Positions 1 to 64,000 of a DNA stretch of 64,000 nt are shown one piece after another. A program made the position numbers and the translations under genes. This stretch comes from Piromyces finnis finn (taxonomy: Eukaryota > Fungi > Neocallimastigomycota), in NCBI GenBank assembly GCA_002104945.1, contig MCFH01000005.1, positions 1,054,001-1,118,000 on the forward strand. Direction: 5' to 3'. The notes below the pieces were generated by a model, which was given only the letters and a program-made list of their open reading frames with translations, ran no database searches and was not told where the DNA came from. Numbering within the stretch: position 1 is the first letter of the stretch; each line of letters starts with the position of its first letter.

Positions 1-918
1 CAATAATTAAAATGAATTTTGAATTTTTTTATATTATTTCTTATTGTATACTATTAAAATAAAAGAATAATAGATTAAAAAGAAACAAATAAACTTTTTA
101 ACTAATTCTAGTTCTAGTCGTTGATTTTATATTTTTATATATTTTATCATTATAAATCATATTCAACAAAATAAATGAAATTAAATTACAATTAACTTTT
201 TTAAAAAAGTTTATGGAAAATATTCTTTTTTATTATTTAATATTTTCCATAAACTTTTGAAAAAAAAAGTTAATAACTTATAACTTACTTAAAAAAATAT
301 TGAATTCGGAATTTAAAATTAAAACATTTTTAAAATTAAATACTTTCATAATTATTGATATTGATATAAACATAAAGTAGAAGTATTACAATAAAGTTCA
401 AATTATTCACACAATTTACTTTTTTTTTGTTAATTTTAAAAAACTAAATAACTTTTTACTGTAATTTGATTCATGTACTTATTTATTTGTTAAAATATTT
501 TTTACATGAAAATATATATATTTATATAACATTAAGTATCCTATTTTCCTTGTATTATAGTCGAAAATATATATGTAATTTTTAGCTTCAAATAATAAAA
601 AAAAAATAAAAATTAAAAACTTTAATAACCTTATTATACTTTATACCATTTCTCCAAAATTTTTCATATTTTAAACTTTTAACTAAAAATTTCGGTTCAT
701 TATTTTCATTATTTTAAATAAAATGATATATGAATAAAGTTTTGAAGTATATCAATCTAAAAAATAGGTAGATTATTATTTTATCAAAATAAATATTAAC
801 TAAAAAATTTTTTTCTTTTTTATTTTATTTACTATTCAGCATTCGATTAATAAAAAATATTACATTTAAATTAATTATTTACACAATATAGCAATTATAT
901 AATACAAATAAAATCAAA

Positions 919-1286
919 ATGAATGTTAATGTAGTTGATATACTTAAAATTATTTTATGTATTGTTTTACCACCTCTTGCTGTTTTTCTTGATAGGTAAT
1001 AAATTTAATCATCATATATTACCATATTTTAATAAATGTTTATATTGTCAAAATATTAAACTATTTAATAAATTATATAAAATAAAGAGGATGTGATTGT
1101 TCTTTCCTTTTAAATATTATCCTAACAATTTTAGGTTGGCTTCCGGGTTGTATTCATGCATGTAAGTTAAAAAATTCTATCACATATACTATCTAATGAA
1201 TAAATACATTTTTCATTTTTCTTACTAATTATTTTTTAAAATATATATATAATAAAATATATTTAGTAATTGTTATATGCAAATAA
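919..1286 (+). CDS. PMP3: Pmp3/UPF0057-family small plasma-membrane proteolipid (56 aa, 3 exons: 919-995, 1088-1161, 1267-1286)
   Basis: Not in the ORF track. Manual splicing at GT-AG sites gives MNVNVVDILKIILCIVLPPLAVFLDRGCDCSFLLNIILTILGWLPGCIHALIVICK*. This has the family hallmarks (I..LPPLAV, LLNI.LT.LGW.PG.IHA) and two hydrophobic helices. Confidence 0.92.
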
Positions 1287-2691
1287 TTTCTCACTAATTA
1301 ACAATATAAAAATCAATATTAATATATAAAGCAATATTTTATTTTTATTACTTTTCCTATTTTCAGTTTTTACATAATATTTAAAAAAATATAAAAAATA
1401 TAAAAATATATACAAAAAAAAATAACAAAAATGTAACTTTTCATTAATATTTATGTAATAGACATTAACAAATTACTCAATTTTTTTTAAAAATTATTAG
1501 CTCCATTACTCATATAATTGATAATACGTTTTCATAATTTATTATAACAGCATCTTTAGGAATCTTTACACACTGCAATATTAATTTATTTTTAACTATT
1601 ATTAAATCATATTATTATATGTAATGTTTAGTTAAAATTCATCATGTTTAATATCATTTTATTCATTACAAAAATAATGGTAATGAATTTCGTAATAAAG
1701 ATTTAAATATAAAACAAATAATAAATAATATTTTTAATGAGTTATTATTACTTAAAGTTTATTTTAATTATAATTTTGTATGAATTGTTAATTGTAATAT
1801 ATAAGAAGTATTTTGAATTTTTATAAGCATTTTATTTAGTTATTAATAGAGGTATTCTTGTTTTAGTTAAATAGTTACGAAAGAATTACTATTTAGAAAA
1901 TAAAGTTATTTAATAAAATATATATTATTTAAAATTAAATTCTTTCTACATAAAATTAACCTGTATAAAAACATTGATCATATGCTTTCCTATATTTTTT
2001 TTTTCTAAATTAAAAACTGAAAACCTTAATTTAAAAGCTAATTTGACATTTAAATAAAAAATAAATTAATATATGTAACAATATATATTATATATTGAAT
2101 ATTAATTGAAATGTCAATGTAATGTAATTATCCTTTTTTTTTTTGACTTGGATAAAAGGGGGAATGAAGGAAGAACTATTTAAAAAAAAAATAGTTGTTG
2201 ATTATAAGATTTTAAATATATGTTAGTTGTTTTAGTATTATTTAATCATCAAGCAAATATAAATTATCATCAAATATTTTTACTTTTTTTCATATATTTT
2301 TCACATTTCTATTATTCAAAATATTTAGCATCTTAATAGTATATAAGTTTTTAAATTAAAACTGTTATTTCATTATAATAATTAACTAAACACTTTATCA
2401 TAATACGATTAAAAAAATTATTATTAATAATATTAATATTATTACTTATTAATAGTTTTATATCTTCAAGATTGCTCCTCAATAGTGTTATTAAATAATA
2501 ATTTTTTTTATATTCAATTATTATTATTATTATTATTTATTATTATGATTTATCTTTACTAAAAAAAAAACATTCTATATATATATTAAATCATTTTACT
2601 TTTTTAATAGTTATTTCATTATTAATACTATTACTGTAATATAAATAATATTTTTTTTTACATATATTTTGTTTAATTATAGTAAAATGAA

Positions 2692-2735
2692 AAATAACCC
2701 ATTCTATGATTATTTCATAAAGATATGGGTTATTT
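2692..2735. repeat. 44-nt imperfect inverted repeat / hairpin
   Basis: AAATAACCCAT (2692-2702) is the exact reverse complement of ATGGGTTATTT (2725-2735). Inner pairing TCT/AGA and ATGA/TCAT surrounds a 5-nt loop. Confidence 0.7.
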
Positions 2736-3667
2736 AAGAAAAATAGAACACTTTTTTGTACATTTTTTTAATAATTTAATTAAATAGTTGAATATTCTTT
2801 ATTATATTATTATAGACTATAATATATAATTATAAAACAATTATCCAATGATATTGTTTACTTCTAATAGATAATAAAAATAGTTTTTATTAAATATACA
2901 TTACATTCAATTTACTATAATATTAAAGTTTACAATAAGTGAATGGATATTTGGATATCTATTTAAATAAATGTTTTAATATTAATAGATGAAATAATAA
3001 AATTTAAATAAATAGATTATATTACTTTTAGCATATGATTAACAACTTGATTAAACATATGTTTAATAAAAAAGTATAAATAAAATAATTAAAATATCAA
3101 CTACCTTTTACAATTTTATTTTTTTTTTTTTTTGACTTTTATAAACTAATTTTATTAAATAAAAAAAAAATAATTAAATACAATATTATATTATATTATA
3201 TTTCATTTTTTTCATTTTATTTATTGATACTTGAGTATTTATATTTTATTTTTAATATAATACTATTATTTTAAATATATATAATAAAAGTTCTTAATTT
3301 CTTTTTCTATTATCAAAAAAAAAAAAAACCTTTTAATAAAATATATTAATAATATATATTAAAGATAAAAAAAAAAGGAAGAAAAGGAAAGAAAAATATT
3401 GTTAATAATAACTATTTATTAAATATATCAAATAAGTAAACAACAAGAATAAAAGAAAAAAAATATAAAAATTTTTAGCAAAAGATCAAATTATATAATT
3501 TTTGTAAACAAAAAATTAAAACCAAACTTCAAATAGTATCAAAACAATAATAATTATTAATAGAAAAGATAGTGAAAGTTAATAAAAAAAAACTGAACTT
3601 TTCATTCTCTTTATCTAAAGTAATTTATCCAAACAAAAAATATATAATTAAATTAAATCTATAAAAA

Positions 3668-5212
3668 ATGTACCCAGGTGCTTATGGTTCTGGTGGTAGA
3701 ACCAGTAAAAAAAATTCTGGAAGTTCCAGTAACAACAGTAATAACAATAATAATAATAATAATCAGCCATATCCTCCACAACAATCACAACAAGGACCCC
3801 CAGCAGGAAATTTCAATCAAGCAGGATTTAATCCATATGGTGTAAATAATCAATATGTTCCTCAAGGTGGTTATAATCAGGGACCATATGGCGGCCCATA
3901 CGGTGGTCCTCCACCACCATATGGTCCTCCATATGGAGCACCAGGTTATGGTCAACCTGGGCCATATGGACAACCAGGTTACGGTCAACAAGGTTATGGT
4001 CAACCAGGACCATATGGACCTCCACCTCCACAAGGCTCTTATGGAAGTCAAGGACCTTATGGAACACCTTATGGTGCTCCACCACAAGGTCCACAAGGAG
4101 GATATGGTTATAATGGAAACTATGGACAACAACCATATAATGGACCAGGTGACCCATATTTAGCTACACCATACCAAGGTCAACAGCCATACAATAACCA
4201 ATATAATCAACAACAACAACAACCATATAATACTCCAGCACCAAATAGTGCACCAACTTATTATCAACCACCAGCTGAATATTATCAACAACACAAAATT
4301 TCAAATTGTCAAGGTAATAAAAAAGCTTTGTTAATTGGTATTAATTATATTGGTCAACAATACCAATTAAGTGGTTGTATTAATGATGTTCAACACATTA
4401 AAGAAGTTATTACTACTAAATTTGGTTTCTCAGATAGTCCAGATAAAATGGTCATTTTAACTGATGACCAAAAAGATCCAACAAAGATTCCAACTAGAAA
4501 GAATATGCTTAATGCTATGAGATGGCTTGTACAAGGTTGTCAACCAGGAGATTCTTTATTCTTCCATTATTCCGGTCACGGTAGTCAAAAGAAAGATCAA
4601 GATGGTGATGAAGTCGATGGTTATGATGAAACTATTTTACCAGTTGATTATAAAAAGAGTGGTCAAATTATTGATGATGAAATGAATGCTATTATGGTTA
4701 GACCATTACCAGAAGGTGTACGTTTAACTGCCATTTTTGATTCATGCCATAGTGGTACAGCTTTAGATCTTCCATATGTCTATGCAGATGATGGTAAATT
4801 AGTCGTCCAAAAGGGTCCATCCTCTATTAAGATGCTTACTGATACCATTAATAGTTTTGCTACTGGTAATGTCTTAGGTATTATCAATAATGTTATTAGT
4901 TTCGCTGAATCCGATAAGATAAAGAAAAACAGTGCTAAGGCTAAAAAGAAGACTGAAGAAACTAAATCTACTTTTGCTGATGTTATTATGTTCAGTGGTT
5001 GTAAAGATAGTCAAACAAGTGCTGATACAAAAATTAATAGTCTAGCTACTGGTGCTATGTCATACGCTTTTATTAAAGCAGTCATGACTAATAATGATTT
5101 ATCTTACTTACAATTATTAAAGGAAACTAAAAAGCATTTAGTAAACTACAGTCAAAAGCCTCAATTAAGTTCTGGTAGATTAATGGATATGAACCAAAAA
5201 TTCATTATGTAA
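3668..5212 (+). CDS. MCA1: Type I metacaspase with long Pro/Gly/Gln/Tyr-rich prodomain; intronless
   Basis: Contains KKALLIGINY, LSGCINDV, catalytic His in FHYSGHG, catalytic Cys in IFDSCHSG, DVIMFSGCKDSQTSAD and the C-terminal QKPQLSS, all canonical for fungal Mca1. Confidence 0.97.
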   Translation: MYPGAYGSGGRTSKKNSGSSSNNSNNNNNNNNQPYPPQQSQQGPPAGNFNQAGFNPYGVNNQYVPQGGYNQGPYGGPYGGPPPPYGPPYGAPGYGQPGPYGQPGYGQQGYGQPGPYGPPPPQGSYGSQGPYGTPYGAPPQGPQGGYGYNGNYGQQPYNGPGDPYLATPYQGQQPYNNQYNQQQQQPYNTPAPNSAPTYYQPPAEYYQQHKISNCQGNKKALLIGINYIGQQYQLSGCINDVQHIKEVITTKFGFSDSPDKMVILTDDQKDPTKIPTRKNMLNAMRWLVQGCQPGDSLFFHYSGHGSQKKDQDGDEVDGYDETILPVDYKKSGQIIDDEMNAIMVRPLPEGVRLTAIFDSCHSGTALDLPYVYADDGKLVVQKGPSSIKMLTDTINSFATGNVLGIINNVISFAESDKIKKNSAKAKKKTEETKSTFADVIMFSGCKDSQTSADTKINSLATGAMSYAFIKAVMTNNDLSYLQLLKETKKHLVNYSQKPQLSSGRLMDMNQKFIM

Positions 5213-7667
5213 AAATTTTTAATATAATTTAATTATCATTTTTCTTAGAAAATAATGAATTACAAAAAATAATAATAATAATAATAATAATATAAAAAGC
5301 ATTGTTGCTACATATTAATATTAATAATTATCATTACCTTTTAGCTTTATTTGAATTTTGAGAAATATTTAAATTAAAATATATTCAGACTATACTTTTT
5401 TTTATATATAAAAATACATATCGTATAATCGAAAAAATAAAAAATAAGAAATAAAAATAAAAATAAAAATAAAAAAATAAAATAATAATATGAAATTAAT
5501 TATTTATATTTAATTATATCTGCATCTTACATAAACATAATTTCAAAATTTTAAATAAATGAAGTTATAATTACTTTTATATATATATATAATAAGGGAA
5601 AATAATAATTATTTTTAAATAAAATCAATAACCATTTTTTTAATTTTCTTATATCTATTATCTCATACCAGAAATATTTTTTATTTATTATAAATAAAAT
5701 TCTTAGTAAATATTTAAATCAATATCAAAAAAAAAAAGACCTTTATTAAAAAAATTGTCCTTTATTAATTAAATGGTGGGTTAATAAAAACATTAATATT
5801 ATTAAATCATATGTCTATATTTTAAATTAAAATTATTTATTTACTATTTTAAAAATCAAAATAGTCATATATTTTTTGCTTCAATTATTAAATATAATAA
5901 TAATAAAAGAAAAAAAAAAGGAAAAAAAAGCATATAATTTTAATAAAAGGTTTCATTTATTTAAACATTGAGATTTATATTTATAATTAATACTTTTAAC
6001 AAAACAATTAGTTATTCCTGATTAAACTCATATTTTATTTTAAATTATTTATCTAATCTAACCTATAAATTAAATAGATATTATTCTATATTATAATTAT
6101 AATAAAAAATTGTAAATGAATTTTAGTAAGATTATATATAATTTTAATTTTTTATATATTAACTATAAACTCAAATTATTAATTTTTAAAATAATAAGAA
6201 AAGCTTAAAATAGAAGGAGTATTTTTTTTTTTTAAAAAAATTACTTTTTATCATTTTTTTGTCCAAATTATAAAGATTAGACCTTTTTTTTAAAATAAAA
6301 AAAAAAAAAATTAAATTGAATGAAAGTTAGAGCGACTAAAACAAATAAATAAATAAAAAAAATAGTATTTATATATTAAAAAATATATAATACTATATAT
6401 TTCAATATATAAATATTTTTTTTTTATTTTTTTCTTTCCATTTCATTTTAAAATACTTTTCAAATGATTCTTTTATTATAAATACATATTCATTCAATAG
6501 CTTTAAATATACCTGTTTATATTATATATGATATATATATATAAATTTTAATTAATTAACAGCTATTTAACTATTATTTTATAAAGTCTTTTTTTATATT
6601 ATTATAATAATTTTTTTCTTAATTAAAATATAGAATAAAATAAAATTAAAAAAAAAAAAAGTGTAGAATTTAGTATAAATAATATATATATATTAGTATT
6701 TTCTTTTCTTCTTCTTCTTCTTTATTTTTAGTTTTAATTAAATATTATTATAAATATCTATATACAACCATTTTTGTTAAAGAATAAATAATTTAAATAA
6801 TTTGTGTAAATTTTTTTTCTCTTTTTTTATAAGAAAACAAAAACAAAAATAAAAAACGTTATAATAGAACTGGAATTAAAAAAAATATATTAAATACATG
6901 TAAATATTATTTTAAAAATTTATTTATACATTTATTTTATTATAATTTGTATATTTTATTATTGATTATTATATATAAAGGTAATCCTTGGATGATATCA
7001 GTAATAATTTAATATCCAACTTTTATTATTATCATCACTTTTATTATTTATAAACTCTATTTGTATTTAATTCGTTTAAAAGGATGACAGATTATAATAA
7101 GAAATGTAGAATATTTCAAAATATAATTTAAAACAAAGTTAATCCAGTAGATTTCGATTAAGTTTTATACATATAAATTCAAATAACAATAACAAAAATA
7201 ATAATAAAAAAGTATGTTTTTTGGTAATAAGAGTAGATTTCAATTTCAAAACAATAAATTGTATTAATAACTTATATGTTAAAGAATTTATATAATATAT
7301 GAATATCTCTCTCTTTTTTTTTTTTTATTTAAATAATAATAATAATAGAAACAATAATAATAACAATAATAAAAGTTATCAATAAGTAAACATAATGCAA
7401 ATATAGTAAAATTATATTTTTTGTCATCGAATATATAAAACTTTCAACATAAATTATTATATGGAATTTTCATATTAAATAAAAATATATAATCAATAAT
7501 AGTAAATTGTGATCTCTGATTTTAATTATTAAATAATTAATTTTATTTAAATTATTTTATTATTATATAGATAATTATATAATTATATATATATTCCATA
7601 CTTATCTGACTTGAGCATATTAATATTCTCCTGCTACTTCTTTATTAATAGATAAAAAATAGACAAA

Positions 7668-10600
7668 ATGTATTTCAATAATCAACAGCAGCAACAACAA
7701 CAGAAGTTTATTCAAAATCTCCAAAAGATTCAACAACAACAACAACAGCAAAATCTTGGATTGAATCAGCTTCAATATCTACAGATGCAAAATCAATCAA
7801 TTCAACAACAACAGCTCCAAATGCAGCAGCAACAATATCAACAACAAATTCAATTACGTCAATTCCAACAACAGCAACAACAACTACAACAATTTAAACA
7901 ACAACAAATTCAACAAATGAAACAACAACAGCAGCAACAGATATATCAACAAATGCAACAATATCAATTATTAAATCAGCAGAATACGTTAACTCAATAT
8001 CAAAATGTAGCCGCTGCAAATCCTGCAGCAGCAGCAGCGGCAGCTTTACAAACTAATTCTGTTGCTGCTGCTGCTGCTGCTGCTGCCGCTGCTAAAAACA
8101 ATGCTTTACAACAACTTCAACAACAACCTGCACAATTTCAAAAAGTTATTCAGCAACAACAAGCATTAAATTCATCATTTGTAAATGACCAAGACTGGAA
8201 AACTAAAAATAAACAGAAAATAGATGAACAGAGAAAATTATGTATTCAAGAAATGTAACTATCTTGATTTTATAGTCTTTATTAGTGTCTTTAAGTAATA
8301 ACCAAACATTTCAAAAAGTAAATTTATCACATATTAATTTTTTCTATTTATACTTATTACAGTGTAAAGCGATTAATGGAAAATCAAAATTTGAATCTGA
8401 CTCAAGTTAATTCAAAGGCATTATTAGAAACCGCTACAAAAATTGAATTACAAATATTTACTAAAGCATCATCTTTTGTAATAATTAATTGAAATAGTTA
8501 TTTATTTTAAATAATATATAATATATAAAATATAAAATATTTATATAGTAATGATTTATTAAATAATATATAATTATGTAATTATATTTATAAAATGGTT
8601 GATGCAAATAACAGGAAGAATATAAGGCAATTATAACAAATCAATTACTTCATCCAAAGAATGGAGCTGGTAAATATACGATAATTATTATATTATATTC
8701 TTAATTATATTAATAATTATTAATTAATATTATCTTTTTATTTATTTATTTATTTATTTATATAGCAATAAAAAATAACATGCAAGTTAAAGTTCAACAG
8801 CCAGCTACTTTAGCCACTCATAATACTACACCTCAATTACAAGCAAGTATGAATATCAATAAAATTAATATTAATAGTATGTAATAATGTTAGCTACGAA
8901 TATTAATAATATTTCTTTATATATGACAACAGCAAATTTAGCAACCTCAGCATCTTTACAAACTAGACCACAAATTGCCCAACCAGTTGCTGTGGCAAAT
9001 ACTGTCCCTGTAAGTATAGTTAAGTGTGATAAAAACAATAAAAAATAATAATAAAATTAATTAACAATTAGTAATACTAAAATAAAATATGTTAATAATA
9101 AACATAAATATTAATATTTTATTTTAAATAGAAAACCACAGCTGTATCAAATGAAATTAATCAACCCGTTCAACTTCAACAAGCCACACTACAGAATCAA
9201 ACCCATACACAAGGAACACCTCAAACTCCAAGCCAAGCTGCAACTAAAGCGATAAATAAAGCCAATGATGATTTAACTGCTGAACAAAAAGAGGAAATGA
9301 TAAAAAAAGTAAAATAAGGCTATTATAAATATTAAATATTAAATCAATAAATGCTAATTAAATAAAATAATTAATCAATACATTACATAATGATTTTTTT
9401 TTTAGATTGAAAATGCTCAACAAATTGCACTTAAATTAAAAAAAATAATGCAAATTGTTAATATTAGTGATGCAAAAGTAAGAGAAAATCTTTTAAATAC
9501 GGTATTGTATAATAATAAATAAAAATATTTAAACTATAATAATTATTGTAAAAATTAAAATGAATATTTATTAAATAAATTTCATTAATATAATTTTTCT
9601 TTATTTTTTTTTTATTTAATTAGATTCTTTTAGTTCAACGTCAATATGAATGTAGAAAAGAAAAATTCATAATGGAAAATAACATATTTGAAAGAATTGA
9701 AAAGAATTTACATGTATATTATGATAATCTAATTAATCAATTTAAACAAAAAAAAATACAAATTGGTATATAATTTGATAAATAAGTATATATATTATAT
9801 TTTGTTATATATATAATATTTACATTTATATCTATTATATATATTTAATTTTTTTAAGGAGCAGGCAATGCAAATGCTGCCTCACAATTGACAAATTCCT
9901 TGGCATCAGCACAGCAAGCAAGAATTCAACAAATTCACCAAATTCAAGCACACCTTGCTGCTCAGAAAGCACAAACTCAAGCTAGTACCCAAGCACAACT
10001 TTCTAAGAAAGCTCAAGTTAATAATCAAGCTGCTGTAAAAGTAGAGGCTACTATTCCGGATACTATTAATAATACCCCAAATATTCAACCAAAATCACTT
10101 ACAGAAACTATCAAAACTGAAGCAAAGAATTTAAAAGCATCTTCATCAGAAGTTTTTACAAATGAAGGTATGTTTATTTAGATTTTAATTATTATATATT
10201 CTTTAAAAACAACGTCAAATAATGAAAACAATGATAAAAGATTAAATATATTTATATATATCATTAATTTTCTTTCTTTATATCAATGTTTTTATTATTA
10301 CTAAATATAAATGAATTTTTATAATGAAAATATGATGCACATTAAAAGATAATAAACAAGAAAATGATAAAACAACCACATCCTCATCAACTAAAAAAAG
10401 AAACAATAGAAAAACCAATACCACATCATCTTCATCTGTCTCATCAATTAATAATTTGTCTTCTAAGAAGTCTGAATCTTCTTCAACTGAATCAGGTTCC
10501 AAAAAGTTGGCTAATTCATCAAAAGATCAAGTTAAATTAGAAAAAGATGATTCATTTTTAGGAAAAATTAATAGAAATATTAATATTTTCGCATTAGAAA

Positions 10601-11977
10601 GCAAAAGTAAGATTTTTATAAAATATAGAAAGAAATCAATACCTGTTTTTTATAATATAATGAAAATTTGATTAACGTATATATATATTTAATAATTTTA
10701 TTATTATTAAATTTGATGTTATCTAGACTATAAAACTCATATAAAATCAAATTCAAAAACAAGAAATATTATTCAAAATTCATTTAAATATATTATTGAT
10801 CCAAATCATCCAGCTTATGGAATAAACTCTTGTGCAGAAGAAATTTCATCCTTATGCTTTCAAAGCAATAACATTGAACGTAAGACTAAACCATTGAAAT
10901 TAGAAAATATAAATGATAGTTCTAATGGTAAATATTTATTATTCATTGACTTATTATATAGTAAATTTAGTATATTAAATTTCTATGTAAATATATATAT
11001 ATATATTTTTTTTACCTCAAATATTTTTCCTATACTAATATATTTTTAATTTGATATAACAATTATTTCATATATTTATATATTTATATTAAAAAATAGA
11101 TCATATATCTTTATTTGAAGATATTATTAATAGAAAGAGTCATATTATTACAAGTGAAAATGATAATGATAATAAAAAGCCACAAACTAATAAAATGATT
11201 GCTGATGATAATGAAAGAAATAAAGTAGGTACTAAGAGAAAGTTTGATGAAATGACAAATACGGATTCTATAATTGTCAACAACAGTATTAAGAAAGCAA
11301 CGGTTAAAGACAAATATTCAAGCATTATTGATGAAATAAACTTTTTAAAAGACAAGTATAAGATTAATGTTAATATTGTAGATACATCTAATATTTCTCT
11401 TCTTTTAAAGGAAAAAGAAAATAAAAGTGGAGAAATTCCATGGAATGATTTTATTAATATGATTAATATTATTAAAAAAGAAGAATATCAAGATACAACA
11501 GAAAATCATACTTTAATGAACATAAATTATAACGATACATCCATAAAACAAAAGAATGCTCAACAAAAGATTAATAATGAACGTGTAATGTTAGTTATAT
11601 CTTTAAATCTTTCCAATTATATTGATACCACTGAAGTTGAAAATGAATATAATATACCAGGGGATAATCAAAATAATATTGTAATTTATGCTCGTATTCC
11701 AAAATCTACCCAACGCTACAGTCTTCAAGGAATATTTGATTGGAGTCTTTTATACACAAAGAAGAAATCTATATTCCAAAATTCTGAAGAAGATAATAAA
11801 TTAAAAGAAAAGAAAATTTATGACTTTATTTCGCATAAGCTTCATGATCAAGATGAAACTAGTGCCAAAGAAAAAATAAATATGGATATTGAAAATAAGC
11901 ATCCTATCACAATATCAAACCGTGTAATTAAAGTTTATAATATTGTTGAATGGATCGTAGAAGGTATTAAAAGTTAA
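7668..11977 (+). CDS. PolyQ/polyA-rich transcriptional coactivator with KIX-like domain, probable Med15/Gal11-like Mediator subunit (12 exons)
   Basis: Exons assembled in frame with GT-AG sites: 7668-8254, 8363-8477, 8615-8669, 8766-8846, 8933-9009, 9132-9308, 9406-9501, 9624-9765, 9859-10167, 10349-10606, 10727-10927, 11100-11977. The spliced segment DWKTKNKQKIDEQRKLCIQEIVKRL...LLETATKIELQIFTKASSFEEYKAII resembles the KIX three-helix pattern (DW...I...L...A.K.E..IF..A.S..EY). A KRKFDE NLS-like motif precedes a globular C-terminal domain. Family assignment is by resemblance only. Confidence 0.6.
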
Positions 11978-14900
11978 AAAGAACATTTTGATTTCAATCC
12001 CTGTATCACAATATTATTCTATTAAAAAAATAATAATAATAAAATAAATCATGAATGTTTTTTTTTTTTTAGTTTTTAATTTTTAAAAACTGGATTTATT
12101 TCTCTCTTTTTTTATTTTATTTTATTTATTTATTTATTTATATATTATTATTTTTTTTTCTCTTTTTATTATTATTATTATTATTATAATTATAATTACT
12201 AATATAGTATTATATATAATTTTCTTATTTAATTTTTTTTTTTCTTTTTTGTTATATCTATATTTTAATAAAAATTAAAAATAAAAATAAAATATATAAA
12301 AAAAAAAAGTTGTTCTTATTTTAGCAGTAGTAATAACATTGTTTTTTTAGTAAGTTACTCTATAGTATTGATATTAGTATATAGATAATAGAGTGTATAT
12401 ATTAAGAATAGTTTTCTTTTTTAAAAAAAAAAGAAAAAGAAAAACTATTTAAGAATTAAAAAGAATCCTTTATAACTCTATTAATTTTAATACAGATTCT
12501 TATTTTTTTATTTTATTTTTAGATTTATCTAATAGTTTAATTATATATTCATTTAATTTTATAATTATTTATTTATTTAATATATATTATATTTATCTAT
12601 TCATTTATTTATTACCTACCGCTGTAATTAAATATATTATAGTATATTTTAATATATTTATTATTAAATTTTTTGATAGATAAAAATTTTAAAAGCATTA
12701 CACAAATAATATTTTTTTAACTAGCAAGTTATCGTATTACTTTTTTTTTTAATTATCAATTATAATGTATTTATAATATGTTATTTTATAAATTAATGTA
12801 ATTTCTAAACCAATAATTTTTTATATAAAATACAATTTCAAATAAAGAAATGAAAATAATAAAACTAAAAATAATTTCTATGAAAACCTACTGTAATAAT
12901 AAACTTTCAAACATTGGAAAACAGAATATTATATTATACGACATCAAATTATTATCATTAATGAAAATAAAATTAATGCTAATAAGCATTCCACTATATA
13001 TTATTTTATTATACACTTTTATTTTTATGTATTGGTTTAGTAGTCTCTCTTTTAATATTTTAAAACCATCGAAATCACAATAACAATTTGTGGTAGTAAT
13101 ATTTTTTTATTTTACCTTTATCATCAACTATTTTCATATTTTTCTTTGGTGAATAAAAAAAAATAGCTTTTAATATGAATTTTATTAAAATTTAGTTACT
13201 CATATATAATTTTTAATTAAAACAATATATTATATTATATTTCAATATATTTTCAATGAAATTATAATATATAAATGTTTTTTAAAATCTTCTTTTATGG
13301 TATTTATATTAATTCAATCTATTTATATATATTATATAATATATAAAATTATATTTGATAATATGTTAAAAAAAAAACTTTTTGAATTTGATGATAGTCA
13401 AAAAAAGTTTATTTTTAATGATTATATTTCATTCTTTAAGTTTAACGTTTTTTTAAATAATAACAAACAAAATTAAACAATAAGACTCTCTCTAACAAGA
13501 AAGAAAATAAAATATAAAAATTAAAAAAAGAAAAAAAAAAATAGATAAAAAATATAGAAAAAAAAAAAAAGGAACAGATAAATTTAACTGTAATTAAAAA
13601 AAAACTTTTTTTTCTATACTTTTCAATTTTTTTTTTTTTTTAATTTTATTTTCTTGAGAGTTGAAATGGAATTTTACCACTGATAAACTTTATTTAACAA
13701 AAAAATAATAAAGCCAAAACCAAAGCCAAAATCAAAATAAATTAATAGCAACAACATAAAAAAAAATCATAATAAATAAGCCAAGCAACAAAATCTAAAC
13801 AAAACCAACCAAAAAGCAATAATATATTATCATTAATTTAAATTCAATATTAAATTATTTGATTATATTAATAAATTTTCTAATTTATAAGAAAATTTAC
13901 TTTTAAGAAATATTATTAATAATTAAAAAGAAAATAAAAGGATATTTTATTTTTAAAATTCCTTATAATAATAAATTTAAAAGCAATAAAGATTTTTGTA
14001 GTGAATTGACTATTTGAGCAAAGAAGTTTAAAAGAAGAAAAAGAAATCCATTTATTTAATTTAAAATCAATTATTAAAGACATTAAAACAATTGTTATAT
14101 TATAATATCATCAAAAATACCTGATATTATTTATATTTTTATCATTTGAATGAAAAAGTAACTTTTTAATTTTTCAATGACAAAGATAAAAAAAAAAGTA
14201 GAAAGAAAAAAAGGAAAAAAATATTAAATTTTGGATAAAAAACAATAATTTTTCTTCTAAATCAAGAATTGACCAAATTGTATATATATAATCTTTTTTT
14301 AAAAAACAAAACAATTCATAATAATAATATTAATAATATATAAGAATTAAAATAATAATCATAAAAAGAAGAAACAGATATATATACAAGCATAATATTT
14401 AAAAAAATATTTAAGAAAGAATATTCTTAAAGCAAAAATATACGACAATTTCTAACAATAATATACATTAGCAAAAATAAAAATAAAGTACACATTTATT
14501 TCTTAATATAATATTTATTGAGAAATTACTTTACATATTCAAAAAATAAAAAATAAAAATCAATTTTTAAATCAATATAATCTTTGTAAAAAAAAAAAGA
14601 CATACTCAAAAGATTTCCTTTAAAATAAATATTCAACATAATAACAATAATAAAATAACAACAACAACAACAAAAATACTTGCTAAAAATAAAAAAAAAA
14701 AAAAAGCAAGAAAAAATATATAAAATATATATATACCATAATAATAATATAAAATATATAATATTTATATTTTTAATTCATTTATAAAAGTCAAAGAAGT
14801 AAATTTAATAACAATTTAACAATTTGTTTCATTGTTATTTAATGAAAGAATTATATAATAATAAATTCTATACTATCTAATTATTACATTATTCTCAGTT

Positions 14901-15135
14901 TTTTTTTTTCATTATAAATTTTCATTTAAAAATATATTTAAGTAAACACACACACACATTAATAATTATAGGCACACATATCAATTGAAATAATTTAAAA
15001 AAAAAAAAAACTTTTTAAAAAACCGTTATATTCATAAAATAAATAATTTAATACTGATTTTGTTAATCTAGTATAATTTTCAGAAAAAGAAAATTATTAA
15101 ATACGTAATATACAATTAAGTTAAGAAATTTGAAA

Positions 15136-15988
15136 ATGAATTCCGTACTTGAAAATACTATAAAACCTGAATTAGGAAAAGAAAATAAAAAAGCAATGAA
15201 TAACGATTTTAATAAAAAAAATAGTTATCATGAAGTTGTTAAAGTTTTATATCTTTCAGAGTTTCAATATGTTAATAATATTAAAATATTGATTGAAAAG
15301 GTTAAATACCCAATTCAATATAGCATCAAACATAAAAAACCAATTCTTTTACAAAAAGATTTAGATTTAATTTTAAAGGGTATACCAGAAATATTTCAAC
15401 TAAGTTGGTGTCTTTGTAAGGACTTTAAAAAAGCTTTAAAAACAATCGATCCAAATGATTTTACCTGTGAAACTATCGCAAATATTTTTTTGGATTATGC
15501 AAAAAAATTTGAAGTTTATATTAAATACATAAGTTATTTTTCAATCTCATCTACAGCTATAAAGCGTCTTAGTTCTGAACGTCCGATTTTCCGTAATTTC
15601 CTTAATTCTTTAAAAAAGAAAAAAGCATTAGGTAAATTCAATGATATCCAAAATATTTTGGAATTACCTATTGAACGTATTGAGAAATATATTAATATTT
15701 TACATATTGTTCAAAAAATTACATTAAATCAACAACAAAGTAATGAAATTATTGATGAAGCCATACTTTTTATGAAAGATTTAAAGGATGATTTAAGTAA
15801 AGCAAGTGAACGTGAAAAAGAACTTCAAAATTTATATACCTTTAAAAATTCAATTGACAATTGGTAAGTCAAATATTATAATAAATGGATCAAAAGATAA
15901 AATTAATATATATATATATAATATTTTATTATATATATTATTTATAAAGTAATGTTAGCGTTTTAATTCATTAACCTTTTTATTATTA

Positions 15989-16036
<48 letters not shown>

Positions 16037-17524
16037 ATCAGTCCATCATCCTTAGTTTTATCTTCAAGAAAACTAATAAAAACATTTGATAATTTATTAG
16101 ATATTGAAACATTTATAAATATGAAAGTAGCCATTTTTTCAGATTTAATTGTTTTTTCCAGATTCAATAAGAAAACCAATAGATACGCCTTTAAGAAAAT
16201 GGTAGATTTTCGTATTTTAGATGTTGACGAAGATTCATCATCTGAATATGATTCAGAATATGGTCAAGACAATGGTACCTACAGTAACCATGCTGTGGTT
16301 GGAAATAACAATTCTGATAATGTCATAACCTTTTACTTCCAAAGCATGTACCGCTATTCTAGCAGAAATGATTATTCCATCGTTATTACAAATGATTATG
16401 AAGATTACAGTTCTATTATTGAAAATACAACCGATATAAGTTTTATAAGACAACTTAATAGCACTCCAAGTATCACTTCCTCAAATTATGATAGAGGTAG
16501 TTATTTGAACAGTTCTCGTAGAAACGGTTCATCATCCCATACCAAATATACTCATAAAAAAATGAGTTTTTCTCAAATGTTTAATATTCCAAATCAAAAA
16601 TCCTATATGCAATTAAAATGTCAATCACCAACAATAAAACAAGAAATTCTTTCCCTTATTCATCAACAAAAGGCCGATCTTACACCACCACCATTTGAGT
16701 TCCTTTGGCCAAACCCAGCAGAAGAAAAATATATGTATGAAGGTATTCGTGGTTTGAATGATTTAGTACCAGTAGATGAAAATAGTATTGTATTAAATTC
16801 TATAATAGCTTCATCTATCTACACCGCCATTCCAAAACGTTTCCAAATAAAACGCAGTATGACACTTCTTTATTCATTAAGAATGCATGGTTCTAGTTTA
16901 AGAACATTTTATTCTAGAAGCGAAGTTGGTTCATCATTCCAACAACCACAAGTATTAGTTATTCGTGATGATATGGATAATACATTTGGTGCCTTTATAA
17001 CAGAAGCCTTCCATACCTCTAATCATTTCTATGGTGATGGAGAATGTTTCCTTTGGAAAGTTGATGTCAATCAAAGCAATGTTTATGTATGTAAATCATT
17101 TATTATCATCAAGTATTATTTAGTATAATATTTTGTTGTTTATCATAATTAATATTATTATTTTTTTTAATCTATTGTTAATTATATATATATATATTTA
17201 TAATTTATCATCTTAAATTTATATTAGGGCTCAAATATTATCAAAATCTTTAAATGGTCAGAAAAGAACTATTTTTGTATTTATAGTAATGATGATCATA
17301 TTTCATTAGGTGCTGGTGATGGTCATTCCGGTCTTTACTTAGATGCCAATTTATGTAATGGTAGTAGTGCACCTTGTGAAACTTATAATAATGAAGTTCT
17401 TTCTTCTGAAAAAGATTTCAAGATTATTGATGTGGAATTATGGGGTTACACCGATATGATAGAACGTGAAAATCTTAGAAGAAAAACCATTAATAGAAAT
17501 AGTTGTTTCTACAACTTTAGATAG
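15136..17524 (+). CDS. RhoGEF (DH)-PH-TLDc domain protein (3 exons: 15136-15863, 16042-17086, 17228-17524)
   Basis: DH motifs: EVVKVLYLSEFQYV, FEVYIKY, ILELPIERIEKY. Splicing TG|T gives SIDNCPSSLVLSSRKLIK, a typical DH-PH junction. TLDc motifs: LLYSLRMHGSSLRTFY, VLVIRDDMDNTFGAF, FYGDGECFLWK and, in the last exon (not in the track), ISLGAGDGHSGLYLD...CETYNN...DFKIIDVELWG. First ATG is 15136; the track start at 15130 is TTG. Upstream exons cannot be excluded. Confidence 0.85.
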
Positions 17525-18196
17525 ACGATAAAAAAAAAATCTTAAACACCAAAAAAAAAAAAAAAAAAAAAAAAAAACAGTATTATAACTATTACAACCT
17601 TTATTCTTTTTCCAATCCTTTTATCTAAATTATATATTATTTTATTTTATTTTTTTTCTTTATCTTCCTTTTAACATTATGTAGCAATAGCAGAATGATC
17701 TTAACAAGAACATAAGAACATATATAAGAAAAAGAAAAAAAGAAAAAGATAAATGAAATATATATCTATTCATTGAAATTCAATTAACAAAATTAAAAAA
17801 AAAAAAACTTTTTTTTTTTTTTAAATATTAAAAAAGCGATTTTTTATTCAATTTCTTTTGTATATATATATTTATTATAATATATATTTTATTAAACTTT
17901 ATATATATATATTTTTAATTTTTTTTACACCTCTTCTTCTTCTTTTTACATCATCTACTTGAATTACCAAAAAAAAAAAAAAAAAAAGATTTTTAAATAT
18001 TATATATATATATTAATAATAGTTTTTGTTGTCAATTTCAATATAATTAAAAATATATAGTTAAAGAAAAAAGAAATAAACTAAAATTATAATCTAATAA
18101 ATAATTTTGTTCAAATAGTTATGAAATTTAACCCTTTTTTTTTTTTTAATAAACCAAAGTTTACATTTTTTATTATTTATTTGTTTTAATCCCTTT

Positions 18197-18234
<38 letters not shown>

Positions 18235-21200
18235 ACCCACCAATTTAAAACCATTTAAAAATTAAAAAAATTCTAACCCTAAGCCATTAATTTCTATTTT
18301 TCTTAAAAGATTATAGATTATGTCTTTTGAAAAGTTAATAATAAAAAGGATAACTATCTTTTTTTTTTTTTTGTATTAGGTTATATTTCTTTCTATTATT
18401 AATAATGGAAAAGATGTTTAAGATTCTTTAAAATAATGTATATTATAATTTAATAATTTATACATAGTCTAAATAAATAAATAAAATTAAAAAAAAAATA
18501 AAGGATTATAGTTTGATTCTTAACAAAGTCTTTTTACATATATATAAAAAAAGAGTAAAACTTTGTTTTAATATTTTATAATTATTCTATTTAAAACAAT
18601 AAGTAATTAGAAAAATAAGAATAATAAGGATAAAAAATAAAAATACTTTTTTAATTAGTTTCATTACAATTACACTTTTTAAAAGTAGTAAATTTTTATT
18701 TCTAATCTATTATACTTGCTAATAGAATTTTTTTTTATACTACTTTATAAATTAAAATAAATTTAATTTTATGGAATACTCAACAACCATCAATTATAGA
18801 AAATGGAAAATTCTCATCAAAAAACTATTTTTAGGAAGTAAAGATGACAATGAAAATATATATTATAATAATGTATAAAATAAAAAGTTAATATGAAATA
18901 GACAAAAATTCTAAAAAATATTTACAGTTATTATTAAAAAATATAGGTATAATATTATCTTAAAAAATAGTATAACTAATTCAATAATAACAATATTCAA
19001 ATTGTATATTTATAATAAATAAAAAACTTTCATTATTGCATTGGTATTCTTTTGAACGTTCATATAATTACACAAATTAAAAAATAATATATTTTTTATT
19101 AAAATAAACTTTAATTTTTTGAACATTTTATAAGAATAAAAAAATATATCATGACTATATTCCAAATATAAATACTTTTTTTTTTTTTTTTTTTGAAATG
19201 TAATATATACTATTTGCATTAAAATACAATAAAAAGGAATTTTATATTCCATCAAAATTAAATATAAAAAAATATTTATTTTTTATATGTATATAGTTTT
19301 TTATTTCTTATAGTATAACCCTAAAAATGCTTTGGTTTATAATTTTTTTTTTCTCATAAATATATTACTATTACTTAATAAGGAAAGAAATATCCACATA
19401 TAGTATTAATAATAAAGAAATTTATTTAAAGGGATAATACTTTTTTTATATATAATAAAATTTTCTTTTTAATAAATTTATCCTATTCTTATTTATATAG
19501 TATAGTATATATATATAAAATCATCTTTTTTTAATTTAATTTATATAATAGTAAAAATTTTTTTAAACAATTAAACCTTAATCATTAATATTCCAAATAA
19601 ACCTGAAACATTAATTGAAATACTTTGATTTTCTATTGTTTCATAAAATATTAATTTTTTTATATTAATATTAATGTATAATGTATCAATTCATGGAATG
19701 TTTTACAAATGTAAAACAAGTACAATTTTCATAATGTTAGATTTTTTATTTAATTTATTGTTTCATCAATTTTTTAAGTATTAGTATTATTAGCAATATA
19801 TCTATTTTATATTTATTATATATACTATATAATATAGAATGTTTTTATATTATATATTATTTATAAAACTAATTTTTATATTTTTTTTTTTTTGTGAAAA
19901 ATACGAGTATATAATACTAAGATTTCCCCTTTTTTTTTATTTTTAAGAAAAAGAAAAAATACATATTAGTTATCATTTTTTTTTACTTTTAGCAATAAGA
20001 AGAATTAGTATTTAGCTTTTTTTTTTTCAACATTAACTTAAAGTATTATAATAATCGTTAGAGAAAGTTAATATTTAATAATTATATTTGATAAATTTGA
20101 TAATTTTATCATAAAAACATGATATTTATATATTAAAAAAGTGATAATGGATGTCTCCTCTCTCTATCTTAAGTTTAACCATAAAAATGTCCTTTATAAT
20201 GAATATATAAGGAAATAAAAAATTAATATTTTATTTATTCTTTTTAGAGTCATATTAAGAAGTGATATAAACAAAAATAAAAACAAAACCAAAAGTATAA
20301 TAAGTAAGAATAAAATTAGCCATAGATAAATCCTATTTTAAGTAAATTTAATTAATGATTTGGAACAATTTTAATATTAATTAAGATTATAATAATTAAA
20401 AAATTGTTTCATGACTTTTTTTTATATATAAAAGAAGGTTTTAATAAAATGAGTAATACTTTTCTTTCCTTTTTTTTTTTTTAAAAAATAAGAAAAAAAA
20501 ACATAATTATATAAAGATTTTATATTGATATTATTATGATAAGGCTAATAAATACTCTATGCATATCTTTTTTAATTAAAATAATATTAATGTATTTTTA
20601 TATTTTAATTTCTTTATCATTCTACCTCTTTTATTGTTAAAAAGCGAAAATAATTCTATTAAATAATAATCCATTTTACATTTTTTTTAATTAGTAAAAA
20701 CAATCTGATAAATATTCCATTGTTTTATAATTTATAATATAAAAAATAAATTATAAACCTTTTTTATTATAAATATTATAATTACATAAATTTATTAACT
20801 AAAAAAATTACATAAAAAGTTATAATTGTGGCGTATATTTATTTTATGATTATCACGAGTAAATTTGTACATAAATAAATGTTATTACTTATTGTTTATA
20901 TTTTTATATATTATATTTACTATATATTATGAAAAATCTGAATTAAAAAAAATACGCCTTTTATTGTAACCTTAATAAATAAAGTAATTATATAATTAAT
21001 CATAAAACCTTTGAAAAAAATTGTATATTAAACCGAGTTATATCCGTTATATCCCATATTAATATTATTATTTTTATGAGTCATCTAAAAACTTTTTCTC
21101 CTTAATCGAACATTAAACAATTAAAAAACCAATTTACTTATTTTTATATTGTGAAAGTGAAAGACTTTTATATTTTATTTTTTTATGTGTAAGTATATTC

Positions 21201-22681
21201 TGTTAAATTACTTAATAAACTATATAATTAAAGAGATAATTATATTTATTCTGTAGATTTTTTAACAAGTGTATTGCAGTAAATTTATACTACAATACTG
21301 ATTCCCATTATATATAAAATTTAATAAATCAATTCTTATCAATTCTGTTTATTACTATTAACAATAGTATCAATTTTTAAGATTTTTAGTTTTAATTTTT
21401 TTAATAGGAACGGGTATATAAATATTTTATATATTAAAAATTTAATTAAACTAATTAATTATTATTTAAAATTATATTTTATTAATTAATGTTTTGAAAA
21501 AAAAAAAAGATAAATAAATATTATTTTTTTTTATTAATTCCTAAATATTACAAAAATAAATTAGATAAAACTGATCTTCTCTTTTATTTTTTTAATGGAG
21601 ATTTTAGTTGTTTCATTTTTATTCAATTTAGGTAATTTTAATTTAAAAATATTTGTATATTTTTGAGAATCTGGTACATTAATAATTAGTCTATTCATAT
21701 AATTATTTTATTTTATAATAGTTTTGCTTATGCTTCAATGAATAAAATATATATTCTATTGTTATAGTAAACATTTATTTTATGTTGATTATATATAACA
21801 GGAATATGTTTTATTATATCTTTATTGTCTAATTTACCAATATAATATACATAATATATACATAAAAGAGTATTCCTAAATTTTGATTAAAAAAAAAAAA
21901 AGTTTAAAAATTTAATATTTAAACTTTTTATTCTTAATTTGGTTGGAAAATAAAATTTATTATAGTTTTGAAATTTATATAATAAAACAGAGTTTCAATG
22001 TATAATAGAAAAGATAAAACCTTATCATTATAGATAGTATTGGTCATATTTATTATACAAAATTATTGAAAAAAATAATATATTTTCAATTTGTATACAA
22101 TATTTTTGTGTATTGATAAAATTTCATCATAAATTTGAAAATTCTTGTCCTATTTATCAATATAATAAAATCAAGTCATGCATAATAAAGAAAACAATAA
22201 AAAAATATATAATATTATTCTTAAAAATCCTTTTAAATAATTAAAATACTAAATAAAATTTTCATTTATTATAAAGGAAAAAAAAAACTTTATTTAAAAT
22301 AAATTTTATACAATTTTTATATTGATGTTAATACAATATATACAATATTAAAATGTTATAAATAATATTTTCTATATTAAAAATATATTAAAAAAAAAAA
22401 AACATTTCCTACTAATTATACTTTATTTAAAAATAAAGTTAAATTAATTTTCGTAATACATTTTGTTATTATTTTTAATTAATATATTATTATTTTATTT
22501 AATAAAAATATTGATTAAATAGTTGGTGGTTTTTTATATAAAAAAAAAAATTACTGCTTTGTCAATAAAAAAATTTTATTTTTTATATTAATAATAAATT
22601 TTATAAAAACTTATTGTTTTTATAGAAAGGTTTGAAATTTTTTTTTTTAGTTGGTAACGTTTTTCTTTTTGAATAAGATTT

Positions 22682-22730
22682 CCAGCGAGACTGGTGATAG
22701 TATCAAAAAGTTTATAAAATTCTTGAAGAA
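22682..22730 (+). promoter_or_regulatory. Candidate conserved cis-element upstream of dumbbell gene 1
   Basis: CAGCGAGACTGGTG (22683-22696) and TTTATAAAATTCTTGAAGAA (22711-22730) recur in near-identical form upstream of the paralog. Confidence 0.55.
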
Positions 22731-22876
22731 TTTTTCAAAAAAAATAAAAAAAAAAAGAAAAGAAAAAATAAAAAATAATCAATAAATTAAGGGAATATAA
22801 TAATATTGAAGAATAAAATCAAAAAATATAAAATAATATATATACAAACGATATATAAATAAAAAAATTATTCAAA

Positions 22877-25678
22877 ATGAAGTCATTGTTAATTGCATCT
22901 TTATGCGCTATTGTCGTTAATGTTGCTGTTGCTGCTAATCCATACTTAGTTTGTGATGGTACTGATTACAGCTGTAAGCAAGAACAAGCAAGCAAGTGTC
23001 AACAAGCTGCTAATGCTTGCTGGCAACAACCATACAGTGAATCTGTTGGTCAACAATGTCAAGCTTTAAATAACCAATGTAACGAAATTTGGGCATACAA
23101 TGGTCCAGCTCAACAACCAGTTGAAACTTACACTACTACTTCAAGAGGAACAGCCTCCCTTACAAAGAAAGTTAACACTACTTCTGCTACAAAGAGAGTT
23201 ATCACATCTGTTTCTTCCACTGGTAAGACTCTTCCAACTACTGGTAAGACTCTTCCAACCACTGGTAAGACCATTCCAGTTACTTCCTCTGGTAAGACTC
23301 TCCCAGTTACTTCTTCCGGTAAGACTCTTCCAGTTACTTCCTCTGGTAAGACCCTCCCAGTCAGCACTTCTGCTGGTAAGACTCTTCCAGTTACTTCCTC
23401 TGGTAAGACTCTCCCAGTCAGCACTTCTGCTGGTAAGACCCTTCCAGTTACTTCCTCTGGTAAGACTCTCCCAGTTACTTCCTCTGGTAAGACTCTTCCA
23501 GTTACTTCCTCTGGTAAGACCCTCCCAGTCAGCACTTCTGCTGGTAAGACCCTTCCAGTTACTTCCTCTGGTAAGACTCTCCCAGTCAGCACTTCTGCTG
23601 GTAAGACTCTTCCAGTTACTTCCTCTGGTAAGACTCTTCCAGTTACTTCCTCTGGTAAGACTCTTCCAGTTACTTCCTCTGGTAAGACCCTTCCAGTTAC
23701 TTCCTCTGGTAAGACCCTTCCAGTTACTTCCTCTGGTAAGACCCTTCCAGTTACTTCCTCTGGTAAGACCCTCCCAGTCAGCACTTCTGCTGGTAAGACT
23801 CTTCCAGTTACTTCTTCCGGTAAGACTCTCCCAGTCAGCACTTCTGCTGGTAAGACCCTTCCAGTTACTTCCTCTGGTAAGACCCTCCCAGTTAGTTCCT
23901 CTGGTAAAACTCTCCCAGTTACTTCCTCTGGTAAGACCCTCCCAGTCAGCACTTCTGCTGGTAAGACTCTCCCAGTTACTTCCTCTGGTAAGACCCTCCC
24001 AGTCAGCACTTCTGCTGGTAAGACTCTCCCAGTTACTTCCTCTGGTAAGACCCTCCCAGTCAGCACTTCTGCTGGTAAGACTCTTCCAGTTACTTCCTCT
24101 GGTAAGACCCTCCCAGTTACTTCCTCTGGTAAAACTCTCCCAGTTACTTCCTCTGGTAAGACCCTCCCAGTCAGCACTTCTGCTGGTAAGACTCTCCCAG
24201 TTACTTCCTCTGGTAAGACCCTCCCAGTCAGCACTTCTGCTGGTAAGACTCTCCCAGTTACTTCCTCTGGTAAGACCCTCCCAGTCAGCACTTCTGCTGG
24301 TAAGACTCTCCCAGTTACTTCCTCTGGTAAGACCCTCCCAGTCAGCACTTCTTCCGGTAAGACTCTTCCAGTTACTTCCTCTGGTAAGACCCTCCCAGTC
24401 AGCACTTCTGCTGGTAAGACTCTTCCAGTTACTTCCTCTGGTAAGACCCTCCCAGTTAGTTCCTCTGGTAAAACTCTCCCAGTTACTTCCTCTGGTAAGA
24501 CCCTCCCAGTCAGCACTTCTGCTGGTAAGACTCTCCCAGTTACTTCCTCTGGTAAGACCCTCCCAGTCAGCACTTCTGCTGGTAAGACTCTCCCAGTTAC
24601 TTCCTCTGGTAAGACCCTCCCAGTCAGCACTTCTGCTGGTAAGACTCTTCCAGTTACTTCCTCTGGTAAGACTCTCCCAGTCAGCACTTCTGCTGGTAAG
24701 ACCCTTCCAGTTACTTCCTCTGGTAAGACTCTCCCAGTTACTTCCTCTGGTAAGACTCTTCCAGTTACTTCCTCTGGTAAGACCCTCCCAGTCAGCACTT
24801 CTGCTGGTAAGACCCTCCCAGTTACTTCCTCTGGTAAAACTCTCCCAGTTACTTCCTCTGGTAAGACCCTCCCAGTCAGCACTTCTGCTGGTAAGACTCT
24901 CCCAGTTACTTCCTCTGGTAAGACCCTCCCAGTCAGCACTTCTGCTGGTAAGACTCTCCCAGTTACTTCCTCTGGTAAGACCCTCCCAGTCAGCACTTCT
25001 GCTGGTAAGACTCTCCCAGTTACTTCCTCTGGTAAGACCCTCCCAGTCAGCACTTCTTCCGGTAAGACTCTCCCAGTTACTTCTTCTGGTAAGACCCTTC
25101 CAGTTACTTCCTCTGGTAAGACTCTCCCAGTTACTTCCTCTGGTAAGACTCTCCCAGTTACTTCCTCTGGTAAGACTCTCCCAGTTACTTCTTCTGGTAA
25201 GACCCTCCCAGTCAGCACTTCTGCTGGTAAGACTCTCCCAGTTACTTCCTCTGGTAAGACCCTCCCAGTCAGCACTTCTGCTGGTAAGACTCTTCCAGTT
25301 ACTTCCTCTGGTAAGACTCTTCCAACTACTGGTAAGACTCTCCCAGTTAGTTCCTCTGCTAAGACTCTTCCAACTACTGGTAAGACTCTCCCAGTTAGTT
25401 CCTCTGCTAAGACTCTCCCAACTACTGGTAAGACTCTCCCAACCAGCTCAAGAACTACAAGAACTACTACAAGAGTCACTACTACTAGACAACCACAACC
25501 AACTCAATCTTATGATGAAGATTACACTAGCTGTTCCTCTGATGACTGGTCTTGCAAAACTCAAATGTCTGACAAATGTTACACTAAAGCTAGAGAATGT
25601 TGGTCAAAGCCATACACTCAACAATTAGCTGAAGAATGTAATGCTATTCAAGCCCAATGTCAAAGAATTTGGAGCTAA
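22877..25678 (+). CDS. Secreted Ser/Thr-rich tandem-repeat protein with terminal six-Cys modules (dumbbell protein 1, 933 aa)
   Basis: Signal-peptide-like MKSLLIASLCAIVVNVAVA. N- and C-terminal modules both show C-x6-C-x7-C-x6-C-x12-C-x6-C-x3-W. Central GKTLPV(TSS/STSA) array. Single open frame with normal start and stop; intronless. Confidence 0.9.
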   Translation: MKSLLIASLCAIVVNVAVAANPYLVCDGTDYSCKQEQASKCQQAANACWQQPYSESVGQQCQALNNQCNEIWAYNGPAQQPVETYTTTSRGTASLTKKVNTTSATKRVITSVSSTGKTLPTTGKTLPTTGKTIPVTSSGKTLPVTSSGKTLPVTSSGKTLPVSTSAGKTLPVTSSGKTLPVSTSAGKTLPVTSSGKTLPVTSSGKTLPVTSSGKTLPVSTSAGKTLPVTSSGKTLPVSTSAGKTLPVTSSGKTLPVTSSGKTLPVTSSGKTLPVTSSGKTLPVTSSGKTLPVTSSGKTLPVSTSAGKTLPVTSSGKTLPVSTSAGKTLPVTSSGKTLPVSSSGKTLPVTSSGKTLPVSTSAGKTLPVTSSGKTLPVSTSAGKTLPVTSSGKTLPVSTSAGKTLPVTSSGKTLPVTSSGKTLPVTSSGKTLPVSTSAGKTLPVTSSGKTLPVSTSAGKTLPVTSSGKTLPVSTSAGKTLPVTSSGKTLPVSTSSGKTLPVTSSGKTLPVSTSAGKTLPVTSSGKTLPVSSSGKTLPVTSSGKTLPVSTSAGKTLPVTSSGKTLPVSTSAGKTLPVTSSGKTLPVSTSAGKTLPVTSSGKTLPVSTSAGKTLPVTSSGKTLPVTSSGKTLPVTSSGKTLPVSTSAGKTLPVTSSGKTLPVTSSGKTLPVSTSAGKTLPVTSSGKTLPVSTSAGKTLPVTSSGKTLPVSTSAGKTLPVTSSGKTLPVSTSSGKTLPVTSSGKTLPVTSSGKTLPVTSSGKTLPVTSSGKTLPVTSSGKTLPVSTSAGKTLPVTSSGKTLPVSTSAGKTLPVTSSGKTLPTTGKTLPVSSSAKTLPTTGKTLPVSSSAKTLPTTGKTLPTSSRTTRTTTRVTTTRQPQPTQSYDEDYTSCSSDDWSCKTQMSDKCYTKARECWSKPYTQQLAEECNAIQAQCQRIWS
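23221..25440 (+). repeat. Coding minisatellite of 27-nt (GKTLPVTSS) and 30-nt (GKTLPVSTSA) units, with 21-nt (GKTLPTT) units at both edges
   Basis: Directly visible: ggtaagac(t/c)ct(t/c)ccagt repeated roughly 75-80 times (estimated by eye). Confidence 0.97.
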
Positions 25679-27393
25679 ATGATAGTTAATTATAAGAAAT
25701 AAAATTTAATAATATTTAATAATTTTCATTTTGATAATAATAAAATGAATTAAAATATAAAATTCTTTATATCAATAATTACCATCGAACACCTAATTTA
25801 AAAAGATCAAATTTATATATATTTAATTATATTTATCGATTAAAATAATTAAATAGATCTTAAAAATTTAAATAAAAAATTATTATTAATGTAATAAATA
25901 AATAAACTAATAAAATATAATATAAAAATATATTTCATTTTTGTTATATAAATGTGTATTTTTTTTATCATTTAAAATGTTTAAAATATTAAAGCTAATT
26001 TAATATTGATAGTTTTTAACTATAAGATTATAATTTTTTTATTTTATGACTATTTTTAAAACTATAAATATTTTTCTTAAATCTACAGTGTTTGCTAAAA
26101 AGTCTAGCGAAACTGAAACTATTTATTTAAAACAAATAAATAGAATAATAAAAAAGATAAAAAAAGCCATAAAATTTATTAAAAATTTTATTTATACTTA
26201 TCCTTTTTTATATACTTTTTTATTGTTGTCGTTATAGAAAAAAATAGGTATATATTTAATAATAATAATAATAATAAATAAATAAATAAATAATCATTAC
26301 AATTGGCTTATTTTTTTAAATATTTAGGATAAAAAGCAGAAAAAAGAAAGAAAAAAAGGCAAATGATTATTTTTTTTTATCTTGAAATTTTCATATATAA
26401 TTATTTATATTAAATAAAGTTCTAATTTTCTAATTCTATTGGAATTTTTTGGTATAAAAACATCATGTTTCATTTAATATTATTCTAATTTATGGGGAAC
26501 ACCAAAAATGTATCCATTTTATAAAATTCGGGAATTATTTTTAATTAAATTTATATGGATTTGTACTTCAAAAAAAAAAAAAAAAACATAATAAAAAAAC
26601 CTATAAATGATATTATTATGATAAATAGATCTTCTTTTTTCTTTAAAAGTACATAATCCTAACCTATTATAAAAGCAATATAAGAAATAAAGAAAATTTA
26701 GATAAATTTGTAGCATATTTTCATTGATGATCTACTTATTTTTTTTAATCGTTTACTAATACTATTTTTGAAAAATCCACATCTTTTTAATTTCTTTCTT
26801 TCTTTTTTTTTTTTTTTTAAAAAAAATGGTGGATTTTTTCAAATAACCTTAAACTTTATCATTCTTTTTTTTTTTTTTTAATAATAAATTTAATTGAGAT
26901 GATTTTATAAATATGTAATTATGATTTTTAAAGAAAAATAACAAACAAACAAAATAAAAAGTAGCTATTTTGAAAAAACACTACAATAAACACAATATCA
27001 TATTTCAAAACTATATACTTTTATTTTAAAATATTATTATTGTTATTATTTATTAACATATTATCATTAAATTTAAGGAAATAGAAAAAGAATCTATGAA
27101 TCTTTAACAATTCAAAATTGCTCAAATATAGTTCTTTTATCCGTTTTTCAGAGTAATTGATTATTTTATAATGTATAGCTATGATTCTTTATATTTATCA
27201 TGTTTATTTTTATTAATTTTATATTATTTATAAAACACATAAAAAATTATTATTTTGTCAAAATTATTTTTTTTCAACATATTCATATTATTTTTATCTA
27301 TTTTATATTTATACTATATTATCTTAAAAGTTATAAGCTATATAAGTATATATTATTCTATTATAAATATTTCTTTTTCTTGGGTAGGCCAAC

Positions 27394-27448
<55 letters not shown>
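27394..27448. repeat. (TAAA)n microsatellite
   Basis: About 13 perfect TAAA units. Confidence 0.85.
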
Positions 27449-30191
27449 AAATTTTATGAGTACAAGACAGGCTATTTCAAAGTATTAATTCTTTTTTTTT
27501 TTTTTTTTCAACTTTTATCAATAAATTGTATATTTAAATTTATATTTAATGATTTATTATTTCTCTATATTAATGCATTTTATATTATTGTGAAATACTA
27601 TATACTTTTTTGTTAATCATACAATTATTAATTGAATTTCATTTTATTCAATTTTAATTATTTATTGATTCCTAATAAAGAATAAATCTATTGTATATAT
27701 TTTAAAATTTTTATTTTTCTTTTATGAATGAATATTGTTACTATCCTTTTTATATTTATACTTACAACAAAGAAATGAAATAAAAACTTGTAAAAAAAAA
27801 AAATTCTAACCCTATTTTAATTATAATTTTTTTTTTGGAGCATTCATATAATATATCTTATATAAGTATTTTAAATTTTTTTTTATCTTAAATTAAAGAA
27901 TATTAATCTTTAATTAATATATTGACAATATAATAAAATCAATTTAATTCATATATTAAAAATAGATGTTTATTCTTATTTATCATATATTAATTAATAT
28001 TGTATAAAAGCATAATATTTTGTATAGTAATGTAGCTTGAAACATAATATCACACAACTGAAAATAAAATATTATTATTTATACTTTTACTTGAAAATGT
28101 AAAACAAAACATGCTAAATATTGTATATTAAAAAAGAATATAATGTTTGTATTATAAGAATGAGAAAATGATAACAAAATAAAAATAAAAAAAAAATGAA
28201 AAATTATTGATATTAATATCAAAAAAAAAAAAAAATGACTAATAATTTTAAATATTCATTTAATAAAAATTGAGGATGAATTTCAATTGTAGATCTTTGT
28301 ATGTCATCCGCAATCAATATTCTATTTAATAATTAATAATTATAAAAAAATATAAATTTAATAATAACTAATAAATAATAATAATGAATAATTATTAATA
28401 GATTATAACTATAGAAAATAATAAAAATTATAGTAGTTAATAATAATAATAATAATAATAATATTTCTAATAATAATATCAGAAATAACTACCATCCCTC
28501 TCTCTTATATTATCATTATTACATAAAGTTTAAAAAAAACTGATAATATTTAATAGAAAAAAATAAACCAACTTTTTTATTATATCAAAATACCATTTAT
28601 AATGGTAATAATAAAAAATAATGTTAATTTTATTTTAAATTAAAAATCTTAAAATGGAAAGAGGGATGTTTACATATTACATATAATTTTTTAATAAAAA
28701 TGTTTTTATTATTATTTTAATTATTATTTTTATAAGCTATGATGAAGAATCCTTTTTTTTTTAATATAAAATTTATAATTCTAAATATTTTTAAATACCA
28801 AATTTGATAATAGCATCATATTTTCTTTATAAAAAAAAAGAAAAAATAATAAACTTTAAATGTATTGAAACTTTAATTCATTATATTTTAATTCTATGAC
28901 CTCCTTTTTTTTTTTTAATGCAGAGATAAGTTTAAAATGAAATATATATTTAAACAATAATATGAATATTAAAAAAAAATTTTTTTTTTAATAATTATGG
29001 CTGTTTATTTATATTACTATATAAAAATTATATTTATTATATATATTATCATAGATAATAATTAATTCTGTGCATCATTAGTTTATATTATCGTTTTGAT
29101 AATTTATTATTTTATTAAAAATAAGGTTTAATAACTAAAATAATTTTTTTTTAAGGATATATATTATAAATTTTAATTTCTATATTTATATGAATCATAT
29201 TCAATTTAATTTATTACTGTATTCTTTTAAAGGGTCATATTAATATACTTGTTTAAGAAAATTAATTAATTTTAAATTAATATCATAAACTATAATAACT
29301 ATTCTTTATTTATTGTATGCTTTTTTTTATAATATTATATAGAAATAAATAAGAATTAAAGTTTATGATAAAAATATTTGTTTTACATTATATTACTTTT
29401 TTATTATAAGCCATCATTTTTATAGTTTTATTAGTAAAACAATAATTCATATTTCATTATTATTTTTATAAGCCACTATACTATTATTTTATTATAATAA
29501 AAGAGTATATATAATGTATTATGGAATACAAAGTATATGAATAATAGCTTTAATGAATAATAGAATTAAAAGTGTAAAATTCATTTTTTAAACACATCTT
29601 TTTACATGTCAGAATAATAATGGGAATATGAAAAAAGTAAAAATATCTAAATTTTAAATAATAATATTATTTATCAATTTTTAATAAAAGTTACACTTTT
29701 TTTATGTTATGACATGAAATAAATTGTAATACAAGTTTATGATAATATGGTGTCCCAATTTTGTTTTAAAATATAATATTATTGTATTTTTTCCCTTTTT
29801 TTTTTAATGAAGTAATTCTACTATTATAATTATTAATAATAAATTAAAAAGAAAAAATTTTAATTAAATGTAAAAGTTTAATATATTAATAAATAAAGTT
29901 TATAGAAAATTTTTTGTGTAAAGTCATAATATTTTTTTTTTTTTTTTTTTTTTTGATAGATATTATTAAACTTTAATTTCAATCATTTTTTTTTAAAATA
30001 AAACAAGATAATATTAATAATATTAATATATTTGATTAATTGAATTATATATTAATATGATTTTATTAGTTTATATATATATATAAAAAAGAGTATAAAA
30101 AGAATAAAAATTTTCTTTAAGTAGATAATTATTATATAAAATTAATATTTTATATTTAATATTATAAAAACAATTTTAATTTGTTAAACGC

Positions 30192-30253
30192 TCAGCAAGA
30201 CTGGTGCTTTTAATAAAATTAGGAAAAGGGAATTTATAGAAGTTCTTGAGGAA
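30192..30253 (+). promoter_or_regulatory. Candidate conserved cis-element upstream of dumbbell gene 2
   Basis: CAGCAAGACTGGTG (30193-30206) matches the gene 1 motif at 13 of 14 positions. TTTATAGAAGTTCTTGAGGAA (30233-30253) matches the second block. Confidence 0.55.
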
Positions 30254-30411
30254 ATAACTAATATAATAATAATAATATAATATATTATTATATTTCTAAA
30301 AATTAAAAAAACATAAAAATTTAAATAAATCAACAAACTAATTATATAATACAAAAAGATAATATAATTAATAATTTAAGTTTAAGAAACAAAATAAAAC
30401 AAAAATTGAAA

Positions 30412-32961
30412 ATGAAATCAGCTATTTTTGGTTCTGCTTTATTAGTACTTGCTTCTTTATCTAATGCTGCCAATCCATACCTCGTTTGTGATGGTTCTGA
30501 TTACAGCTGTAAGCAAGAACAAGCTTCTTTATGTCAACAAGCTGCTAATGCTTGCTGGCAACAACCATTCAGTGAATCTGTAGGTCAAGAATGTCAAGCT
30601 ATTAACAACCAATGTAACGAAATTTGGTCATACAGTGGTAGTCCACAAGTTGTTTACACTACTACCGCTAATACCTATCGTACAACTAAAACTATTTACA
30701 CTTCCACTAGATCTTCTACTAAGGCTCTTCCAACCTCTTCTTCTGCAGTTAAGACTCTTCCAACCACCACCACTTCTGCTGTCAAGACTCTTCCAACCAC
30801 CACCACTTCTGCTGTCAAGACTCTTCCAACCACCACTACTTCTGCTGTCAAGACTCTTCCAACCACTACTACTTCTGCTGTCAAGACTCTTCCAACCACT
30901 ACTACTTCTGCTGTCAAGACTCTTCCAACTACCACTACTTCTGCTGTCAAGACTCTTCCAACTTCCTCTTCTGCAGTTAAGACTCTTCCAACTACCACCA
31001 CTTCTGCTGTCAAGACTCTTCCAACTACCACCACTTCTGCTGTCAAGACTCTTCCAACTACCACCACTTCTGCTGTCAAGACTCTTCCAACTACCACCAC
31101 TTCTGCTGTCAAGACTCTTCCAACTACTACCACTTCTGCTGTCAAGACTCTTCCAACTACTACCACTTCTGCTGTCAAGACTCTTCCAACTACCACTACT
31201 TCTGCTGTCAAGACTCTTCCAACTACCACTACTTCTGCTGTCAAGACTCTTCCAACTTCCTCTTCTGCAGTTAAGACTCTTCCAACTACCACCACTTCTG
31301 CTGTCAAGACTCTTCCAACTACCACCACTTCTGCTGTCAAGACTCTTCCAACTACCACCACTTCTGCTGTCAAGACTCTTCCAACTACTACCACTTCTGC
31401 TGTCAAGACTCTTCCAACTACTACCACTTCTGCTGTCAAGACTCTTCCAACTACTACCACTTCTGCTGTCAAGACTCTTCCAACTACTACCACTTCTGCT
31501 GTCAAGACTCTTCCAACTACTACCACTTCTGCTGTCAAGACTCTTCCAACCACCACCACTTCTGCTGTCAAGACTCTTCCAACCACCACTACTTCTGCTG
31601 TCAAGACTCTTCCAACCACCACTACTTCTGCTGTCAAGACTCTTCCAACCACCACTACTTCTGCTGTCAAGACTCTTCCAACCACCACTACTTCTGCTGT
31701 CAAGACTCTTCCAACCACCACTACTTCTGCTGTCAAGACTCTTCCAACCACCACTACTTCTGCTGTCAAGACTCTTCCAACCACCACTACTTCTGCTGTC
31801 AAGACTCTTCCAACCACCACTACTTCTGCTGTCAAGACTCTTCCAACCACCACCACTTCTGCTGTCAAGACTCTTCCAACCACCACCACTTCTGCTGTCA
31901 AGACTCTTCCAACTACCACCACTTCTGCTGTCAAGACTCTTCCAACCACCACCACTTCTGCTGTCAAGACTCTTCCAACCACCACTACTTCTGCTGTCAA
32001 GACTCTTCCAACCACCACTACTTCTGCTGTCAAGACTCTTCCAACCACCACTACTTCTGCTGTCAAGACTCTTCCAACCACCACTACTTCTGCTGTCAAG
32101 ACTCTTCCAACCACCACTACTTCTGCTGTCAAGACTCTTCCAACTACCACCACTTCTGCTGTCAAGACTCTTCCAACCACCACCACTTCTGCTGTCAAGA
32201 CTCTTCCAACTACTACCACTTCTGCTGTCAAGACTCTTCCAACCACCACCACTTCTGCTGTCAAGACTCTTCCAACCACCACCACTTCTGCTGTCAAGAC
32301 TCTTCCAACCACCACCACTTCTGCTGTCAAGACTCTTCCAACCACCACTACTTCTGCTGTCAAGACTCTTCCAACTACCACCACTTCTGCTGTCAAGACT
32401 CTTCCAACCACCACTACTTCTGCTGTCAAGACTCTTCCAACTACCACCACTACTAAGTCTATCCCAACTACCACCACTACTAAGACTATTCGTATTACCA
32501 CCACTACTAAGTCTATCCCAACTACCACCACTACTAAGTCTATTCCAACTACCACCACTACTAAGTCTATTCCAACTACCACCACTACTAAGTCTATTCC
32601 AACTACCACCACTACTAAGTCTATTCCAACTACCACCACTACTAAGTCTATTCCAACTACCACCACTACTAAGTCTATTCCAACTACCACCACTACTAAG
32701 TCTATTCCAACTACCACCACTACTAAGACTATTCGTACTACCACCACCACCAAGACTATTCGTACTACCACTTATCAATCTCAACCAACTAACACTTCTA
32801 CTGATTTCTTAAGCTGCTCTTCTGATGATTGGAACTGTAAGACTCAAATGTCTGAAAAGTGTTATGCTGTCGCCAGAGATTGTTGGAGTCAAACCTACAC
32901 TCAAAGCTTAGCTGAAGAATGTAATGCTATTCAATCTCAATGCCAAAAGATTTGGAACTAG
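30412..32961 (+). CDS. Secreted Thr-rich tandem-repeat protein with terminal six-Cys modules (dumbbell protein 2), paralog of 22877-25678
   Basis: ATG at 30412 (the track start at 30406 is TTG). Signal-peptide-like MKSAIFGSALLVLASLSNA. N-module ANPYLVCDGSDYSCKQEQASLCQQAANACWQQPFSESVGQECQAINNQCNEIW is nearly identical to gene 1. C-module SCSSDDWNCKTQMSEKCY...ECNAIQSQCQKIWN. Confidence 0.9.
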   Translation: MKSAIFGSALLVLASLSNAANPYLVCDGSDYSCKQEQASLCQQAANACWQQPFSESVGQECQAINNQCNEIWSYSGSPQVVYTTTANTYRTTKTIYTSTRSSTKALPTSSSAVKTLPTTTTSAVKTLPTTTTSAVKTLPTTTTSAVKTLPTTTTSAVKTLPTTTTSAVKTLPTTTTSAVKTLPTSSSAVKTLPTTTTSAVKTLPTTTTSAVKTLPTTTTSAVKTLPTTTTSAVKTLPTTTTSAVKTLPTTTTSAVKTLPTTTTSAVKTLPTTTTSAVKTLPTSSSAVKTLPTTTTSAVKTLPTTTTSAVKTLPTTTTSAVKTLPTTTTSAVKTLPTTTTSAVKTLPTTTTSAVKTLPTTTTSAVKTLPTTTTSAVKTLPTTTTSAVKTLPTTTTSAVKTLPTTTTSAVKTLPTTTTSAVKTLPTTTTSAVKTLPTTTTSAVKTLPTTTTSAVKTLPTTTTSAVKTLPTTTTSAVKTLPTTTTSAVKTLPTTTTSAVKTLPTTTTSAVKTLPTTTTSAVKTLPTTTTSAVKTLPTTTTSAVKTLPTTTTSAVKTLPTTTTSAVKTLPTTTTSAVKTLPTTTTSAVKTLPTTTTSAVKTLPTTTTSAVKTLPTTTTSAVKTLPTTTTSAVKTLPTTTTSAVKTLPTTTTSAVKTLPTTTTSAVKTLPTTTTSAVKTLPTTTTTKSIPTTTTTKTIRITTTTKSIPTTTTTKSIPTTTTTKSIPTTTTTKSIPTTTTTKSIPTTTTTKSIPTTTTTKSIPTTTTTKSIPTTTTTKTIRTTTTTKTIRTTTYQSQPTNTSTDFLSCSSDDWNCKTQMSEKCYAVARDCWSQTYTQSLAEECNAIQSQCQKIWN
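30721..32772 (+). repeat. Coding minisatellite: 33-nt (SAVKTLPTTTT) units followed by 27-nt (KSIPTTTTT / KTIRTTTTT) units
   Basis: Directly visible: roughly 50 units of 33 nt, then about 11 of 27 nt (estimated by eye). A 30-nt TSSSAVKTLP variant occurs at about 30733, 30961 and 31255. Confidence 0.97.
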
Positions 32962-33753
32962 ATTTGAGTACCATTAATTATGAATATACAAAATATTTAA
33001 TAAATTCCATAAAAAAAATGGATGAAATAATTTTTTTTATTAAAAATATAATAAATTATATACTTTTTTATTTTATTTTTATAATATAATTAAAAAAAAA
33101 ATGCAAAAATATTTTGAATTTATTAATTTGTTTTATTGATTAAAACTTATTATATAAATTAAAATATGTAAGTTAATATACAAAACGAAATTACATCTTT
33201 TTAAATATACATAAATCATTTAATATGCAAAAATTTTAATATTCAAATTTCCCAAATATATAAATAAATAAAAAATTAAAAAATAAATATGTAATATTTT
33301 TGAAATTGTTTTATTTTCTTTTTTTATTGATTAAATATAAAAAAATAATAATTAAAACTAACAAATTCAAATATCAAAAGAAAAAAAAAAAGATGAAAGG
33401 AAAATGTAAGCTTATTATTTGGAAAATTAAATTTAATTTCCTAATAATTGATATATTTTTTTTTCTTCTTTTTTATTCATATGTAAAAATTTATATAAAA
33501 AAAACATTATATATTATTTTATCATATATAGATATTTAAACAAACAACAACGAATAAAATAATAAATAAATTTTATAGCACAAAGTTTAGATTTAATAGT
33601 TAAAGTGTTAAAGTCAAATTTAGAATTTCTTTAAAGGGAGGGTCTACTCAAAATTCTCAATACTAGAAATATTTATGATACCTTAATTTTTTTTAATTAT
33701 ACCCATTTTTTAATTCCTTTTTGAATACTTAATTTCATATTTTATTAAGAAAT

Positions 33754-34053
33754 ATGAAGGATGGTAAAGCAGTTAAAAATTTTTATTGTGAAGATCTCAA
33801 AGGAAAATCAACCAAAGGATAGTATTATGATAATAACAAATTTGTAGAAACTAAAGATATTACTAAATTATGTTACGAGAATCTCGAGTTTGCTTATGGT
33901 TACTGCTAGTTATTGAAAGCAAGAGAAGGATACAAGTGAAAGCTGCTTAAGCCGCTACATTGTAGTTGATCCAGCTTGTTTTTATTATTGTTTATATTGC
34001 ATAAATGGTAATCAAAATATTAAACCGTTGGTTAACCGAATGTCCAAAACTTA
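33754..34053 (+). pseudogene. Decayed coding fragment of unknown family
   Basis: A locally GC-richer island reading MKDGKAVKNFYCEDLKGKSTKG*YYDNNKFVETKDITKLCYENLEFAYGYC*LLKAREGYK*, then in a shifted frame SCLSRYIVVDPACFYYC... In-frame stops interrupt otherwise coding-like codons. Confidence 0.35.
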
Positions 34054-34100
34054 ATAATATCCTTAACATTTCAATTATAGTTTTAAAATGTTTACTTATA

Positions 34101-34140
<40 letters not shown>

Positions 34141-34542
34141 GTAGTAGTAGTAGTAGTAATAGTGGCTTTATACATGAGAAACGAAATATAACAGAATTAT
34201 TTTTTTTATTTTTTATTTATTAAAATTTATAATATAAAATAAGGTGCATAATTTTGATGTATTAGCTATCCATATCACCAATTTTTAATATATTTTCATT
34301 ATTTAAAATTATTTAAAAAGATTTTAAAAAATAATGTAAAAATATTGGCTTATTCTAAATATATATTATTAAATTATTATGGTAGCATTTTTTTTTTTAA
34401 AGTGCTAATTTCTTTTTATTAATAAATACATTAGAGGTATTAAATTTATTTTATTTATAATATTAAATATTTCAATTATTATTAATATATAAAAACATAT
34501 AAAATTAATTCTTTGATATTATTAAGAAGAGAAAAAAGAAAA

Positions 34543-37500
34543 ATGGTTCAATATTATACTGAAGCTGAACTTCATAATAAAGAAAAGTATATATTATCTT
34601 ATATTTTCCTTATAATTTTTTTTTTTTTTTATTTCAATTTTTATTTTATACATATAAAGTTATAGAGCGACATTAACAATTATTACTTGCTTTTTTCAAT
34701 TATTTTATATTTTAAGAATTGTTAGTATTTTTTTTTTTTTTTTAAATGATGATTGTTTAATTTTATAGAATTAATTATTTAATAGAATTGAAATTATATT
34801 TTATTATATTAGAAAGTATACTTTAATTTTTACACTAACAATATATATTTTATTGTAAATATATTATTATAATAATTCACCTATTTTTGATTAATAATAA
34901 TAATGAAAAAAAAAAAGTTTATTAAAAAAGGTTTCTGAAAATGAAAATGTTATAAATAGACCTCTATCCAATTATAAAAGTTATGATTCCAAATTTCTTA
35001 TTCAGAATCGTTTCTATGAACAACAATATTCTGGTATTTACTTTTGTCGATTAAAAAAACTTTTCAATAATGTTAAAAAAGCTTGTGAAGAAAAATGGAA
35101 AAGCTGTAATTAATCCTATTAATAATGAATCAATTAAATTACCACATATATATAATAAAATTCTTTTATATATTTAATAATACTCATTTATCTATTTTTA
35201 TAATATAAATAAATAAATGAATGTATATTATATTTTAAAAAATCAAAAATATTTTAAAATTCAATTCAATTTAATTCAATTCAAAAAAAAAAAAAATGTT
35301 ACTAATAAAAAGCAATTGAATCTAAAAAAATTGAATATAAATCAAAGATTTTAGATATTAAGCAAGGAAAATTGTGTTACGTTATTGGAACTGTATTTTT
35401 AGATATGTCAGAAAAACCAAATATTTTAAAAGATGTTTCAACCACAGTAATTATATACCCATTTTTTTATACCCCTTTTTTTTTTATCATAAAATCCATA
35501 ATTTCAATTGTTAATATTAAATAATTGTAATTTAAAAGTAAAACAAAACAAAAAAAAAAGTAAAAACAATGACTGAGAATATCATTTATAATTATTATAT
35601 TAAATAAGCTTAATATTGATGAATTAGAAGATACTAATGAAAAATATATTAATGGAACTAAAGAATATTTAATTGAAGATGAATCAGGTCGTATGACACT
35701 TATAGGTGATAAAACTAATACTATGGATATAATGACAGGTTATTACTATTTTAGATTCTACTATTCTAATTATAAATAATTAAGGATATATTTTACATTA
35801 GCTATTAATATTACCATTATAATTAATTATATTTAATAAAATTTAAAATATTCTTTATATCTATTTATCATTTATTTTTATTTTATAGGAACGGTTATTG
35901 GTGTTCTAGGTTTAGAAAATAAGCATGGTGAATTTGAACTTTTAGATTATTGTTTACCAGGTTTCCCTGAAAGAATTCCACAAAAATTACCAACAGCTGA
36001 AGGTAAATAAGACTATACTAATTAAGTAGTTTATAGTATAGGTTTAAAAATAAAATAAGAATGGATTATGAATCTATAATTTATATGATTTAATAACTAA
36101 TTTAATAAATAATTTTATTACCATTGGATTACTATTAATTAAATTGTATTTTTTATTTTATTTTTTTTTATATAACTTTTAGTTGATTCAAATGAACCAA
36201 AGTATATTGCTTTTCTTTCAGGTCTTGAAATTGGTAATGAAGCTTATGACTCCTTAAAAACTCAATTATTATTTGAATATTTAACTGGTGAATTGGGTTG
36301 TTTTGCTGTAAGCCTTTTCTTCTTCTTCTTCTTCATAATTCAACAATAACAACAACAATAACAACAACTATTGATTCTTTTAAATAATAATATAAATAAC
36401 ATAGGATCAAGTTCATGCTTCTCAAATTATAAGAGTAATTATTGCAGGAAATTTAATTACTAAATATCAAAGAACAAAAGAAGAAATAAAGAAAGTAAGT
36501 CAACTGTATATTCTATTTCTACTTTCTTTTTTTTTTTATTTCAAAACTATTTAAAATATTAAAAGCTAATATAAACTATTTATATATTTTACAATCCAAT
36601 TTATTCAAATCTATTATTATACAATTATATTTTTATTTGTATTTTTATTAATATATTTTCTATTTTAAATAATTATAAATATTATTATTAAAGGCAAGAC
36701 TTTATGGTCATTTTGAATGTAAATCAGCAACAGATTATCAATCCTATCTTCAACAATTAGATATGTTATTATCTACTCTAAGTAGTAGTGTTCCAATAGA
36801 TATTATGCCTGGGGATAACGATCCATCTAATCGTTCTTTCCCACAACAACCTCTTCATTCTTCTATATTTAAAAATACTAATTTATCAGATGCTTGTTAT
36901 ATGGCCACTAATCCTCACCTTTGTGATATTGATAATTTAAGGTATATATATATATATTTTTTTTTAAGGTGTAAAAATATAACCATTTTAAAAAATAAGG
37001 TTTTTTCAAAAAAAAAATTTTTTTTTTACCACATTTATTAATTTTTTTAAAAATAATTTAAATGCATATAGTATTCTTGGAACTTCAGGACAAAATATTA
37101 ATGATATTCTTAGATATACCGATATTAAAGTTGATGAAGATGATGAAGAACAAGAAAAAGATATTAAGGCAGAAGAAGATAAAATGAGTGTTGATGAAAA
37201 TGAAAAAGAAATGAATGACTCTGTTAAAGAGGAACCTATAGATATGGCTGAAAGAACCTTAAAATGGCAACATCTTGTTCCAACAGCTCCAGATACATTA
37301 CGTAAATACTCTATCTATTATTATTATTATTATTCCTTTAGTATATAAAATTAAATGAAAAAACAAACAAACAATTAATTATTTCCTTCTTTTTTTTTTT
37401 TTTTATAATAATAAAAATTATTATGACAGCTTCCTATCCATTTAAAGACAATGATCCATTTGTTATAGAATCTCTTCCAAATGTTTATTTCATTGGAAAT

Positions 37501-37751
37501 CAAAATAAATTTGCTCAACGTTTAATAGAAGGTAAAAAACAAAAATAATAATAGTATTATTTTATTTTTGATGGGGCAACTTTTTTTTTAATCCTTCATC
37601 CTATATTATTTATCATATTAAATCTATATTTTTTTTTATAGGACCAAATAATGCCAAAACAAGAATTATAATGATACCATCCTTTATTAAGACACATCAA
37701 TTAGTTTTATTAAATGTTCATACCTTGGAATGCTTTACTATTAAATTTTAA
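34543..37751 (+). CDS. POL31: DNA polymerase delta small (B) subunit, Pol31/POLD2 (11 exons)
   Basis: Exons 34543-34586, 34918-35105, 35313-35446, 35609-35738, 35889-36002, 36183-36307, 36405-36494, 36694-36941, 37072-37301, 37430-37531, 37642-37751. Motifs: YEQQYSGIYFCRL, LIEDESGR, IAFLSGLEIG, IIRVIIAGN, IMPGDNDPSN..FPQQPLH, TNPH, LGTSGQN, HLVPTAPDTL, YPFKDNDPF, PNVYFIGNQ. The exon 2 acceptor is the least certain. Confidence 0.95.
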
Positions 37752-37991
37752 TTTAATAATATAAACCGAGTTAATGCATAATAATAGTAAATTTTAGCAA
37801 CAACAACAATTTTAATATTTATCACACACTAACAAAAAAAAATTTTTTTTATTATATATTATTTAATGATTTATGATCATGAATATTATTTGAAATTTTT
37901 TTTTTTCCTCTTTTATCATCTCTAATATCATTGTAACTATTTTATGTTTGGGTTAATTTTTTTTTTAAAAAAAAAAAAAACATTAAAGAAT

Positions 37992-38032
<41 letters not shown>

Positions 38033-39462
38033 ATGTTTATTTTCTTTTATATTTTATTATTTTATATTATCGTTTATTTTTTAATCTTTTTATAACATAT
38101 ATGTAATTTTATTTTATTATTATTATTATTATTTTTTTATTTTTTTTAATAGTAATACCCCATATCAAATTATAATATAATAAAATAAAATTATAATAAT
38201 TATTTTTTTTTAAAAAAAAAAAATGAATGAATGGAGGCATTTAAAATAGGTTTAGAATGTAAAAACAAAACAATGCTTAATAGTAAAATTCAAGTAATAA
38301 TTTTGTAAAAGAATTAAATCTAATTTTTTGTTTTTCTATATGAATGAAAATTATTCATTTATTTATTTTTTTTTATACAACAAAGTTAATTTATTATTAT
38401 ATGAATATAATTTTTAGGAAATATGACCTATTTATCTAGCTATTCATTATATTACTAAAAGAACATTTTTTAGAATGAAAAATGAATAGAATTAAATTTT
38501 AATGAATTAAATGAATAATTTTTTTTTTTTAAAAAAATATTTAATTAATTTCATTTATTATTTTTAATTAAAATAAATTTTTTATTGAAAAACTTTAATA
38601 TTATTTATATTTTATAGAATTTAATTTAGAAAAAAAAAATTAAACTTTTTAATTATTCTGTATATTTTTAATCAAAAAAGAATTGTTTAATTTAAAAAAA
38701 AAAAAAGAACTTTTAATACTATTTTTACTTTTATTATATATTATATATATTACATATTAAATCCATTACTAATAAAACAATACTAAATGTTAAAAAACTC
38801 AAAAAATTTATAATAAAAATTTAGCTATAATGTCTATATATTATAAATTTTAATTTGAAATAATTTCATGATTCCTTTATAAATTATTTTTTTAAAAATG
38901 TTTTAACAAATTTTATTATCCATTTATCCCTTTTTTCTCTTTATCTATATAAATATTTTATAGCTATAATACTAAGTAGGTACAATATTAAATGTAAATT
39001 TCAAAAAATAAAAAAACAATAAGGGATAAAGTTATATTTCAAATTTATATATATATATATTCATTTATTTATTCTAAAATAATTAAAAGATAAAACTTAA
39101 TAAAATTATCTTCAAATATATATATTTATTATTTTTTTTTGATAAGGTAAATTATTGTTAAATATGTATATTTTATTTTATTTTATTTATTTTTTTGATA
39201 AAATAGATTATTATTAAATATGTATATATTTAGTTTTCTTTGATAAAGTATCTTAATTTTACATTTCATTATGTAGTAGTGATTATGAAATGAAATTATT
39301 TGCTTTTTTAATATTCTATTCTATTTCTATTTTTCACCTTTTTATACCTGGTTCAATAAAACAATTTTTATAATAATAATGCTAGTGCTTTGATAGCTAG
39401 TATTTAAATTTGTTTAAACTTTGTATTATTAGTTTTAAAGCTTAAATTTTATTGTTTTTTTT

Positions 39463-40130
39463 TTAATTGAAAATTAAAAGTAATAATAAAGTAGATAATG
39501 AAATTAGTAAAATGTTATTAATTTTCATGGTGGTAGTATCACTTGTAACATGTTGGGCTTTACATTCTTCAAATTCCATTAAAGAGATTATATTTTTTTA
39601 TATTTTTTTGTATTTAATTCGTTATTAGAAAACTTTCCAAAAGTATAGTGTGAGTCTTCATAGGCTAACAATTAATCAAGACTTATTTTTTCATATTTTT
39701 TAGCTAAGGATTCAGTACTTTTTTTTTTTTTTTTTTTGATTTACATTGTTTTTAAAAGTTTTCATTATTAAACTTTAAGAGAATGATATAATTCTTTATT
39801 TTCGTCTGCTTGATAACTTATATCAAAATCAATTAAATATATTTTTATCATGACGCAAAACCAGGTGAATTTATACAAATTGGATAATATTTCAACGAAT
39901 CTTTAAAGAAATTTTTACATTTTTCATTCATATAGCCAACACATGAAGATTTGTAATTATCTATTGTTAATATTAGGATAGCATTCTGCAAATTTAGGAT
40001 CCACTCTTTCTCATTCACTGAAGCTATTTACGATTACATCTTTGTTCATAATTGTAATTATTTTCTTAGTAACATAATTAGTCTTAAATGCAATAGTAAC
40101 AACTATAACTAACAATAAAATAATAACTTT
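39463..40130 (-). pseudogene. Pseudogene of a secreted, Cys-patterned, probably GPI-anchored surface protein
   Basis: Minus strand reads KVIILLLVIVVTIAFK (signal-like), ...FAECYPNI / DNYKSSCVGYMNEKCKNFFKDSLKYYPIC..., then TESLAKKYEKISLD*LLAYEDSHYTFGKFS / IISLMEFEECKAQHVTSDTTTMKINNILLISLSTLLLLLIFN* (GPI-signal-like end). Several stops and frameshifts, a poly-A run, and no intact ATG. Confidence 0.65.
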
Positions 40131-41539
40131 TTTTTTTCTTAATTTAAATGATATACCAAATAATTTATGTTATTAAAATTTCTTTTTTATTATACTTTAT
40201 TTAGAATGTTAATAAATAAGTTTGATCAAATTTAATATGTATTAAAGTTTTTGTGTTACAAAACTATATAATATAGTTTTTTTATATTATTATTAAATTA
40301 CTATAAAATTAAAACTAAAATTATAAAAAAAACAATTTAAAGAAAGGTCCTTTTCCTTTTATAATAGTTCTATTATAAATTCATCATAAACAATTTTTGA
40401 CATTTCCTTTCATAAATAGCACTATCTTTATTAAATTCCTTTTAATTTATCATTCAAATTTAGTTTTTTGTTTGTTTAACCTTTTTTTTTTTTAAGTAAA
40501 GAACACCCCTATTAGAATTAGTTGAAGATAATTTAAATTTACAAACTTTCTCAAAAGGAGTTTGAAAATTTATACTAATAAAAATGGTTGAAAGTTAAAT
40601 ATAATATCAAAAAAGGATATATAATTTAATAATATTATTTTGTATTTGTAATCAATAATAACAACCTGAAAAAGTTAACCAGATGAATGATAATTAATTT
40701 CATTAATCAAATTTCAGATGGTATTCTAAACTATATTTTTTTTTTTTTACTAAAAACAATAATAAATAGTAAATAAAAAATAATAATATTAGAAGGGAAT
40801 TCTAAATATAAGAAGTTAGAAAATAAATGAACCTTATTAAACGAAAAAAAACAAAAATATAATTTGTTGGTAAATTGGGCCATTTTAATAGATTGAGGAT
40901 TCATTTTAATATTGTTATTTGATATATCCCATATCCTTTTATTCCTACATTATTTAAGAGTTGGATAATACATAACGTATTATTGTATTTTTATAAAATG
41001 TAAATGCTTGTATACAACATCTATTCATAATGTAGCGGCTAGTTTTCATAGTTGATAAATGTAAAAAAAAAAAAAGATTAATTATAATTGGTTTATCCTT
41101 CAAACCAAATTAGAAACTTTATTTTATATTAAAATCTGTTTTTTTTTATAACTATTATTTATAAATAATTAAAAATATTTATTTATACCTTTGTCATACT
41201 CTTTTTTTATTATTGTTATTATTATTATTATAACAAAAATAGGAAACTATTTGTTTCCTTTATTAGTTTTTTTTTTTTTTACATTATTTCTGTATTCTAT
41301 TCGATTTAAGATATATAGAATAGGAAATAGTTTGAAAATAGTTTGGAACATTTTGTACTTTTTAACTATTTTGAATCTAATGAAACTTTTATTTAGGTAG
41401 CTTTTTTATTTTAAATATTTAATATTTTTTATTTTTTAAAAAAATGTTATGGCCTATCCATTCCGTTTATTTATGATTGATTTTCTATCACTATGAAATG
41501 GCTTGGTATTTTTTTTTTTAATGATAGATGCAGTGGTTC

Positions 41540-41670
41540 AAAGCAATCTATCTATGATTTATTTATAATATCGTACTATCTTTTATTCCAATATTTTATA
41601 GACTTACAGGCACGCATAAATAGACGACACATTCAAATACACCCATCAACAACTTCATACTTTTTAAAGT
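41540..41670 (+). mobile_element. Possible Mutator-like (MULE) transposase relic
   Basis: YRTIFYSNIL*TYRHA*IDDTFKYTHQQLHTF* resembles the MULE first catalytic-Asp block (IF.t..ql..L.....f.DGTFK....QL.T). Short, with stops, and no TIRs found. Confidence 0.3.
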
Positions 41671-41879
41671 TTTTTTTTTTTCAACAAAATCTTTTTAATC
41701 TCAAATAGATTCAAATTGATTCAACTATATTATTGAATTTCTGTGTAACCTTTTTTTTTTTAATGTTAAAAAAAGAATGAAATAAAAAATTTTCTAAAAT
41801 TAACCAATTAAAATTTGTAAAAAAAAAAAAAAACATTTTTTAAAAATGGTTTAAATAAGGAAAGAAAAAAAATTATTTG

Positions 41880-42240
41880 GGTATAATTAGTGGTAATGTT
41901 AAAAACCATCAACCATAAGATCTGGGATATAAAATGATTGAATAAAAGAAGATAAATGATAGTGATGATAAATCAAATCAAATAAAAAAAGGCATTTATT
42001 CATTAATCCTACATATTTATATTAAAGGTAATGAATTATTGTAAATTCTTAAAGATAAGATTGATAATTTCTATGGTAGTAATAGTTTAATAGGTAAAAT
42101 TAATAAGAATGATGTTGTATTAATACAATAATTTAAAAATGCCAACTAGTACTACTTTCATTTTTTTTAGAAATAACAATAGCAATCATTCATCACCATC
42201 AGCATCATCAATAGAAATATTAATTAATAGTGATAAACTT
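41880..42240 (+). pseudogene. Degenerate reading frame of unknown origin
   Basis: One frame stays coding-like for about 120 codons (GIISGNVKNHQP*DLGYKMIE*KKINDSDDKSNQIKKGIYSLILHIYIKGNELL*ILKDKIDNFYG...) with scattered TAA/TAG stops. Confidence 0.3.
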
Positions 42241-43713
42241 TTAAAATACAATTCTTTTAATATCAACTTTTATTCATTATGCCATTTAAACTACAATTAA
42301 TTGCTTTAGAATTAAACCATTAGAACACTAAACTAATGACTATTTTTCTTATTTTGTTTTATCTTTTTTAAAACCACACGCTTTAACATTTTTAATTTCA
42401 AATGCATACTAATATATTATAATATACACCAATATATTACCCTCAAAATAAATCAAATCAAAAAAAGGTAAAAAAATATTTTTTTTTTCAAGAGTGAATT
42501 AGATAGATATAGGAAAGTAGTAGAATGGGTGTAAATATAGGCCATTAAAAGTTATATATATTTATTTTTTTCTGTTTTTCTAAACTAAAGGTTAGTATTT
42601 GAAGATATGGCCTATATCATCCTCTTTCCCCTTCTTCTCTTAATTAGTATCTTTTAATAATAACACCAAAAATGTTTAATAATCCTTTATTTTAATTAAT
42701 ATTAATTTGATACCATTTTTATATATTATATGAATATATATTTCAATTAGTTTAATATATGTATGATTAATATTTTAGTGTATAATATTTTTTTTTAATT
42801 TTATAGTTTATCTTTATTAATTTTATCGCTTTATAGTTTTAATAATAATATATGTAATATTATATTGTAATATATTGTAAGAGTATCAAATATATACTAT
42901 TTTTTATATTCATTTATATATTAAAGATTTATTTTAATTTTTTTTTTTTTTAATCGCTTACTATTCATGTATTAATTAAAATTTAAATATACTCATTATA
43001 TATTATCCATTCAATATCCATTATTTATTTTTAAGTTTTAATATATTAGAATATTTAAGTATAATTAATTTAAAAATTTTTATTTTATTACTTTTAATAT
43101 ATTAATTTTTATTGTAGGTATATTGTAATATACAATTACATAATAATTTAAAAAAAAAAATATTTAATTAAATTAAAAAAAAAATTTATAATAATGAAAA
43201 AATTTTAAATATTTTTTTTTTTTTTTTTTTACTTTAATTATTTTTTTTAAAAAGTAGTAATTAATCACGATTTGTTTGAAGGCCGCCATCATTAAAGTAA
43301 AAAAAAAAAAAAACGAAACAACAATTATTTATTTAGTGTTATTATATTTTTATAATAAAGAATAAAAAAAAAAAAGCTTTTATATAAACTATTTTTAGAA
43401 ATAAAATTTGTTAAATAATAACTATAATTTAAAAAAATATTATTAAATCTTGACTATAAAAATAAATCTATTTTAATATATACAATACTTATTTAAATAT
43501 TAATTATAATTTTATATCATTTTATATTATTACTTCAAGTGTGCCATTACGTTAAATAAAGAATTATATTCAATTCCAATCAATTACAAATATTAAAAAA
43601 CTTTATATATTGTCAAACAATAGCAATAATAATAAAACAAATTTATATATTTTAAAAATTAAATAAATCAAACAATAATTTTATAAACATAAATAGTAAT
43701 TATAATATTCATC

Positions 43714-46685
43714 ATGGAAACCACAGTTTGTAGTGACGATACAAAGCAAAGACTTCAAAATAAAATTACCGTAAATATTTATTTATTTTTTTTTTTGTTT
43801 ATAAGTAGTAAATTATGTATATTTAAAAAATTAAAATGTAATCATTGTTATATTATTAAACAAATATAAAAAATTATTTATAAAAATTTATTTATAATTA
43901 ATAAAGTTGGCTGTTAAATCAAAATTAACTGGTCATGGCATTGAAAATGCTGATGAACTTTCAGTAAAATGTATTGAAATGATGACTACTGGTCATTCTA
44001 AAGAAGAAATTCTTTCAGAACTTGAAAAATACTCTAAAGTCGAAGAAAATATTTCATTAGATCAAATGGAAAGACATAATAAATCATTTGTTGATTGGCT
44101 TTTTGGATATTCTAGTATTGTATCCGCTGTCTCTAAAGATACTGTTAGTACTCCATTAACTGAAGCAGATACAGAAGCTACTACAGAAAATCATTTAAAT
44201 AATCAATCAACTTCAGTTTCAACACCTCCAATTGATGATGTATCTGATGATGAAGATACAAAATTAGAAAAGAACTCTAATACTCCAGCAGCTATTGCTG
44301 AATCAGTATTAAAGCATGAACCAAGTTCAGATGATATTATTATTTCTGAAGATGATGATCTTGAAGATAATAGTTCAGTTGATTCTGATGATATCCCAGA
44401 ATTACAAAGCAGAGAAAGTGATAATGAACAAAATTTAACTTCAGAACCAAATACTGAAGAACAAAAGGTTGAAACTGAAGAAAAAGCCCCAGAAGTTGAA
44501 AAGAAACCAGAACTTCCAAAGAGAAGATCTTTTATTCGTATTAAGGAAGGAAAATCTGGTCGTTTTACTCCAATTAAAAGTGAAGATCGTCACAGCTTTG
44601 TCAAGCGTAACCTTGCCCGCGTTGCTAGTCAATTAGATATTGCTTCCCAAGTACAAAAAAAGATTATGTCACACGCTAATGCTGTTGCTAATGCTTCAGA
44701 AAGTCAAAATCTTAACAAGAAGAAAAGTACTGCTTCATTAAATGGTACTTTAGAAAAGAAAAAGTCATTTAGACGCGATAGTATTACTTCTAATGGAAGT
44801 ACAGGCCAATCTGTTTACTCTTCTACAAATGCTACATTTATGCAATCATTCGCCAATAAGAGCTTCCCAAAAACTTCAAAGACAACTTCATCTACTACTA
44901 CTACTTCTACAATTACTCCAAGTAAGTCAAAGGTTACTCGTTGTAGTTACTGGCCAAATTGTAATCGTGGTGATGAATGTAAATTCTGGCATCCAAAGGA
45001 ACTTTGTCCAAATTTAAATAATTGTCCAGATGGTGATCAATGCCTTTATATTCATCCAGCTATTCCACAAAGCCAATTAAATAAAAATAAGTTGAAAAAG
45101 AGTGAAAGTTCATTAGAAGTTAGTGAAAACTTTAATACACCAAAATATACTCTTCAAAAGAAATCATCAAGAATTTCACTTAATGGTACTATCAACCAAC
45201 AAGCTTCCCTTGTCAAAAAATCATCAAAAGCCAATTTAAAGGAATCTAGTTCTACCAATAATCTTCACGCTATTGAATGTAAATTCGGAGCTAATTGTAC
45301 ACGTCCAGATTGCAAATTTTCTCATCCAAGTCCAGCTGCTATATTAGCTGCAAATGCACTTAAAAAGAAGGATAGTAAATTATTAAAGGAAAAGAAGAGT
45401 TATGATGTACTTAAACATAAGGAATCAAGATCAAAATTAATTTCATCAGAAAATGAAGAAAAGGCTGAAGATGGTCAAACAATATTTGTAAATAACTAAT
45501 TTTTATAATATTTTTATATTTGTCTTTTTTTTTATTTTTTTTTTACATTAGCATTTATTTTTTTAAATAGTTAAAGCAACAATTTATCGTTTAACACTTT
45601 TTATAAGCAAGATTCTTTTTCATTCTTTAAAACTTTTCTGTGGTTTTTTTATCTTATTTTTTATCAGCATATTAATTTTTGTAGATGTTAATCATTAGTA
45701 TATAGAATTGAAAATTAAATAATAGGAAAAATATGATATATAATTTTAATTAACCAAAAAATAGGAATATTCAAAAAATTAACCATTGAGAAAGAGTTTA
45801 ATTTATTTATTAACGGGAAAATATATCTTAGCAATTCAATATCAATGACATTCAAATAATAATATCATAATATATCATCATTAATATTAAATGATGATGT
45901 GTATATAAGGAATATATATGCATTATCATTCACAAACATCATAGTTAAATTCAAAATATAAATATATTTTGATATAAATTATTTATAAATATTCATAATT
46001 AGAATTTAAAGTAGTTTAATATATTTTTATAATTTTACCTATGATAATAAATAATATATATTATTTTATTATTATAAGATTATATATATTTAAAAAAATT
46101 AAACCAAAAAAAAAAAAAAAAAAAAAAAAAAGAAAATTTCAATAAAAAATAATATATATTAAAAAAAAAAATAAAAAATGAAAAAGATTTTATTAAATTA
46201 TTAAAAATATATAATATGTTTAAACGGAGAAATAAATTCAGCAGAAATCTATATAAAAAAAAAAGTCAATGGGAAAATAAAACAGTGTGAAAAATAGAAA
46301 GATCATAAAAGTATTAGAAAGTGAATAATAGATACATATGTATAAAAGGGAAAAAAGAGTATAAAATAAGATAAAAGGAAAGAGTAAAAAAAAAAAAGTG
46401 AAATCTTGGAATCAATTCAAATTTTTGATGTGAAAAAAAAAATTGTGTATAATAAGAATAATCCATAGAAAAAAAAAAAGTTGATATACAAAAATTGATA
46501 TTATTTTTAAACGCATTTAATATACATTTATGTTTTTATTTTGAATTTTTTTTAATTTAATTTTTATAATATTATAATATTAACCTTTTTTATTTTTAAT
46601 AATATTCTACATTATTAAAATAAAACAGTGCCGCTTTGGTTCAGAATGTAAAAGACCAAACTGCAAATTTTTACATGAAGATTAA
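43714..46685 (+). CDS. NAB2: Nab2/ZC3H14-like nuclear poly(A)-binding protein: N-terminal PWI-like helical domain plus CCCH fingers (exons 43714-43770, 43907-45487, 46629-46685)
   Basis: Exon 1 METTVCSDDTKQRLQNKIT splices in phase 0 to LAVKSKL...EILSEL...FVDWLF. Fingers: CSYWPNCNRGDECKFWH, CPNLNNCPDGDQCLYIH, CKFGANCTRPDCKFSH, and CRFGSECKRPNCKFLH in the distal exon. C-x5-C-x4/5-C-x3-H spacing is Nab2-type. An unspliced form ends at 45499. Confidence 0.75.
46106..46131 (+). promoter_or_regulatory. A26 tract in the last intron of the Nab2-like gene (candidate autoregulatory binding site)
   Basis: 26 consecutive A counted. A second A26 lies at 46970-46995 and an A24 at 47205-47228. Long A tracts are common in this window, so function is unproven. 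Confidence 0.25.
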
Positions 46686-48474
46686 TTAATCAATGTAAAT
46701 CAATGATAACTTAACTCTATTTTTTAAATAATATTAAATTTTTTTCTACCCAAAAATGGTAATTATTTTGATTAAAAAATAATAGAAATATATATTAAAT
46801 ATTAAATTATAAAAGTGAAATTATACCTTTTAATTAATTTCTTTTTTTATTTTATTTTACTCGTATTTATATATAATAATTTAATGTAATATAGTTTTTT
46901 TTTTTTTTTTTTTTTATTTCCTTCATTTTTTCCTTATTTGTACAATATTTTCATTTCATTTATATAAACAAAAAAAAAAAAAAAAAAAAAAAAAACATAC
47001 GTAACATTTTATCATTTCTTTCTTGAAAAGAAATAATAATAAAAAAAAAAAGTAAAAGAAATCATTAATATTTAATATGTATATCTTAACCATCATTCTA
47101 TTATAATTTAATAATATATATTTATTTATTTATTAATTTATTATTTTTTTTAGTAGTATCTTTATATATATTATTTATTTAAAATATATAAAAAGCAAAA
47201 AATCAAAAAAAAAAAAAAAAAAAAAAAATTATAATAAAAAAATAAATAAATTATTTAATAATTATACACACAATAGATATTCAAATTTTAGTATTTGTAC
47301 ATAAAATGGCTCAATAAATTTAACAAAATGTAGGTGCTATTCCTCCATGAGTCATGATTATAATTTTATTTAATTTATTGTGGTAGAGAAAGAGAATTGA
47401 ATCATCAACTACCAAAAAAAAAAAATTTATTTAAAAACTATTTTATCGATTTAATATTTACGTTCATAGTTGATGTAACAAAAAAAAATAAAAGATTGAA
47501 AATATAAAAAAATGTATAATAATAATAGTAAAATATATATATATATATAAAGAAAATAATAATTAATAGCAAATATTATTATTATTATTATTATTATTAT
47601 TATCAGCATATAAATCATTAGATAGTTTCAGTATATGACTTATTATTTATAATTTTTGAATATCTGGACAGATGAACAAAAAAAAAAATTGTTTTATTGT
47701 ATCAAGGATTTTTTTTTTTCAAAGGAAAAATAAAATTGAGTATTAGTAGGAATAATTATACTATCTGTTTGTTTTTTTCTTTATATATTTATTAAAACAT
47801 AAAAATAAAATACATATTATCCTCATTATACTTTAAAAATTTTCAAATTTCAAAAAAAAAAAAAAAAAAAGGATAAGGGTTCTTGAAAACAATATTATTG
47901 GAAAAAATATTTAAAAAAAAAATAGATTTATAGTTTTTGGAGTTTTTTTTTTTTGGAGATTTATTTTTAAAAGTAAACCTAAAATATTATAATTAATTAT
48001 AAATAAATTATTGTGAAAACCTTATTATTTAATTTTTCAATAATAAATAAATTAAAAAAATAAAAAAATAAAAATAAAAATTATACTATGAAAATAATAG
48101 ATAATACATGGAATTAAAATAAAAAAAAGAGAGAAAAAAAAAGTTAAAATAATAATATTATAGAGTTGGTATAGGTTTTAAAGTTCAATTCTATTCCTTT
48201 TTAGCTTTATATAATACTACTTATCATTTTAATTCAAAAAGTTTTTTTTATTAAAATTCATATTGATATCCCTTTACCATTCTTTTAAAAAAAAAAAAAA
48301 TGTAATTTAAAATTTATATTATTGCAGTTGTAATGATATAAATTCGAAATAAAATAAAATAAAATAAATAAATACATATATATTATTAAAAAAAATTCTT
48401 TTATTAAATTAACCAATGTTACTGTTTACTAATACTTTTATGAATAGTGTCGAAATTGGGAAGCCAATGAAAAA

Positions 48475-51400
48475 ATGGATTTTTTTTATCATTTTTTTTT
48501 AATTATTCTATTGGTGATAAATTTCATTCCGGTACAATCAAAAGATATTATAATACATAATAATGATGAAACTTTTTTGAATTTACAAGAGGTTATTAAT
48601 AATCAAGATGATAAAAATATTACATTGAGATTTGTGGATAATTACTATAATATGACATTACTTCCTTACTCTATCGCAGTCACCGTTTCAAATAATATAA
48701 ATTTTGTAGGAAATGAAAATAAAACTATTTTTGATTATAATAATAATTATAAGGGAGTGTTTTGTTTTACTTTTGTAAAAAGTTCAAATTTATTCACTGT
48801 AAAACTAGAAAATATTATCTTTGAAAATTTCTCAACAAATTTTATAGAGTATACTGGGGTTCAAACATTTTTTATAAAATCTTACATCTATGATTTTCAA
48901 ATGATATATCACAATTGTGTATTTAGAAATAATAAATACAGTCTATTTCATTTTGATATTTTTTACGAAAATAAAGGGGATAAAAATGTTTCTCAAGTCA
49001 GTATAGAAGATTGTGATTTTTAGTATGTATAATATCAATGCAATATATATACTTTTTTTTTTTTCATTAATTTATGGTATTGATGTTTATATTTACTAAC
49101 CATAACATTATATTTTAAATAATAGTAATAATTCTTATAAAATGTTTTCCATTACCCATAACTCTAGTCAATATCGGTTAATTACAGACAATTATTTAGA
49201 TTTCATAATAAACTTTTATAATTGTAAATTTATTAATAGTATCCGACTAATTTATTCTGAATCTGCTTTAGTCAATATTAAAAATTGTTTGTAGAATATT
49301 TTTATATATACTATTTTTTTTTTAAACCTATAATAGTATTTTATTTATTTATCAATTAATAATCCCTATGAAATTTAATACAAAAAAAAAAAAAAAAAAA
49401 GAGAAAAAAAATATATATATATATATATATAATTTAATAATTAATACAATACAAATTTTTCAATAATTAATTTATAGGTTATTTTTCTGGTATTGTAGTA
49501 AATGAATTTTCAAACGATGTTATCTTCTACAAAACAAATTATAACCCTTCTGAATTATATATTACGGATTCAATATTCGAAAATATTCACATAAAAAATA
49601 ATTTACCAATGATTAAAAGTCAAAGAGTCCATTTAGAGTAATAATCCAATAGTATTTATGACATTTATAATAAACAATAGACAAGTTATTAGTATTTAAC
49701 TCTTTTTTTTACCATAAAATATTTTATTTATTCTATTTTTAATATTAATTTATATATTACTCAATAAATTAATCATTATTATTACACTTTTTTCATTGTT
49801 AGAATTACAAATACAACTTTTACCAATTGTTTTTCAGATTATGGTTATTTATTTTATATATGTAATCAAAATAACCAACAAATTATTATTAAAAATTCTG
49901 TATTTTCAAGTAAATAATAGAGAGAGAAACGTTATAATGATATAATTTTAAATTATATAATTAAAAAAGAATATTTGTAACAACTTATTTTATTCCTTTT
50001 TTTTTTTTTTTTTAAATATATAATAATTATTTAAAATAGATTTCACTTCTTTATTCAAAGGTGAATTTATTAACTATAATATTATTAATTCAATATTTCA
50101 AAATACCATTTTTACAAATTCAATTCCTGCTATTATTGATTCAAAGAATGCTATCATTTACATTTCAGATTCAAAGTTTAAAGATTTAAGGTAGCATATA
50201 ATAGTATATTTCATCATCCAAAGTTAAAGAGGATTAAATAAATATTAATGCATACATATATATATATATATATTCCTTTTTTTTTTTTTTTTTCTAATAA
50301 CTTAATTTAATAATTATATTTAACATAATAGTTTATCTATGGGTTTATTCGGAGAAGAAGGTCATTATTCTTTTAACAATATTGAATTAAGTAATATTAA
50401 AACAAATTCAAAAGCACTTCTTCATTTCATCTATTCAGATATTACTATTCATACAATGAAAGTAGAGAATATAGTATGTGTTGGAGATAGAAGTGATACT
50501 TCATTTATTTTATTAGATTCAGGCGAAAATAATATGAAAATTTCAATGAAGGATATTAAAATAAAAAATAGTTCATCTAACGGTCCATTTATTAAAATTA
50601 AAGGAAATTCAAGTAAAATCCATTTTGAAAATTTTAATTTAGTTAATGTTACTTCCTATGGATCTGTTATTGATATTATATCTAAAAAGGTAATATATAT
50701 ATTGAATATATTATATAGAGTAATGAAAATATATATGTAATATACATAAATTTGGTATAGATGAATAGATAAGAATATTTATTTTATTTTATTTTTTTTA
50801 ATAATAAATAAATGGGATAATAATAAACTTTAAGAGTGAAATTACCATGTCAAAAATCAATTTAGATCATAATATAAACAATGATAAATTGAATTGCGGA
50901 ATTATTCATTTTTGTAATGCCATTGATATTTCAATTTCTAATTCAGCCTTTAATAATAATCGTAGTAAAAGTAATGGTGGTGCTATGTATGACATCTATA
51001 ATATTATTAATATACCTAAGCTATTTTCAAAAAAAAAAAAAAAAAATAAAGTATTTTATAACATTTAATTTTTATGTATAATTATGAATATTGCAATGTC
51101 AAAAAAAAAAAAACTATTAATAGGTGTTTTAACGATTTATCAAGTATGAATATGAACCTAACATCAAATTTATTTGAAAATAATGAGGGTATTAATGGTG
51201 GGGCCTTATATTTTATAAATCATAAAAATGAACGTTTTAGTGATTATAATGACGCCGACCTATGGAAAATAAATATTGAAAATAATACTTTTATAGGAAA
51301 TAATGCAGAAAATTTCGGTGGCGCTTTATATTCAGAATTTAATAAACTCTACCTGGCAACAACAAAAAATAATAATATTATTAATAATAGTGCTGGAATT

Positions 51401-53997
51401 ATGGGAGGTGGATTATACTCTCCAAATTTAATTCAAAAAAATTTATTTGGTTTAGAAAATAATTATATTAGGGATAACCTTGTTAACTTACATCCAAATG
51501 ATTATTCGTCAAAACCCTCCTATATTACATTAAACACGACGTTAGAAAAAGATATTGAAATTGCCTCTGGAGGCCATTTATCCTTGTTATTTACATTATT
51601 TGATGAATTTGATAATATTGTTTATGATATTTCAAATTATTATCAATCCATTTCAATAAAAATTAAATTAATTGAAAATACACTACCATCGATGGGTAAA
51701 ATGATGGAAAAGGGAATAAAAATTGATAAATATAGTCATCATTATTTATTAAGCAATATTTGTTCTTTTAATAATGGTATTTATAAAAAAAAAAAAAATA
51801 AAAAAATTTTTTTTTTCATTTATTTATTTATCTATATCTATATCAATATCTATATATACTTTGATTATTTTTACTTTAGTATTATAATAAATTGGAACAT
51901 ATAATTTTTATAATAATTTCGATATTATTATTATATTTAATGTTTTACATATATATATTTTTAAATAGGTCAATGTATATTAAATAATATGAGAATATAT
52001 TCCAACCCAAAAAATTATATAATGCAATTTACAGTTGATAATTATTATGATAATATTCAGTTTAAACGTAATGATATTCCATTGAGAATAACAGGATGTA
52101 ATGATAATCAAATACAAATGTATGATAGAAATAATATTTTACATTGTATAGATCCATTATGTGATGATTCTTGTCCAGTATCAACAACAGCTATATGTGT
52201 TCCATCCATTGATAATAAATATAATTATTCCTATTTAAATCATTGCCAATGTTTACTTGGATATGAAGGGCCCCATTGTGAAAATAAAAAATTTATTGAT
52301 TTCAAGTAAAAAAAAAAAAAATTACTATATATTACTATTTTTTTTTTTTTACTATTAATATTAAATGAAATGAATAATAAATAATAAATATTATTTATTC
52401 TTTTTTTTTTTTATTATTATTATTATTTTAATATATAAATATATATAATATAAAATATAATATTTATCTATCTATCTATCTATTAGTAATCTTAATAATA
52501 AAATTGCTACTATAAATCTTGCAGAATTAATGATTGTCATTCTATCCATGGTATATATAATTTACAATAAAGATAAAAGGGTAATCAAGGATTTAGGCGT
52601 ATTAAAAATTTTAATATTTCATGTTGGAATGATAATGATATTCATAAGTAATTTCTTTTCGACCTATATGAATTTTACGGGATGTTCCTTTCATTTCTTA
52701 TTTAAATTTTTAGGAATTGGACTTGTTGTCATTACGTATTATAGTTTTATATTTTTGGCGATAGGATTAGGGGTATTAAGTCATAATGATGAAAAATTTA
52801 AGGCAATTATGAATGAATTTTTATCCTTAAATAATAGTTATGGAACGGGAGGAAGGTATCAATCGATTGACAGTTTAAAAAATAGTACTGTTGATTTAAG
52901 AGATTTTGATTTAAAATTAAATCAAGAAGTACACCTGGTCAATCCTATCAAGGAATGTAAATCCATTGAAGAAATTAATAAAGATATAGAATTAAAATTA
53001 ATGAAATTTAGTTCCTCAACAACCCTTGAAAAAATTAAACCTGCCAAAAATTCAACATTAACAAGAAATGGAGTACTAACATCCAAACTTAAACAATGCT
53101 ATAGAAAAATGGCCTCCGAAGAAAGTATTTTTTTCAGGGATACCCATGAAAAATTTAATCTTAATAATAGTAGTGTATTGGAATTAATCATTAAATCAAC
53201 CCATTCTTTTATCAAAGAATTATTTATTTTTAATATAATATACACAGTAATTCTTGTTTTTTTGATTATTTTTCAAAAAGTAAATAATACTGACAAGGGT
53301 TCAAAACGTTTTGTTCAAAATTTGAATGGGGATTGGATCTATCGATGTTCCCTTGACCATCCCAATTTAGTTTTAAATTTCATTTATTTTACCCTAATGG
53401 TAATACTATTAATTCAGGGAAGAAAACTTTACAAATATGAATGTATATTTAAGCCTGTTCTATATCTTAGTATTGCAAGCTATATTATGATTTTTTGTCC
53501 ATTACTAAGTGTAATTTAATATATATATATATATTTTATTTATTTTAATATTTTTTTAGTTAAACAATTCAATTTTATATTATACTAACTTTATTACCTT
53601 TTTTTTTTTATTGAATATATAAAAAAAGAATTTTAGTTATTTCTTTGTTAAACAAAGTAAGGTTGTTGTTGATTCTATAATTAATTCAATATGTTATTTC
53701 ATTTGCTTTATCATATTTATACATAAAATAGTATATTATATTTTGATAAATGATGAAAACAATGCCAAAAAATATTTTGTATATGATAAAAAGGAAAGAC
53801 GTAATTCATCTTCTTCCGTCATGCTATTATACGAAAGCAGAGAAGATAATCGACAATCTGATTTAATTATACAAAATTATATAGAGTTATACCGCTGTTG
53901 TTCAAAAATATTTGAATTTAATCAAGGAAAAATTCGATACATTGGTAGTACAAGTAGTTTAAATATTAGTAGTGAATATCTAAGGACGATTGATTAA
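48475..53997 (+). CDS. Class-C-like 7TM receptor (non-canonical GPCR) with large beta-helix/pectin-lyase-like ectodomain and EGF-like module (11 exons)
   Basis: Exons 48475-49022, 49126-49286, 49478-49637, 49803-49909, 50040-50190, 50332-50689, 50835-50986, 51124-51776, 51969-52305, 52487-53510, 53629-53997 join in one frame. Features: signal peptide; N/F/I-rich repeats with GGA(M/L)Y/C and FxxNxA (Pmp-like) motifs; EGF-like CDDSC...C...CQCLLGYEGPHC; seven hydrophobic segments; WIYRC in the putative ECL2. Confidence 0.8.
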
Positions 53998-54000
53998 CGC

Positions 54001-54031
<31 letters not shown>

Positions 54032-54676
54032 TAATAATTTGTGTAAATTTTAGTATAAAATTTTATAAAATTTTATAAAGTAAAAAGTAATATAATAATA
54101 TAAATAAAATACTATGCTTAATATTAATCTGAAACGTAATTATAATGACAACATTATTATAATAATATTATTCTATTTTACACAATAAAAATATAAGTAA
54201 AACATATTTTAAAATTTATATATTTTTTTTTTAAAAATTCATTATTTTTTTAATTTTTTTATTGGCTTGTTTTATTATTGTTATTTTTTTTTATAATAAA
54301 TTAATAATATTTCTTTTTTTTTTTTTTTTTTTTTTTCTTTTTTTTTTTTATTCATTTGTTAATAAAAAAACAAAGAATTAAAAATAAGATATATATTGAT
54401 ATTACTTTTATAATTAAATTATATCTATATCAATAAAAAAAATATATGTATATATACAAAAAAAAAATAAAAATTTATTTTAATGTGTATACTAAAGATA
54501 CATACACATCAATCGATAGATTAAATATTAAATAGTAACTGTGCTTGATATTTTTTTTTTTTTTTTAAATTAATAGAAATGGTTTGATATTTTAATATTT
54601 TAATAGAAATTACTTAAAAAATTTTGATATATTCATGATAAAAATCTTTTTTTTTTTTTTTTTTGGTTTTTTTTTT

Positions 54677-56266
54677 TTAACTACTTTCTCCAATAACAAT
54701 CTCAACATCCCTTACATCATCGTCCTTTCCTTTTCCCTTTTCATTTCCCTTTTCTTTTTCCCTTTTCTTTTCCTTTTCTTTTCTTTTTTCTTTACCTTCC
54801 TTTATTAATCCACCAAAACTGTCAGAAGTACTACTTTCCCCAAATTCTGAATTGTCATCATCTGGTAAAGAAATGAAATTATGTTCATTGGCAAAGATAC
54901 CAAATAATAATATAATAACTGATATTATAGCCATACATAAGAAAACAACCTTTATACCGAACAAATCTGGATATGGATTTGTTTCTTTTACAGTATCTGA
55001 AACCATACTCATAATAGATACGAATAAAGCAGTACCAATACTCATACTAAGAATTCTGAAAGCATTTTGAGTAGCAGTACCATCAGCAGTTTTATGTTCT
55101 GGAACACCCTTCATTCCCCATGTAATAACTGGCATTGTAATAACACCCATAGCTAAACATCTAGCAATATTAATAGTAGATACAACCCATATATCTGTAT
55201 TGATGTTAACAAAGAAAAGAGCAAGATTACTAATGGAAGAAACAATACCAGCGAAAAGGAATAAAGGTTTAATACCCATTTTATCGTATAATTTTCCAGC
55301 ATATGGACTAATTACAGATAAAGCTAATGAACCTGGTAAAATAGCTATACCTGACATGGTAGCTGAATAACCCATGACAGTTTGGAAATAGATTGGGAAA
55401 ATAACAGCTGAACCATTCAAAATTAATTGAATAATACCAGTAGTAATGACACCGAGAGCAAATTCGGTATGCTTAAATACACGAATATCTAAGAATGGAA
55501 TTGTAACATGCAATTGACGAATTGCGAATATTAAACCTGTAATGATACCAACGATAAATGTTCCTGTAACTTGATAACTGACAAATTCATAATCCCCAAA
55601 ATTACCAATAGCCAAAGTAACACCACCAAAAGCTAAAGCACTTAAAACAAAGGATATGAAATCAAAGTGACTTTCTCTATTTGGTAAAACATCATCAAAA
55701 ATAATAATAGTGTAAATTAAGCACATAATCATAATAGCCATGGCCAAAACAAAAATCATTCTCCAACCAACTGAATCAACTAACACACCTGAAATAGTAG
55801 GAGCAATAATTGGAGCAGCACCAAGAGATAATCCAAACCAACCCATGGCATAACCTCTTTCTGCTGGGGGATAAATCGTTAGAATAATAGTTTGTGCCAA
55901 AGATGACATTAAACCACTTCCAAATGCTTGTACAATTCTACCAGTTAACAACATTGGGAAATTAACAGAGAATAAAGCGATAGTTAAACCAACCAAGAAA
56001 AAGAAGATAGCTGTCAAGAATAATTTTTTTGTTTTGAAATGATTCATAAGGAAGGATGTTAAAGGAATAATAATAGACATTGTTAAAGTGAAACCACTTG
56101 TTAACCATTGAGCAGTACTAACATCTACATGAAATTCCTTCATAATAGGTGGTAAAGCGGTAGTTAATGCTGTTGTAAGCATTGTTCCTGAAAACATGGA
56201 TATATTAACATTGATAAAAATCAATGAACGTTTTTTACTTGATAGTTCAACTGCTGGATGACTCAT
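54677..56266 (-). CDS. DHA2 (14-TM, EmrB/QacA/LmrB-like) MFS drug:H+ antiporter; intronless
   Basis: TALPPIMKEF, AQWLTSGFTL, motif B LLTGRIVQAFG, motif C GLSLGAAPIIAPTISG.L, GWRMIF, PFLDIRVFK, GIAILPG, GKLYDKMGIKPL. Confidence 0.93.
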   Translation of the reverse strand: MSHPAVELSSKKRSLIFINVNISMFSGTMLTTALTTALPPIMKEFHVDVSTAQWLTSGFTLTMSIIIPLTSFLMNHFKTKKLFLTAIFFFLVGLTIALFSVNFPMLLTGRIVQAFGSGLMSSLAQTIILTIYPPAERGYAMGWFGLSLGAAPIIAPTISGVLVDSVGWRMIFVLAMAIMIMCLIYTIIIFDDVLPNRESHFDFISFVLSALAFGGVTLAIGNFGDYEFVSYQVTGTFIVGIITGLIFAIRQLHVTIPFLDIRVFKHTEFALGVITTGIIQLILNGSAVIFPIYFQTVMGYSATMSGIAILPGSLALSVISPYAGKLYDKMGIKPLFLFAGIVSSISNLALFFVNINTDIWVVSTINIARCLAMGVITMPVITWGMKGVPEHKTADGTATQNAFRILSMSIGTALFVSIMSMVSDTVKETNPYPDLFGIKVVFLCMAIISVIILLFGIFANEHNFISLPDDDNSEFGESSTSDSFGGLIKEGKEKRKEKEKKREKEKGNEKGKGKDDDVRDVEIVIGESS

Positions 56267-58363
56267 TTTAAATATTTTATGTCTATTTAAAATATTTTGA
56301 GTTTGTTTTTTTTTTCTTTTTTCTTTTTTTTTTTTTTTCCTTTCTATATTTTTTCTTTAGTTTTTAATAATAGTTTTATCCTTTTTATTATTATTCTTTT
56401 TCTTTAATATTTTTAATATTATATTATTTTTCTTACAAATACATTAAAAACTTTTTTTTTTATTTTTTAAACTAATTAAATTGTAATATCTATGTTTTTT
56501 ACTATTATTTTTTTTATCTAGTTTAATAAAAAGAATTCTTTTTGCTAATTACTTTTTATAAAAGTTTTAAATACTTTCTGTTATATCATTTTTCGATGGT
56601 TTATTTAAAAATCAGACGAACTTTTCAACACTATTTATATAGTTTTAAACTTTTTAGATTTCCAAAATCTTTATTATTTTTTATTGGCCAATTTTAATAT
56701 TTTAATTTTTTAGATTAAAAAATTTAAAAAAAGATAAATAAATTAAAAAAAAAAAAGATTTTTTTCTCGATGAAAAAAGTTTATTATAATTTTATTATGG
56801 AATGAAAAAGTTTTTAAAAAAGAAATAATTATTTTAGTTTTATTGTAAAATACAAATAGAAGAAATATACTTTAAAATGATAATAGCATGTTTTTGTTAA
56901 TAAATTCCATTTTTACTAATCAAAAAAAAAAAAAGTATCATATAAAAAGATAAAATAAAAGAAATTAATAAAAATATATTTCTACCATGATATATAATAA
57001 TATATAATAACATATATAAAGAAAATATAAAATAATATATAATAAAATATAATAAAATAATATCAAAAATATTTAAAATGTTTAAAATTTCAAAGTAAAA
57101 ATTAAAATTAAATTAATAGCTAAAAATGGATAAAAATCAGCAGATTTTAGTGGATAAAATAAAATATCAAAAAAATGATAAAGATAAAAAAATTTTAAAA
57201 TTTTCTTTTTTTTTACTTATCAAAAAATATATATTACATTACATTATTTCTATAAATTCCAAGGAATGGTAATTATTTATTACATTAAATAAAATGTAGT
57301 AAAATTTTTTTATATTTAATTTTTCCTTTAATTTGATATAATATCAAGAAAAATTCCTTTTAAAATATACAATATTCTATAATATAATTATTAATATATA
57401 TTGTATTTTAATTATCAATTATTATTATTATATATAACTATTAATATATATTTTAATTATCAATTATTATTATTATTATTATAATTTTGATATTATAATA
57501 GTATAATCAAATTATTTTCTATTTCTATATCATTATCTATTTGATTTATAATGGTGACCTTTTAAAAATTGTGGAATTATGGTAATATCGTAATATCTAT
57601 GGAAAAAGAATTAAAAATCATTAGTCATTAAAATCCGCATAAACAAGGTTTTTTTTTTTTTTTCTTTTCCGTTTTTATTTTTATTTTTATTATTAGAATT
57701 AAAAAATTTAAATAAATAAATCTTAAATAAATATTAATATATATGAAAAATAAAATTTTAAAATTGCCTATCTAAATTCCTTCCTAATTCTATTCTATTT
57801 TTTATTTATAAAATTAGTTTCTTTTCCCCATCCTTTTGTATGGTTATATTTATTATAAATTGTATAATTATCATAACTAGTTTTTTTTTTTTTAAATATT
57901 TTTAAATATTTTTAAATGGAATATTAATTGAGTTTATATAATGTTCTATTTTTTTGGTGAATGGATTATTTCATTGTAATTATCAATAATAATATTAATT
58001 TTTCATAATTATATTTGTTTAATGATTAATTAATAAAAATGAAATATTATTAATGAAAAAAAAAAAATTAATCTATTTATTTATTAGTTATAATTATTAA
58101 TACTATTATCTATTCCTTATTAAAAATTAATATTATTAATATTATAATTGATAATTATTATGAATAGGATGATTATTTTGATGATTAGGATGATGATTAA
58201 TCATAATAATTATTATTAGCAGTAGTAGTAGTATTAGGGTGGTTATCTATTAATTATTATCATCATTGACTCTTTTTTCCTTTTTACTATTATATTAAAT
58301 TTTTATCAATGATGATGATGATGATGATGATGATGATATACTTTTATGAAATAGTATATTCAT

Positions 58364-59998
58364 TCAATTCAATGGTTGACTTTTTTTATTATCAACAATG
58401 ACTTCAACTTCATTTAATTCTTCTTCCTTACTAATATTTTCATCATTTTCATTTATTTTTTCTTCCATTGGAATCTTTTTGCTTTTTTCTTCTTTACTTT
58501 TTAATGTGAATTTACTATCACATCCAAATATACCAAATAATAGAATAATAAAGGATAAAATAGCCATACATAAGAATACAAAATTAATACCATAAAGTTG
58601 TGGCTCTTTTTTAGTATCTTTTACAAAATTAGTAACTGTAGTCATTACTGATACGAATAATGCTGTACCAATGGCACCACTAACAATTCTAAAGGAATTA
58701 ATAGTAGCTGAACCATCGGTAGTTTTCGAAGCTGGAATTCTACTCATACCCCATGTAATAACTGGCATAGTTAAAACACCAAGAGAAATACATCTAACGA
58801 TATTAATGGCGGCTACTACCCAAATATTGGTATTGATTGTAATAAAGTATAATACAAGATTACTTAAAGTAGAAAAAATACCTGCGAAAAGGAATAATAC
58901 TTTAATACCCATTTTATCATATATTTTACCAGCAAATGGACTGATAATGGCTAGTGAAAGTGAACCTGGTAATACTGCAAGACCAGAAATAGTAGCTGAA
59001 CATCCTTTAACTTGTTGGAAATAAAGTGGGAAAATAACAGCTGAACCCATGATAATTAATTGAATAGCAATAGTGGTCATGGCTGCAATGGCAAGACTTT
59101 TGTGTTTTAAAACACTAATATCTAAAAATGGTGATTTTGCGTGTAATTGACGATAAACAAATATTACCGATGCAACTAAACCAATAATTAATACCATCAA
59201 AACTTGATAACTAACAAAATCATAAGTACCAAAGTTACCAACAGCTAAAGTAATACCACCAAAGGTTAATGCACTCAAAATAAAAGAAAAAGCATCAAAT
59301 TTTACTTTTTTGTTTGGTAAACAATCTGTGAAAACAAAAAGGGTATAAATTAAAGTAATGGCCATGATAGCAATAGATACAACAAAAATCATTCTCCAAC
59401 CAACAGAATCTGCTAATATACCAGCAATAGTAGGTGCAATGACAGGTGCTGCACCAACAGATAAACCATACCATCCCATAGCAGAACCTCTTCTTTCTGG
59501 AGGATAAATAGTTAATATAATAACTTGTGCCATTGATGATAATAAACCACTTCCAAAGGCTTGAATGACTCTACCAACTAACATCATATAAAAGTTAACA
59601 GAGAATAAAGCGATGGTTAAACCAGTTAAAAATAAACCAATGGCTGATAAGAAAAGTCTCCTTGTTCTAAATCTAGTAATAAGAAATGAGGTAAGTGGAA
59701 TCATAATTGACATTGCTAAACTAAAACCACTTGTTAACCATTGTCCTGTATTTACACTAATATTAAAATCTTTTATTATTGGAGGTAAAGCTGTGGTTAA
59801 TGCTGTTTGAAGCATAATACCGGCGATACATGAAATATTAACATTGATAAAAATTTGAGAACGCTTTTTATCAGAAATTTCCATATATCTTTTTTTTGTT
59901 AATTCTTCATGCTCCTTTTCGCTTAATTCTTTTGTTTGATTATTAGAATCTTTTTCTATTGATACATCTTCCTTTTTGGTTTCGGTTGATAAACCCAT
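58364..59998 (-). CDS. DHA2 MFS drug:H+ antiporter; intronless tandem paralog of 54677-56266
   Basis: Same motifs: MLQTALTTALPPIIKDF, GQWLTSGFSL, LVGRVIQAFG, GLSVGAAPVIAPTIAG, GWRMIF, PFLDISVLK, GKIYDKMGIKVL. Colinear with the neighbour. Confidence 0.93.
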   Translation of the reverse strand: MGLSTETKKEDVSIEKDSNNQTKELSEKEHEELTKKRYMEISDKKRSQIFINVNISCIAGIMLQTALTTALPPIIKDFNISVNTGQWLTSGFSLAMSIMIPLTSFLITRFRTRRLFLSAIGLFLTGLTIALFSVNFYMMLVGRVIQAFGSGLLSSMAQVIILTIYPPERRGSAMGWYGLSVGAAPVIAPTIAGILADSVGWRMIFVVSIAIMAITLIYTLFVFTDCLPNKKVKFDAFSFILSALTFGGITLAVGNFGTYDFVSYQVLMVLIIGLVASVIFVYRQLHAKSPFLDISVLKHKSLAIAAMTTIAIQLIIMGSAVIFPLYFQQVKGCSATISGLAVLPGSLSLAIISPFAGKIYDKMGIKVLFLFAGIFSTLSNLVLYFITINTNIWVVAAINIVRCISLGVLTMPVITWGMSRIPASKTTDGSATINSFRIVSGAIGTALFVSVMTTVTNFVKDTKKEPQLYGINFVFLCMAILSFIILLFGIFGCDSKFTLKSKEEKSKKIPMEEKINENDENISKEEELNEVEVIVDNKKSQPLN

Positions 59999-62039
59999 TT
60001 TTTCAATTTATAACTTGTGTTTTAATGAAAATATAAATTTAACGTTTATTATTTGTTTTTGAAAATTTAACTTTTAAAAGAGATATAATTTAAAAAAGAT
60101 ATAATTTTTAATATTTTAAAAAAAATATAATTAATTTATTTTAAAAGTATTATTGAAATAATATTATTGAAACAGTTTTTTTTTTTTTTTTTTTTTTGTA
60201 AAAGTGATAATTTCCTTTCTTATTAAAGTTCAATGACTGAATTTTTAATTCTAGAAATTTATTTTATTTATATTTTATTATTTTATTTATTTATTTATTA
60301 TTATTTTATTTTTTTTAGTTTTTATCAACTTCTTTACTACTTAATTTCAATATTAATTGCAGTAAATTTCAAAATATCTTTTACACTCTTTTATTTAAAT
60401 TGATACTAATTATTAATAATTTTTTTTTTTTTTTTTTTTTTAAAATTTATAATTTTTCTTTTAATTATTCATTTTAAAAAATCTAAAATTTTATAATTTT
60501 ATTAATAATCAAAAATTTATCCAATAACCATTTCAAAGTCACGCTTTTTTATTTTATTATTAGTAAATTATCCGTTACACGATTTTTTATTGAAATTATT
60601 TTCGGTGATTATTATTTCTTATTTCCGCCTTTTTTTTAATTATTTCATCTAAATATATTTATAGATTAATAATACAAATAATGATACAAAATAATAAACA
60701 TAGTAATAAATATAATAATACAAAATATACAAAATAATAAGTTTATTTTTTTTTTAATATATAATAATTAAATAAATAGTTTAATATAAAGATTTTAATA
60801 GTTTGATTATTTTAAAAACAACCGTTGTTGTCACTTTAGAAAGTGTATAGGAGTTTATACGACAATTCTTGAATATATTAAATCAATAATTACCACCATA
60901 ATAAATTCCTACATTTTTTTCATCTTTAATGTATACAAAACATAAATAAATAATATTATTTACATTTTGTTTTTTTTTTTACTTTGATGATGACGGTGAT
61001 TTTATTAATAGAATAATAAAAGATCAATAGACTATTGAGAATTTGGTAATAATATTTATAATTTTTATATCAACCATAAATAAGTACAGATTTGTTATGT
61101 TTGTAGAGTTATAGAAAAAATGTCTTTTTTTTTTTTACTATTAAAATTCTACTTTATAATAAATTTCAAAAAAAGAGTGCATTGCATTGATTGATATACA
61201 ACATAATTTACATACATAAAATATGGAATAAACATAACACAAATATAATATTAATATATTTTTAATATATTTTTAATTTTATAATATATTAAAAATAATT
61301 ATTATTGGTTAATTCTATTCTGTAATTTAATTGAATGATACAACAAAACATTTTAATTTAAATTACCATTTTTAACAGTATAAAAAAAAAATGCTAAAAA
61401 AGTTTATTTATTAGAAAGGAAGGGTGTGATTAAGCCTTTTTAATACTTTACAATTTATATAATCATAATAATTTAATTTATAAATTCTATTATTAGCCAT
61501 TTCCTTTTCTTTCTTTTATTCATTTTACTTTATAATTAATACACTCAATTTAAAATTATCACAAAGAAACCAATCTCAATTTCAAAATAATTTATTTTAT
61601 TATCATAAAAAAATAAATATATAAAAGCAATATATAATTAAAAAATTACTTAGAGCCATAAAATTTATAAATCTCAAGTGTTTATTTATATCTATATAAA
61701 TACATATATTTTTTTAATAGAAATGACATTTCAAGATTTCTGTTTTCTTAGGTATTAAGATATACAATTAATAATATTATAAAAAAAAGTTTTTTTTTTT
61801 TTTTTTTCTTTTTTAATAGTAATGTTATATAATGTAAATAATATAAATTCAAAACTTTCAACTTTTAGAATTTTTAACAAAAAAAAAAAAAAAAAAAAAA
61901 GTAAATACCCAATATTGATATTTAATTTTAAAATTATAATGTACAAACTTTTGAATAACTAATTAAACTATCATAAATTTATAGAAAAAAAAAAAATACC
62001 TATAAAAATATTTCATTATTTAAATTAAAAAAAAAAAAA

Positions 62040-63248
62040 ATGGAATATTCATACTTTGAAAGAAAGCATTTACCTTGTGAATGTAAATGTAAAAATTTAT
62101 ATAATATGACATTTTATAATTATAAAACAGAAAAACAATTGACTTTTCCAATTCATGTAGTAAAGAAAGAAAATACTATCTATAAATCTCTAAATGATAT
62201 TGTAGAAATACTTAATGAATCGCTAGATATGAATGTTACAGTAAGAACTTTAACTCAAGGTACTGGCCATTATGTATTACAAAAGGATAGAGTGGTTGCT
62301 TATATGCCTTGTTGTAGATCAAATAATTATAGAGGTACTATATTTATTAATGATATTGGTTTTCGGGATACTTTAGTAAAATATTTAAATACCAGTAACT
62401 CTACAATTCAAACAAGAGCAAATGCTACAATAGAAAACATAATAAAAGTCGGAATTAATTCTAATACAATAGTCCAAATGTTAGATAGTATGGATTTAAT
62501 TTTTGAAATAACTAAGGGTCTAAAAATTAGCGATATACCAAATAGTAATTATGTTAGATCCCATTGTGTTCGACCAAAAACAATGAAATTTCAAAGCGGT
62601 CTTAATAATAATATGGATGGCAATATCTTAGACAATCAGTATGATTATAATTTTAACAGTAAATCCGATGATTTATTTGAAAAAAGAAGCATTAATAATA
62701 TTAAAAATACTATTCAATATCTTATTAATAATGATGGAAATTTTAATATTAACAAAAGTAGCAGCAGTAGCAGCACTAATAATAATAATGAGGATGAGGA
62801 AACAGATTCTATTATTGATAATAAAAATGATTTAAAGTACAATGATATCATAAATAATAAGACTAAAATTAATAATGATTATAATTTAAATGAATCTAAT
62901 AGAATCGTCAATAATAATAGTAGTATGAATAAAATGTATTTAATCAATGGAAATAAAAGAATATACAATGAAAACTTTTCCAAGGATAATAAAAAGAATA
63001 TTGTTATATTTGATTGTGATAACAGAGAAAATAATAATATTAATAGACAGGGTATTAATAATAAGAAACGTACAAGAGATGAAATTGAATCAGATGATAA
63101 AACCAGCGATAAATTATTTAAATATGAAACATCCATATCTGAAGTTTTGAATGAGAGTAATAATCCATTCAATTATTTAGAATTAAATTATCATGAACCA
63201 TTCTTTAATATTGAAATACCTGTAAGGAAAAGATTATTTTCAATATAA
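62040..63248 (+). CDS. Intronless hypothetical protein: Cys/His-containing N-terminal globular region plus Asn-rich low-complexity tail
   Basis: 402-codon ORF in very AT-rich DNA, ATG preceded by an A-run. The first ~180 aa are complex (HLPCECKCKN, GTGHY, YMPCCRS, SHCVRP). Basic NLS-like KKRTRD and RKR near the C-terminus. No family recognised. Confidence 0.7.
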   Translation: MEYSYFERKHLPCECKCKNLYNMTFYNYKTEKQLTFPIHVVKKENTIYKSLNDIVEILNESLDMNVTVRTLTQGTGHYVLQKDRVVAYMPCCRSNNYRGTIFINDIGFRDTLVKYLNTSNSTIQTRANATIENIIKVGINSNTIVQMLDSMDLIFEITKGLKISDIPNSNYVRSHCVRPKTMKFQSGLNNNMDGNILDNQYDYNFNSKSDDLFEKRSINNIKNTIQYLINNDGNFNINKSSSSSSTNNNNEDEETDSIIDNKNDLKYNDIINNKTKINNDYNLNESNRIVNNNSSMNKMYLINGNKRIYNENFSKDNKKNIVIFDCDNRENNNINRQGINNKKRTRDEIESDDKTSDKLFKYETSISEVLNESNNPFNYLELNYHEPFFNIEIPVRKRLFSI

Positions 63249-64000
63249 TAATCTGAGTAAATATCAAGGCTTTTTTTTTATTATTATTTTATTTATTTAT
63301 TTATTTATTTTATTCAATATTATTTAATTTTATTTTATTTATTTATTTTATTCAATATTATTTAATTTTATTTTTATTTTAATTCTATTTAATAATATAG
63401 TACTATCCATTAAAAAAAATACTAATAAAGAAAAGATAAATATAATTATTTGAAGTTTTTTTTTTTTTTTTTTATCTATACAATTTTTTATTTAAATAAT
63501 TATTAGGGAATGATAGAAGTAGAAAATTTATTATGACTCGTCTAAATAGATAACTATTAAATTAATTTAAAAACATAAATTATATATATATATAAAACAA
63601 TATATAATTTACTATTATTAATATTTATATAAAATAACATACAATAAAAAACAAAAACAAAAAAAATTGTTTAAAAATAGGTGTGTGTTTATGTATAAAT
63701 ATATATATATATATATATTTTAGAGATATTACACTATAATAATTGAATAATTGAATAATTCTTTCATTTATAAAAAAAAAAAAAGGTATTAAATAAAATG
63801 ATGCTCTAAAAATTTTAATTCAAAAACAAATTACTCTGAATAATAAAAATAATATTTATATACTGATCATGATTAGGATAATATTTAAATATACATACTT
63901 TTTTTTTTTTTTTAAAAAAATAGAATTTTATTAATATATAATAATAGTGAATAGTTTTAATTATAATAAAATATACATTAAATATATATATATTTATAAT

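What the first reader, a model, noticed from the sequence alone, without database searches (positions are those of the whole stretch)
22877..32961. Tandem pair of secreted dumbbell proteins: an unassigned six-Cys module at both ends of a ~700-aa repeat stalk
Seen: both genes encode signal peptide + module + Ser/Thr/Pro/Lys stalk + module. All four modules share exact spacing C-x6-C-x7-C-x6-C-x12-C-x6-C-x3-W, with conserved D[YW]xCK, CW and a terminal IW (P[YF] after CW in three of four). The proteins end right after the second module, with no TM helix, GPI signal or catalytic domain. N-modules are nearly identical between paralogs, as are C-modules, but N and C differ, so the two ends have been conserved as distinct types. 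Established: the pattern does not match the fungal dockerin (CBM10), CBM1 or CBM18 Cys patterns, or the GYY-type scaffoldin repeats of gut fungi. Inference: these are bivalent extracellular cross-linkers or tethers. A glycosylated extended stalk could span a long distance, and the exposed aromatics could bind glycan or partner proteins (plant fibre, cell wall, cellulosome parts or microbes).
Basis: partly seen in the sequence, partly recalled or inferred. Interest (0 to 1): 0.85.

Follow-up and report, generated by a model that had tools for sequence, protein, structure and literature searches.

The report
Gut-fungus dumbbell proteins, new end module
Two neighbouring genes of the anaerobic gut fungus Piromyces finnis encode secreted, mucin-like rods capped at both ends by a small disulfide-locked helical module that no database recognises; gut fungi also hang this module on xylanases, cellulases, esterases, a protease and a matrix deacetylase, so it is probably an undescribed attachment tag.

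Summary
Gene A (22877-25678) and gene B (30412-32961) each encode a signal peptide, a six-Cys module, a Thr/Ser/Pro/Lys tandem-repeat stalk of 806 or 722 aa, and a second six-Cys module that ends the protein. All four modules have the stated Cys spacing.

The module has no Pfam or PDB sequence match. A profile search of 1.84 billion proteins gave 28 hits; every named one is from Neocallimastigomycota except one weak chance hit in a fish.

AlphaFold2 predicts a loop plus a two-helix hairpin (pLDDT 86). Fold searches return only generic hairpins.

New here:
- The module is portable and terminal. It sits on GH11, GH5, CE2, an S8 subtilase and Agd3-like deacetylases (two copies), and on stalk-only proteins.
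- N-type and C-type modules are separate lineages (99/99 support).
- In complete proteins, N-type occurs only together with C-type.

I read the module as an attachment tag and the dumbbells as bivalent non-catalytic tethers. The ligand is unknown: protein docking about 0.4, glycan binding about 0.3.

The scan noted this kind of module before on other DNA of this genome (s1-180608, s1-173786); neither note was followed up.

The parts
22877..25678 (+). Gene A: intronless CDS of 933 aa encoding a secreted dumbbell protein
   Evidence: ORF and translation. The identical 933-aa gene is called in NCBI GCA_002104945.1, contig MCFH01000005.1.
22877..22933 (+). Gene A signal peptide (aa 1-19; predicted cleavage after VA, before ANPY)
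   Evidence: The only hydrophobic window in the protein (KD19 2.1 at aa 1-3). The cleavage site is inferred from the -3/-1 rule.
22934..23095 (+). Gene A N-type six-Cys module (aa 20-73)
   Evidence: Exact Cys pattern at 22952-23092. HMM domain E 1.8e-21. Falls in the N-type clade.
23096..25510 (+). Gene A stalk: 806 aa of 9-10-aa repeats (core GKTLPV[TS]S), with 81 K[ST][LIV]P motifs, no acidic residues among the ten commonest, pI about 12
   Evidence: TRF finds periods of 27, 57 and 168 nt over 23262-25420, 12.9 copies of the 168-nt unit at 90%. Composition.
25511..25675 (+). Gene A C-type six-Cys module (aa 879-933; the protein ends IWS)
   Evidence: Pattern at 25532-25672. HMM E 3.1e-21. 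AF2 model with pLDDT 85.9 shows helices 13-31 and 37-54.
30412..32961 (+). Gene B: intronless CDS of 849 aa, paralogous dumbbell protein
   Evidence: Translation. No gene model with exactly this product is on record.
30412..30468 (+). Gene B signal peptide (aa 1-19; cleavage after SNA)
   Evidence: Hydrophobic N-terminus. Cleavage site inferred.
30469..30630 (+). Gene B N-type module (aa 20-73)
   Evidence: Pattern at 30487-30627. HMM E 3e-21. 88% identical to gene A's N-module.
30631..32793 (+). Gene B stalk: 722 aa, 45% Thr, with 11-aa units (TSAVKTLPTTT) followed by 9-aa units (TTKSIPTTT), pI 11.5
   Evidence: TRF finds 33 nt x 52.1 copies at 96% (30740-32451) and 27 nt x 12.7 copies at 94% (32428-32771). 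Composition.
32794..32958 (+). Gene B C-type module (aa 795-849; the protein ends IWN)
   Evidence: Pattern at 32815-32955. HMM E 1.3e-21. 71% identical to gene A's C-module.

Best explanation
Genes A and B encode secreted, non-catalytic glycoprotein rods. The long stalk is polycationic and presumably O-glycosylated. It holds two different versions (N-type and C-type) of one small module at its two ends.

The module is specific to anaerobic gut fungi. It is an N-terminal loop plus an antiparallel two-helix hairpin, probably locked by three disulfides. From the i/i+7 spacing I infer C23-C50 and C30-C43 between the helices, and C8-C15 closing the loop.

The module acts as a portable attachment tag. 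Gut fungi place it at the extreme end of plant-wall enzymes, a protease and a matrix deacetylase.

My preferred mechanism is that the tag is a protein-docking module rather than a glycan binder. N-type and C-type would be a complementary pair, or would each self-associate. The dumbbells would then link up or bridge into an extracellular layer on the fungal surface, and proteins carrying a C-type tag would be held in that layer.

Shown: the anatomy, the family range, the fusion partners, the N/C split and the predicted fold.
Inferred: the disulfide map, glycosylation, any binding and the identity of the ligand.
For: 1. Anatomy: signal peptide, N-module, stalk and C-module in both genes.

2. Portability and terminal position. 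The C-type module ends GH11 (P0009, P0034), GH5 (P0019, P0033), CE2 (P0002, P0032, P0006), an S8 subtilase (P0020) and Agd3-like CBM87+CE18 proteins, which carry two copies (L007, L009).

3. None of the scanned members has CBM_10 or CBM_1, so the tag sits where a dockerin or CBM would otherwise sit.

4. The predicted fold is a helical hairpin in both types (pLDDT 85.9). The best structural matches are generic hairpins, among them dimerisation or docking domains such as Taz1, BRAF BRS and a PKA-DHR14 fusion (Z 5.5-5.8).

5. N-type and C-type are old, separate lineages (99/99). N-type occurs only with a C-type in complete proteins: gene A, gene B, P0001, P0002, P0018, L001 and L008. C-type often occurs alone.

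6. Type-specific columns include a charge reversal at position 52, which I predict to face outward: E in 9 of 9 N-types, K/R in 19 of 26 C-types. E18 and E45 are further N-type traits.

7. Stalk length between the caps varies from about 32 aa (P0001) to 806 aa while the caps are conserved. Selection therefore acts on the two ends being joined.

8. The partners include enzymes that do not act on plant fibre (S8, Agd3-like). This fits retention at the fungal surface or in its matrix better than binding to one plant polymer.
Against: - There is no binding data of any kind.
- AF2 of the natural mini-dumbbell P0001 gave two well-folded modules but a pTM of only 0.43 and a disordered linker, so no confident N-C contact. 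Only three paired rows were in the alignment, so the test is weak.
- On the helical wheel the outer faces of both helices are polar. An obligate four-helix-bundle dimer is therefore not obvious (inference).
- Small Cys-rich terminal modules on fungal CAZymes are more often glycan binders (CBM1, CBM18).
- UniRef's automatic name for P0004 is 'CBM1 domain-containing protein'.
- Expression of genes A and B themselves was not checked. Only relatives were seen on short metagenome contigs that look transcript-like, one (L007) ending in a run of A.
Confidence: 0.4

Rival explanations
1. The module is a new carbohydrate-binding module that works like CBM1. A face with conserved aromatics (W13, Y24, W31, Y35, W54) binds a polysaccharide of the plant wall or of the fungal wall. 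The dumbbells are then bivalent glycan cross-linkers or fibre-to-fungus tethers.
For: - The architecture mirrors CBM1 enzymes: a small disulfide-rich module at the extreme terminus, joined by a Thr-rich linker to GH11, GH5 and CE2.
- Aromatics are strongly conserved. W13, Y24 and W31 are 11 and 7 residues apart on one helix, about 16 and 10.5 Å, close to multiples of the glucose repeat (inference).
- UniRef's automatic name for P0004 is 'CBM1 domain-containing'.
- N-type loses the central aromatic (Q24 in 7 of 9), which could mean a different glycan ligand at each end.
Against: - There is no Pfam CBM hit at E 10.
- The predicted fold is all-helical, whereas the described CBM fold classes are beta-rich (established knowledge of CAZy fold families).
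- The aromatics sit on the disulfide side facing conserved aliphatics of helix 2 and may be core residues.
- The module co-occurs with a sub-threshold hevein-like module in P0020 and with CBM87 in the Agd3-like proteins, and is fused to a protease.
Confidence: 0.3
2. The acidic caps bind the polycationic K-T-x-P stalks of the same family. The proteins then self-assemble into a gel or coacervate-like extracellular matrix into which enzymes carrying the tag partition. In this reading the repeat stalk is the multivalent receptor, a scaffoldin-like role.
For: - The caps have pI 4.1-4.6. The stalks have pI 11.5-12, with 81 and 61 regularly spaced K[ST][LIV]P motifs.
- The same motif fills the linkers of most family members: GH11 P0009, CE2 P0002, the stalk-only proteins L006, L010 and L013b, and the dumbbells L001 and L008.
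- N-type has a conserved acidic stripe (E18, E45, E52) on faces predicted to point outward.
Against: - GH5 (P0019) and the Agd3-like members have linkers without the motif.
- Thr/Lys stalks seem to be a general linker style in this fungus (unchecked scan note s1-176918).
- Heavy O-glycosylation would shield the backbone.
- There is no direct evidence.
Confidence: 0.12
3. The modules are inert end caps or folding and stability elements. They protect the termini of mucin-like wall or surface proteins and of enzyme linkers from the exopeptidases of the gut, and have no ligand of their own.
For: - The location is strictly terminal: directly after the signal peptide, or ending the protein.
- The fold is compact and disulfide-locked.
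Against: - It does not explain why enzymes would carry a long linker plus a cap at all.
- It does not explain why two distinct types are conserved with position-specific surface residues.
- It does not explain why the Agd3-like proteins carry two modules in tandem, one of them internal.
Confidence: 0.08

Closest known systems
Fungal dockerin (non-catalytic docking domain, CBM10 family) of Neocallimastigomycota
   Same: It is a small, disulfide-containing, non-catalytic module found only at the ends of secreted gut-fungal proteins. It is joined by Thr-rich linkers to GH, CE and protease domains, is sometimes present in tandem, and is restricted to the same phylum.
   Different: There is no sequence relation (no CBM_10 hit at E 10). 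The Cys pattern differs. The predicted fold is a helical hairpin rather than a small beta structure. It comes in two position-specific types. No receptor is known.
CBM1 (fungal cellulose-binding domain)
   Same: It is terminal, small, disulfide-locked and rich in conserved aromatics, and sits on an O-glycosylatable linker of cellulases and xylanases. UniRef auto-labels one member as CBM1.
   Different: There is no Pfam CBM_1 match. It has six Cys in about 50 aa rather than four in about 36. The predicted fold is helical, not a beta cystine-knot. It is also found on a protease and a GAG-type deacetylase.
Bacterial type I dockerin
   Same: The working surface is a pair of antiparallel helices in a module of about 60-70 aa at the end of enzymes. 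This is a functional analogy for a helix-pair docking tag.
   Different: The bacterial module is stabilised by Ca2+-binding loops, not disulfides, and shows no sequence similarity. This is analogy only; membership was not tested beyond the Pfam scan.
Gel-forming mucins and spider-silk spidroins (terminal assembly domains flanking a long repeat region)
   Same: The overall logic matches: a long, fast-evolving tandem-repeat core flanked by two different, conserved terminal domains. In those systems the terminal domains drive end-to-end assembly.
   Different: The terminal domains are unrelated (no VWD, CTCK or spidroin NT/CT hits). The module here is far smaller and is also used as a tag on enzymes.
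Disulfide-stapled helical hairpins (CHCH twin-CX9C domains, plant alpha-hairpinins)
   Same: A two-helix hairpin is pinned by two parallel inter-helix disulfides from Cys pairs on one helical face.
   Different: The spacing here is C-x6-C on both helices, not CX9C or CX3C. There is an extra N-terminal loop disulfide. The setting is secreted and modular, and no homology is detectable.

Membership tests
Gut-fungal six-Cys helical-hairpin end module (the family defined here) | C-x6-C-x7-C-x6-C-x(8-12)-C-x6-C with D12, K16, CW31 and I53-W54 | tested here: met
   All four window modules match exactly. D12, C15, C23, C30, C43 and C50 are invariant across 37 modules.
Gut-fungal six-Cys helical-hairpin end module (the family defined here) | Position at the extreme N-terminus (after the signal peptide) or the extreme C-terminus of secreted proteins | tested here: met
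   This holds for genes A and B and for relatives. The only internal copies are the first module of the tandem pair in L007 and L009.
Fungal dockerin / CBM10 | Match to the CBM_10 profile (PF02013) and its Cys pattern | tested here: not met
   No Pfam family at E 10 for the four modules. No CBM_10 in the scanned relatives.
Fungal dockerin / CBM10 | Small beta-structured fold | tested here: not met
   AF2 predicts two helices, 13-31 and 37-54, with pLDDT 85.9.
Fungal dockerin / CBM10 | Binding to the ScaA-type scaffoldin | not testable with these tools
   Needs binding assays or complex prediction.
CBM1 | Match to the CBM_1 profile (PF00734); four-Cys motif of about 36 aa | tested here: not met
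   No hit at E 10, even for P0004, which UniRef names as CBM1-containing.
CBM1 | Binding of crystalline cellulose through a planar aromatic face | not testable with these tools
The helical wheel suggests the aromatics are at least partly buried (inference).
CFEM | Eight-Cys domain matching PF05730 | tested here: not met
   The module has six Cys. There is no CFEM hit at E 10 for P0024, which UniRef auto-names as CFEM-containing, or for the window modules.
CHCH (twin CX9C) helical hairpins | Two CX9C motifs; import into the mitochondrial intermembrane space without a signal peptide | tested here: not met
   The spacing is C-x6-C on each helix, and the proteins carry signal peptides.
Gel-forming mucins | Long Ser/Thr/Pro tandem-repeat region | tested here: met
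   Stalks of 806 and 722 aa with 43-55% Ser+Thr and 9-10% Pro.
Gel-forming mucins | VWD / C8 / TIL and CTCK terminal assembly domains | tested here: not met
   No Pfam domain in the termini.

The most novel reading that the evidence does not exclude
Gut fungi have a second extracellular assembly system that does not depend on dockerins. N-type and C-type hairpins would be a complementary docking pair. The polycationic dumbbells would polymerise head-to-tail, or bridge, into a surface matrix. Enzymes carrying a C-type tag (GH11, GH5, CE2, S8, Agd3-like) would be recruited into that matrix.
Probability: 0.2. Interest if true: 0.85.

Novelty: new variant of a known kind. Interest (0 to 1): 0.62.

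Why it matters
Anaerobic gut fungi are among the best degraders of raw plant fibre. How they place enzymes on their surface and on the substrate is understood only through the dockerin-scaffoldin system, whose receptor side is itself poorly defined.

A second phylum-specific terminal tag would change how gut-fungal secretomes are annotated and sorted into 'free' and 'complexed' enzymes. It is carried by xylanases, cellulases, acetyl-xylan esterases, a protease and a matrix deacetylase, and non-catalytic proteins display it at both ends.

If its ligand is found, the module could also serve enzyme engineering. It is about 50 aa long, disulfide-locked, and comes in two types, which makes it a candidate orthogonal docking or immobilisation part.

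Tried and rejected
- Pfam on the four modules at E 10 gave nothing. PDB sequence search with a single module and with the 37-row profile gave only noise, E 1.3 or worse, including a 'cellophane-induced protein 1' hit at E 1.8 that did not reappear in either fold search.
- Foldseek against the PDB gave a best E of 1.8. VIA-align wide gave a best Z of 6.5, below the level the tool itself says is common for helical models. No specific fold relative was found.
- Three word-index homology searches, with the N-module region, the C-module region and the GH11 fusion's module, found nothing or only a near-copy. That tool is too insensitive for a 50-aa domain at about 45% identity. The full HMMER scan and the metagenome scan were what worked.
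- I tried to align N- and C-type fragments onto the mini-dumbbell P0001. MAFFT stacked all of them on the C half, so I rebuilt the alignment with full-length dumbbells.
- AF2 of P0001 as a test of N-C docking was inconclusive (pTM 0.43).
- Local alignment of 600 nt upstream and downstream of the two genes scored no better than shuffles. The duplication is therefore not recent outside the coding ends. This crude test cannot see short promoter blocks.
- Six literature searches, including accession numbers of relatives, found no paper that describes the module. Haitjema et al. 2017 is not held.
- Hit P0027 (grass carp, E 5.5e-4) is a short repeated motif, not a module, and was rejected as chance.
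Full report
**What is in the window.** The window is very AT-rich, with 13-18% G+C in non-coding stretches. Two islands rise to 30-42% G+C at 22-26 kb and 30-33 kb. These hold two long ORFs on the + strand, 22877-25678 (933 aa) and 30406/30412-32961 (849 aa from the ATG).

Neighbouring ORFs are eukaryotic: a metacaspase, RhoGEF, TLDc, a Nab2-type zinc finger and MFS transporters. Gene A is called as exactly this 933-aa gene in NCBI assembly GCA_002104945.1, contig MCFH01000005.1. The same contig carries ORX57797.1, which is annotated as Piromyces finnis. The genome is therefore that anaerobic gut fungus, as earlier scan notes stated. No gene model with gene B's exact product is on record.

**Check of the observation.** A six-frame pattern scan finds C-x6-C-x7-C-x6-C-x12-C-x6-C-x3-W exactly four times, at the two ends of both proteins, and nowhere else in the window. 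A family HMM scores each copy near 1e-21, and nothing else in the window scores below E 2.7.

- Each protein has a single hydrophobic segment, the signal peptide. Each ends right after the second module, with no TM helix or GPI-type tail.
- The stalks are 806 and 722 aa of near-perfect tandem repeats. In gene A the periods are 27, 57 and 168 nt. In gene B there are 52 copies of a 33-nt unit at 96% identity, then 12.7 copies of a 27-nt unit.
- The N-modules are 88% identical, the C-modules 71%, and N versus C about 35%.
- The stalks are strongly basic, with pI 11.5-12 and 81 and 61 K[ST][LIV]P motifs. The modules are acidic, pI 4.1-4.6.

**Is the module known?** Pfam gives no hit at E 10. PDB sequence searches with one module and with a 37-row profile give only noise.

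AlphaFold2 on the 37-row alignment gives a confident model (pLDDT 85.9). It is an irregular N-terminal segment followed by two helices, residues 13-31 and 37-54. Both module types of the natural mini-dumbbell P0001 give the same fold.

Cys 23 and 30 on helix 1, and Cys 43 and 50 on helix 2, are each seven residues apart, and 23+50 equals 30+43. I therefore infer two inter-helix disulfides (C23-C50, C30-C43) plus a C8-C15 loop disulfide. This pairing is inferred, not shown.

Foldseek (best E 1.8) and VIA-align wide (best Z 6.5) return only generic helical hairpins. Six literature searches found no description of the module. UniRef's automatic names for two relatives, 'CBM1 domain-containing' and 'CFEM domain-containing', have no Pfam support at E 10.

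**The family.** A profile of the four modules, searched against 1.84 billion representative proteins, found 28 hits. Every hit with a source name is from Neocallimastigomycota: Piromyces finnis, Piromyces sp. E2, Anaeromyces robustus, three Neocallimastix and Pecoramyces. The exception is one weak chance hit in a fish. A metagenome scan added ten loci.

Architectures, confirmed with Pfam:
- GH11 xylanase - linker - C-module (P0009, P0034).
- GH5 - linker - C-module (P0019, P0033).
- N-module - CE2 esterase - stalk - C-module (P0002, P0032). P0016 and P0006 are partial versions.
- S8 subtilase - sub-threshold hevein-like module - stalk - C-module (P0020).
- Agd3-like CBM87 + CE18 + Agd3_C - linker - two modules in tandem (L007, L009).
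- Signal peptide - stalk - C-module, with no catalytic domain (P0004, P0007, P0010, P0012, L006, L010, and a 729-aa A. robustus gene).
- Further dumbbells: L001-L004, L008, P0018, and the 160-aa P0001, whose linker is only about 32 aa.

No scanned member has CBM_10 or CBM_1. In A. robustus, two stalk-plus-C-module genes lie side by side next to a GH11 gene, so tandem family clusters are not unique to this window. L007 ends in a run of A about 280 nt after the stop codon, and several contigs are gene-sized, which suggests transcripts. Expression of genes A and B themselves was not tested.

**Two types.** A maximum-likelihood tree of 37 modules separates all nine N-terminal modules (motif NPYL[VI]C) from all others with 99/99 support. 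The N/C distinction therefore predates the divergence of several genera.

In complete proteins, N-type is found only together with a C-type. The two exceptions, P0003 and P0016, look like truncated or frame-shifted models. C-type often stands alone.

Type-specific columns:

| Position | N-type | C-type |
|---|---|---|
| 3-4 | N-P | variable |
| 7 | V/I | S |
| 13 | Y | W |
| 19 | Q | M/K |
| 24 | Q | Y |
| 52 | E (9/9) | K/R (19/26) |

On a helical wheel, positions 18, 45 and 52 point away from the disulfide face. N-type has E at all three.

**Mechanism.** Shown: the module is a portable terminal element that the lineage attaches to unrelated secreted enzymes through the same kind of linker, and genes A and B carry one of each type at the ends of a very long stalk. 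Portable non-catalytic terminal modules on secreted enzymes are, as a class, targeting or binding modules (established from CBMs and dockerins). I therefore read the module as an attachment tag and the dumbbells as bivalent non-catalytic tethers.

The ligand is open. I favour protein docking (about 0.4) for these reasons:
- The fold is helical.
- Two position-specific types co-occur, with a charge-reversed outward-facing residue.
- The module is duplicated in tandem on the Agd3-like enzymes.
- The partner list includes a protease and a deacetylase that presumably works on the fungus's own matrix.

Glycan binding (about 0.3) is kept alive by the CBM1-like architecture and the conserved aromatics. 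A cap-binds-stalk matrix model (about 0.12) is suggested by the acidic caps and basic repeats. An inert-cap model (about 0.08) explains the least.

The one computational test I could make of N-C docking was AF2 of P0001. It gave no confident inter-module packing (pTM 0.43). With only three paired rows in the alignment, this is weak evidence either way.

**Comparison with known systems.** The module works most like a fungal dockerin or CBM1 in where it sits and what it is attached to. It fails the sequence and fold criteria of both. The protein design, with two different conserved end domains around a fast-evolving repeat core, resembles mucins and spidroins in logic only. As a fold it is a disulfide-stapled hairpin like CHCH domains or alpha-hairpinins, but with different Cys spacing and a different setting.

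**Verdict.** It is confined to anaerobic gut fungi, and I could not find it in Pfam, the PDB or the searchable literature.

The scan had already noted what looks like the same module elsewhere in this genome: s1-180608 (both ends of two other proteins) and s1-173786 (the end of a GH5). Neither note was followed up, and I could not compare their sequences.

The weak profile hits P0017, P0024, P0026 and P0028 are arrays of 12-Cys units, each unit being two hairpin-like six-Cys halves. They may correspond to the '12-cysteine helical domain' family of note s1-171710, which would make this a wider superfamily. That link was not tested.

Noticed in passing
L007:155-2779 and L009:145-2787 (metagenome contigs): Gut-fungus-like contigs encode complete Agd3-type proteins (CBM87 + CE18 deacetylase + Agd3_C, E 1e-86) followed by two six-Cys modules. 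Agd3 deacetylates the adhesive exopolysaccharide galactosaminogalactan in Aspergillus. No held paper mentions Agd3 together with Neocallimastigomycota.
   Followed up: partly
L013:899-3265 (-), 8001-8601 (+), 10598-11765 (-) (Anaeromyces robustus MCFG01000050.1): Two stalk-plus-C-module genes (729 aa and 163 aa, each with an intron just after the signal peptide) lie next to a GH11 gene. This is a second tandem cluster of the family in another genus.
   Followed up: partly
P0004 and P0024 (UniRef A0A1Y1XFM6, A0A1Y1XMS0): The automatic UniRef names 'CBM1 domain-containing' and 'CFEM domain-containing' for family members are not supported by the Pfam CBM_1 or CFEM models, even at E 10. They are probably low-threshold profile matches to Cys-rich sequence.
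   Followed up: yes
P0017, P0024, P0026, P0028: These secreted proteins are built from three or so repeats of a 12-Cys unit, two six-Cys halves with the same C-x6-C-x7-C-x6-C start but different loop lengths, followed by a Thr/Lys tail. They hit the module profile weakly (E 6e-7 to 7e-4). They may be a distant branch of the same superfamily and may equal the family of scan note s1-171710.
   Followed up: no
window 30412-32961: Gene B has no gene model with this exact product in the collection, while gene A does. Gene B may be unannotated or modelled differently in the deposited genome.
   Followed up: partly
L006:94-1068: The K-T-I-P stalk of a stalk-only family member hits Pfam Gp5_trimer_C (phage T4 gp5 beta-helix) at E 1.6e-14. 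This is almost certainly a repeat-periodicity artefact, but it shows that such stalks can attract false annotations.
   Followed up: no
window 54677-56266 (-) and 58364-59998 (-): Two MFS transporter genes lie in tandem (MFS_1, E 1e-49 and 3e-51).
   Followed up: no
window 51074-51904 (+): A 276-aa ORF has a marginal Chlamydia_PMP repeat hit (E 4e-4, right at the cut-off). It may be a secreted repeat protein.
   Followed up: no
L001-L004: The same dumbbell gene was recovered from four metagenome samples with different numbers of the 11-aa stalk repeat (484 aa in the complete copy, fewer repeats in the others). This is either repeat-number polymorphism or short-read collapse.
   Followed up: no
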